A DNA stretch of 64,000 nucleotides from Haliotis rufescens (Eukaryota), in NCBI RefSeq assembly GCF_023055435.1, contig NW_025963891.1, forward strand, positions 19,344,001 through 19,408,000, read 5' to 3'. Made by a program: the position numbers and the translations under genes. Numbering within the stretch: position 1 is the stretch's first letter; each line of letters begins with the position of its first letter. The notes below the pieces were generated by a model. That model saw only the letters and a list, made by a program, of their open reading frames with translations, made no database searches and was not told where the DNA came from. Of the stretch, positions 1 to 64,000 are shown one piece after another.

Positions 1-73
1 GATGATATTCTTTATAAAATACAACTGGTTTGGAATTGAGTCCTAGATTTATCCTGATACCAGGCATTAAAAA

Positions 74-74
<1 letters not shown>

Positions 75-114
<40 letters not shown>

Positions 115-474
115 TGCACACACACACTCTTACTATCTCTTTCTCTCTCACACACACTCTTACTATCTTTCTCTCTCTCACACAAACACTCTCTTACTAT
201 ATATCTCTCTCTCTCACACACACACTCTCTTACTGTCTACTAGTATCTCTCTCACACTCTCTTACTGTCTACTAGTATCTCTCTCACACACTCTCTTACT
301 ATCTACTAGTATCTCTCTCACACTCTCTCTTACTATCTACTAGTATCTCTCTCACACTCTCTTACTATCTACTAGTATCTCTCTCACACTCTCTTACTAT
401 CTACTAGTATCTCTCTCACACACTCTTACTATCTCTTTCTCTCACACACTCTTACTATCTCTCTCTCTCTCTCA
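75..474. repeat. (CA)n microsatellite grading into a compound CT/CA minisatellite (ctctctcacacactctcttactatctactagtat-like units)
   Basis: Directly visible tandem repeats; explains ORFs 12..221 and 30..275. Confidence 0.95.
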
Positions 475-535
475 GTTGTAGAATTTCATCACAATATCTT
501 GACCCAAATGTTGTTTCTCCAAAGTTACTCTGATA

Positions 536-784
536 ATCTCCGGGGTCTAGTGGTAGAGCGCCCGGCCTGAGAGAGGAAGGTTGGACGTTCAATCCCGGCC
601 GCATCATACAAAAAACGTTAAAAGGTTGTACATGCTGTTACCCTGACTGGCGCTTGGCATTAAGGGGCTAAAGCAAGGACTGGTCAGCTCAAGTATTCTG
701 TGTCTGAGTGGGGTATTCATGTTAAACTGCGCCATGGTATCCCTGTGGGCTAGCACTATAAATCTAGTAATAGCACGCACACGC

Positions 785-829
<45 letters not shown>

Positions 830-893
830 TGCATGTCGCTAAACATGTTCAATAATCTTGAACGCGACGTTACACCCTATTTCACCTCACCTC
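536..893 (+). mobile_element. tRNA-headed V-SINE-like element (family B) with internal (CA)n expansion
   Basis: A/B-box-like head (gtctagtggtagagcg...gttcaatccc), V-domain-like ctggcgcttggcattaaggg, tail gacgttacac...cacctcacctc; homologous to 12612-12963 and 48316-48669. Confidence 0.85.
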
Positions 894-1197
894 AAAGTTC
901 CTCTGAAAGGCAACCCGAAGGCCTACGACGGCAGCAAACGGACTCTTCTTTGCAATCCTTGCTGTTGTAGACAACAGATGGGACACATTCAATACCTTTG
1001 CTAAAGCGGACAGCAATTCTTTTGCTTCCAATCGTCCGACGACGTTGTTCGGCTGTGCGCCAGTTAGAAGTGACATGACTTCGCAGTTGGAACAGTTACT
1101 CACAGACAACATCGTGCCAACTGAGAACCGTCCCAATTTGTGGGTCCTTTCATGACGTTTCACGTGATCTATCACGTGGATCTCACACGGTGTTCGT

Positions 1198-1432
1198 GAC
1201 CCGTGAAGACCAGGGTTCGATTTGATCTTCAGCAATCCATGCTTGTCCTAAGAGGCGACTAACAGGATTGGGTGGTGAGCCTCGCTGACTTGGTTCATGC
1301 ATGTCATCGTATGCCAATTGTGTGGATAGAGTCTCATTGTGTCAATCACTGGATTGTTTGGTCCAGACTCGATTATTTACAGACCGTCGTCATATCGCTG
1401 GTATATTGCCGATTGTGGCGTTAAACAATAAA
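1198..1432 (+). mobile_element. SINE family A (gacccgtgaag head, ggcgttaaacaa tail)
   Basis: Matches more than 12 other copies in the window. Confidence 0.9.
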
Positions 1433-1435
1433 CAC

Positions 1436-1612
1436 GAGGAAGAGAATATATGGATGTCAACTTCTTTATTATGAGGAACACAACGTTCATCTGATGAAGG
1501 AGTAAGCATATACTCCGAAACGTTGTGTTCCTCATAATAAAGAAGTTGACATCCATACATTCTCTTATTAATGTGTATCACTTCTAAATGCCTTTCAAAG
1601 ACTAAAAACATA
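1436..1612 (+). mobile_element. Penelope-like element pseudo-LTR remnant with inverted 5' duplication
   Basis: ~48-bp near-perfect inverted repeat (1440-1487 vs 1519-1567) around a hammerhead core; the same sequence ends the GIY-YIG-bearing element at 20328-21143. Confidence 0.8.
1488..1527 (+). ncRNA. Minimal type I hammerhead ribozyme (Penelope type)
   Basis: CTGATGA (1491-1497), stem II GGAGTA/TACTCC, GAAA (1517-1520), palindromic AACGTT stem III. Confidence 0.75.
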
Positions 1613-2019
1613 TGGCGTTCGTGTTATGTATTTTTACGTTTGTGTTTTGCAGCATATACATACAATGTTTATCATGGGCCAAGGACACTGCTGTTCCAAT
1701 ATTTACCTGCAACTGGACAAAACAAAATATATGATAAAATCGTACCATAAATACTATTAGCAATGCAATACAATACAAACAACGCTAACATACACTGTGG
1801 TCATAAATCTGTCTGTCAAGCCAGTCGAAGCCCACCAGATGTCACAATGAAGTATATTAAGAAATAAATACCAGTTTTTTATACTTGATACTGGGAACCT
1901 ACTGTATGCACCGACCTATAGGATTGATTCATCCACACATCCAACACTGCCATTCAGGGTTAAATCCTAATATTTATAAATATTCCGTCATATCGTTTTC
2001 CAAACAATGTTGGGAGGTT

Positions 2020-2155
2020 GGGGCATCCTGGTGGTTAAAGGATTCGGTCGTCACGCTGAAGACCCGGGTTCGAATCCACACATTGGTATATTGGTGTTCC
2101 GACGCCGTGACATTGCTGGAATATTTTCAAAAGCGTCGTAAAATCATACTCACTC
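2020..2155 (+). mobile_element. Short tRNA-headed SINE (family C)
   Basis: tggtggttaaag...gggttcgaatcc head, gctggaatatt...actcactc tail; homologous to 28800-28953 and 48127-48285. Confidence 0.75.
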
Positions 2156-2267
2156 GACTAACATTGTAAGTTAATGAGGAATCACCGCACCCAGAAAATT
2201 GATAATTGACTTTTCTTGACTTTTTCAGTGTAATTGGCCCTTAATTAAGATATATTACTGAATTGAC

Positions 2268-2500
2268 CTACCCGTGAAGATTCAGGGTAGAATGGATCTT
2301 AAGCAACCCATGCTTGCCGTTAAAGGCAACTATGCTAGTCGTATGAGGCGAATAACGGGATCGTGTGGTCACCCTCGCTGACTTGGTTGACGCATGTCAT
2401 CGTATCCCAATTGCGTGTCTGGACCAGACTCGATTATTTACAGACCACCGTCATATAGCTGAAATGTTGCTGAGTACGGCGTTAAACAACAAACAAACAC
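2268..2500 (+). mobile_element. SINE family A
   Basis: cccgtgaaga head to ggcgttaaacaacaaac tail, with internal deletion. Confidence 0.9.
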
Positions 2501-2639
2501 AACTGAATTGGCAACACGCATTTGGATTCGTGTCCAAGCATATGGTATGTAATTTTCACTTCCTGAACATATAAAAAATCGCCTAACTCATTAGTGACCA
2601 AGTGCGAATGTACATCAAATGTACAATTTTTTTTATAAA

Positions 2640-3850
2640 AAATGTGAATTTGTCTAACTGAAAATCGAAGAAATGACAAAATGAAAAATGACAGCTCACA
2701 AAATACTTCTTTAGATTCATTTTTTTCAAGTGAGAACAATACCCAGTTGTTTCTAAATATAACAGTACTTAGGATTACTAAACAATGAATTCAGATGTTA
2801 TGAAACTTCGTAGCAATTTTGAAAATGGACGCTAATGTGCAAACGCTTTGATGTGTTTTCGTTTGGACAGGTGACATATTGCATAAATCCATCCTCCTTT
2901 GTGGACTATGATATGCTGACAGCGGCTTTCGCCAAATGAATGGCACGTACTACAGCGACAAAGGTCATTGTCCATAAAGTTTTAAAGCTGATGATGCGAC
3001 GACAAATATCATACCCTTACTCTGCCCTGTCATGCAACTTCAGCTTATGGTTTTATACAATTACATAAACATCGATGTCTTGGTAGTGTTGACGTCATAG
3101 GTCAGGTGCCTTGACCACATGCCCTACAAAACGATCTAACAATGTAGAGAATTTTTAAAAGGATGACTTATAAAGTGCAAGATGTCACACCACGGAGAGT
3201 ACACCTATGTTACAAGCGCATGACAACTCTTTGATCACCCAACTCTTTGTACATTTCAACTTCTTTCTGAAAGCCCCGGGGAGAAGGAAAACTATTAGAC
3301 GCTTGACGATTAGGCTGTATAAGAAATGTTTCTCGAGCACATATATTTCAACAGTGAGAAGTACGCCTGCTTCATACAACGCGGGGAATTTGAATTTTGT
3401 TTTTATTGGCAAATATGATCTTCACGCAGGAACTAACCAGGAACCTGTTCCACAAAGCGATCTTAGTACTAAGTTGGTCGTAACTCCCATACTTCATCAT
3501 AGGCCTACGATCAACGTAGCACTAAGATCGCTTTGAGGAACAGGGCCCAGATGAGCCAATGCCCAAGAAACGTTTCCTTTTTTAGCCTCAGACATTCAGG
3601 AACAACTTGCTGTGCTATGCTGTTAGTTTTCCAGATGGAAACAAATATCATGTTCATCTGTCAAAATTTGAAAAAAAACGAACTAAAAAGTGGTTTTACA
3701 ATTATTAAATTGGTATTATATTTTTCAGTTGAAGCAGTCATACATTGGTTAAAAATGAAGCTGTTAATGGTAAGATGTCCTTATTGAGGACTTTCAATGC
3801 ATGTGGACAAAACGTAAATATTCTAGTTAAAAGTTCTTGATACCAAATTA
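2640..3850 (-). pseudogene. Decayed family-B/Methuselah-like GPCR, 7TM region plus end of ectodomain
   Basis: Minus-strand motifs in the expected order across stops: TM1/ICL1 'TKFKFPAL' (~3380), TM2 'YSLIVKRLIVFLLPG', TM3 'CNIGVLSVV*HLALYKSSF*' (~3200), ECL2/TM5 'GYDICRRIISFKTLWTMTFVAVV' (~3010), TM6 'HISVHF/KIATKFHNI*I', TM7-like 'SFFILSF'. Confidence 0.55.
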
Positions 3851-4309
3851 AACCAATCCTCCATGGATGTGGGATGTACGTTATTAAGAGGCTAGTGAAG
3901 AAGTTCATTATTTAACGTGTAAGCCTATCTTGGTACAGATGGACTGGGCGAATGTGATCGCTTTATTGTAAAACGTATCCGCTATTGGTTAAGGTGACCT
4001 CCCATTTCTACTGGGTATCACATCCTCTCGTGATACCCAGTCTCTGCTAGGTGAATAGAGGCATAAATCGAACATTCCCAAAGGAGGCATCACAGGTTTT
4101 ATAAGTCGTGTTTCAGTCTAGGACAGGACCGGTGCTCTGGAAACTCTCAAGACCGAAGCTTGCAAGGTAAATGCTACCGCCCGCTGCCTGTGCTGCACAA
4201 GTCCACCCGCGTGTGCAGCAGGGGTAGCGGAGAGCGGGACACGGATTACCTTGGTAATCAAAAGGTATTGAATTGGCCAAGGGCAACGGGGAATGTTTTA
4301 GACAAATGC

Positions 4310-4720
4310 AATGATTAAAATTGTCTCAGGTCGGTAAAAACGTTGGGAAAACAGCGTAAGCACGCGGTCGAAGGCAAAGCAAATCGCCGTGCAGCAAGAT
4401 TGCGCCTGTTATCCGTGCTAAGATCTCTGATCATTTCTTCGGATCCCAGAATTATTATTCTTGGTCTGTCGATACCACACCCTACTCTCGTAGGCAACGT
4501 GTAACCAGGGTGTGCAGAATTGAGTCTCATGGTCGTGCCTTGATCCATGAACGATGATACCAGAATATTATCCAATGATTTCTGGCATGTGAACTCAAAA
4601 TCCCTGCTCCTGGTGGCTTCACCATTGTGTCCCTTATGAAGCTGCCAAGACGTGAAGTAACTGTTAAAACTCAAATACATGAGACGAGATTCTGTAGCCA
4701 TCCCTCAAATGCTAATTTAA
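4310..4720 (-). mobile_element. Highly degraded non-LTR (CR1/L2/Jockey-group) reverse transcriptase fragment
   Basis: 'FTCQKSLDNILVSSFMD' resembles LTSxCCKxLEHIxxSxIMxH, and a downstream frameshifted 'AFDRV' resembles KAFDxV. Confidence 0.45.
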
Positions 4721-4784
4721 AGGAAGAGAAAATGGTACGCTTCCGACAATACCATGAGCATGTGTTTACGAGTCAATATCAAAT

Positions 4785-5520
4785 AGTGATGATACCAGGT
4801 GTTCGCGAACAGGTGACCGTATCTTGATCCTACGGTGGCACCCGTCACAAACACATGCAAACGCAAGGCAACTGTTCACCTAAAACAACACGGGGACAAG
4901 TTTCTGGTACAAGGCAAATTTGGGAATTGATTCTGACCTTATTTTGGTCCCTGATGTGTCAAATGTGTCCTCCACATGTCGACCATAAAAGATTTTGAAA
5001 GCTTTACTAAGGCCTTGAATGTTGTAACCTTGAATCGTATGACGAAAAAGCATGCTCGATTGAACCTCAAAACTTGTGAAATTTACACACCAGTGCCTGA
5101 AGGAATATTGCTCAAAATAAAGAGAAAATTAACTGTTGTAAGGTTGAAGTCATCCCTTGCCAGCCTGTGATTTCCTGTCCTTATCTCAATTCCTATGGGA
5201 AATACCAACTCCGTCAGAAATGTTCGCAAGTTCCTCTCAGCAGAAAGAAAATCGTGATGAAATAAGTGTCTTAGAAAATCTGGGTCGAATTAACCATTGT
5301 TTCCGCTGCCAATCTTAGTTCCCTATCCTGAATATGAAAACGCCGGAGAATGTCAAGAGTTACGGAAACCCATTTGTCTGGAAGGAATCTCAACGTCCTG
5401 ACCATACAAGTATTGACTGTGATATACATACTCCATTTTTGAACAATTTTAACAATTTATCTAAAATTGAAAAGACCTTAATACCGGGATTGGCATTTCT
5501 TTAATAGCATAAGGCTTTGT
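4785..5520 (-). mobile_element. Penelope-like retroelement RT/thumb fragment with 3' end
   Basis: RDDFNL...SNIPSG.GV.ISQ remnants; homologous to 23600-24170, including the 3' block gtgacgg...cagg...cacctggtatc. Confidence 0.7.
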
Positions 5521-5814
5521 GTTCACTGCGCAATTCGAACTGTGACATATGTTGTGTCAATCAATTGACAATATGGGCGCATGCTGCCGAGACTCCTAGA
5601 TTAAGAAATACGGTTTTATATTCCCCTACTCCCCCTCCGCCAACACACACTTCTTTCCAGCTCATCCCACAGATAGTCCATTGAGTTGAGAACCGGTGTT
5701 TCTGGCGACCACGGCAGTGTGTTAATGTTGTGTTCTCTCAGTATAAGACACGTGCTGTGTGGGAACGAATATTGTCAAGATAAAAAAATGCCACATGACT
5801 ACAGCACCACACAG

Positions 5815-5990
5815 CCCATGAGAATTCCGGTCAGAATATAGGTCCCCTGTAACCTTTGCTTGTTGTAATAGTCGACTAAACGGATCGGGTTGTCATGCTC
5901 GGGGACATGGTTGACTGCATGTCATCGTTTCCCAAATTGCGTAGATCGAATATAGGTACCAAGCAACCGATGATGGTCGTAGGAGGCGAT
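5815..5990 (+). mobile_element. Degraded SINE family A 5' part(s) abutting the minisatellite
   Basis: cccatgagaattccgg...gtcgactaaacggatcggg..., then a second partial head gtcgtaggaggcga. Confidence 0.6.
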
Positions 5991-8866
5991 CTTCAACCCC
6001 AACAACAGGCCATGTATACCAGGTCATACCCCACCAGCCTTCGTCCCAACAACAAGCCATGTATATCAGGTCATACTCCACCAGCCTTCGTCCCAACAAC
6101 AAGCCATGTATATCAGGTCATACTCCACCAGCTTCGTCCCAACAACAAGCCATGTATATCAGGTCATACTCCACCAGCCTTCGTCCCAACAACAAGCCAT
6201 GTATATCAGGTCATACTCCACCAGCCTTCGTCCCAACAACAAGCCATGTATGTCAGGTCATACTCCACCAGCCTTCGTCCCAACAACAAGCCATGTATGT
6301 CAGGTCATACTCCACCAGCCTTCGTCCCAACAACAAGCCATGTATGTCAGGTCATACTCCACCAGCCTTCGTCCCAACAACAAGCCACGTATATCAGGTC
6401 ATACTCCACCAGCCTTCGTCCCAACAACAAGCCATGTATGTCAGGTCATACTCCACCAGCCTTCGTCCCAACAACAGGCCTTGTATGTCAGGTCATAATC
6501 CACCAGCCTTCGTCCCAACAACAAGCCATGTATGTCAGGTCATACTCCACCAGCCTTCATCTCAACAACAGGCCCTGTATGTCAGGTCATACTCCACCAG
6601 CCTTCGTCCCAACAACAGGCCATGTATGTCAGGTCATACTCCACCAGCCTTCATCCCAACAACAGGCCATGTATGTCAGGCAGGTCATACTCCACCATCC
6701 TTCGTCCCAACAACAGGCCATGTATGTCAGGTCATACTCCACCAGCCTTCATCCCAACAACAGGCACATCATGTATATCAGGTCATACTCCACCAGCCTT
6801 CGTCCCAACAACAAGCCATGTATGTCAGGTCATACTCCACCAGCCTTCGTCCCAACAACAAGCCATGTATGTCAGGTCATACTCCACCAGCCTTCATCCC
6901 AACAACAAGCCATGTATGTCAGGTCATACTCCACCAGCTTTCATCCAAACAACAGGCCATGTATGTCAGGTCATACTCCACCAGCCTTCATCCAAACAAC
7001 AGGCTATGTATGTCAGGTCATACTCCACCAGCCTTCATCCCAACCACAGGCACATCATGTGTGTCAGGTCATACTCCACCAGCCTTCATCCCAACAATAG
7101 GCCATGTATGTCAGGTCATACTCCACCAGCCTTCATCCCAACAACAGGCTATGTATGTCAGGTCATACTCCACCAGCCTTCATCCCAACAACTGGCCATG
7201 TATGTCAGGTCATACTCCACCAGCCTTCATCCCAACAACAGGCCATGTATGTCAGGCAGGTCATACTCCACCAGCCTTCGTCCCAACAACTGGCCATGTA
7301 TGTCAGGTCATACTCCACCAGCCTTCATCCCAACAACAGGCCATGTATGTCAGGCAGGTCATACTCCACCAGCCTTCATCCCAACAACTGGCCATGTATG
7401 TCAGGTCATACTCCACCAGCCTTCATCCCAACAACAGGCCATGTATGTCAGGCAGGTCATACTCCACCATCCTTCGTCCCAACAACTGGCCATGTATGTC
7501 AGGTCATACTCCACCAGCCTTCGTCCCAACAACAAGCCATGTATGTCAGGTCATACTCCACCAGCCTTCATCCAAACAACAGGCCATGTATGTCAGGTCA
7601 TACTCCACCAGCCTTCATCCCAACAACAGGCTATGTATGTCAGGTCATACTCCACCAGCCTTCGTCCCAACAACAAGCCATGTATGTCAGGTCATACTCC
7701 ACCAGCCTTCGTCCCAACAACAAGCCATGTATGTCAGGTCATACTCCACCAGCCTTCTTGCAAACAACAGGCCATGTATGTCAGGTCATACTCCACCAGC
7801 CTTCATCCCAACAACAGGCTATGTATGTCAGGTCATACTCCACCAGCCTTCATCCCAACCACAGGCACATCATGTGTGTCAGGTCATACTCCACCAGCCT
7901 TCATCCCAACAATAGGCCATGTATGTCAGGTCATACTCCACCAGCCTTCATCCCAACAACAGGCTATGTATGTCAGGTCATACTCCACCAGCCTTCATCC
8001 CAACAACAGGCCATGTATGTCAGGCAGGTCATACTCCACCAGCCTTCGTCCCAACAACTGGCCATGTATGTCAGGTCATACTCCACCAGCCTTCATCCCA
8101 ACAACAGGCCATGTATGTCAGGCAGGTCATACTCCACCAGCCTTCATCCCAACAACTGGCCATATATGTCAGGTCATACTCCACCAGCCTTCATCCCAAC
8201 AACAGGCCATGTATGTCATGTCATACTCCACCAGCCTTCATCCCATCAACAGGCCATGTATGTCAGGTCATACTCCACCAGCCTTCATCCCAACAACTGG
8301 CCATGTATGTCAGGTCATACTCCACCAGCCTTCATCCCAACAACTGGCCATGTATGTCAGGTCATACTCCACCAGCCTTCATCCCAACAACAGGCCATGT
8401 ATGTCAGGTCATACTCCACCAGCCTTCATCCCAACAACAGGTCATGTATGTCAGGTCATACTCCACCAGCCTTCATCTCAACAACAGGCCCTGTATGTCA
8501 GGTCATACTCCACCAGCCTTCATCCCAACAACAGGCCATGTATGTCAGGTCATACTCCACCAGCCTTCATCCCAACAACAGGCCATGTATGTCAGGTCAT
8601 ACTCCACCAGCCTTCATCCCAACAACAGGTCATGTATGTCAGGTCATACTCCACCAGCCTTCATCCCAACAACAGGCCATGTATGTCAGGTCATACTCCA
8701 CCAGCCTTCATCCCAACAACAGGCCATGTATGTCAGGTCATACTCCACCAGCCTTCATCCCAACAACAGGTCATGTATGTCAGGTCATACTCCACCAGCC
8801 TTCATCCCAACAACAGTCCATGTATGTCAGGTCATACTCCACCAGCCTTCATCCCAACAACAGGCC
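5991..8866. repeat. 47-bp minisatellite, about 61 copies (catgtatgtcaggtcatactccaccagccttcatcccaacaacaggc)
   Basis: Head-to-tail units without spacers; period 47 (e.g. 6058 to 6105); internal ~815-bp higher-order duplication. Confidence 0.98.
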
Positions 8867-9669
8867 ACACATAGACGGCCTTCAACGTGTTATTTTCTTC
8901 TTCTAATGCCAAAATATTTCACTCCAGGCCCCAAGGGAGATTCGGAGTGAAACATGTGACATTTTACCTTGCTGACATGTTGTCGACAAGACGAGCGTGA
9001 GCCAGAAACAGTATCTCCCACGTAAATGTCAACGCCGACAAGCTCGTGTGAGTTGGGGGAGGTTGGGGGGAGGTTGGGGGAGGTTGGGGGTTCAGTAGTT
9101 TTGCAGACCTGAAGGTGCAGGAAGTACGTCATCGTGAGGATCATACACGAGTTTGTATTTCATTTGATGACAATTTTCATGAACAACTAAGTGTTTCTTT
9201 CCAACACATCAACACCCATAGCATACGACGGCGGCGGTGACAGTCGAGCCTGACAATCCAGTGATCAGTATCAAGAGCAATGATCCACTCGATCAGGGCA
9301 CCCGGCACGCCGCCAACCAATCTACAAGTCCGACCTCCCGTTCCAGCAAGTGCCAGTTAGTTTGGTGTGGCAGCTGCATGTAAAGGTAATAGTATAGCAT
9401 CGCGCATCATGTTGACAAACATCGCGTCATATTTAGTCAATTCCTCTGAATGTCTACCATATAACATTTGGGAATGACGTGACCAGGCCTTTGATGGAGA
9501 TCTTGATTTAAAAGCTTAACTGTAAGCAAAATGTGTCTGTCCATGAACTTACCAGTATGTTGCATTGGAAAGGCTGCTTTAAGAGAATTCAATCTTTGTG
9601 ACTGCTGACATGTGCAAGTTCAGAATTCAATCACTGTATCATGTGATCGCGGTTGGATTCAACAAGTAC

Positions 9670-9925
9670 AGTGAGTGAGCGGGTTGGGTTTAACGTCGCT
9701 TTTAACATTATTCCAGTTACATCAAGGCGTGTCAGCTTAATGTGGGAGGAAAGCCCGAAGTGATGCAGATCTGAGACATTAACCACTTCGGTGAAACCCA
9801 CGAGCACGGGTATGGTGCTGAAAAACCTAGAAACATAATCGGGGCGAATCGGGATTCGAACCCACAATCATAGGTTTCTGGCGTGCCCAAGGGACACAAC
9901 TCTGCACAGCGAATCGCGGCGCCTT
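9670..9925 (-). mobile_element. tRNA-headed SINE (family D)
   Basis: Reverse complement has gggttcgaatcccg B box, gggtttcaccgaag...gctttcctccc body and gcgacgttaaacccaac tail; relatives at 11910-12000, 22170-22350, 42680-42850, 52530-52890, 53850-54000. Confidence 0.75.
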
Positions 9926-10358
9926 AGATTATTGCACGTACATAGCGACATGCGTGCGTGCATGCGTGCATGCGTGCATGCGTGCACGTGTGCGTGCGTG
10001 CGCAGTCTAATGCGGATTGTATAGTCCTAGCCCACTGAGATACCATGCCGCAGTTTAACATGAATACAACTGAATACCTACTCCGAACCGACCAGTCCTC
10101 TTGCACTTATATAGCGACATGCATGCACGTGTGTGTGGCTGCTTGTACTAGTCCGGACTGATGCCGATTTATAGTGCTAGCACACTGAGATACCATGCCG
10201 CAGTTTAACATGAATACCTCACTCAGACACAGTATACTGACTCCGAGCCGACCAGTACTTGTTTTAGCCCCTGAATGCCAAGCGCCAGGCAGGGTAACAA
10301 AAAGTAAATCTTTTAACGTCTTTTGGTATGACGCTCTCCGGGCAGACGCTTGACCACT
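9926..10358 (-). mobile_element. Two nested/partial V-SINE-like (family B) copies with (GCAT/GCGT)n
   Basis: Reverse complement matches 12612-12963; body partly duplicated. Confidence 0.8.
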
Positions 10359-10640
10359 AGTAGTAGAAGGGGTAGTATTGGTGGTGGTTGTAGTGGTAGC
10401 GGTGGTAAATGGTGGTGGTAGTGGTAATTGTGGTTGTGGTGGTATTGGTATTGGTATTCGTAGTGCTATCGGTAGTGGTGGTGGTAGTGGTATTGGTATT
10501 AGTAGTAGTAGTGGTGGTGGTGATGGTAGTGGTGATGCTAGTGGTAATGCTAGTGGTAGTGGTAGTAGAAGTGGTAGTGGTGGTGGTGGTGGTAATGCTA
10601 TAGGTAGTGGTAGTGGTAGTGGTAGTGGTAGTGGTGGTGA
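10359..10640. repeat. (GGT/AGT)n trinucleotide low-complexity tract
   Basis: Directly visible. Confidence 0.95.
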
Positions 10641-10901
10641 TTTGTTTGTTGTTTAACGCTGCACTCAACAATATTCCAGCTATATGATGGCGGTCTGTAA
10701 ATAATCGAGTCTGGACCAGACAATCCAGTGATTGACATCATGAGCATAAATCTACGCAATTAGGATACGATGACATCAATTATCCTAATCGGCCAGCCTG
10801 GCCACCCGACCCCGTTAGTCGCCTCTTACGACAAGCATAGTCGCCTTTTACAGCAAACATAAGTTACTGAAGACTTATTCTACTTTGGATCTTCACGGGT
10901 C
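10641..10901 (-). mobile_element. SINE family A
   Basis: Full-length reverse copy (tttgtttgttgtttaacg...cttcacgggtc). Confidence 0.9.
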
Positions 10902-10904
10902 AGT

Positions 10905-11005
10905 TGTGTTGATGTTGGTGGTAGTAGTTGTAGTAGTAGTAGTGATGTTGGTGGTGTTGGTGGTAGTAGTAGTAGTACTAGTTGTAGTAGCAGAAGTAGT
11001 GGTGT

Positions 11006-11042
<37 letters not shown>

Positions 11043-11070
11043 AGTGTTTGTGGTAGTAGTAGTAGTGGAT
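10905..11070. repeat. (GTA/GTG)n trinucleotide tract
   Basis: Directly visible. Confidence 0.95.
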
Positions 11071-12611
11071 AGAGGAACCATACTACCAATAACACCTGTA
11101 TGAGAGAGACTAGAGTACATTACAGCTTTGGTTGTACATAAACGTCAATGACTGCCTGCACTATGTCCCAGTTTTCATGACACACGATACATGGTTTTGT
11201 GTTAGGAGTTAGTTCTCCCAATACTACGGTACACGACTTCTTGTCTCATGACGCCACGTGTCTCTACTACTGACACTTTTAGATCCACACGCATGCTGCC
11301 AGACCTATTCTCTTCTTTGTCAAGTCTTTATTCTCTAAATAAGTTTTTTTTGTCAATATTGTGACTACTGATGTCATTTCTGTTGACGTTAATAAGTGGA
11401 TTGATTTGTCTGGTTTAGTTACGAATCCATTTTCAATCAGTATGTCTTCATTTGGCATAAAAAAAACAACTTTACAGCTTAAACATGCGGCAAAAAACTT
11501 GTTAAAGACAAACCGAAAAAGGGGTAACAGAATTGGAATAAACCCATTCTGTTCCAACCAGCTTTCATCCAAAGTCTGTCTGCCCAAATGAAAGTAATGT
11601 AGATAAGAAATGTAGTTTGTCCCATTGTCGAGGCCTCAAATAAACTGCTTTCAGCTTCACTTGGATATTTGATGTGTTCAAATGTTATTTATTACGACGT
11701 TTATCAGCCATTATTGCTACTACCTTTTAACGTATTGTTGCATTCAACCTGACTTTAAAATCAATGCACGTTTACACGTATTTCATTTCCCCCAGACGGT
11801 TCAGAGAAGTAATATCCGTACACTAATTTCATGCAAATCCAATCTGGCGATTAACAATTCGAGATGTCTGAAATTATTCGTTGAGGCCTAGGGGGGTGTA
11901 CCCTGACGTTGAATGAGTGAGTTGGGTTTAACGCCGCTTTTTTCAGTATTCCAGTTAAATCACGGCGTGTCAGCTTAATGTGGGTGGAAAGCCCGCTCTG
12001 ACACTGAACAGTGCAAACCGAATATATATTGATGCCCACCTTGGTTAATCAGCTACTCTCGCTGGCCACTACTCTCTGACATTTTGCTCAGGAAAAGTTT
12101 TTCCCGAAATTGGTTGAAGCAAATTGCTTTCTGATTCACAATTTCAGTAAAAACATGTGCCATGGTTCACGAATAACATGCACATAAAATGAATCACGTT
12201 TGAAGTAATCTCTGCAGTGTTTTCTGGCAATATGTAGCACAAGTAATTAACTCACCTCAATTATTCAATACATATGTACAATTTTAACTTCTTAACTCAA
12301 ACAACATCTCGATGTATCGTTGTAAACGATGTAATGACATAGACCCGTAGGGTCGTCATTAACAATTTAGTATCAGTACTACGCTTGTCTCGTAATACGG
12401 ATAATTCGATATACAGTAAATATGGTTATAACTCAACTCAACTAGACTATATATCCTCTATTCTTCATTGAAGGTACGTCACGTTTTCACCCATACACCC
12501 CTGATAAACTCATAGCTAGAGGTAACAAGCGAAGTGGAAGACATTACCCATACTGTTCCCGGAGTGTTATATGGCAAGTATAAGGCTTTGTGTGTTACTT
12601 CTTTTGGCCCA

Positions 12612-12963
12612 TGACCGCCTCCGTGGTCTAGAGGTAGAGCGTCCGCCCGGAGAGCGGAAGGTCCGGGGTTCGATCCCCGGCCGCGTCATACCAAAAGACG
12701 TTAAAAGATGGTACTTGTTGTTACCTTGTCTGGCGCTCGGCATTAAGGGGCTAAAACAAGTACTAGTCGGCTCGGAGTCAGTATACTGTGTCTGAGTGAG
12801 GTATTCATGTTAAACTGCGGCATGGTATCTCAGTGTGCTAGCACTATAAATCGGCATCAGTCCGGACTAGTACAAGCAGCCACCCACACGTGCATGCATG
12901 TCGCTATATAAGTGCAATAATTCAGGTCGCGACGTTAAACCCAATTTCACCTCACCTCACCTC
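12612..12963 (+). mobile_element. Full-length tRNA-headed V-SINE-like element (family B)
   Basis: A/B boxes (tggtctagaggtag; ggttcgatccc), V-domain-like gtcataccaaaagac...ggcattaaggg, (CACCT)n tail; absent at the paralogous site near 44630. Confidence 0.92.
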
Positions 12964-13501
12964 TGTCGGCACATGGAGCAATAGCCTGCACTCACATGCT
13001 AATGCTAAGCAACGAGACACTCAAATAATGCTCTTGAGCTTTGATATCAAACAATGACCTTCATACATAAAGTTGAAATGCCATTAATCATACATTGAAG
13101 TCATTCTGACAGTGGTAACATATCACCGCGAGGGTTCCTGTCGATGGTGTTCAGGCTTAGAGAAAAACATTTCATGTTGACTTAGATTAAAAGTTGGTGT
13201 AGACCTCTGGGGACCTATGGCTAGACTGACAGACGGAGGCATTGAGATATTCCTCCAGAGACTTTCGTGCCACATTGTTTCTTTAAAATCCCATGACTAG
13301 AATATCACGTGATGCTGTGTAACTGTGCACATGCCACAAGTCAAGTAAAGTTAAGTGACGTTGGTCACGGAGAGTAGGTGGATGGGTGATGGTGTTTGGG
13401 AGTTCGACTCTTGGGAGTTTTAAGGCTTCAGTTGTGCCCCCAAACTCATGATCCATGGCATGATCAACCACATAACATAGGCTGAAGGAGAACATGTAAA
13501 T

Positions 13502-13991
13502 AAAGGGTGTCACGATAAATTGAAATATCGATATATTGCTATTGGTAAGCACTTAAGTCAATAAATCGATTGTTAAATCAGTTTCCGATCAATAGTATCG
13601 ATTTCAGTTAGGAATATCGATAGTTCCGGTTGCATTTACCATTTCAATAAAATACATGCAATGCTGTTCAAATTTGTTTTTCTTTTGATCAAGAGTGTGA
13701 GTAATTTACACATGGTAATGTGGAAGTATGTTTTCTTAAATTATTAGGGTAAAGAAAAAACAAATAAGTCATATTTTAAACTTTACTTTTTATTTGTTGT
13801 TATGGTTATCACATTCAAAGGAAACTTCAGTACCAAGGTTTAATTCAACTCTAAAATCCATCTATAATGATACACTGAAAACTGTCGATATTTATCGCAA
13901 TAGTTGCTTGCATATCAATAGTTATCGCAATAGTTTCTTTCAATATCAATAGTTATCGTAATAGTGATTTCCAGACCAATAGTCAGCCCCA
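13502..13991. mobile_element. hAT-like MITE
   Basis: Flanked by atgtaaat(a) direct repeat (13494-13501, 13992-13999); degenerate agggtg.../cagcccc ends; subterminal atcg/caatagtt repeats; empty site near 45146-45165. Confidence 0.75.
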
Positions 13992-14814
13992 ATGTAAATA
14001 ATGTAAATGTGGGTCAGGTTTAATTTGATATTAATCCCATTTGACCACAACTAGACAGGCTGGGATGTCTAACTGTGTCTGGGGATGCCGAGGGAGGACT
14101 ACAATTTCACTGTAGACAGCAGATTTAATTTATATTGATGTTCGTGAGGAAATTCATTGGTTTCTGCTAGGACATCTTACATTTGCCTGGAGCTAATTGC
14201 CATTTTTTACTTCAACATAATTGTCTGCTCCACTACGGTAGAGAGGAATTAGTTAACTTTACAGGCAGGTAGATAATAGACTTCCAGAAGGGGATGTAAA
14301 GAGTTTCGCTCCGAAGGTTCTCTGAAACTGTTTGAAACCAGAAGTTTAACTTTGGGCAAAACTGATGTTGATACCAACATAGTGATGTGAACATGTCACA
14401 GGTGAATGTACCAAAAGAGAACCACATTTGAATCATCAGTTTAATTCTGCCAGGTGGGGAACATTTCGAAATCTGCCTGGAGCTAAGGGGCGGACCATTT
14501 CATTTCTATTGGAAGGGCCGTTTTTTAAAAAACAAACAAAAAACAAACTACATCCCATAATTTTATGTAAATAAAAAAAAATCAGCCTCCATCTGCTTGT
14601 CAATAAAAAGTCTCGACCGAAGTATTGCCATCCTCATCATTACAGAGTATAATCTTTAAGGCATAAGACATAATCTTTTACAGAGAGACATGACCACGAG
14701 AGACTGTTTATTAATAATCATTTCAAATCTTTCATTTTACCAATGTTACCAACAAAGATTGTTTGTTCCTCAAAAAGAACAGGACAAATGTCAAAAGACA
14801 TGAATTAACAACAT

Positions 14815-15420
14815 CATTACAAGTTATGCCATGAGAATCAAGTTGGCCTAAAATGTACCCTATTGCAGTTTGAGATGCATCAGTTGTGAGGATGAAGGGT
14901 TTGTTTTGGTCAGGATTTGCAAGGACGGGGGCTGTTGTAAGGGCTTGCTTTAGCTTTTCGAATGCCTGTTGGCAATTGTTGGACCAATCAAAAGACGCGT
15001 CTTTTTTCTAAAGGTTGTATGGGGGAGAGGCGATGCCAGAAAAGTTTGCTAAATACGAAGCCAAACCTAAGAAATGATGTACGTCATGGAATTTTTTGAC
15101 TGAATCTATTTTTGAAGGATCGACATAGATACCATCTTTGCTGAAGATATGCCCAAAGGAGATGACTTGTTTTGTCGCGAAATTACATTTGATTTGTTTT
15201 AGAGTGAGTCCTGCTTCTTTGATCTTTGGGAATACTGTCTTGATTTCAAATGTTTCGAAAACGTTATGATGTCATCTACATATATTAATATCTACGCCAA
15301 TTCATTTCTTTTAGTGCCTCTGAAATGGTTTGCTGGTATGAGCATTTTTGAGGCCAAAAGGGAGACGATGCCATTCAAAAACACCGTCGGATGTGATGAA
15401 GGCCGACTTGTGTTTTGTGA
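14815..15420 (-). mobile_element. Ty3/Gypsy pol fragment (RT to RNase H), disrupted
   Basis: 'HKSAFITSDGVFEWHRLPFGLKNA', 'YVDDI', 'FDWSNNCQQAFEKLKQALTTAPVLANPD..KPFILTTDASQTAIGYILGQ'. Confidence 0.92.
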
Positions 15421-16721
15421 TGGAGTGGTATTTGCCAAAAGCCACTAGCACAACAGCCTGGTTCCCTGGATATGCTGCGCTGGCGCTACACTGACCCAGG
15501 CAATGACTGCACAATGGCCGCCTCCACTAGACGAACAAACATGGCGGACACGACATGTATTTACTATAAAAAAACGCTAGAACGGGTGGTTATATCTTTT
15601 TCGTAGCATTTTTATGAATGCTTTTGCAATTTATACGTCACGAGAATAACGTCCATTGTTACTGTTAGTGAAGGAAAACATTATTTAAGCTGTTTCAAGA
15701 CTCGAAAGTGGTCGTCACATCGGTGAAATTTAAACATTGACACACACCCATTTTCGACAGTGATATTTTCGTTAATATTTCGTGTCAGGTCACTGTTGTC
15801 ACGAAATCGTAGACATAATACATGGAAATAAATGACCGCGTTAATGAAATACCGTTAGCATCTGTATTTTAGCAAATCTGATGACGCAAATGTCGCCGAT
15901 TATTTCTCCCATTGTAAAGTGGTGTGTTATTGAACACCCAGCATAATAACTAGATAAAAACAACAAACACTTTTGATCCGTAATAATGGTATTTAATGAT
16001 TGGTTCTGACATTTGGCCTTTGGATTTTATTCACACGAAAAGCCATTTATTTCGCATTTGTTTTCTCATTACACAATGAAATTAATCACAAATAGATCTA
16101 ATAATTTTGGAAACATACTGGATTAATTTCAATCTAGTGTTTCTGAACTATGTATGAGCTTGTAAAAATGTCGGGTCTGAATGGGATAATAATGAACATG
16201 TTCATAATTTTGAAGTAATTTGGTACAGTGGCATACACATCCATGTGTATTCTATTTGATGCAATATGGCCATCCATTGGGGAATCCGTGTACAGAACAA
16301 CGTAACGAAGTGTGAATGCCATTATTATTGAAAACTAGCTATGATTATACTCCTCATGTTAGACGAATTATCTGTGTACGAAATTATCTACAAACAAACT
16401 ACTCGAATAAAAGAAATTAAGTAACATTATTGCTCAAGAATAGGAAAAGAAAACCAATATGATCATGATGGTAATACATAACATTAAAAGTGCACAGAAA
16501 ATGTAATATTAGAGGATGAAAGCTGGAGACACGTGTACTTTCCACTATTTATTTGTGAACTGTTGAATTAAGGGTGATGCTTACCCGGTACCAATGGAAC
16601 CAAAGGTTTGGGGGCTTAAAGCCAGTATCCAAGCATATACTGACATCATTTAGAGCATGATATACATGTAGATCTGACAGAAGTAATACATACATGCAAT
16701 ATGATGTCATCATCTATTCAA

Positions 16722-17300
16722 CCCCACCGTCATATAGCTGGAACATTGCTGAGTGCGGCGTTAAACAAAAACAAAACAATGATGAGGTGAAATGGGGTTT
16801 AACGTCGCGTCCAAGATTATTGCACATAGATAGCGACGTGCATGCACGTGTGTGTGTTTGCGTGGCTGCTTGTACTAGTCCGGACACATGCCGGTTTTTA
16901 GCTCGCTGCTTGTACTAGTCGGGACTGATGCCGATTAAAAGTGCTAGCCCACTGAGATACAATGCCGCAGTTTAACATGATTATCCCACTGAGACACAGT
17001 ATAGTGACTCCGAGCCGACCAGTCCTTGTTTTAGCACCTTAATGACGCCTATTGCGTGGATCGATGCTCATGATGTCAATCTCTAGATTGTCTGGTCCAG
17101 ACTCGATTGTTTACAGGCCGGAATAGTGCGGCGTTAAACAACAAACAACAAACAACAATAACAACAACCTTAATACCGAGCGCCAAAGGGCAACAACAAC
17201 AACATCTTTTAATGTACTTTGGTATAACGCGGCCGGGGATCGAACCCATTACCTTCCGCTCTCCGGGCGGACGCTCTACCGCTAGACCACGGAGGCGGTC
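16722..17300 (-). mobile_element. V-SINE-like (family B) copy interrupted and flanked by plus-strand SINE family A fragments (16722-16780, 17048-17165)
   Basis: Reverse complement matches family B from tail (16782) to head (17300); family A 3' pieces embedded. Confidence 0.85.
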
Positions 17301-18284
17301 TGTTTGCTAAGCGATCACTGACATCACTGAAAGCATTATATATCGATATCGATTGTACGATTGTACAACTTATTTGTAGTCTTGTTTAGTGACGTATACA
17401 GAGAAATGAGTCAACGTTGGCTATTTTGTTTCAAAAAGAATGTTAAAATGACAGAAGACGACGCATGACAGAAGTGTCCTTCCGAGACAATGAGGGTTGC
17501 TGGTTAGAATAGGTCCAAAACAACCTATACTTGTACACGGCGACTAAATGGTGCTCGACTGATTGTATGACAACGTATCCCGACGACAAAGACGTTTCTT
17601 TCAATAGCAAAGATTCGATTTTTTCTCAAGGTCGTTGTCCTTTAGATGGAATTGTTGTTGATTGTGGCGTTACACAAACACACGAACAGGTAGAATATAT
17701 AGGAACGCTTCAGGCAATTTGACTGAGGGTTTGATATATCGGGATAATAATGTAACAGTTTCACAAGGCCCAACATTCATGTTCTCATTCAGAAACTTTT
17801 TGCTCTGAGATCTACATTGGTTGCTGACTTTCTTTAATGTTACACGCGACAGATCAGTACTAGTGTCATGCATATACACATGCATAGTGTCGCAACGTTC
17901 GTTCACTGAGGTTATCCATGTCAATGAGGTTAGATGAGGTCAGTGTTATATGTGTAATGATAACCAAATATAATCCAACTGAATGTGGTGATGCGCTCAT
18001 GTGACCAAGGGGAGCTGTTTTTGTTGAAGGCATTTGGTGTCTCTTCCTGTTTTCCTACACATACATCACCGGCCGCATCTATGATTAAAAAGCAAGAAAC
18101 GTTGCTGAGTAAAATAGTGACACCAACAACACGTGACGTATTCAATCAATCAATGTTTATTTTACTGAAAAGGCCATAGGCGTACAGTACATATATACAT
18201 ACAGTAGCAATGGGTGCAAGAGGAATTACATATGTCGTAACTCAATATCACATCTATAAAGCAGAGGATCTGTATGGATGGATG

Positions 18285-18370
18285 ATGTATGTATGTATGT
18301 ATGTATGTATGTATGTATGTATGTATGTATGTATGTATGTATGTATGGATGGATGGATGGATGGATGTAT
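18285..18370. repeat. (ATGT)n/(GGAT)n tetranucleotide microsatellite
   Basis: Directly visible. Confidence 0.95.
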
Positions 18371-18959
18371 GCCGTATTATAAGTACCTAGTAAATATAGT
18401 GCCACAGTTTAAAATGTCAACAAAGATTGTCATGGTTACTTAACGGAAGTGGCTGTCTACATTGATATCTTATTTGATTTGTTGATCTTTGTCTACTCTT
18501 TTCTGCGCCGGCTGGTTCTGGAGAATAAAATGACAGCATTCAGTAAATCTATAACTTGAACATTTACTGACGGAAAAAAGTAACTGTGTTTCATATACAA
18601 TAAAAATAATTGTATTCTGAAATTAGATAATGCATCAATTCAATCTTTCATATTCGTGAAGACGACTTTAATGTCGTGATTCACAATTTGGATGTTTGTG
18701 CGTTTGTTGGGTGCATGATAGTAACACTCGTGTGTTTTTAATGTGAACAGCACATAAGAATTGTTGAGATACCAGGGGCTCAAAAACACTTTTCTTTCAC
18801 CGTAAAAAAACGCTTACGCAATGGCACGGCTTGCTGAAAATAAACGTCTACGCGCCGTGAGTATGCTGCAAACAGGAATGGCGAGATATATAAAGTCGCC
18901 GGACATTTTAAAGGTAATAGAAGGTAATTATTCCTGGGCTGAGACCAATTAATGACACA

Positions 18960-19480
18960 ACCGTTCTCAGCCGGTTGAGGGAACAAAACACCCGACCAGG
19001 ACGTCCAGTGATACGCCCAATTTTGCTTCTACTTCGCCATCAGGCACGCCTTGCTTGGTGTAGACAGCATCTGGGTTTCAGAAGATAAGACTGGGACAGA
19101 ATACTGATCACCGATGAGTCCAGGTTTCATATGGTCAGCTCTGAGGGTCGTGCAAAGGTCTACGGGCGTCCAAGAGAACGTTTTATCGACGCTTCTGTTA
19201 CTCAACGTCGTCCGTTTGTGAGGGGATGTGTAATGGTATGGGGTGGCATGACAACATCATGAAAACATAACTTATCATTGTTAATGGCAGTGTGAATGGC
19301 ATACGCTACCGAGACGACATCGTTCGAGATCACGTTATACCCTTTGTGCTGCAACAGGATAATGACCACATGTTGCACGTGTTGTAACAGAGTTTCTGAG
19401 GCCGCAGACCATTGTCCTGCTATGACCGGCTGTTTCTCCAGACCTTTCCCCATAGAACATGTCTGGGATGTCTTATATGA
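18960..19480 (+). mobile_element. Tc1/mariner transposase relic (unit 1)
   Basis: 'RHQARLAWCRQH', 'TDESRF', 'VMVWGG', 'QQDN', 'SPDL.PIEHVWD' across frameshifts. Confidence 0.9.
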
Positions 19481-20327
19481 AGCCAAGTTACCTTTTTTGT
19501 TAGTGTATACAAACCAACTGATTAGGTGATGTCTGCTGGAAAGGGTTCTGATTCCAACAAAAGAGCAATCTTCCCAAAATGGTTACCGCTTCGCTAAATG
19601 TGATTCTCATCGATAATTACGTGCGGAGACCACACGTTGTAATTTTACAAATCAATGTTTGTCAGCTTCCTCTTACACCACATGTATGTTGAGATGACTT
19701 TACAAGAAGTCATACCACTTTCACTGATTCAGGTTATATATGGAGAGAGAATATGAAATTGAATTGACGCATCATCTGATCTCAGATAACACATGCAAAT
19801 TATTGAGAACATAAAACCCTGACCGTACATTGTTTACCCAACAACTCTCGTGCATCCATATGCCGAGAACTAGTTAGCCGAATCTGAAGCTGGTGCTGTC
19901 TTAAATCATCGTCAGTTGAAACAGGAAGCAAAAACAGGACCAGATATAACAGTTCCTTTTCATTAACGATACAAAAGTACAAGCGATGTTTTATTTATTC
20001 GGCCTTGGAAATAAATCGATTGCTTTGATGAACGCTTCAAAACCTGAGGGATATTAATACTCGTATTAATGTCACGTGCAAGAAAAGTTTATATAAATGT
20101 CAACTATAAAAACGTTTATGTAACTGTTAACTATGAAAAAGCTAAACGTCAAAGGACATTTACGTAATTTGAAAAGAAATATTAATTGTTAAACTCCCAC
20201 AAAGTTTATATATTGCACAACTATAAAAAAACCACTTAACTTCAGAAGCTTTTCAAGAAACACTGCCGTTCTGAATACATTTCAATAATGAAAGATGTTT
20301 GATTTGTGTTTTTTAAAACAAAATTAC

Positions 20328-21143
20328 AAATCTAGTTTTTGAATGACATTTAGAAGTGAAATACATAAGGAAGAGAATTTTTGGATGTCACCTTATTTAT
20401 AATGATATATATATTATTATATTTACCAACATAGATGTCTCCTTTTCTGGCAGGAAAACGATCAACATCGATCTACTAGCCAATGGCGGATCACCTGCAA
20501 CCGGATCACCTGCAACAGTGGTCACCAATACATTGGAGAAACCCTCAGATTTCTCAACACCAGACTCAAAGAACATCAGACCTCTATCAACAAACGTGAG
20601 CTGAAATCCGCTGTTTTCGAACATATCCTCAAGCTCCAAGACCAAACCATAATGTGGGTATACGTAGTCCTGTCTACCAACAAAAACTGGCGACAAAGAA
20701 ATCTACAAGAAGCCACTGACATCAGGAGACACCAGCCGGCCATGAAACGTGTCCAGGGAACCTATGTGCCCAGTGCTTGGAATTTATTGCTTTGATTATT
20801 GTCTGAGCTAATAATCCTTCTGGCTTCCATTTCTCCATTGCCATTTCCATTGCTATCAGCCATCAGTGATAATTACCCCGCCTCTCATTTGCCCTTTGTC
20901 CATTACAATCAGTGATAATTAAAGTCCTAGCTTCCAGTTGTCCTATGTGCTATCAACTATCAGCGCTAATTAACTGTTGGCTTCCCTTGTTAAGTTTTCA
21001 CCTTTGTTATCTTACTACTTTTGTTGTTCTTAAAGGTTCTTTGCTTCATGGCATTTATTCACCTGTTGAATGCGTAGGTATATACTCCGAAACGTTGTGC
21101 TTCTCATAAATAAAAATGTTGACATTCATAAATTCTCTTCCTT
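20328..21143 (+). mobile_element. 5'-truncated Penelope element: inverted pLTR piece, GIY-YIG C-terminus, pLTR with mutated hammerhead
   Basis: 'SAVFEHILK..DQTIMW' GIY-YIG tail; ctgttga...tactccgaaacgtt at 21063-21096; inverted terminal piece aaggaagagaat; empty site near 51758-51775. Confidence 0.8.
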
Positions 21144-21189
21144 AAAATTCGAAGTGCATTATTTGCAGCATCTTTATAAGTATCATCAG

Positions 21190-23560
21190 AGGGTACGATT
21201 CTAGTCCACGCAACTTACTGTTGAAATGACTTACAGGTGTAACACCCTGTAGAATGTAGATTGGATGTTCAAAGTCAGTAGATATTGTACATGTTTGGTG
21301 ATACAACCGCCTTAATGTATGGTTTTAATGTATCAATGCATATGTGGTGACATGCAGCATGCGTTCATCACCAGTGCTGAAAATTGATATGCTAGTTTTA
21401 GCATTAATATAATTACCTATCAGGGAGCCATCTACCTCTTGCAGAACAGAACGTTTCTTAAATCAACACTATCTTGGCATGTGGTCCCATAAACGTTTAT
21501 TTACATTTTGCTCGATTGTACCACCAGTTGTCTTTTTATGGTGGCCAGATAGCATGGTGCAGGCTTACGTTTGCATATGTTGACCAAAATTAATAATTAT
21601 ACAATTCTTTTTACACAGATGATAAAAGTACAACAAACAAGGGGCTTACGTGTATAAAGTCTTCATATATTAAACGATAGAAAATATCAATGCAAGAGAA
21701 TAAGCAGGCTTGATTATGTGCCGAAACACATTCCATTTGGCCTAAAGGGCAAAATAACTGTAAACAATATATTGTTGGTTGGTTTGTTGTTTAACGCCGC
21801 ATTCACCAATATTCCAACTATATGACGGCCGTCTGTAAAATAATCGAGTCTGGACCAGACAATCCAGTGATTGATATCATGAGCATCGATCCACGCAATT
21901 GGGATCGATGGCATGCATCAACCAAGTCAGCGAGCCTGACCACCTGATCCCGTTAGTCGCCTTTTACGACAAGCATAGTCACCTTTTACGGCAAGCATGG
22001 GTTGCTGAAGACCTATTCTACCCCGGAAACTTCACTGGTCTGTAAAAATGACATGAATGGACCACTCAGAAATGGACCATAACAAAAGACAATGTATTCA
22101 ATGCTGGTTGTTCAGTCTAATCTCACTGTAGTTAAAAAGTGCATTGTACTTGATGTTCCCTCCACAGTCTATGATTGTGGGTTCGAATCCCGGTTTCCCT
22201 CTTTCATGTTTCTAGGCTTGTCAGGACCATATCCGTGCACATGGGTTTCACCAAAGTTTGAGACCTGCATCATTTCGGTCTTTCCTCCCAAGCTGACACG
22301 ATGTGATAAAACTGGAATACTGTTAAAAGCGACGTTAAAGCCAACTCACCGTTCCTCCGATCTCTCTAAAATGGTCTTTTTAACTTTAACTTTAGTTCAT
22401 CGTATATTGATCGAATGCATTACCGAAGCACATCAATCGTATGCCACAAATTCATTACAAGGGGGCACGCTTTTTGTACATATATGTTTTTCTAGTCAAA
22501 CAATTTGTTCAATAAACACGATGAGAGGTTCTTTCAAATTCTCCAATGTTTGCATACTATTTACATTTCAACATCAGCGTTGGAGGCTTTCATGTCTGCC
22601 TGAGTAGTTTTCGTTCATCAAACATCATTCAAATAATTTCTTCGCAATCACGAACAGGTCTGTTGTCCGACAACGCTTCTGCATTTTAATCTTATTCAAG
22701 GCAAATGTGTTACGTTACATGAACAAGTGTCTTATTTCCATTTATTCAAAACATTCCTTGGTGACGACTTCTGCTTCTATTGACATTTAGCTGTTGTGCC
22801 CAAGGGAACAGCAGCATTTGAAATTTCCCAATGTCATTTAATACATAGTAGGAATATTTTATTGAACGAATCATTTTTGAAAATGTTTAGTCTTATTTTC
22901 ATTGAAGCAAATATAGCTACTACACTAGAAACACAATCGGGACGAACCGGAATCAAAAGTTTCTGGCATGTCCAAGAGACGCAACTCTGCACAGCAAATT
23001 GCGACGGCTTAGACGACAGGACCACCCATGTCTCCTCGGTTAACTCTAAGTGCTTTTTGACTACATAATGCTTGGCAATGATATGAAAGCGGTCATCTGA
23101 TAGATGCATTTCAATTTCATTTATCTGGTGATAGGAACCAGATAAGGGCTTGTGTTCCTTGTTGTACTTGCTGCATTTAAGGATAAACATACAAACCAAA
23201 TCCAATTCTGATGAATGGAAAAATAGGATTTCCTTCCTATAAGCATCTTTGAATACTGTTGAAATCGGCGTTAAATCCAAGTATAGTTATGTAGAACCCC
23301 ACACTCCTTTGCACATTCGGTGTCCCTATTAAAGATAGGAGATAACGGAAAAGTTATTATGCTTTGCTAATACATGTGTCAAATGTGAACATAAAAAAAA
23401 AAAATATTGAAAGATGAATGAAGAAACGTTTTGTTGTAGCACATATAAACAATAATAACAAGTGATAGTGACCAACACCTACGATTAAGAAAGAGTTGGA
23501 AGTCGTTTCTCAGACATCAATAATGTTCTACTGACAGACATGGCTTGATGAACTGTCATT
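21190..23560 (-). pseudogene. GPCR pseudogene Y, copy 1 (part of ectodomain plus 7TM)
   Basis: 'IGKFQMLLFP' (~22815), 'HICTKSVPPCNEF' (~22460), TM1 'LNTLSFVMVHF', ECL2/TM5 'VYGTTCQDSVDLRNVLFC...AP..VIIL' (21477-21491), TM7 'IYILQGV...FNSK' (21241-21252). Confidence 0.55.
21775..22040 (-). mobile_element. SINE family A inserted in gene Y copy 1
   Basis: Full reverse copy; absent in Y copy 2. Confidence 0.9.
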
Positions 23561-23599
23561 CATACATAAAAACGACCAAACCCTCTCCATATAAAATAG

Positions 23600-24170
23600 T
23601 GATGGTACCAGATGCGCGCAAGAAGGTGAGTGTATCCTGCCCCACCGGTGGCTCCGTCACAAACAAATACAAAGGCAAGTCAATTGTTCACCTAAACAAT
23701 ACACGGTAGCATATTGTACAAGTTAAAATACGGAATTGTATCGGACATATTTTTTGTCGTAAACGCCATATATGAAAATGTCCTCGACGTGTCTACCGTA
23801 AAACATTGACTGTTGTAACCGTGATCAAACAACTTCTGAGCAAGAATCGTATGACGCTGTTTGAAATCTTTGTAGAAAGAGGATGCTTGATTGTACCTCC
23901 AAAGTTGTGAAATGTAGACACCAAGTGCTGGAGCTGTAGGAATATTGCTCGACAAAAAGGAAAAGTTGACAATTGGAAAGTTGAAGTCATCCCTCTTGTC
24001 ATACAGACTTGTGGAGAGTGTTTTGTCCCTCTGAATCTTTATGCATAGATATAAATATGAACCAGATGAGTCGGCCTCACTGGTTTCCTTTATTTCAAGT
24101 TGAGAAGGTGGGCGCATTACTGGAAGGGAATTGGCTATGTGAAGGCAGTGGAACGATGTCAGATCATCGA
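23600..24170 (-). mobile_element. Penelope-like retroelement RT thumb fragment
   Basis: ORF 23692..24117 'LEIKETSE..SSGSYL.L...LSTSLYDKRDDFNFPIVNFSFLSSNIP..PALGVYISQL.RY'. Confidence 0.85.
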
Positions 24171-27100
24171 TACCTGAAGCTGAAGTTAAACTCTAATATA
24201 AATAGTTTTTAACATTGACAAAGATAAAGAGATAATCATGTTAACATATAATACCATAGTTCCTGTGCTCATTCAGAAGAAAATAAACTTCTGCAACCAC
24301 ATGAACATGAAACGATTTACATTTGTCTAATTCCACCGACTGCATCGCAGCTGTAATATACTTTTCAGCTTAACTCGGATATATGAAGACTTCAATTGCT
24401 ATTTACTACGGGTTATTTCACTTTGATTGATTATTGAGCTAAGATTACTTATAGTTTTAGCATATTGATACATTCCTTATGATTATACACGTATTTCATT
24501 TTCTCCAGACGGTTCAGATGAGTAATATCACGAATTAAATACAAATCCAATCTGACCAGATTAATGATTCGAGATGTCTAAAATTATTCGTTGATGTCTA
24601 GAGAGGTAAACCCTGACAACGAACAGTGCAAACCGAATATATATTGATGTCCAAAAAGGTTAAACAGCTACTCTCGATGGTCACTGTTGTGTGACATTTT
24701 GTCCAGGAAAAGATTCTACCGAAATTGGTTGAAGAACATTGCTTGCCGATTATGAATTTTGTGGATGCACGCGTTTGATTATCATGCACATACTATGAAT
24801 AATGTTTAAATTAATTCGAGTGATCATCTCTGCAGTGTTTTCTGGCAATATGTAGCCAAAGTAATTGGTACTAGCTTCAATTACTCCGTACACATGTACA
24901 GTAAAACCTTGTTAACTTGAATACCAATGTAATGATATAGTACCGAGAGAGCCGTCATCAACAGTTTGGTGTCAGCACACCCCTTGTTTCGAACTACGGA
25001 CAAGTCGATTTAGGTTTTTCGAGTTAAAGAGGATTTACTGTATCAAACAATGGAGGCATCAAGACTATTCTGTGTTAAAGGGATGATCTTGTTTGATGTT
25101 AAAGAACGACCTTCATAGAAATGACTTTAACCATACGTTGACAGTGGTAACATATCGCCGCGAGGGTCCATGATGATAGTGTAGAGGTTTAGAGAAAAAG
25201 CCCATAACATCTACACCTAGATTAAGAGGTCGAAATTAGCCTTGGATGTAGAGCTCTGGGAATCTATAGTACGACTGGCAGAGGGATACACGGAAGCCTT
25301 GAAACAGTCTTCTAGAGATTCTTGTGCCACATTGTATCTTCAAATGCCTATGACTAGGATGTCACTTGGTGCTATGTACTGTGCACATGTCACAAGTCGG
25401 GCAAAGGTAAGTGAAGTTGGTCTCGGAGAGTAGGTGGATGGAGCGACTCTTGAGAGTTTCTAAGGCTACAGTTGTGCCCCCGGACTTATAATCCATGTCA
25501 TGATCCACACATAACATAGACTGAAGGAGAACATGTAAATACTGTAAAGGTTCAATCGGGTCAGTTTCAATCTAATGTCAGTCCCATGTGACCAAAACTA
25601 GACAGGTGTCCGGGGATGTCGAGGGAGGACTTCAATTTCACTGTACACTAAAGATTTAATGTGTATTGATGTTCGTGAAATTCATTCAATTTGGTTTCTC
25701 TCAGGACATGATCACTTCAACACAATTGTCTCCTAGGAATGAGTTAACTTTACAGGCAGACAGATGATAGACTTCCAGAAGGGGATTTAAAGGTTCTTTG
25801 AAACTGTTTGAAACTTTGGGCAAAACTGATGTTGATACCCACATAGTGATGTGAACAAGTCACAGTGAATGTACCAAAAGAGAACTACATTTGTTGAATC
25901 ATCAATTCATATGAGACATGTGGAGAACATTTTGAAATCTGACACATCATTGTAAAACATAGGGGAAAATCTAGGCTTTCTTTTCTCTTGCATTGACAAA
26001 TTATGTTTAAAGTTTAGTGTGTTAACATTGACTATTTTGTTATGCAAGACTTGCGTTACGGACAACGAAGTAAGAGAAATTAAGATTCTAATGACTTGTT
26101 CAACCGCAACGTGATGTACAATTTTGTTGTGCATGGCAGTGGATGATCTATGATTCTTGTTTCCGTCCTTGTTTATAAATATAAAACAAACATCAAGGTC
26201 GAGAATAATATATTTAGTAACACTTCTGTTTCCACTTCTAACGCTACTCCTATCTAACGTCGAGGAAGTAACGCGCAGTGTACCACTTTAAGGGTTGTAA
26301 AGGTGAGACGCGAAGGTTTTCAAAAAGCCACAAAATCGTTTTCGCTTCAGTCAGACTTATAAGTTTGTTTGAACAAAGAGTAATATCCTGAATTTCGCCT
26401 CATTGATTTCGCCACCTGGAATCACACGTGACTCGTAATGTAAAGTGTGTCAGTTAAAGGAGCAAATACCGTTCGAACGGCTCGTCTAATTGATCCTTGA
26501 GGATTTTGTTTAGCCTTACATTAGGCAATCCCAGTTGTGAATTTCGGTCTTCACACTTTAACAGCTTTAGAGATTGTGGAGCAATGGGGTATGTTACTTG
26601 AAGTAAAGGAGAGAAGGCAGATTTAATCTTGGCGTCTGAACGTCACCCACCAAAACACTGACCACAGCTTGAAGAGTGGTAATTTCCTATCAACTGTACA
26701 GTGTTTATCAGTCGTCGCGATCGAAGTCATTCTTGTTTTATGTGTCTTACAGTATGCACATAGAACGGTGTGATTTTATTGGTTAAGTCTCTTTAAGAAC
26801 CAGACGTCTCATTAGTGTATGTGTAGGTAAATTAGAAAAGTTTGGACGTGTGCTTCTTGTGTTTGGGTGGTAAACGATATTGAAAAATGGAATCAAAAGT
26901 CCTCTTTCATAATTTGATTGCTGGAACTAGCTTCAATCATTGCATCCAATACCAGGTACACATAGCTGGGGAGACTTTAGAAGGGTGTAGAAATGGGCAT
27001 TCCATTTCTTTACAAAGGCGAGCAAGTAGTCTTAGACCTCAACAAGACGCGAAAGTGCTTTCGTGTACATTAATTTCCTTCGAAGAGTTTGCATTATGAC

Positions 27101-27991
27101 CGAGCTCTTTCATCTACTCGCTCCAGGTGATCTAGACTCTTATCCATGCACTGTGTGTAATACGAAGATATCCGCTGCATTGTCAGTGGGTTTTATTGCG
27201 TCTTGACCAGTCAGTCTAGTGATCGATATTGTGAGCAACGATCCAGGGTACTATGACACACAAACAACTAAGTCCCACAGCCTGAGAAACCGATCAATAA
27301 AGTTTTTTATTATAATCGACATGGTTGTTGAGGACCGGGAATCCCCACGTGGTTTTAGAAACAATTTACGTGAAAAAAACGGGAACGTCTCGCTTAAAGG
27401 GACATACTTCTATAATGACAGATCGCCTTTGTGGTCAAGTAGATAAAGCGTCTGCCCGGAAAGTGGAGAGGTCAATGGTTGTGCCTTACACATCGCATGG
27501 CATTTCGTTTAGGATTCTCAACTCGCTACGGCTTTGCACACAGGGCATTATTTTCAGGGGAAACATTTTATCATACTATGGAGTGTTAAAGCTTTTTTAT
27601 TGGCAGTGTGAGATAAAATATGTTGCTCTGTAATTGATATGTGCAATAGCATCTTAATGATTGAAACAGATACTCATTGTTATTCTGATAGCAATTGTCT
27701 TGCGCGTGCGAAATTGACAAGGCGCCAGTCGTATCCCATTCTGTCAAGCTCCTCGAGCATTGTGTTCGAGCCACCAGGATTCATTAAAAATGTGTACACA
27801 TATATTTATCAGTTTAAAGTATTTTAAGTACAAAAGCAGAGTTGGATAAAGCACTTTACAGAGCGGTCTTTGTCCTTTACAGGATATATGGTTGGTTTTA
27901 GAGTTAAACCGCACCCGTGGGTATCACCAAATTGGCAAATATCTACGAACTGCATCACTTTGGGACTTCTCCCAACAGTAATCTCAAACGT

Positions 27992-28358
27992 AACAAATGT
28001 TATATTTGGGATAACACTTTCTTAGTAAAGTACAGATTCTCGTTCTTTTTTGGGTTGAGTCCCGTCCGGGATTCGAACCCACACTTGCCAGAGTGAGGCA
28101 CCTAATCGCCAGCACACAAAGTCAGCGATCTAAGTTAAACCCACTCAGCCACCGAGGCTTCCACAAAAAATGAAAGTCCGACAACTGGTAGCCTAGATCA
28201 CGTACTTTGAGTACCCCTCTGACAAGTGTAAATTGGCACGGCTCCCATGGCCGAAAGCTATGAAAGCTATGAATACACTATACTTTACTAAGAAAGTGTC
28301 ATCCCAAATATAACATTTGTTACATTTGACCACTTTCTAAATGGCATTGTGTATTCAT
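27992..28358. mobile_element. ~370-bp composite insertion: inverted repeats, antisense tRNA-like module, 15-bp target duplication
   Basis: agtaatctcaaacgt repeated at 27977 and 28359; ~41-bp inverted repeats at 27992-28032 and 28281-28321; minus-strand A box tggctgagtgg and B box ggttcgaatccc; empty site near 47687-47702. Confidence 0.8.
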
Positions 28359-28799
28359 AGTAATCTCAAACGTCGTTATATAACCGAAATATTGGCACTC
28401 CTCGCTCAATGATGTACTTGAAGCGTTGTTGTCTGTAAGCATAAATTTTATGTATTCCAATTATTTATTCTTTCATCCGTGGAAACAAAGTATTAAAACC
28501 GATGGATTTCATTGATAATGATCTACATGTAGCATCGAAAACTAAAGTAATGAGTACTTGCCGTATTTGGTAATATCCCCAGGCAATTTGTACTCAAACA
28601 CTTTCAGGTTATTGGACACAATAAGAAATGACAGGTGTCATGAACCCAGTCTAACTGACCAATTAGCATCTGACAGTTTTACCCATTTACACCCTCGTTA
28701 ATTCCATTGTGGCCTCTCGACAGTTCGTGAATTGTGAATCTGGAAAGTGTTATTCACAGGGTACATTGTATGTTGTTTGAATATAGGTTATCAGAGGCG

Positions 28800-28953
28800 A
28801 TGGAACAGCCTTGTGGTTAAAGCATTCGCTCGTCACGCCGAAGGCCTGGCTTCGAATCCCCACATGGGTACAATGTGTGAAACCCATTTCTAATGTCCCC
28901 ATCGTGATATTGCTGGCATATTTCTAACATGCGGCGCAAAACCAAACTCAATC
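28800..28953 (+). mobile_element. tRNA-headed SINE family C (shared insertion with 48127-48285)
   Basis: Same element at the same site in X copies 2 and 3. Confidence 0.8.
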
Positions 28954-28954
28954 A

Positions 28955-29210
28955 TTGACAAGGCGCCAGTCGTATCCCATTCTGTCATGCTCCTCGAGCA
29001 CTGTGTTCGAGCCAACGGCTTTCATTAAAAATGTGTACACAGATATTCATCAGTTTAAAGTATTTTCAAGTCCAAAAGCAAAGTTGGATAAAGCACTTAA
29101 CAGAGCGGTCTTTATCCTTTACAGGATATATGGTTGGTTTTAGAGTTAAACCGCACCCGTGGGTTTCACCAAAGTGGCAAATATCTACGAACTGCATCAC
29201 TTTGGGACTC
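28955..29210 (+). repeat. ~255-bp direct duplicate of 27715-27970
   Basis: ttgacaaggcgccagtcg...tgcatcactttgggact occurs twice; absent at the paralogous site near 48275. Confidence 0.9.
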
Positions 29211-30861
29211 AGTCACTTAAGATTATCGGCTTTTCACTTTCTGTGAATTGGAAAACGCATGAGGACTGAGTCTGCCTTGTTTGCCTTGTGATCACTGAGA
29301 GCATTATATGTCGATATCGATTGTACATGGTTTTGCTCTCCTTATTTGTAGCCATGTTTGCTGAAGAAAACAGAGAAATGAGTCAACGTTGGGTATTTTG
29401 CTCCAAAAATAACATTTAAATTACAGAGCTTGACTCATGACAGTATTGTCCTTCAGATAGAATGAGGGTTGCGGGTTAGAACAGGTCCAAAACAACCTAT
29501 ACTTGTACACGGCGACTAAATGGTGCTCGACTGATTGTATGCCATCGTATCCCGACGACAGGGAGGTTGCTTTCAACATCAAAGATTCCATTTTTTCTCC
29601 AGGTCGTTGTCCTTTAGATGTAATTGTTGTTGATTGTGGCGTTACACAAACACACTGACAGATACAATACATCGGAATGTGCAGGCTATTTGGCTATGAT
29701 AGTTTACAGAAACGTTCCGATTTTTCCTCTGAGATCTATATTGGTTGCTTCCCTTTATTAATCTTGCACACGACAGATCAGTGTCATGCATATTCATATG
29801 AAAAGTCACTGTGTCGCAACCAACGTTCACAGAGGTTATCGTGTCAATGAGGATACATGAGGTCAGTGTTATATCTGTAACGATGATGACCAAATATAAT
29901 CAAACTGAGTGTGGCGATGCGCTCATGTGACCAAGGGGAGCTGAGCTGTTTTTGTTGAAGGCATTTGTTACTTCTTCCCTTTCGTATTTTCCTATACATA
30001 CATCACCGGCCGCATCTATGATTTAGCAAATTATAAATCATCAGACCGAGGACAATCCTGAACAACGGAGATTTTAAGACTATAGTTTGTTCCAGACTAG
30101 TCTGCAAATTGAGTGTAATTGTCTGGTAGTCTTAAACCAAGTAGAAATGCATAAATAAATCTCAGAACGGTACGCTCTTCAGCTTTACCATTGCACCATT
30201 TTACAGATATAAAGGGAAGCAACATATATTATCATAACATCCCGATCCCGTTAGTCGCCTCCTACGACAAGCATAATCGCCTTTTAGGGCAAGCATTCAT
30301 TGCTGAGACGTATTTTACCCCGGATCTTCACGGGGCGAATATAAAATGGTTTCAAAATAAAACAATTCATAATATCCACACAACAAATAATTTTTACAAA
30401 ATATTGAAAAAAATCAACAGTAACTCGTATGTTTTGTGAATGTGCTCAATATATTCACAGTGTATACGCAATATATTACATTAAGGATATAAAACTTAAA
30501 ACAAGTATCATTCAATATACCTGGTACAGGGAAATAGTGAACCACGCATTGTGTTGTAAAATGTACTGTTTATTCAATGGCGCACACGATGTAAAATGAA
30601 ATCGAAAATATGAAGATTAAACAAAATATCTAAAAATAGATCAGGTATACATTGAAAATGTAGATCACAACACGTTTATAGAAATGTCAGTTTTTAGGTC
30701 TGCATTACAACCCAACAATGTGAGAAACAGCAAAATCTACAGATTGAAGCCATGATATGGTGCCGTCTTTTTGTCAATATTTTTTGGTTGGCAAGTCGCT
30801 CCTCCAGCTGTTCCTTCTTTCTATTCTGTTGTCCGAAAGAGCCACATGGGGTCAGTTGGAG

Positions 30862-32367
30862 TGAGTGAGTGAGTAAGTGAAATTTAACGTCCCATCGGCA
30901 TTATTCCCTCCATATCGCGACGAGACCAAGTTTAATATGTTATCTGTGCAAAATAATATTTAAAATCAATTCATGCATACTATATTTAAAAACAATTATG
31001 AAACATATTTGAGCATAACAATATAAAACAGTTTTAAAACACGGGCTATAGGCCACCAGTTACCAAAGCAAGGCCACCTCGCTGGGGATCATGGGGACTG
31101 ACAGTACCTCGGCTTCCTGCATGACACCACAGCAGGATTTACGTCATCACTTTAGCTACTGGTGGTTGTTTATAATACTAGCCAATTTTAAAAATTGTCA
31201 GCAATGAGTTGGCTTAAAAACACTGGTTGATGATAGTAACATCGATTATGATAGGATTGTGTGTCACACACGGGGACAATATTTATACGCTACGTTAACC
31301 TCCTGGACAGAGCCTTCAATAAAGTCAGTTGGTAATAGCATCACACCAAAATTAAAAACAAGCATTTAATTATTCACATACACATTTAAAATTTATTATA
31401 TAGACCAATTTCTTTCAAATAGCTGATAATGAGATGCCCGCTGACACGGGAAAAGAGATCTTTCAGATTTACGCTTTGATAATGTGAAACCCTTGCGACT
31501 GCAAAGTCCACACAATCAGGCAATAAATACTTGACGGTGAACCTTTCATCACAAGAGATACACTTAGGAGGTTCGTCCTCATCTGTCTTAAGCAGATATT
31601 CGTGTGTGAACCGACTGTGGCCAATACGATACATTGGTTATAAGATTGTTGATATACTAAAGGATTAGTTTCTGACTTTTTTAGCTGGGTTAAAGTGAGG
31701 TCTATTTCTTGCTTCACCATCTGCCAGGGAGGAGAAGACAGAAGACGGTAAGGTGATATAATATTTAGATCTATAATTTTAGCTGCAGTGATGTGTGGTT
31801 GAATTCCGATTCCAAGTGGTGGTTGGTTGGTTGGTTTGTTGTTTAACGCCGCACTCAGCAATATTCAAGCTATATATGACGGCGGTCTGTAAATAATCGA
31901 GTCTGGACCAGACAATCCAGTTATTAATAACATGAGCATCGATCCACGCAATTGGGATATGATGACATGCATGAACCAAGTCAGCGAGCCTGACCACCCG
32001 ATCCCGTTAGTCGCCTTTTACGACAAGCATAGTCGCCTTTTACGGCAAGCATGGGTTGCTGAAGACCTATTCTAACCCGGAATCTTCACGGGTCCCAAGT
32101 GGTGGAACCAGGTTTGATAGATTTCGAAACAGGTTTTCATATTGAGGGTGGAAAGCACATGCTGGATTGGATTTATTTGAATGAAATTTAGTAATGTATT
32201 GCAGTGAAAGTTTAAAGCGGCGCAGTTCGAGTGAAGGTTCATCGGCCTCAACATACCAACTGTCCACGGGAAAGGTCCTAAAAGCTCCAAGACAGAGCCT
32301 TAGGCCTTGATGGTGTATTGTGTCTGACTTTTCTACATTGCTTTTGCAGGCTCCACCATAGACAGTG
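30862..32367 (-). mobile_element. 5'-truncated I/Nimb-group LINE with internal deletion of RNase H
   Basis: 'HQGLRLCLGAFRT.P.DS.YVEADEPSLELRR.KLSLQY', 'RIGHSRFTHEYLL...C..C...TVK..L.DC'; 3' tail (ACTC)n; 14-bp TSD ggggtcagttggag at 30848 and 32368. Confidence 0.88.
31823..32094 (-). mobile_element. SINE family A nested in the LINE
   Basis: TSD ccaagtggtgg at 31812 and 32095. Confidence 0.93.
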
Positions 32368-33209
32368 GGGGTCAGTTGGAGGATCGATGCCTAAGTGAAA
32401 CTGTTCGGATTTGAATTATGAAATTAATGAAATTAAATACATTGGGGTGACTGGCAGTGACGAACTACCTTGCATGACAGACCGGTACAGACTAGGAATA
32501 GCCTTGTATATGGTCGTTATGATAGGGAAATGATTTTTTTCGGAAAACACATAGATTACTTATATATGCTCACATTATGATAAAATATTTGTCAGGTGAA
32601 AGCAATTCACATACTGGTAATTTACGTGTCTTGGCTGCATCACATTTCTCATCCTGAGTTAAGGTCACCTATCAAGAGTGAAACAGACTATAGCCTTGAA
32701 ATCACCGGGCCGTTAATTTTAATCTCTCAAGCCTGCCGGCAAAGTGAGAACAAACCGTCTCCTCGAATCTTCAGCGCCGTCTGGTTCTGGAGAATACAAT
32801 CACAGCATGCAGTTAATCTATAACTTGAAAGTTTACTGACGGAAAAGAGTAACTGTGCTTCATATAAAAAAAAAAATGATTGTATTCTGAAATTAGATAA
32901 TGCATCTTTCAATACATATTCATGAAGACATCTCTCTGACTTTAATTTCGTGATTCACAATTTGGATGTTTGCGTGTTTGTTGGGCATGATACTAACACT
33001 CGTGAACAGCACATAATGATCGTTTAGATATCAGGTGCTCATTAAACACATTTGTTTAACCGTAAATAACCCTTACGCAATGGCACAACTTGCTGAAAAT
33101 TAACATCTACGCGCTGTGAATATGCTGCAAACAGGAATGGCGATAAACGAAGTCGCCAGACATTTCAAAGGTAATAGAAGGTAATTATTCCTGGGCTGAG
33201 ACCAATTAA

Positions 33210-33630
33210 TGACACAACCGTTCTCAGCCGGTTGAGGGAACAACACACCCGGCCCGGACGTCTAGTGATACGCCCAATTTTGCTTCTACGTCGCCATCAG
33301 GCACGCCTTGCTTGGTGTAGACAGCATCTGGGATTCAGAAGACAAGACTTGGACAGTATACTATTCACAGATGAGTCCAGGTTTCATATGTTCAGCTCTG
33401 ATGGTCATGCAAAAGTTGAAGATCAAGATCGTTCAAGATCATGTTGTACCCTTTGTGCAAATGCAGGTACGTAACGTTAAGTTGCAGCACGTCAAGTTGC
33501 AGCACGATAATGCCCACATGTTGCACCTGTTGTAACAGACTTTTTTTAGGCAGCATAACATTGCTGTACCGCCACAGCCGGCAGTTTCCTCAGATCTCTT
33601 CCCCATTGATCATGTCTGGGATGAAAGTAC
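33210..33630 (+). mobile_element. Tc1/mariner relic (unit 2)
   Basis: 'RRHQARLAWCRQHL..RRQD...ILFTDESRF', 'LQHDNA', 'PIDHVWD'. Confidence 0.9.
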
Positions 33631-33902
33631 CGTTACCCTTTTTGTTAGTATAAACAAACCAATGGATTAGGTGATGTCTTCTGGAAAGGGCCGTGATTCC
33701 AACAAAAGAACAATTTTCTCCAGATGGTTACCATGTCGCTAAATGTGATTCTCATCGATAATTACGGACCTTTTCAATGTTCTGCGGACATCTATGTTCA
33801 AAGAGATCACACGTATTTTTACAAATCAATGTTTGTCAGTTTCCCCTTACACCACATGTATGTTGAGATGACTTTACAAGACGTGATACCAACAGGTCGG
33901 GA

Positions 33903-34160
33903 GACCCGTGAAGATTCCGGGGTAGAATAGGTCTTCAGCAACCCATGCTTGCCGTAAAAGGTGACTATGCTTATCGTTAAAGGCGACTAACGGGATCGGG
34001 TGGTCAGGCTCGCTGACTTGGTTCATACATGTCATCGATCCCAATTGCGTGGATCGATGCTCATGATATTAATCACTGGATTGTCTGGTCCAGACTTGAT
34101 TATTTACAGACCGCCGTCATATAGCTTAAATATTGCTGAGTGCGGCGTTCAACAACAAAC
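33903..34160 (+). mobile_element. SINE family A inserted in the left TIR
   Basis: Full-length copy. Confidence 0.92.
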
Positions 34161-34868
34161 CCAACTGGTGTCAATGCCCCTAACTGATAGAATAAACTGG
34201 TCCTGTGTGGCTATATAAACATGCGAGTTTTGTCCGTGCGTCGTCTGTACTACTTTTTCGCCTGATGGTGGGTATAAAAAACATGTCAATGTTCATTACG
34301 AAAAAAACCTTGTTTCATTCATCAATTCAAAAATGACCTGAAATGTACTTTGTCATCCCCTCCCTCTGTCCACCATGCTATCTCCACTGCCACTTTCTAG
34401 ATCCTGCTCCTCCTCCTCCATATAATCGCCAGTTTCCGTAAGGAAATTACTCAACGCATTTCTGTTGCGTGTGGTTCTTTTCCACTGGTAGTGGATGTCA
34501 TCAGTACTCTGTAAATGAAGGTTCTATATAATGAATTGATTTAATGGGTTTCCAAAGGCATATATCATAATACATTATGATGTAAACTACAAATATGTAA
34601 TTTAAAGAAAATTTTTGACTGAATATTGCCACATTTTAATACGTCTGTATAACCCTTAAAACAAACTGGAATGCTTTTAAGTTTCTTCTAGATGCTTTCC
34701 ACGTATAGGGCTATCGTCATTTTGGTGGACTTTTCCGACCCTCTGCCTTCTTTTTGCGTAATGAAGATTGTCTTCAGTCTGGGTCTTCCACCTTTTTCTA
34801 GAAGATTCTCCTTAATCATTATTTTTCTGAAATGTCACTATTTTCCTAATAAACATACGCAAAAATAA

Positions 34869-34869
<1 letters not shown>

Positions 34870-34910
<41 letters not shown>

Positions 34911-34912
34911 TG
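34870..34912. repeat. (TG)n microsatellite
   Basis: Directly visible. Confidence 0.95.
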
Positions 34913-35467
34913 TTTGAGACAGAGAGACAGTGAGAGAGGGAATGGCGTATATATAAATACCTATATTTTCTAGTGTTGTTTTGTTGCAATGATGTGCCAC
35001 TGCATTATATCGGGATCTAAGACGTGATTTCCGTCCATTCCTTTTGGGTGCGGTGTGCCAAGGGCTTGCCTCTAAATGCTTGCTTTGTCTTAGCCAAGAC
35101 CTCCATCCTGCTATCTCTTGTGACAGGGAATTGTCAGTGACTGTTTGAAATGGTACTGACAACTCAGCACCAACTGTTTTCATCTGTTATCTGTTATCGG
35201 GGTATCAATGGGTCTTAAAGGTATTTCATATGTTGTGATATACTATCAATTTTACCAAGTTTTAATTAATTTAAAACACATAATGTAGGTTTAATGTACC
35301 GGAATCATGCATATAGTAATGTTTTCATTTTTTTCCAAATTAAAAAACCGTATTCCAATTAACATTTTTACGATTCTTTTAACGAAACCCGTACATCGAT
35401 CGCAAACTCTGGTTGCACCAATTTCAACATCGTCTCATGTAAGTACCCAAACTTCTCCTGAACCGCT

Positions 35468-37970
35468 TCAAACATAACTTTTAGTGTACAGTGTGAAAAG
35501 AATGGGGCCCAGAACTGACCCTTGGGGAACCCCACAAGAAAGAACAAAACTATCTGACGTTGCCTCATTGACAGTGACTGACTGACACCGTCCATCTAAG
35601 TATGATGTAAACCATTTGAGAGCATTTCCTTCTAGTCCTATCTGATGGTGTAAACAGTCCAAAAGTTTGATGTGGTCTATGGTATCAAATGCTGCAGAAA
35701 GATCAAGTAGAACAAGCAAGCTTACGTTACCTCTGTTTGCAGATGTAAGGAGTTCATTGAAGTCTCTAAGTAATGCAGGGCATTGAAGTGTTCGGAAGTC
35801 GAATTTTTACTGCCTTCTCAAGCACTTTCGAGATGAAAGGTAGGTTTGATACCGGACGGGACGGTAGTTTTCCAGCAAATTTGGATTCAGACCAGGCTTC
35901 TTGAGGAGAGGTTTAACTATAGCTTTCTTGAAACTCTTAGGAACTTCACCTGATGAAAGACTGAGGTTGATAATCTTTGTTATGGCAGGAAGTAGAGTGT
36001 CAATGTGATCAATGACGATCTTTGTTGGAATTTGATCTAGTTGACAGAACGTAGGTTTTGAATCAATGATCATTTTCCGGATTTCTAGTTCTGAGAACAG
36101 TTTCAAATCCTTCAGAGGTTCATCATTGAAACTGTTTTGCATGTCATGTAGTAGCAGGGGACTGTCACGTAAACAATCTGGAATGACGTTTGTGTGACTG
36201 TCATGGTTGGACTTCACATCTAGGTTTTGTCGAATATTTTGTATCTTGTTGACAAAGTAGTTGCTAAAATCACTGGCTAATTGTTTGCTGCTCGCTGATT
36301 TTGGCAGATTCTTGTCGGTCTCCTTGCCAATCAAAGAGAAAGTAAACTTATAGAGATTGCCTGGACGACCCACACTGTCCTTGATTTTCTGTAGGCAGTA
36401 GGCTGTTTTAGGTACTTATCTGCTGAGTAACGGCATTTCGTGCCGCTTTATAGATCTGTCTATGAACTTCCAATTTTGATTTACGCCACTGACGTTCAGC
36501 AATGCGTCTAGGTGCCTTTGCACGTGAAACAGTATCACAATACCAAGGAGCTGCAGGCCTACTAGGAATTTGCTTGTCTACACCTGGTGCATGTAGATCA
36601 AGGAGATTAGAAAGAGTGATGTGATAAGACCGACAAATCTCGTCTAGATCATTGGGTGGATCTATCAGTAGACTAGATTCTTTCAAGTCACATGAAAATG
36701 CTGATGCATCCATATTCTTGGTGTTGCGACACCGAACGCTGACTTTGATTCGTGAAGGAGCTTTAAGGGACAGCTCAATGAATACCATGTACTGATCAGA
36801 TATGTGTATATCCCATACTGACACATTGGATATGATGTTACTCTCCCTTCTGGTCACAACCCAGTCAATAATGTGACCAGACTTGTGATTTGGGCTGTCC
36901 ACATGTTGTTGTAGTCCGTGAGAATTCAATAGCCTGGCTAATTTCTTAACTTCCGCTTTTTCAGTTTGTTCATAATGGACATTAAAGTCTCCAAGAAGAA
37001 GTATTTTTTCCTGTTTGTAATTTTCGAACAGAACTGAAAAATCCGCATAAAACTGAGATTGGGGAATTTCATTTCGTTTTGATGGAGGTGGTCTGTATAT
37101 GCATGCAATCGAATACTGACACTTGCAATTGAGATAGTCCACTCCATCAGTTCGAATGACTGAAAGTTGTGTCCAGTTGAATCAATAACAGATAAATCAA
37201 TGTGTGATTTATGGACAACTGCAATTGCCGCCACCACCTCCGGATTTACGTGGAAAATGATTAAATGAATACCCGATAGGTGTCATCTCGGCCACTTGGG
37301 ATTCGTCTCCACGTTCTCTGAGCCATGTTTCGGGGAATACTACCAATCCGAGTTGATAATCCGTCACAGCATCAGCAATATCGATAGCTTTGTTCCGAGA
37401 CGACTGGGCATTCCACAATGCGACAGTTAAATTTGAAGATTTTCGTATGGGATGCACTCTTATAATATTTGAGAAGTCAATGTCATTCCTAGTATTGCCA
37501 GATTGACATGGTCGGTTATATTGTCCATATACAACTTTGATTAGTCTTTCTTTCTTCCTCCCACTTCGAGTGCCTCTCCGCGTTCGCTTACTAACACATA
37601 TATTTAATTCTCTAAGGCAATATATTATTGAGGGTGGTATCCACTGTTTTACTTCTGAATTGAGAGAAAGAAGGTTTTCTCTAGTGTAGTGTTCAATGCT
37701 TGGGGTTTCTTTGTCCTCCTTGACTGTTGGCCAAGGCTGGTTGATTGTCCCCATTGTTCTACACCGGTCCCAAGCTGAGGTGTGATTGCATGTAGCAGTC
37801 AAATTTGTAAACTTATGGCTGTAGTTTTCATCATGAATTGAATTTCTTCATATGAAACACACAGAAATGTTCCTGGTCTTCTTAGCTACATGAAAGTCAC
37901 AAGTGATCACGAAAGATAGCAAAAAAGGGAGAGCTGTGATTTTCTGCTGCCAGGCGGCGCGAGCACACTC
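35468..37970 (-). mobile_element. CR1/L2-group LINE, APE endonuclease plus RT, frameshifted, 3' part missing
   Basis: 'LWNAQS.RNK', 'ETWL', 'IYRPP', 'GDFN', 'HKSGHIID', 'PLLKKP.L....LENYRPV', 'LVLLDLSAAFDTIDH', 'GVPQGSVLGPILF'. Confidence 0.95.
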
Positions 37971-38199
37971 TCACACTATATATATAAAATTTGTATCAGA
38001 TACGAACACTTATTCCCTTCAGCCGTAGTCAGCGACGCTACCAACGGAGCTAAACCTGCATTTGTGAGTTTCTGTAGATTTAAAAAACAGATTGCAATGA
38101 ATAAAAATATTAACACTTATAGACCGTTGTGTACAAAACGGTAGAGTATAACTTACTTCATTCTTGGTTAAGTATGGTTAAGTTATTCATGTGTAGTTC

Positions 38200-40620
38200 T
38201 TATATTCGATTTATACCACTTCAAATTACCCACAATCCTTGGCCAATGTACCTATAATTGGTATGTGAGACACGTGCTTGACTATTTCTAAACTGTTCCA
38301 ATTTGGGAAGATTTCTGAAGCTCCTCAGCCATGCATCATCTGTGGGTACACCTGGAGGCATCCACATTTTCACTTTTCTGTTGTGATTCTCCAATTCAAA
38401 GTCACCACCTTCACTTTTACTGTGATGACCGGAGGGAGAAATTACCTCACACTGATTAGGATAAGTGACAATTTCTGGTGGGGCTTGTAATCTCATATTT
38501 TCATCTCTCAGAATGAGTTCTTGATAGAAGTTGCTATTCATTGCTTAAAAAAAGACTGGAAAATTAATCCCGCGGCTGTGTATCATTGCTTGGCTGTTGT
38601 TTCTCCTAACAGCAGAACGATATGTGAATAATGGAATGATGAGTTCTAACCAAAGGCCAGACAGGAATTTGACATGATTTTTATGTTGCTTCAGCCAAGC
38701 ATGAAATGCAGAGATAGTGCACAAATGTTGCTCCGATGCCTTTGGCAGTAAGAAACTATACAAAGTTCGTCCGTGGAACCATATAGAAATATAAGGAGTA
38801 TTTCCCAAGACTTGTGGTGGTTGGTGGCTGACTAAGCCATATTGACAGCAGCTGGAGAAAAGAAGCCAAGCAACTTTGCAACATGTTGTAAATATGGTCA
38901 CCATAGAAATTTGAAAATTGCCCTCACACCATTCATCTCAATGTGTCCTGCCCCAGGTACAACCAGAATATGCTTGAAAAGTTGATGACTGGCATCTACA
39001 ACAGCATCATCAATGGGGTGATCAATACCACATTGCTTACTCAAACCCTGCAGGCCACTTTTGACAATAGCCTGACAAACTGGACATTTGTACCATTTAG
39101 TGAGCATTCTGCATAATCAATTGTAAGGAGAACCACCGCATCCGAGAACTTGGCACATTCTACTGTTACCAAATTCACTATCTGAACATATTTTATTCAG
39201 AACAGTTTGAGGAACTTTCATATGATGCAGGATTGACCATGGCTGGATCACCCAAACTAATTTCAGGTTAAATAATTGAATGGCCAGAGGTTACAACATC
39301 ATCAGGATTATCCATTTTTTTAACAGGAACCACTGGAAAATGAATGTGTACATTCATCAATATTGTCACTGAACAAACCATTTCTACATGTCAAGCTGTT
39401 AACAACTATTTCCAACCTGCTTTCCAAGAATGTATCCACTAGTGATGACAATTCATGATGAAACTTCTTACGAGCAAGACCCGTGAAGATAAGTCTTCAG
39501 TAACCCATGCTTGCCGTAAAAGGCGACTATGTTTGTCGTAAAAGGCGACTAACGGGATCGGGTGGTCAGGCTCGCTGACGTGGTGATTGCATGTGATCGG
39601 TCCCAGTTGATGTCAATCACTGGATTGTCTGGTCAGACTCGATTATTTACAGACCGCCGTCATATAGCTGGAATATTGCTGTGTGCGGCGTTAAACAACA
39701 AACAAACAAAATCTAACGAGCAACATCCAAAGCCTGTGCCATATCGTCCAAATTACAAATTTGTAACCAAGCAATAGGTGAAAATTGGGGACAACATTGG
39801 ATTTCACTGCTGGGGTCAATTATGTACATAATGTTTGTCATGACACTACATTTTGGTCTATGATTTATTGGTACCTGCCAGGATCTACCAATCACTTGGT
39901 TCTTATCAAAGAAAACTGTCAAAGAGCCTTTTTAGGGGCTATGAGATGTGCTTCAGGGCCAACCTTGAAGCAGGATGTAAGTGATGGATAGGCACCACAG
40001 GTTGAATTAGTTTTTGCTACCAGATATACCAGATATCGGCGTGATGATTGTGGGAAAATAAAGGAATTCAGCACATCTTGCTAACATGATAGTTTTCTTG
40101 GAAGATTGAAAAGTGTCGGTATCCTCAACTGTGTGGGAAACTAATGCACATAAGAATGTCAACAAGAGGACATTTCTACTTTTCATCCAGGGTTGAATGT
40201 TTAAATTGTCATAAAAACGGGAAGATTTATATTGATCTCAAACTTCTTTTGTGTCATCTGCTAATTGGGAATGAATGTAGCTGCCAAGGTCACGTGACAA
40301 ACAAGTGAGTTCATACTCCGACAGTTTATCATTTGACAAATCATCCAAAACACTTTGTACGTTTTCATTCAGTTTGTCTGTCTCATAAAATGGAGATTAT
40401 TTTTTCAGTTGTATAGTTCGCACAGGCAGTGCACAAGTAGGTTGATCTGGGCTGAAGGTACTCTAGCTCTTTTAGTTTCTCTTAAACCTTTTGGCGAGTT
40501 TTCTTGATTTAATTAGGTACACTTGGAAGTCTTGATTTTTAGAAAAGATTTCATGCTCGCTGCAACTGCATTTTCTGCCCATGTTGTAATTTTAGGATAT
40601 ATAGCTGTAACATTACAATA
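38200..40620 (-). pseudogene. Decayed putative DDE transposase of the TIR element (resembles DUF6589-type proteins by motif)
   Basis: 'FFDKNQVIGRSW', 'LGDPAMVNPASY', 'LGCGGSPY' (likely from GCDG), 'YKCPVC', 'VPGAGHIEMN', 'NHHKSW', 'YRSAVRRNN', 'EGGDFELE.HNRKVK.W.P.GVP' in order, with stops and frameshifts. Confidence 0.7.
39478..39711 (+). mobile_element. SINE family A inserted in the transposase
   Basis: TSD tct(t/a)acgagcaa at 39466 and 39712. Confidence 0.92.
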
Positions 40621-41734
40621 AATAGTATTGCAATGTTATATTTTTTAATACTTGTTTTCTTTTATGGCTTATTGTTGGCAACCAAAAGGACATTTGAAAA
40701 TAATACTCCAAATTTTAAACCCAAGGTAAGCGCCGTAAAACCACGTGTCCAAATTACGAACGCTTCATTCATTTCTGCGAGCAACCACGGTTTCAACGTG
40801 GCATGTATTGTCTACCATAGTTTTAGTGGGCGTTGGGACACAATTTTGCCGTGGACAGAGAGAGGGGTTGACATTTCAGGTTATTATTTACTTTCAATGT
40901 AGTGTTTTTGACTGATTTAAAGCACAGAATGTGTCCAAATGGCGGAGGGACACTCGGGTTGACAATAACCTGCGCAACAAACGGGGTAATGTTATAACAA
41001 TCGATGAATGAAAGAAGTTTTTGTAATGAACATTGACATGTTTTTTATACCCACCATCATGCGCCAAGTAGTACAGACAACGCACGGACAAAACTCGCAT
41101 GTTTTTATAGCAACGCAGGTCCAGTTTATTCTGTCAGTTAGGGGCATTGTCACCAGTTGGGGTTTTTCCCCGACCTGTGCCATGAGAATATGAAATTGAA
41201 CTGACGCATTACCTGTTCTCAGGTAACACATGCAAATTATTGAGAGCATAAAACCCTGACCCTGACCCCGACCCTTTACCCAACATCCCTCGTGCATGCA
41301 GATGCCGAGAATTAGTAAGTCGAATCTGAAGCTGACGCTGTCTTAAATCATCGTCAGCTGATACAGTTAGCAAAAACTGGAACAGATATGAAAGTCCCGT
41401 TTCATTAGCGATACAATAGTGCGAGCGCTGTTTTATTCATTTGGCCTTTGAAATATACCGCATGCTTTGATGAACGCGTAAAAAACCTGAGGGATATTAA
41501 TACTCGTAACTGTTAACTATATAAAAGCTAAACGTCAAAGGACATTATCATTTTTTATTTACGTAATTTGACAAGAAAGAGTATTGTTAATCTTCCACAA
41601 AGATAATATATTGCACAACTATAAAGAAACACTGAACTTCAGAAGCTATTCAATAAGCACTGATATTCTGAATACATTTCACAAATGAAAGATGTTTGAT
41701 TTGTGATTTTTCAGAACAAAATTCTAACAAAATG

Positions 41735-42240
41735 TTGCTTTTCTAGCAGCATAACCATTAAGACCCATCTACTAGCCAATAGCAGAGGCACCAGCAGCTC
41801 AAGTCCCAACCCAGTAGATGTACACACCAGATCCCCTGCAACTGTGGCCACCAATACATTGAAGAAACCCTCAGATGTCTCAACGCCAGACTCAAAGAAC
41901 ATCAAACCTGAGTTGACATCCGCCATTTCTGAACACATCCTCAAGAACCAAGACCATACCATTATGTGGGAAGCCAGCAAAGTCCTGTCTACCAACAACA
42001 ACTGGTGACACAGAAAACACCAAGAAGCCGCTGACATCAGGAGACACCAGCCGACCATGAAACGTGATCAGGGAGATGCCCAGTGCTTGGGACTTACTGC
42101 TTTGATTATTGTCTGAGCTAATAATCCTTCTGGCCTCCATTTCTCCATTGCCATTTCCATTGTTAATACCCATCAGTACTAATTGCCCCCCTGTCCCCCG
42201 TTTGCCATTTGCCCATTGTCTATTACCAATCAGTGATATT
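41735..42240 (+). mobile_element. Penelope GIY-YIG C-terminal fragment (paralogue of 20328-21143)
   Basis: 'SAISEHILKNQDHTIMWEASKVL....W*HRKHQEAADIRRHQPTMKRDQG'. Confidence 0.85.
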
Positions 42241-42244
42241 TTAT

Positions 42245-43860
42245 ATAATTACCTATCAGGGAGCCATTTACATGTACCTCTTGGAGATCAGAACGTTTCT
42301 TAAATAAACACTATCTCGGCATGTGGTCCCATAAACGTTTATTTAAATTTTGCTCGATTTTACCACCAGTTGTATTTGTATTGACCAGATATCATGATGC
42401 AGGCAATAATAGTACGCTTGCATATGTTGACCAAAATTAATAATATATGTATAAAAAAAGAATAAGAGTAACCAGTCTTGATTATCCGCCCAAACAGATT
42501 CCATTTGGCCTAAAACAATAATAATATATGAATGGACCACTGAGAAATGGACCACAACAAAAGACAATGTATTCACTGTTGGTTGTTCAGTCAAATATGT
42601 CACTGTAGTTGAAAAGTACATTGAACTTGATGCCCCCCCCCCCACACACACACACACACACCACCCCCAGCTTATGATTGTGGGTTCGAATCCCGGTTCG
42701 CCCCGATCATGTTTCTAGGCTTGTGAGCACCATACCCGTGCACATTGGTTTCACCGAAGTTTGAGACCTGGATCACTTCGGTCTTTCCTCCCAAGTTGAC
42801 ACGATGTGATAAACTGGAATACTGTTAAAAGCGACGTTAAAGCCAAATCACCGTTCCTCCGATCTCTCTAGAATGGTCTAAAAACTTAATCATATGTTGA
42901 TCGAGTGCATTACCGAAGCACATCAATCATATGCCAGAAATTCATTACAACTTGGCAAGCTTTTGTACATATATGTTTTCCTAGTCAAACAATTTGTTCA
43001 ATAAACACGATAAGAGGTTCTTTCAAATTATCCAGTGTTTGCATGTAATTTACATTTCAACATCAGCGTTTGAAGCTTTCATTTCTGTCGTAGTTTCTTT
43101 CATCAAACATAATTCAAATATTCTCTCCGCCAACACGAACAGGTATGTTGATCAACAAAGCTTTTGCCTTTTAATCTTATTCAAGGCAAATGTGTTACGT
43201 TACATGAACAAGTGTCTTATTTCCATTTATTCAAAAACGATTTCTGCTCCTATAGAATTCAGGGTTGCTGTGCCCTAGGGGAACAGGAGCATTTGAAATT
43301 TCCCAATGTCATATAATACATAGTAGGAATGTTTCATTGAACGAATCATTTTGAAAATGTTTAATGGTTGATTTTCATTAAAGAAAATACAGCTTCTACA
43401 CTAGAAACACAATCGGAACGAACCGGGATAAAATGTTTCTGGCATGTCCAAGGGACGTAACTCTGCACATCGAATTGCGACGCCTCAGACGACAGGGCCA
43501 ATCGTGCCTCCTCGGTTGAGTCGAAGAGCTTTTGGACTACATAATGCTTGGCAATGATATGAAAGCGGTCATCTGATAGATGTATTTCAATTTCATTTAT
43601 CTGGTGATCGGAACCAGATAAGGGATTGTGTTCCTTCCTATAAGCATTCTTGAATAGTGTTGAAATCGGCGTTAAATCCATCTCACTCACTCAGTCACTT
43701 CTTTATCAATATCAGTATATAGTTACGTAGAACCCCACACTCTTTGGCAAGTTAGGTGTCCCTATTGGAGAAATGTTTTGTTGTAGCACATATATAGTTA
43801 TAGTGACCAACACGTACGATTAAGTAAGAGTTTGAAGTCGCTACTCACACATCAATAATG
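42245..43860 (-). pseudogene. GPCR pseudogene Y, copy 2 (partial)
   Basis: Collinear with 21410-23530; TM1-like 'NTLSFVVVHFSVVHSYIII' in ORF 42343..42657. Confidence 0.5.
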
Positions 43861-43864
43861 CCTT

Positions 43865-46800
43865 AGCATATTGTTACGTTCCTCATGATTATACACGTAT
43901 TTCATTTTCTCCAGAAGGTCCAGAGGAGTAATATCCATACACTAATTAAATACAAATCCAATCTGACCCGATTAATGATTCGAGATGTCTAAAATTATTC
44001 GTTGATGTCTAGAGAGGTATACCCTGACAACGAACAGTGCAAACTGAAAACATGTTGATGTCCACCTAGGTTAACAGCTGCTTTCGATGGTCACTGTTAT
44101 GTGACATTTTGTCCAGGAAAAGCTTCTCCCGAAATTGGTTGAAGAAAATTGCTTGGTGGTTATGGATTTTGTGGATGCACAATTTCAGCGAAAGTAGACA
44201 TGTGGCATGCTTCACGTTTGATTATCATGCACATAATCATGTTTGAATTAATTCGAGTGATCATCTCTGCAGTGATTTCTGCAATATGTAGCAAACGTAA
44301 TTGGTACTAGCTTCAGTTACTCCGTACACATGTACAGTAAAACCATGTTAACTTGAATACCAATGTAATGATATGGTACCTGGTGAGTCGTCATCAACAG
44401 TTTGGTGTCAGTACACTCCTTGTTTCGAACTACGGACAAGTCGATTTAGGTTTTTCGAGTTAAAGAGGATTTACTGTATTAAACACTGGAGGCATTAAGA
44501 CTATTCTGTGGTAAAGGGATAGTCCGCCCGCGGTTGTTATCTTGGCCATGACGGATTACCTTTTGAAATACATGTACACATGTTCCAGGAGTGTTATATG
44601 GCAAGAATAAGGCTTTGTGTGTTACTTCTTTCTGCACCAGGAACAATTGACTACAATCTCATGCTCAGCAACGAGACATTCTAATGAAGCTCTTGAGCTT
44701 TGATGTCAAAGAACGACCTTCAAACGAAAATTGAAATGACTTTATACATACGTTGAAAGTGGTAACATATCACCGCGAGGGCCCCTGTTGATAGTGTACA
44801 GGCTTAGAGAAAAAACATGACACCTACACCTAGATTAAGAGGTCGAAAATAACCTTGGATGTAGAGCTCTTGGGATCTGTAGCACAACTGGCAGAGGGAT
44901 ACATGTAAGCCTTGAAATAATCCTCTAGAGATTCTCGTGCCACATTGTATCTTCAAATGCCTATGACTAGGATATCACGTCGCGCTGTGTACTGTGCACT
45001 TAAGACAAGTCGGGCAAAGGTAAGTGAAGTTGGTCTCGGAGAGTAGGTGGATGGAGCGACTCTTGAGAGTTTCTAAGGCTACAGTTGTGCCCCCAGACTA
45101 ATGATCCATGTCATGATCCACACATAACATAGACTGAAGGAGAACATGTAAATACTGTAAATGTGGGTCAGGTTTAATTTAATATTAATCCCATGTGACC
45201 ACAACTAGACAGGCTGTGATGCCTAACTGTGTCCGGGGATGCCGAGGGAGGACTACAATTTCACTGTAGACTGCAGATTTAATTTGTATTAATGTTCGTG
45301 AGGAAATTGATTGGTTTCTCTTAGGACATTTAAGAATCTAACATTTGCCTGGAGCTTATTGCCATTTTTCACTTGGACATAACTGTCTGCTCCACAACGG
45401 TGGAGAGGAATTAGTTAAATCTACAGGCAGGTAGATGATAGACTTCAAGAAGGGGATGTAAAGCATTACGCTCCAAAGGTTCATGTCACAGTCGCATGGC
45501 AGGAATACTGCTGTGCGGCGTCAAGCAATACATACTTACTTCTTTCCATATTGTATGAAGGGTGGCTTTTAACGGTAGGGCACGACCTGATTACTATTTT
45601 CGTGAACACCTGGTGTCATCACTGATTTTCAGTAGTCCAATCATATAATTTCCACAGCTATTTTGCCCTTTGCGTTAAATGGAAATTTGTTTCGGCAGAA
45701 AATCTAGGCTGTTTTTTTCTCTCCTGCATTTACAATTTATATTTAAAGTTTAGTGTTTTACTGGTGACTATTCTGTTATGCAAGACTTCTGTTACTGGCA
45801 ACGAAGAAAGGGAAATTAAGATTCTTATGACTTCTTCCACCGCAACATGAAGTACAATTTTGTCTGTGCATGGCAGTGGGTGATCTAACATTCTTGTATC
45901 AGTCCTTATTTATATAGACAGAACAAACCTATGTCGAGAATACTATATTTAGTAGCGCTTTTGATAGTGTCTAACGGTACTCCTATCTTACATCGAGGAA
46001 GTGAAGCAGGGGTTGTAAAGGTGAAGGCTTGCAAAAAGCCACAGAATCGTTTTCGCTTCAGTCAGACTTTAAGTTTGTTTGAACAAAGAGTAATATCCTG
46101 AATTTCGCCTCATTGATTTCGCCACCTAGAATCACACGTGACTCGTTATGTAAAGTGTGTCAGTTAAAGGAGCAAATACCGTTCGAACGGCTCGTCTTAT
46201 TGATCCTTTAGGAATTTGTTTAGCCTTACATTAGGCAATCCCAGTTGTGAACTTCGGTCTTCACACTTTAACAGCTTGAGAGATTGTGGAGCAATGGGGT
46301 ATGTTACTTGAAGTAAAGGAGAGAAGGCAGATTTAATCTTGGCGTCTGAACGTCACCCACCAAAACACTGACCACAGCTTGAAGAGTGGTAATTTCCCAT
46401 CAACTGTACAGTCTTTATCAGTCGATGCGATCCAAGCCATTAGTGTATGTGTGGGTAAATAAGAAGCGTCGGACGTGTGCTTCTTGTGTTTGAGCGGTAA
46501 ACCATACTGAAAAATAGAATAAAAAGTTCTCTTTAATAATTTGATTGCTGGAACTAGCTTCAATCTTTGCATTCAATACTAGGTACACATAGCTGGGGAA
46601 ATTTTAGAATGGTGTACAATGGGCATCCCATTTCTTTACAAAGGCGAGCAAGTAGTCTTAGACCTCAACAAGACGCGAAAGTGCTTTCGTGTACATTAAT
46701 TTCCTACGAAGAGCTGGCATTATGACCGAGCTCTTTCATCCACTTGCTCCAGGAGATCTTAACTCTTTGCTATGCACTGTGTGTAATACAAAGATATCCG

Positions 46801-49485
46801 CTGCATTGCCAATGAGTTTATTGCGTCTTGACCTGACATTCCAGTGTTCGATATTGTGAGCAACGATCCAGGGTACTATGACACACAAACAACTAAGTCC
46901 CACAGCTTCAGAAACCGATCCATAAAGTTGTTTCTTATAATCGACATGGGTTGTCTAGTGGTACCTAGTATGTGGTCTAGTGGATAAAGCGTCTGTCCGG
47001 AAAGCGGAGAGGTCAATGGTCGTGCCAATAGATGTTACAAAATGGTACTTGTCAGCCTGCTTAGTGCTCGGCATCAAGGGATGCCTGACACTGAGCATCA
47101 TTACTCCTGCCTTGCAACGGCTGCATGTAAATAGTTTATGTATATATTTCCGGACATTTAGTAGATGAAGCCGAGAGGATTTTATCCTTTCATGAGCTGA
47201 AATCCGAAGCCTTACCCATCGCATGACATCTCGTTTAGGATTCTGCACACAGGGGCAATATTATCAGGGGAAACATTTTATCATACTATGAAGTGTTAAT
47301 GCTTTTTTTCGGAAGTGTGAGATAAAATATGTCGTTCTGTAATTGATATTTGCAATAGCATCTTAATGATTGAAACAGTTACACATTGTTATTCTGATAG
47401 CAATTGTCTTGCGCGTGCGAAATTTAGAAGGCGCCAGTCGTATCCCATTCTGTCATGCTCCTCGAGCATTGAGTTCGAGCCACCGGCTTTCATTAGAAAT
47501 GTGTACATAGATATTCATCAGTTTAAAGTATTTTTAAGTACAAAAGCAAAGTTGGATAAAGCATTTAACAGAGCGGTCTTTGTCCTTTACAAAATATAAG
47601 GTTAGTTTTAGAGTTAAGCCAATCTCATGGGTTTCACCAAAGTCGCAAATATCTACGAACTGCATCAATTTGGGGCTTCTCCCAACAGTAATCTCACACG
47701 TCGTTATATAACCGAAATATTGGCACTCCTTGCCCAATGATGTACTTGAAGCGTTGTTGTCTGTTAGACTACATTTTATGTACTCCAATTATGTATTCTT
47801 TCAACCATGGAAACTAAGTGTTTAAACCGATGGGTTGCAATGATAATGGTCTACATGGAGCATCGAAAACAAAAGTAAAGAAGTACTTGCCGTATAAGGT
47901 AACATCCCCTGGCAATTTGTATTCAAACACTTTCTGGTTATTGGACACAAATGAGAAATGACGTGTGTCATGAACCCCGTCTAACTGGCCAATTGGCATC
48001 TGCCAGTTTTACCCATTTACACTCTCGTTAATTCCATTGTGACCCCTCGACAGTTCATCAACAGCGAATCTGGACAATGTTATACACAAGGTACATTGTA
48101 TGTTGTTTGAATATAAGTTATCAGAGGTGATGGAGCAGTCTAGTGGTTAAAGTATTCGTTCATCACACCGAAGGCCTGGGTTCGATTCCCGAAATGGGTA
48201 CAATGTTCGGAACCCATTTCTAGTGTCCCCATCGTGATATTGCTGGTATATTTCTAACATGCGGCGCAAAACAATAGTCAGTCACTTCAGGTTATCGGCT
48301 TTTCACTTGCTGTGAGGTGAGGTGAAATTGGGTTTAACGTCGCGTCCAAGATTATTGCACTTATATAGCGACGTGCATGCACGTGTATGTGTGTGTTTGT
48401 GGCTGCTTGTACTAGTCCGGACTGATGCCGATTTATAGTGCTAGCACACTAAGATACCATGCCGCAGTTTAACATGAATACCCCACTCAGACACAGTATA
48501 CTGACTCCGAGCCGACCAGTCCTTGTTTTAGCCCCTTAATGCCGAGCGCCAGACAGGGTAACAACAAGTACAATCTTTTTTCCTCTTTTTGTATGACGCG
48601 GCCCGGGATCGAACCCTGGACCTTCCGCTCTCCGGGCGGACGCTCTACCACAAGACCACGGAGGCGGTCCACTTGCTGTGAATTTGAAAACGCATGAGGA
48701 CTGGATGTGCCTTGTTTGCTTTGTGATCACTGAGAGCATTATATATCGATATCGATTGTACATGGTTTAGCTCTCCTGATTTGTAGCCATTTTTGCTGAA
48801 GAATACAGAAAAATGAGTCAACGTTGGGTATTTTGCTTCAAAAATAACATTTAAATTACAGAGCTCGACTCATGACAGTATTGTCCTTCAAACAGAATGA
48901 GGGTTGCGGGTTAGAATAGATCCCAAACAACCTATACTTGTACACGGCGACTAAATAGTGCTCGACTGATTGTATTCTAACGTATCCCGACGACAAAGAC
49001 GTTTCTTTCAATAGCAAAGATTCGCTTTATTCTCCAGGTCGTTGCCCTTTGGCTTGAATTGTTGCTGATTGTGGCTTTAAACAAACACACAAACAGATAC
49101 ACTACATCGGAATGTGCAGGCAATATGGCTGACGGTGTGATAATTCGGGATCATGATGTAAAAGTTTCACAGGGCTCACCATAAATGTCCTCCACATTTC
49201 ATACATTTTCAATACACTTTCTCAGTGATCCGCCAACAGATACCTTTCCATGCTAGTTTACAGAAACATTCAGAAACTTTGATTTTTCCTCTGAGATCTA
49301 TATTGGTTGCTTCCCTTCATTAATCTTGCACAAGACTGATCAGTGTCATGCATATTCACATGCATAGTCATTGTGTCGCAACTTTCGTTCACAGAGGTTA
49401 TCGTGTCAATGAGGTTAGATGAGGTCAAGGTTATATGTGTAATGATAACCAAATATAATCCAACTGAATGTGGTGATGCGCTCAT
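43865..49485 (-). pseudogene. GPCR pseudogene X, copy 3 (most complete ectodomain, 7TM deleted)
   Basis: MSASPHSVGLYLVIITHITLTSS at 49485; SMB-like remnant 'PCET/HHDPELSHRQPYCLH'; 'YSNNIQCTLC'; 'QLCPSEKWQ*APGKC*ILKCP' (45323-45385); 'GENEIRV' near 43905. Confidence 0.55.
48316..48669 (-). mobile_element. Full-length V-SINE-like element (family B)
   Basis: TSD cacttgctgtga at 48304 and 48670; empty site near 29235-29246. Confidence 0.95.
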
Positions 49486-50149
49486 GTGACCAGGGAGAGC
49501 TGTTTTTGTTGAAGGCATTTGTTGCCTCTTCGCTTTCGTATTTTCCTATACATACATCACCGGCCGCATCTATGATTTAAAAGCAAAAACGTTGTTGAGT
49601 AAAATAGTGACACCTACAACACTTGACGCATTACAAATACCAAGTAAAACTAGTGCCACTGCAAATATATGACTTTGATACTGTGAAGGTACAGTTTAAA
49701 ATGTCAACAAAGATTGTCATGGTTACTCAACGGAAGTTGCTGTCCGCATTGATATCTTATTAGATTCGTTGATCGTCTTGGTATATTCGAATCTTCCGCG
49801 CCATCTGGAGAATAAAATGACAGTATTCAGTAAATCCATGGCTTAAAACTTCATATTAATTAAGTTCAAAAACAAAATTGTATTCTGAAATTAGATAATA
49901 CACATATACATGAAGACATCTCAACGAGTTTTAGGTCGTGATTCGCAGTTTGCACGTACATGTTTGTGTGTTTGTTGCAAGCTAGATACTCACACACGTG
50001 GTTTGTGAACGTGAACAGCAGACACGGAATTTTTAGCTGTCAGGTGCTCACAAAAACACTTTTCTTTAACCGTAAATAACGCTTACGCAATGGCACGACT
50101 TTTAAGCGCCATGGGTATGCTGCAAACTTGAAAGTTACAAAACGATTCG

Positions 50150-50650
50150 GAAGTTACCGTCTCTTTGGAGACGACATCTACAGCAGGACAACACTCATGT
50201 CTTGCCACGGCCGGTCGTCCACATGTCACGTCACGTAAACACAACAGCCACATTCGGTTGGTGCACCTATGGGGTAGATACCAAACTTCCATACGCTCAC
50301 TTTTGCTTCCACGTCACCATCAAGCACTCCTAGCTTGGTGTAGACAGCACCTGAGGTTCAGACGACAAGACTGATACAGTATGCTGTTCACAGATGAGTC
50401 CAGATTCTTGCTTGACTCAACGGCGTCAGTTTAGGACCGAAAGTGTAATGGTATGGGGTGGCATCACAACTAATGTGAGAACGCAACTCATCATTGGTTA
50501 TGGCAATGTGAATGATGTACGCTACCGGGACGACCTCGTTCGTGATCATTGTTGCAATTTGTGCAAATACCGGGACTTGTCACGTTATAGCAGGATAATT
50601 CCCTCTCAGATGTTGCCTGTACTGTACTGGCCGGCTTTCAATGCTCTGAG
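50150..50650 (+). mobile_element. Tc1/mariner relic (unit 3)
   Basis: 'GRPHVTSR', 'HHQALLAWCRQHL', 'LFTDES', 'VMVWGGIT', 'RYRDD'. Confidence 0.9.
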
Positions 50651-50769
50651 GACGTGGACCTACAAAAACGGAGACCACACGTGGTATTTTTACAAATCAC
50701 GCTTGTCAGTGCTTGGATTCATCTTATACCACATGCATGTTGAAATTACCTTTCAAGATATGATTCCAC

Positions 50770-51188
50770 TTTATCATCAAAAACTGGCTCCCACAGGGGA
50801 TATCACTTGTGTGAGATCAAGCGATATCTACATTGTAGATATCGCTGCAATGAAATTGCATCACAATGCTTTGCAGACCATTGTGACATCATTGTTACCA
50901 TGACGTCACAATCAAATGACATCACTCATGGCTCTGCTGCTGCAGCTGTTAACAGTACTTTTTTACACTTAAGACACTGCTTATTACTGTCTTCAAACTG
51001 AAAAAAGTTGGAAGAATGATGTTGGATGATAAATAAAATCTCACCCCCGTGTCTTTTGAGATCAAATATATCGGCACTCGTTGATAAAAATGAAAAAAAT
51101 CCTCGGCAAGCCTCGGACTATTTCCACTTTTATCAACTCGTGTTGATATATTTGATATCAAAAGACACTTGGGTGAGATTCTCTATTT
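50770..51188. mobile_element. Palindromic non-autonomous element (Crypton-like or MITE)
   Basis: ~70-bp inverted arms within 51028-51188 around cctcggcaagcctcgg; perfect hairpin gcgatatctaca-t-tgtagatatcgc at 50821-50845; absent at the paralogue near 19715. Confidence 0.65.
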
Positions 51189-52569
51189 CACTGATTCCGT
51201 TATATAATGTTATACAAAGAGAATATACAATTGAATTGACGCATTATCTGATCTCAGGTAACACATGCACATCATTGTTCTGTACATTGTTTACCCAACC
51301 GCCATTGTGCATGGAGATGTCGAGGAGCAGTAAGTCGAATCAGAAACTTTCTTTCTTTCCTAAATAATCTGAAACAGGAAGCAAAAACAGGACCAAATAT
51401 AAAAGTCCTTTTTCATTTGCGATACATAAGTGCGAGCGCCGTTTAATTCATTTGGCCTTTGAAATAAATCGATTGCTTTGACGAACGCATCAAAATCTAT
51501 GGGATATAAATACTTGTATCAACGTCACGTGACAGAAATGCTTAAAAAAGAGAGTTATATAACTGTTATATTCTGATAAAAAGGTAAACTTCAATGAACA
51601 TTATTATTTGCATTTACGTAATTAGAAAAGCAAGAGTAATTGTTAATCACAACTATAAAGAACCACTTAAGAAATTCAGAAGCTATTCAATAAGCACTGC
51701 CATTTTGAAGATTTATGTTTTCATAAACGAAACGTTTGATATGTGAATTTCTTAGAACAAAATTCGAAATGCATTATTTACAGCGTCTTCCTTTATCATA
51801 AAGATAATTATACGATTCTAATCCACGCAACCTACTGTTTACATGACCTTATAGGTGGAACATCCTGCTAAAGTAGTGTGTATGTTCCAAGTCATAGTTT
51901 ATGTTTGGTGAAACAGCCTCCTGATAAAAAGGTTAGTGCTAATGTTCCCTGTACACCTGCTAAGAACCAGCTTTTGTGTTCGATGCAATTCTCTATTTTT
52001 CACTTGTACCATTATGATCCCGTGTTTTTAGGTAAACAATTGATTCGCCTTTGCATGCGTTTGTGACGGATGCCATCGATGGAGCGAACACCTGGTATCA
52101 TCACTATTTGAAAGAGATTCATAAACACATGCTCATGATATAGGCGGAATCGTACAATCGACAATTTCTAATGTGAATATGGAAAGGGTTTTAATGTATC
52201 AATCCATATGTGGTGAACATGCTTTCATCTTCATTTCTGAAGATATTATAGTTTTAGCATGTTGTTCATGAATCTTATGAAATAACAAATTCAAGATATT
52301 ACAATGCTTTCCCTGTTGGTTGTTCAGTCGAACCTCACTGCAGTTGTACATGTAAAGTACAATGTACTTGTGTGTTCCCTCCTCAAGCACAACATCAGGC
52401 GGTTACATAGGTACAGCCTTCTCCATGTCTCTAGCAACGTCACGGGGCTGGATGGTTTTAGAGCTGTAGAAACCATTTCTTGATCACTTGTACTTGTAGA
52501 TCCTGCAAACACCTGCAGTCATACTTGACTGAGACCTGCATCACTTCGGGCTTTTCTCCCATATTTTTT

Positions 52570-52815
52570 ATTTGTTTGTTTGTTGTTTAACGCCGTACTC
52601 CACAATATCCCAGCTATATGACGGCGGTCTTTCAATAATCGAATGTGGATCGGACAATCCAGTGATTGATATCACGAGCATCGATCCACGCAATTGGGAT
52701 ATGATGGACATGCATCAACTAAGTCAGCGAGCCTGACCACCTGACCCCGTTAGTCGCCTTTTACGACAAGCATGGGTTGCTGAAGAACAATTCTAACCCA
52801 GATCTTCAAGGGTCC
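52570..52815 (-). mobile_element. SINE family A nested in a family D SINE
   Basis: Full reverse copy splitting ttttctccc/acattaagctg. Confidence 0.9.
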
Positions 52816-54019
52816 CTCCAACATTAAGCTGACAAGCTGTGATATTACTAGAATACTGTTAAAAGCAGCGTTGAAGCCAACTCACTTACACTGTTGGACG
52901 AAAACCGTCTACCGTACCGTTTCCCCTATATCGGTAACAGTTAACTTAAAATGGTCTTTTCATTTTAACTTTAGTTTATCGTATATTGATCGAATGCATT
53001 ACCGAAGCACATCAATCGTATGCCACGAATTCATGACAACTGGGCACGCTTTTATACGTGTTTATCTGGTCAAACAATTTGTTCAATAAACACGATAAGA
53101 GGTTCTTTCAAATCCTCCAGTGTTTGCATAAAATTTACATTTCGACATTAGCGTTTGAAACCTCCACGTCTGACGTCTATTACCTTCCATTAAACATAAT
53201 TCAAATACTAGTATTTTCTCCGCCACCACGAACAGGTCTGTTGTTTGTGTCGTCAACGCGGCTGCCTTTTAATCTTATTCAAGGCAAATGTGTTACGTTA
53301 CATGAACACGTGTCTTATTTCCATTTATTCAAAACATTCCTGGGTAACGATTTCTGCTCCTATAGAATTCAGGGTTGTTGTGCCCTCGGGGAACAGGAGC
53401 ATTTGACATTCCCCAATGTCATATAATACATCGGATGTTTCATTGAACTAATCATTTTTGAAAATGTTTAATGCTGCTTTTATTATAAATTATATAGCCA
53501 ATGCACTAGGTTATAACTGGTCACTAAAGATCGACCTTTTCTTAAAATATGATGTAGAGTCCGGGCAGCATATATAGAATAGAATATAACGCAGTAGATG
53601 TGTATAGATGTATAAGTTTTAATGTTCTGATTCCCGTCGAGATCCCAGGTTGAGGTTTAGCATCGCGTTCAAGATTATTCCATATTAAGAGTGAAGTGCA
53701 CGCACGCATGTGTGCGTGTCTGTGTGAGTGTTTAAATCCTTTTTAGCATCCTGGAATACTGTTGGAGCAGCGTTAAATCCGATTCACTCACTCACGTCTA
53801 TAAGCATACTTACAAAGTTAAGGAGAACCTGGTTATATTGAAAGGTTTGTCAGCAGCATACCTGTGCACGTAGGTTTCACAAAAGTGGGAATTAAATGTC
53901 TGAGGCCTGCCTCACTTCGGAGTTTCCTCTTGAATCAAGCTCACACGCCATAATGTAACTGGAATACTATTCAAAGCTTCGGTAAACGAAACTCGTTTAC
54001 CTACACTCCTTGGCAAACT

Positions 54020-54178
54020 ACAGGCTGGCTGACTTGGTCGAAGCATGTCATCGATTCCAATTGCGTGGATCGATGCTCGTGATATATATCACTGAATTGT
54101 CTGGTCCAGACTCGATTATTTACAGACCGCCGTCATATAGCTGGAAAAATGCTGCGTAAAACAAACCAACCAACCAAC
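54020..54178 (+). mobile_element. SINE family A, 5'-truncated
   Basis: Flanked by ccttggcaa repeats; 3' body matches the family. Confidence 0.85.
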
Positions 54179-54789
54179 CTTGGCAAGATAGGTGTCCCTT
54201 TTTGAGATCGGAAATCATTCAAAGTTTGATTAAATTTAAGAATTATTGAAAAAGGGATGAGGAGTTTACGGAGAATCAATTACGCATTGCATATGTAATG
54301 TTAACCCTTATGTAAACTGTCAACTTGAAAAAAAGATGAATTAAGGATAGTTTTGTTGTAGCACATAAAAAATATGTATTGGCACAGTAACACAAGTCAC
54401 AGTGACATGCACGTAAGATTTAACAAGCTTTGGAAGACATCAATAATGTTCTGAAAGTGCAGTAACAAGGTCTGCCTTGATGATCTTTGGCATTTGTTGA
54501 AGCATCTTGCACAATGTTAGTACATTATTCACTTTCTTCGCGACCAACTCCAAACTTCTTTTTTGTCCAGAACACAGACGGTGGCATGATTAAATAACGT
54601 AGCTTAAGATTCCAGTAACATGAAAGCCCTAGTCGTGAGTGCATGAACGTATGTCCATCCCTGACGTCCACTGTGAATAGTGCATTGTGAATAGATCTTC
54701 AGTGATCGAGTGCAGCGGCTTTACCAAAACTTTAACTGCTAAAAAAATCCAACTGGTTCACTTACACAACTAAAAATGTGTAGGTTTCT

Positions 54790-54980
54790 GTTTTCCGGAA
54801 ACCTTCCGACTTTGAATCCGGCCCGGATACCTTTCGTAAACATTCCGAAAACCTTCCAAAAAATTGTCATATTTTTTGTTCATTTAGAAAGGTGAAACAC
54901 ATACAAAATATTTGAAACTTACCAAGAAAATATAAGATTGCTGAAGGTATCCGGAATGTTTCCGGCAGGTATCCGGACAC
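54790..54980. repeat. Imperfect inverted repeat (MITE-like)
   Basis: ccggatacctttcgtaaacattccgaaaaccttc pairs with gaaggtatccggaatgtttccggcaggtatccgg. Confidence 0.6.
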
Positions 54981-57900
54981 ACTTTTTTTCTTGCCTTGTT
55001 TCTAGTAAATAATGTTAGTCTGGGCATATCAGATAGCTGTTGTTATATTCTGTGTTACTTCAGTTGTAAATATCCCCCTAAGGCAGAGATCTATTGGTAT
55101 GTACTTTTAGAGAAGATAACTTTTCAATTTCATATATTGTTCTTTTAGATGTTAAGTGTATTTAATGAACAAACATCAGTTGTAGTATTAAATTTCATGC
55201 TCAGATTTACAGTTTGAAAAAAAGAAAAAAAATAGTCATCAACTATGTGCTCATTTGGGTCTCCGGCCCTTGTGAGATGATAATAAGAGTATTTGTAACG
55301 GTACAAGTACTTGTTATATCTGGACATACTAGATTCATTCAAGTCTGCCCAACCCTAAGGGTGACATGTACCGATTTCTAAGGCCACTTATGATGGCCTT
55401 AGGCAGAATAATATGTAACAATGAAAATATGGCATATGCTACTCATTGAAATTATGTCACTGTGACATGTAACCACTGCTCATATACGTGTATTCAAAGT
55501 AATATAACAAGTAGATGCTTAACACTTCATAAATTTCTCCAGAAATAGGCATTTTAGTGACAATGGAAGAAATACGTTATAAATAACCTTCACTATTGCT
55601 TTGACCTTACACGTCAATCCTTCATGAGTTATCACTTTTGAGTGTATAACCTTGAGTGTGAATTTGACTTTCAATACCTTTATATAGAACATTTCAATGA
55701 GCTATCCATCACATTTTGTGGAATTTAACGTTAAATTGACAAAAATATGAAAATGATATAACCACTATATGTATAAGAGTTACCAAGACTTTAGCAGAAA
55801 AAGGCAATTCAGAGAAAAATATAGTATATGTAGGTCACGTACGACCTTTATCCAACTTCGACCCTTCCCAAAAGAAGAGTTAGGCCACAAACAAACTTTT
55901 TGTCTGGCTATGACTTTGACCTTTGACATAACAGATGAAGGTGTCACCAGACTTTCACTGAGCTAAGGAAACATATGTTATTCCTGAGCTGCCCAAGCAA
56001 TGCATGGTTTCATAAGATAAGTGTGGCTATCAAACTGAGACAAACTCATGAAACATCCCCATTTACACAGCAGGCTAATGAAACATAAACAACAAACAAA
56101 TTATCAACTTCTTTTATTCATAAATGCTTGTATCAGACATTGAACAGTGTTCACATGATGGTTCCTGATGCAGTATGCAATTTCCTCCTCATTTTCAATA
56201 CTCATAACAGAGCGTGATAACTGTTCTCTTGAAAGCACCTACGGACAACGCTCACCAGTTCAGAGTTACTTTCCCGTAAATCTCCTTTTCCTTCTATATT
56301 GCCATGGAAGAACAGGAACCAGGATGAGGGGAGGCCAGATGGGCTCTATCCCTGCTGCATTGTGTTAGTAGATTTGTGAATTTTCCATTTGGTCTTTGGG
56401 TCCACATTGAAGGACAATAGGTCCTATTTATCATTCCTTTCAAGGTTTTACCACATGACTCAAGACAACAATTTCTTGGACGTCCTTGAAGGGTCCCACT
56501 CCAGCGTGGCATTGGTTGGTCTTCTCCCAAGAGCCAGACCAGCCTTTGTGAGTGTTTCCCAGTACCACTTGGCATACAACTTCTCGGTCGGCCTCCGCTG
56601 AATTAACAAGATCCTCCCCATGGCTGTCTGCCAATCACCTCTGATATCTGGAGGGGTGCACTTTCTGTTAAGGACTCCCCCGTCTTGTCTCCCTCAATCT
56701 GAAGTACTCATCCAGGGATCTCAAGCGGAACTTCAGTTTCTGCAGAATTAAAGATTGTAGCAATCAAAAAGAATTGTTGCCACATGTACTTACAGATAGA
56801 AGGCAGCAAATTCACTTAAGTTATCAGAAGTGAGTCTTGTTATATACCAAACATTTAAGACAAATATTTTTTTATGTTGATGAGTTGAAACAATCATTAA
56901 ATGACATCTCTTAAAATAGGTTCCTAGCAACATATGCTTGCCATACAAGCCAAATTAATAGATCAGATAGTTAGTAGATCGCATAATCGAGGCGAACCTG
57001 GATTCGAACTCATGACCATAGGTTTCTGCTATGCCATATGAACATGATGACACAAACAAAATAATTTCAAAATATTTATAAATCACTGCTGCTCTTCTCT
57101 TGTTCCTCATTGCTTTTCTACTGTGGTCTTCTTTCTTTCCATTGATTCTGCGCAGATGACTGTCTCTTTTATTCACCCAGACATTCTACGAACATAGTTA
57201 GCATTTACATTACAGAAATGTCCAAACTGTACACGTTGTACATTTGAATCAATTGAACTCCAGAACTGACTCCAGTTGTAATTCAGATTTAGAATTGCCC
57301 TTATTAAAAAGAAATTACGTCCAATATTCAGAGATAACATTTATCCTTATATAAACAAATGTCAAAACAATTTTCGACAACAAAGTCAGGGTCATTCAGC
57401 ACATACTTTGCATAGGGAATCCCTTGTTCAACAATGCAAAAAGATCCTCACCAAGGTTAAAGTCATTCCATGAATTATTGCTAAATATTGTTGAAACGCA
57501 GACTAATGCAATGCAGTATTTACTTATAAGTTAAATACACCGACATAAACAACAAACACCATTGTACTTGATTATTATTTTCAAAATCAATAAAAAAAGT
57601 GTCACATATTGAATAAGTGGGTACATTAGTGCCACAGTTTGACAAGAATTGTTTTCACCTATGCTAGTCCTAGATTGACAGAAGATTGGTTGATATTATG
57701 TCATGTATACCCGACGAGGTAGATCATTGATAAGAATACCGGCGGGGTGTCTGGAATAGAATTGATGGAAACTTAATTTATCGGGTGGTCAGACTCAGTT
57801 GTCATTATACCCTGAGGGCATGGATCTTTACTGATAATAACAATCACTAGATTGTCTGGTTCGGGCTAAGTTATTTACAGGCCGCCATCACAGAGCTGGA

Positions 57901-58297
57901 ATATTGTAAGTGTGATGTTTCACATAGCATTGACATATACCATGTTGAATGAAGTTTGAAATTATCACACACAAAAATACTCACTCAGTACTCATCCTCC
58001 TTGAGGATGTCAGTGAACCTCCCCACAGCGCTCAACATGCTGAAACAGAAAACAGCTAACTTGTCTTATTCCTTTCAAAGTGTCAGTGTGAACTTGTTAA
58101 AGATTGATAAGCTGTCATTATTCATTGTAATCCATATCTCACTTGCTTGAAAAAGAATGTCAACACAAGTATGGGTTCTTTTTGCTAGTTACATGTCATG
58201 CATTCCAATGTACAGTTATGTGACTTTTGATACTCCAGTGTATTGTTCGTGAAAACAATTCAAACGAACTAAACATCCATGCTAGTCACATCCATGC

Positions 58298-59810
58298 ATT
58301 AGAACATAAAATTAGAACGTTTAATCAAGTCTTTGATAGGCATTTAGAAGTTGGAAGAACATGAAGACATAACTTATTATGGATAAAAACCTCAAACTTG
58401 TTTGTAAGGATACTCTTTGCCAATGTTTTCTTTCGTGAAGACAGCAAATGTAAGATCCATGCTTCGATCATCCCCCCCGAAACACAGTTGCCATTTTGAA
58501 GTCGGAAATACATGCATAAAAAAATGCAACGTTTAATGACAAAAACTTCACTTTTGTTTGCAACTTTTCATGGCTATTTCTTGCCCACTCATCATTTACT
58601 CGATAAAGGGTCTATAGTAAAACTGACATGTTTTATGTCTTCAGAAAAAGGAAAAAAAGAGGCAAAATGATAGTTATAATACAATGACCTTGTAACGAAA
58701 ATTTGTACTTGCATTATTGATATGCTGGTCTTAAGATGTACTGTTTGTCTGTTTGAAGGTGAGTAACAGTAACATGGTATCTTGCTTAAAAAAGCTTGGC
58801 AACCAAACTATGGAACTTACATGGAACATGTACCAGAAGGGTCTACTTATTCCTAAACTGACGGGAGAAAGACGTGTTACAAAACACAATATAATATCTT
58901 CTGAAAAGTCTACAAAGTTATTCAAAACAGTATAGTCTCATTTTGAGGGCAGATCACGTTTTATGTGTACACAATTTTTAATAATTGTCACAGATAATGA
59001 CGTCACAGGCACAATTATGAAGGCTAGGTCAAGTGTTCAATATTATTGTTGGCACTGGACGAAGTGCCTGCTTGATATATCCTTGTCTGAGATTGGCTTC
59101 GTAAATGATATGTTAAGAGGTCACAACGGATTACTCACATAGAACATAAGATTAGAACGTTTAATCAAGTCTTTGATAAGCATTTAGAAGTTGGAAGAAC
59201 ATGAAGACATAACTTATTATGGATAACAACCTCAAAATTGTTTGTAACGACGTAACAGGTCAACTCTTTGCCAATGTTTTCTTTCGTGAAGACAGCAAAT
59301 GTAACATCCATGCTAGAGATAGGTTTCGATCATCCCCCCAAAACACAGTTGCCATTTTGCAGTCGGAAATACATGCATGACAAAAAATTCACTTTTGTTT
59401 GCAATTGTTCATGGCTATTTCTTGTCCATTCATCATTCACTCGATGAAAGGTCGAAAGTAAGCCTGAACTGTTTCATGTCGCTGGAAACAGTAACACAGC
59501 GCAAGAAAGGCGAAGATTTTTGTACTTGTATTATTGGAGTACTGGTCTTAAAATGTGCTGCTTGTCTGTTTGAATGTGAGTAACTGTAACACAAGTATAG
59601 TCATAAAAAGCATGACAACCAAACTGTGTGTCCACTAATTCCCTAAAGGAAAGGGGGAAAGGGGTAAGTAATGATACAAAACACAACATAGTATCTTTCT
59701 GAAGATATTCAAAGCTATTCAAAACAAAATAGTTTCATTTTAAAGGCACATCATTACATAATATTTACACAGGCATAATTGTGAAGGTGGAGTCAAGTGT
59801 TCAATATTCC
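58298..59810 (-). pseudogene. Two diverged tandem copies (~840-bp period) of a further GPCR-ectodomain fragment
   Basis: 58298-59060 matches 59140-59810; motifs 'FRLQNGNCV' and 'RPVLQ*YKYKNL'. The duplication is certain; the GPCR identity is inferred. Confidence 0.45.
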
Positions 59811-59888
59811 AGCAAGTAGTTAGTCTCCTCACACACAATGAATTGATCTTGAAGAGATGGAATCACACTGATCAGTCAATAACGCGTG

Positions 59889-60495
59889 GACCCGTGAAGA
59901 TCCGGGGTAGAATTGATCTTCAGCAACCCATGCTTGCCGGAACAGGCGACTATGCTTGTTGTAAGATGCGACTAACGGGATCGGGTGGTCAGGCTCGCTG
60001 ATTTGGTTGATGCATGTCATCGACCCCAATTGCATAGATCGATGCTCATGGTATCAATCACTGGATTGTCTGGTCCAGACTCGATTATTTACAGACCGCC
60101 GTCATATAGCTGGAATATTGCTAAGTGCGACGTTAAACAACAAACAAACAAAACAATAACGCGCGTGTCCTCCATTTGCACGTAAACATGGGACCTGTGA
60201 AGATTCCGGGGTAGAATAGGTCTTCAGCAACCCATGCTTGCCGTCAAAGGTGACTATGCTTGTCGTAAGAGGCGACTAACGGGGTCGGGTGGTCAGGCTC
60301 GCTGATTTGGTTGATGCATGTCATCGATCCCAATTGCATAGATCGATGCTCATGGTATCAATCACTGGATTGTCTGGTCCAGACTCGATTATTTACAGAC
60401 CGCCGTCATGTAGCTGGAATATTACTAAGTGCGGCGTTAAATAACAAACAAACAAAACAATAACGCGCGTGTCCTCCATTTGCACGTAAACATGG
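59889..60495 (+). mobile_element. Head-to-tail dimer of SINE family A, each copy followed by the same ~40-bp flank
   Basis: Copies 59889-60155 and 60192-60460; aataacgcgcgtgtcctccatttgcacgtaaacatgg follows both. Confidence 0.93.
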
Positions 60496-61379
60496 TATAA
60501 CATAGTCAAACTTAGAGTTCTACTCCTCAACCAGTGTTAGAGCAAGGCCTTATATTGTGTGTGGAGGAACTGGTCACTTCTGATCTGGCGATCCAGAAAA
60601 GCTCACGGATGATCTTTGGAGGACATGTCGGGAGATTTTGGCGGCCAGAACAAAACGTTGAGGTGTTTGTCGTGCAGAAAATTGGTCGTAAACTTTGCCG
60701 TGTGGTCTGACGTTGTCTTGTTGGAGCAGGGTGTCGATCAGGAAAACGACCAAATCTGGTATCGACGTTACTACAGATTACTCCAGGACGCAACCTCCAC
60801 AATATGGCTTGACCTCCTGGGCACAGCAACGTGAAACTTCGTTGGCGGTGTAATCTGATGCTTCTCCCATCAGTCCTGAAGGCGGAACCGATTCTCATCA
60901 GAAAAGAAAACTCTTTGGCAGCTCCGACACTTTGGCATCGACGTCTCTGACGTTGATGTTGGCATCTTAGGGATATCCCACGGAATATCTCCAATCCGAA
61001 TACCATGCAGTCTAAATCTGCAAGAAATTGTCCTTCTGCTGACTGTGCGAACAAGGGTGTTTGCAGCTAAAGCTTTTCCTGGGGTGCAAAACCCTCAGGT
61101 AGCAGTTCTCGTTGGCCCTGGTTACGGGTGGTCTGCCACCCCTGGGCTGGTACTGCCAGTTTCTTTTCAGTCAGGTGATTGTGATGCGCACGCAGCCTAA
61201 GGTTGTATCCACATTGCTCTTGGTACCTACCATATCTGAATGATGGCTCTTTCTCTTTGCTGAGGTGATAATCTTTTCATGATTGTGTTAAGGTAAATTC
61301 CGGTGGTAAATGTCGAGGTTACAGTGATTTTATACCCTAATGCCCATTGTAGGTGAATTATATATCGTTTAAAAACATT

Positions 61380-61640
61380 TATTACAACATTCATGGACTT
61401 GGTGAAGACATTATTCTTTTATGGTAGACATGTGGAGGACATTTCCAAATTTGACGCATCAGTGAGACAAATGATATCCGATACACTGCCTTATTTTCAC
61501 CTTTTCGTGAACACCTGTTTGAGAGTGATTCGTAAACACATTGTACAGTCGGACTCTGCTTTGCCTTCTTATGATTATGGGAAGTTTGTGGCAACCTGGT
61601 TTGACTGTATGTTACTGTTTCAGTAACTTTAGTGTTTGTT
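61380..61640 (-). pseudogene. Fragment homologous to the gene X middle region
   Basis: gtggaggacatttccaaatttgacgcatcagtga matches 63154-63190 and, more weakly, 25920-25950. Confidence 0.5.
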
Positions 61641-61899
61641 TGCTATGCACTTTATGCATTGTGGCATCACATCGACCGTTAAAAGTATGTAATTGACAAT
61701 TTGATATACTGTCTCTGTGAGCGTGCGTTTCTGATGTATTTATAAAAATAAATCCCAACCCTCTGCCCCTCCAAATTATCAAATGGTCGGTGATCACTAA
61801 ATAAGTTCACGTTGCGCAAATAAAGATCGTTCTTAACATGAACATGTATTTTTAGCTTCATATTTTAGTAATTAAATTGATATTTATAACGACTGTTTT

Positions 61900-63230
61900 C
61901 CTTGCCTGATAACATCAGCCAGCATTGCTACTATCTTCAACTTATTGTTACATTCCTCATGATTTTGAAACCAATGTATGTATACATGTATTTCATTTCC
62001 TCCAGATTATTGGGGTAAGAATATCCGTACACTAGTTACATTTAAATACATTCCAGCGATTAATGATTCGAGATGTCTACAATTATTCATTGATGTCCAG
62101 AGGGAGCTACTCTGACACTGAATAGTGCAAATATATATATTGATGTCCACCTAGTTAATCAGCTACTCTCGCTGGTCACTGCTATCTGACATGTTGTCCA
62201 GGAAAAGCTCCTCCAGAAATTGGTTGAAGCAAGCGAAGGTACACATGTGCCATGCTTTACGTTTGAACATCATGCACATAATATCAATCACGTTTGAAGT
62301 ACTTCGAGTGAACATCTCTGCAATGTTTTTTGGCAATATGAAGCTAACGTAAATAGAACTAGCTTCAATTAATTGTATTGACTGTATCAAACACAGGAGG
62401 CATCGAGACTATTCTGTGTTTAAGTGTTATCTTGACCATGACGGATTACCTTTTCGAGTGTATGTAAAACAAGATGTACGAGGCTCAAGCGTTTCCTTTG
62501 AAATTAACCTATCAACGTGTGGCTATTACGTTCTTGTCAAATAAGTGCCTCTATTAATGGATATAGGGTATAATTTGAAGTCAGACATTCCAGGAAACAT
62601 ATCCTCTATTCTGACATAAGGGAACCCATATATCCCTGATGCACTCAGAGCTAGAGGTAAATAACGAGACACTCTAATGAAGATCTTGAGCTTTGATGTC
62701 AAAGAACGACCTTTATACGAAAACTGAAATGACTTTATTCATACATTGAAGTCACTCCGAGACTGGTAACATATCGCCGCGAGGGTCCATGGTCCGGGAG
62801 GGAGGACTTCTATTACACGGCGCATTGCAGATTTAATTTGTATTGATGTTCGTGAGGAAATTCATTGGTTTCTATTAGGACATGTAAGAATCTTACATTT
62901 TGCCTGGAGCTAATTGCCATTTTTCACTTCGACATAACTGTCTGCTCCTCTCCGGTTCAGGGGAAGTAGCAGGCAGTAGGATAATAGACTTCCTGAAGGG
63001 GATGTAAAACATTACGCTCTGACAGTTATCTGAAAGTGTTTGAAACGACAAGTTTAACTTTGGGCTAAACTGATGTTGATACCCACATAGTGTTGTGAAC
63101 ATGACACAGCGAATCTATCCAAAGATAACCACATTTGCTGAATCGTCAAATCAGTGGAGGACAATCCCAAATTTGACGCATCAGTGACAAAAATGATGTC
63201 TGATGTGATTCCTTATTTTGGCTTGTTCTA
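61900..63230 (-). pseudogene. GPCR pseudogene X, copy 4 (heavily deleted)
   Basis: Collinear with 11700-14450 and 43865-45480; 'GGNEIHV', 'QLCRSEKWQLAPGKM'. Confidence 0.55.
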
Positions 63231-63489
63231 TATGTTTCCGTGTTTTTTTTATAGCCCAAATCACACTGAATAATTAATATATTCATTCTCTCATTGCTGT
63301 ATGAATTAAACGTTTTCATTCAGCACAGTGAATGTGAATATAGTTGAATTAGTTATGTCGTAATATTTTGTGAGATATTCACCAATTAGTTGTGTCACAT
63401 GTGAGATGCCCCACTTAACTGCCTATTGTTTTAGCAATCACGACGCTCGGGTGAATTCGCTTTGTTGAGTTTACTTGGGGGGCCTATTA

Positions 63490-64000
63490 CAAATACCAAG
63501 TTAAAAAAGTACTACTGCAAATATATATCATTTTAATGAGATGGCAACAATTTAAAATGTCAACAAAGATAGTCATCTTTTCGGAACTTGCTGTCCGCAT
63601 TGATATCTTATTATATCTGTTAATTTTAAATTGTGTTGATTTTTGTACTCTAACCTTATCCTTGGCTAGTTCTAGCGATTCTGGGAGGAACATATCTCGA
63701 GAAAAACATTATTTGCATCATCGTCTCTATCTATTCGAATCTTCTGCGCCTACTGAAGCTGGTTCTGTAGAATAAAATGAAAACATTCAGTAATCCATAC
63801 CATGAAAACATACTTACGGAAAAAAGTAACTGTGCTTCATATAAAGTTAAATAAAAATAACTGTATTCTGAAATTAGGTAATGCATCTTTCAATACATAT
63901 TCATAAAAGACATCTCCCCAACTTTAAGGTCGTGACTCAAAATTTAGATGTTTGCGTGTTTGTTGGGAGCATGACATTAACACTCGTGTTTGTTGAATGT
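63490..64000. repeat. Fourth copy of upstream block E
   Basis: Matches 18380-18750, 32760-33000 and 49635-50010. Confidence 0.9.

Follow-up and report, generated by a model that had tools for sequence, protein, structure and literature searches.

The 64,000-nucleotide stretch of Haliotis rufescens DNA analysed here (the window) contains one defunct member of a DNA transposon family with many copies. Taken together, our results make it quite probable that the family has CAGG ends, 5-bp target site duplications (TSDs) and a transposase of an Academ lineage, and that its intact relatives carry a predicted antisense gene with MADS and PHD domains that is a likely helper.

The window copy and its relatives

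The element spans positions 33893-41177, with ends 5'-CAGG...CCTG-3'; an initial annotation of the window had set its bounds at 33891..41179. It had correctly recognised terminal inverted repeats (TIRs) of ~180 bp, of which 174 bp align at 88.5% within the window, and a SINE splitting the left one. The TIR at the 3' end of the transposase (33893..34391, + strand) consists of 9 bp, the SINE (33902..34151, + strand), and positions 34152-34391 with an internal deletion of ~110 bp; we delimited it by alignment to the end of another copy (L050) and to the opposite end in the window. This SINE has many copies in the window and is missing from other copies of the element. The TIR at the 5' end of the transposase (40810..41177, - strand, inner bound approximate) begins with CAGGTCGGGG.

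The description of a complete 7.3-kb transposon had to be abandoned. The window copy includes a LINE fragment and two SINEs and carries several deletions, and intact copies have ~5.5 kb (5527 and 5677 bp), and their TIRs measure ~370-380 bp. The second SINE (39476..39715, + strand) lies inside transposase exon 1. The 2.5-kb LINE fragment (35475..37960, - strand), which is not in other copies, takes the place of ~500 bp of the element and encodes an endonuclease and a cut-off reverse transcriptase (Pfam matches Exo_endo_phos_2, E 2.6e-8, and RVT_1, E 4.8e-12). Further deletions of this copy amount to ~440, ~150, and ~110 bp. The second D of its transposase is lost, and the antisense partner gene is reduced to a remnant of its linker (35295..35477, + strand), the two MADS exons being deleted along with the PHD exon.

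The element is preceded by TACCA (33887..33891, + strand) with an extra A at 33892, and followed by TGCCA (41178..41182, + strand), which has one mismatch to TACCA and precedes a flank deletion of ~28 bp; the 5-bp length of this TSD was taken from other copies of the family. The left flank matches an empty paralog up to position 19717. Empty paralogous sites do exist in the window (~19717 and 50768/51186), one having been proposed previously, but the match is not clean: the site at 19713..19746 (+ strand) comprises the target TACCA and 29 bp (19718-19746) that were lost beside the right end of the filled copy.

In the H. rufescens genome the element is dispersed in many copies with TIRs and a TSD of fixed length. 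Among 18 pairs of ends, which count the duplicates of a single insertion (L057/L058) and one copy automatically paired to the wrong end (L198, exact by eye), and omit two copies with one end missed by the pattern (L207 and L210, both exact by eye), a 5-bp TSD was exact in 11 and within one mismatch in 15. The window copy scored as a miss in this strict test. Other lengths (2-4 and 6-10 bp) gave at most two exact pairs (2/18 at 3 bp, none at 4 bp, none at 9 or 10 bp), and the TSD of 2-3 bp that had been considered possible is thus replaced by one of 5 bp. Three additional exact 5-bp pairs were found by eye, one of them from a distant subclade whose ends are CAGT (TSD CTTAA). The TSDs are AT-rich and palindromic in their bias: when 16 of them, listed by hand, were read on both strands, 23 of the 32 readings had T at position 2 and A at position 4. 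TIR-bounded copies were found in the H. rufescens genome only: four metagenome loci and one MAG contig were short or lacked paired ends, and 193 stretches of viral contigs contained no such copies.

The transposase family

The motifs noticed initially occur in the claimed order on the minus strand: FFDKNQ (39896-39913), VNPASY (39220-39237), CGGSPY (39123-39146), CPVC (39075-39086), PGAGHIEMN (38931-38957), HHKSW (38805-38819), and EGGDFELEN (38386-38412). They belong to transposase exon 1 (38293..40582, - strand), which encodes an N-terminal Cys/His cluster, D1, D2, a C2H2 finger, GxGH, HH, and E. In the window this exon has stops, frameshifts, and a mutated donor site; D2 is replaced by G (CGGSPY), and the open 362-aa frame of L050 has CDGSPY. 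The initial annotation missed two more transposase exons and the antisense second gene. Exon 2 is predicted at 34945..35186 (- strand) from an AG acceptor and the frame, with an approximate 3' bound; positions 751-826 of the family profile match this exon weakly in copy L054 (E 0.012), but strongly in the equivalent exons of sister families B and D. A decayed exon 3 is predicted at 34640..34830 (- strand, bounds approximate; motifs at 34790-34813 and 34667-34684), and in L050 the corresponding exon is recognised by positions 825-873 of the profile (E 0.003). For family B, one depth-2 read contig joins exons 1 and 2 with seven other letters between them, and contigs in X2 break near the splice sites of these exons; both are weak hints from read data sets of which none is recorded as RNA.

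The family comprises 638 clusters at E<=1e-3, and its named homologs are annotated as "uncharacterized". The D, D, H, and E positions proposed initially are nearly invariant (D244 and D422 in 79/79, H450 in 74/74, H493 in 69/69, and E635 in 51/53), although the E of EGGDF is not, the conserved E being that of DFxLE. The C-x2-C pattern is not a core motif: 15 of the 50 members lack it, and for 33 of the other 35 it belongs to an optional C2H2 finger. The predicted structure of a homolog of the window copy (P0035, pLDDT 92.9) shows a helical insertion in an RNase H fold. In structural comparison (VIA) it matches the P-element transposase best (Z 12.9, rmsd 5.6, 323 aligned), followed by integrases, Hermes (Z 9.2), and RAG1 (Z 6.5). 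The conserved residues and this model support the earlier suggestion of a DDE transposase built on an RNase H fold and containing a helical insertion. This transposase, tied to the TIRs, lies outside hAT, Tc1, piggyBac, MULE, and canonical EnSpm. Foldseek gave nothing under E 0.001 (best 0.02), a sequence search of the PDB with query A2 returned zinc-finger noise alone (best E 0.025), and Pfam scans of the window fragments and of P0001-P0004 named no transposase family. The Foldseek outcome, and a closest structure from the P element instead of an Academ, weigh against an Academ placement; we know, however, of no solved structure of an Academ transposase.

The predicted antisense partner gene

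Five sister families (A-E) carry an antisense gene predicted to encode a MADS box split over two exons, as well as a PHD exon; its exons are interleaved with those of the transposase in three of them (A, D, and E). The MADS intron (GT-AG, phase 0) is at the same position as an intron of the host SRF gene, and the MADS box was therefore likely captured from an SRF gene. The score of the spliced MADS box against host SRF was reached by 14, 1, 0, and 0 of 5000 shuffles in the four families spliced and scored (A, B, C, and E, respectively); the copy taken from B carries a frameshift in its first exon. MADS halves scanned alone remain under the Pfam cut-off (E 0.055 and 0.068 in two of the pieces from family A). 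Of 18 sub-threshold SRF-TF matches in the genome, five were verified as the partner MADS exon, in family-C copies. The PHD passes the Pfam cut-off in family B (26.5 bits) and its pattern is present in A-E; all five families keep the Trp of C-x2-W-x-H, which we take to be the methyl-lysine cage residue. A search for full-length partner proteins with the PHD exon of family E, a weak query, retained none of ten candidates, and no joint across the partner introns was seen in either read data set examined. We found no literature report of a MADS-bearing TIR transposon or of an element otherwise matching this description.

The partner likely acts as a helper of the transposase, in target finding or control. 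From DDE chemistry, the transposase would be expected to bind both TIRs, cut at the CAG ends, and attach these to target strands at points 5 bp from each other; repair would then produce the TSD. The partner would dimerise via its MADS box, and its PHD, given the conserved Trp, may read histone H3. It could thereby tether or regulate the transposase on chromatin, replacing the helicase or nuclease of other Academ lineages.

The same gene might instead be an anti-silencing or self-regulating factor, or a conserved passenger, in a transposon otherwise as described; we regard this as a serious possibility, if a less than even one. CArG/MEF2 sites are at chance level in five TIRs, with no excess, and antisense interleaving could give mutual repression. 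A distant subclade (C79, C605) with CAG ends and a 5-bp TSD showed no such partner by pattern search, which suggests that the transposition chemistry may not need it. On the other hand, the exon layout of the partner is unchanged in five families whose transposases are only ~33-45% identical, and it is therefore no neutral passenger.

Placement near Academ

Motif order, profile matches, and DUF6589 suggest that the transposase forms a lineage of its own that most likely belongs to the Academ superfamily; the initial annotation had not assigned it with confidence. The lead it gave to DUF6589 proved sound: 23 of 53 members match at E<=0.01 (best E 2e-9), and two of three rescanned pass the cut-off. 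The eight family motifs can be aligned, in unchanged order, to Academ-type proteins that this genome also encodes, labelled as such in this analysis and not by Repbase, and the family profile matches one of them with E 4.5e-12 (Z=1e6; hhalign 98%). The two clearer AcademX-like proteins match weakly, in a region that lies on the N-terminal side of the core (E 1e-4; 90% and 46% in hhalign). In the alignment, seven of the eight motifs fit the AcademX-like rows, the AcademH row is misaligned around D2, and the AcademH profile match is near noise. A quick tree with five reference rows on long branches and without outgroup set the 22 family rows apart by one branch (SH-aLRT 98, from quick support). 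The ORF lists of families A, B, D, and E contain no helicase, whereas helicases are readily seen beside other DUF6589 matches. In exons 2-3 neither room nor a DTD-type motif for an XPG-like part was seen; the test is blunt, since Pfam misses XPG in the AcademX-like references too.

It is doubtful, but possible, that the family is already catalogued, e.g., as "Academ-2" of RepeatMasker/Dfam or as an ordinary Repbase Academ, in which case the partner gene at most would be new. The label Academ-2 is in use for bivalve insertions, according to the accessible part of 10.64898/2026.02.10.705023, and a curated set of 100 consensus elements of bivalve Academ has a mean length of 5565 bp in the accessible text of PMC10294476, near the 5.5 kb found here; the 12 of its 33 supplementary files that were searched gave no match. 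Against this, the text available to us of PMC10045372 gives only TSDs of 9-10 bp (AcademH) and 3-4 bp (AcademX), the literature search returned no MADS-bearing TIR transposon, and the homologs carry no more specific name than "uncharacterized". It is very improbable that the element belongs to CMCT (EnSpm, Chapaev, Transib, RAG-like) or stands next to this clade as a separate superfamily: the family shares CA..TG ends and TSDs within the 2-5 bp given in the accessible text of PMC12730594, its 5-bp TSD and facing PHD gene recall RAG-like transposons (PMC7204232, seen in part), and RAG1_imp_bd is matched by 8 of 53 members, but the C(2)C and H(3-4)H that define CMCT between the second D and E (PMC12730594) are, respectively, inconstant and mostly tied to the C2H2 finger and present before E in 3 of 42 members, the structural score is far lower for RAG1 than for the P element, a MADS box takes the place in the partner that kelch repeats hold in RAG2L, and the ends are CAG and not CAC.

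The analysis gives a function to a large family of "uncharacterized" invertebrate proteins, and placement in Academ as a separate lineage would extend Academ beyond the lineages with 3-4-bp and 9-10-bp TSDs and a nuclease or helicase, as these are described in the accessible text. A host transcription-factor domain kept with its intron in five families would be a clear case of a transposon domesticating part of a host gene. The parallel with RAG raises a testable question, why DDE transposons acquire PHD partners, and cell assays are feasible because some copies are young (family E, 98.7% identical). We only tentatively propose a broader scenario: a third, unnamed Academ branch or sister superfamily in molluscs, annelids, and cnidarians would have reached the RAG1-RAG2 layout independently, its SRF-derived MADS-PHD partner, interleaved with the transposase exons, would steer insertion to methyl-H3K4 chromatin, and the subclade whose members carry a RAG1 N-terminal domain would be a candidate source of that domain.

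Comparison with known systems

The Academ superfamily and its AcademX lineage reportedly go back to Kapitonov and Jurka in 2010 and Kojima in 2020. The family shares with AcademX the order and spacing of the DN, NP, D, GxxH, R, Y, and D-x3-E motifs, long TIRs, a similar size, and its best profile matches. It differs by its 5-bp TSD (3-4 bp in AcademX), which sets it apart from the AcademX description, by its CAG ends (TAG in the AcademX-like element L134/135, which has a 3-bp TSD), by lacking a visible nuclease-like C-terminal extension, by its separate antisense MADS-PHD gene, and by its own branch in the tree. With AcademH, which has a DUF6589/PF20231-type transposase and a helicase, it shares the DUF6589 matches, a second gene facing the transposase, and an optional C2H2 finger in the insertion region. 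Unlike AcademH, it has no helicase, its TSD is 5 bp and not 9-10 bp, and direct similarity is at noise level only. The PHD-bearing sublineage of AcademH has its PHD within the transposase, whereas here it is in a separate gene.

The P-element transposase (PDB 6p5a), the best structural match, is 9% identical; P elements have THAP and GTP-binding features and 8-bp TSDs, none of which was seen in the family. RAG-like (RAG1L-RAG2L) and Transib elements share with it the 5-bp TSD and a DDE transposase with a helical insertion, and the RAG-like ones a facing partner gene that ends in a PHD; a subclade of the transposase family carries the RAG1 N-terminal domain. N-RAG-TP and Lanisha, briefly mentioned in the accessible sources, were also weighed as candidates. 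RAG-like transposons are defined, in the accessible text of PMC7204232, by a RAG2L partner with kelch repeats and PHD and by CAC heptamer-like ends; the family has a MADS-PHD partner with no kelch repeats seen, CAG ends, and no ZnC2/ZnH2 motif set. Its resemblance to RAG-like transposons is an analogy of layout, not membership.

Genomic copies and target site duplications

The 1.33-Gb genome of Haliotis rufescens contains at least 45 matches to the terminal inverted repeats (TIRs) of the element and at least 19 to its coding part. Intact copies of its family, family A, are 5527 and 5677 bp long with TIRs of ~370–380 bp, and six family-A copies are 81–92% identical to one another. A protein search of the genome gave 121 matches, which define at least five TIR-bounded families (A–E), all starting with CAGGT, with transposases ~33–45% identical. 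The initial annotation proposed a target site duplication (TSD) of 2–3 bp, whereas the family length is 5 bp: the duplication was exact in 11 of 18 paired ends and had at most one mismatch in 15, and every other length from 2 to 10 bp was exact in at most two. This set of 18 counts one insertion twice (L057/L058), includes a copy automatically paired with a wrong end (L198), and leaves out L207 and L210, in which the pattern missed one end; read by eye, L198, L207 and L210 each have an exact duplication. Three further pairs have exact 5-bp TSDs, one of them from a distant subclade with CAGT ends, and sixteen hand-listed TSDs lean towards TTNAA. Family E is young, with two copies 98.7% identical.

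The family-A TIRs (L052, L057–L063) carry a 19-bp unit close to the end of the element, which some elements have multiplied into a short tandem array; it is possibly a transposase-binding repeat. Sister families lie in or beside one another, which suggests self-targeting or shared hot spots: family C occurs at the broken end of a family-A copy (L051/L074, 5791–13353) and also a short way upstream of L050, family D lies within a family-A TIR (L072, 3287–8860), and families D and E are nested (L198/L212). In one small-RNA run, a single 31-nt species antisense to the family-E transposase (L196:6499–6529) had 23 reads; it is piRNA-sized, yet has one single start. A 41%-identical fragment of the transposase on a short contig of a Thiodiazotropha MAG (L230, JBEVVS010000047.1, 1054 bp) most probably stems from host DNA that was binned with the MAG.

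Within this transposase family, the distant subclade is represented at G000:C79, about 28847600–28859430 (L233/L199/L234), and on contig C605 (L200). The C79 element is ~11.8 kb long, with an unspliced core, CAGT ends and the exact TSD CTTAA. The C605 relative has a weak RAG1_imp_bd/Chapa-like N-terminus (E 0.086). A same-strand frame of 119 aa after the transposase seems faintly MADS-like, without a Pfam match.

The window copy

The sequence CAGGTCGGG opens both ends of the window copy, at 33893 and 41177; on the left, a SINE is inserted after the first nine bases. Self-comparison of the window gave an inverted pair of 174 bp, 88.5% identical (34154–34327/41167–40999). The flanks, TACCA(+A) and TGCCA, fit a decayed 5-bp TSD. 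The empty paralogous site reported earlier does exist, since an element-free paralog (19350–19717 and 19747–20325) matches the flanks, as does a second near 50768/51219. The site is informative but not clean, because 29 bp of the paralog are missing from the filled site. Both empty sites derive from a tandem segmental duplication (18400–33900 and 41180–53500) of ~20-kb and ~10-kb units, 70–90% identical. Directly left of the element is a decayed Tc1-like transposase remnant (33178–33600, plus strand; HTH_Tnp_Tc3_2, E 0.0008), with a paralog near 18885–19159, and a tandem satellite of 47-bp units, some of 51 bp, spans 5991 to about 9000.

The interior holds a LINE fragment of ~2.5 kb and a second SINE. 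Relative to other copies, ~500 bp were lost under the LINE, together with ~440, 150 and 110 bp elsewhere. The previously listed transposase motifs are all present in order, but the second catalytic Asp is replaced by G and the N following the first by K. With many stops and frame shifts besides, this copy is dead.

The transposase

Using the 362-aa open frame of copy L050 as query, we obtained 638 clusters (E ≤ 1e-3), in which the named relatives are uncharacterised proteins from Mercenaria, Owenia and Clytia. The nearest Atlas clusters, which serve as leads only, comprise one unnamed cluster from molluscs (0.91) and a pair belonging to DUF6589 (0.85, 0.83). Among 81 aligned sequences, D244, D422, H450 and H493 are invariant wherever present and E635 is kept in 51 of 53; the E of "EGGDF" is unconserved. 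Two further putative exons lie downstream, as judged from splice signals and matches to the family profile.

The anticipated RNase H-fold-like layout with a helical insertion is borne out by the predicted structure of a complete homolog, P0035 (pLDDT 92.9). In this model, strands carry D244 and D422, and a helical insertion C-terminal to the GxGH motif is followed by the helix bearing E635. VIA-align placed the P-element transposase on top (Z 12.9, rmsd 5.6, 323 aligned), followed by integrases, Hermes (9.2), ISCth4 (8.5) and RAG1 (6.5). Foldseek with the same model listed these structure classes, none significantly. In protein alignment A3, 8 of 53 family members (e.g., P0046) match the importin-binding domain from the N-terminus of RAG1 (best E 2.3e-11); judging from these matches, Academ-like transposases, too, can carry this domain as a fusion.

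The predicted antisense MADS-PHD partner

An antisense PHD frame was found first in families A, B and D, then also in C and E, and passes the Pfam cut-off in family B. Each of the five families also has two short antisense exons, whose GT-AG joint in phase 0 would yield a MADS box that aligns in register with the one in host SRF; the host intron is at the identical position (KK|AYEL), whereas MEF2-type genes differ. When the spliced MADS was compared with SRF, 14 (A), 1 (B), 0 (C) and 0 (E) of 5000 shuffles reached its score; both halves in family D were recognised by pattern, outside this scoring. A genome-wide SRF-TF search gave four matches above the cut-off and 18 below; five of the 18 were verified as the MADS exon of family-C copies, and two more, near transposase matches, are candidates. 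The first transposase intron of families A, D and E contains the PHD exon together with the second MADS exon, and later transposase exons are inside the partner's intron. In family B, the two genes simply face each other. The window copy keeps the linker alone.

Relation to Academ

DUF6589 matches 23 of 53 family members (Pfam), and a DUF6589 search of the H. rufescens genome supplied Academ-type references of two types. In the first, a helicase gene (DEAD, Helicase_C) faces the transposase; the second consists of single long proteins, one of them from an element that has TAG ends and a TSD of 3 bp. We take the former to be AcademH-like and the latter AcademX-like, partly after PMC10045372. 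Among these elements (L120–L125, L138/L139, L126–L137), some have long open frames (1053 and 1485 aa) and TIRs 99% identical.

One of these Academ-type reference proteins matched the family profile with E 4.5e-12, and a further two reached 1e-4. The hhalign values were 98% for the type of that best-matching protein and 90%, 46% and 10–11% for the rest. Eight motifs align in order with the references, well for the AcademX-like rows and poorly near D422 for the AcademH row. A quick tree was built from five references and 22 of the 36 family rows that had been cut; in it the family split off (SH-aLRT 98), its position being unsure because of long branches.

Membership of the CMCT clade (EnSpm, Chapaev, Transib and RAG-like elements) is unlikely, as the family does not fit the signature described in PMC12730594: 15 of 50 sequences lack C2C, which in most of the others is part of a C2H2 finger, and H(3-4)H occurs in 3 of 42.

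Proposed mechanism and known systems

The family has moved with 5-bp duplications, and its catalytic positions and partner layout are conserved. By analogy with DDE enzymes, excision would take place at the CAG ends, followed by 5-bp staggered joining. The putative partner might tether or regulate the transposase via MADS dimerisation and histone reading. A simple version of this role is disfavoured by the lack of an excess of CArG sites in five TIRs, and by the distant subclade, where a pattern search saw no antisense MADS-PHD partner.

Our literature search, with Repbase, Dfam and the key Academ paper outside it, found no description of this element. The class label Academ-2 is already in use (10.64898/2026.02.10.705023) and might cover this family. 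The element has none of the three sets of features that define AcademH, AcademX and RAG-like elements. Its layout resembles that of a RAG-like transposon (PMC7204232) and, by analogy, it would work like an Academ-type cut-and-paste element.
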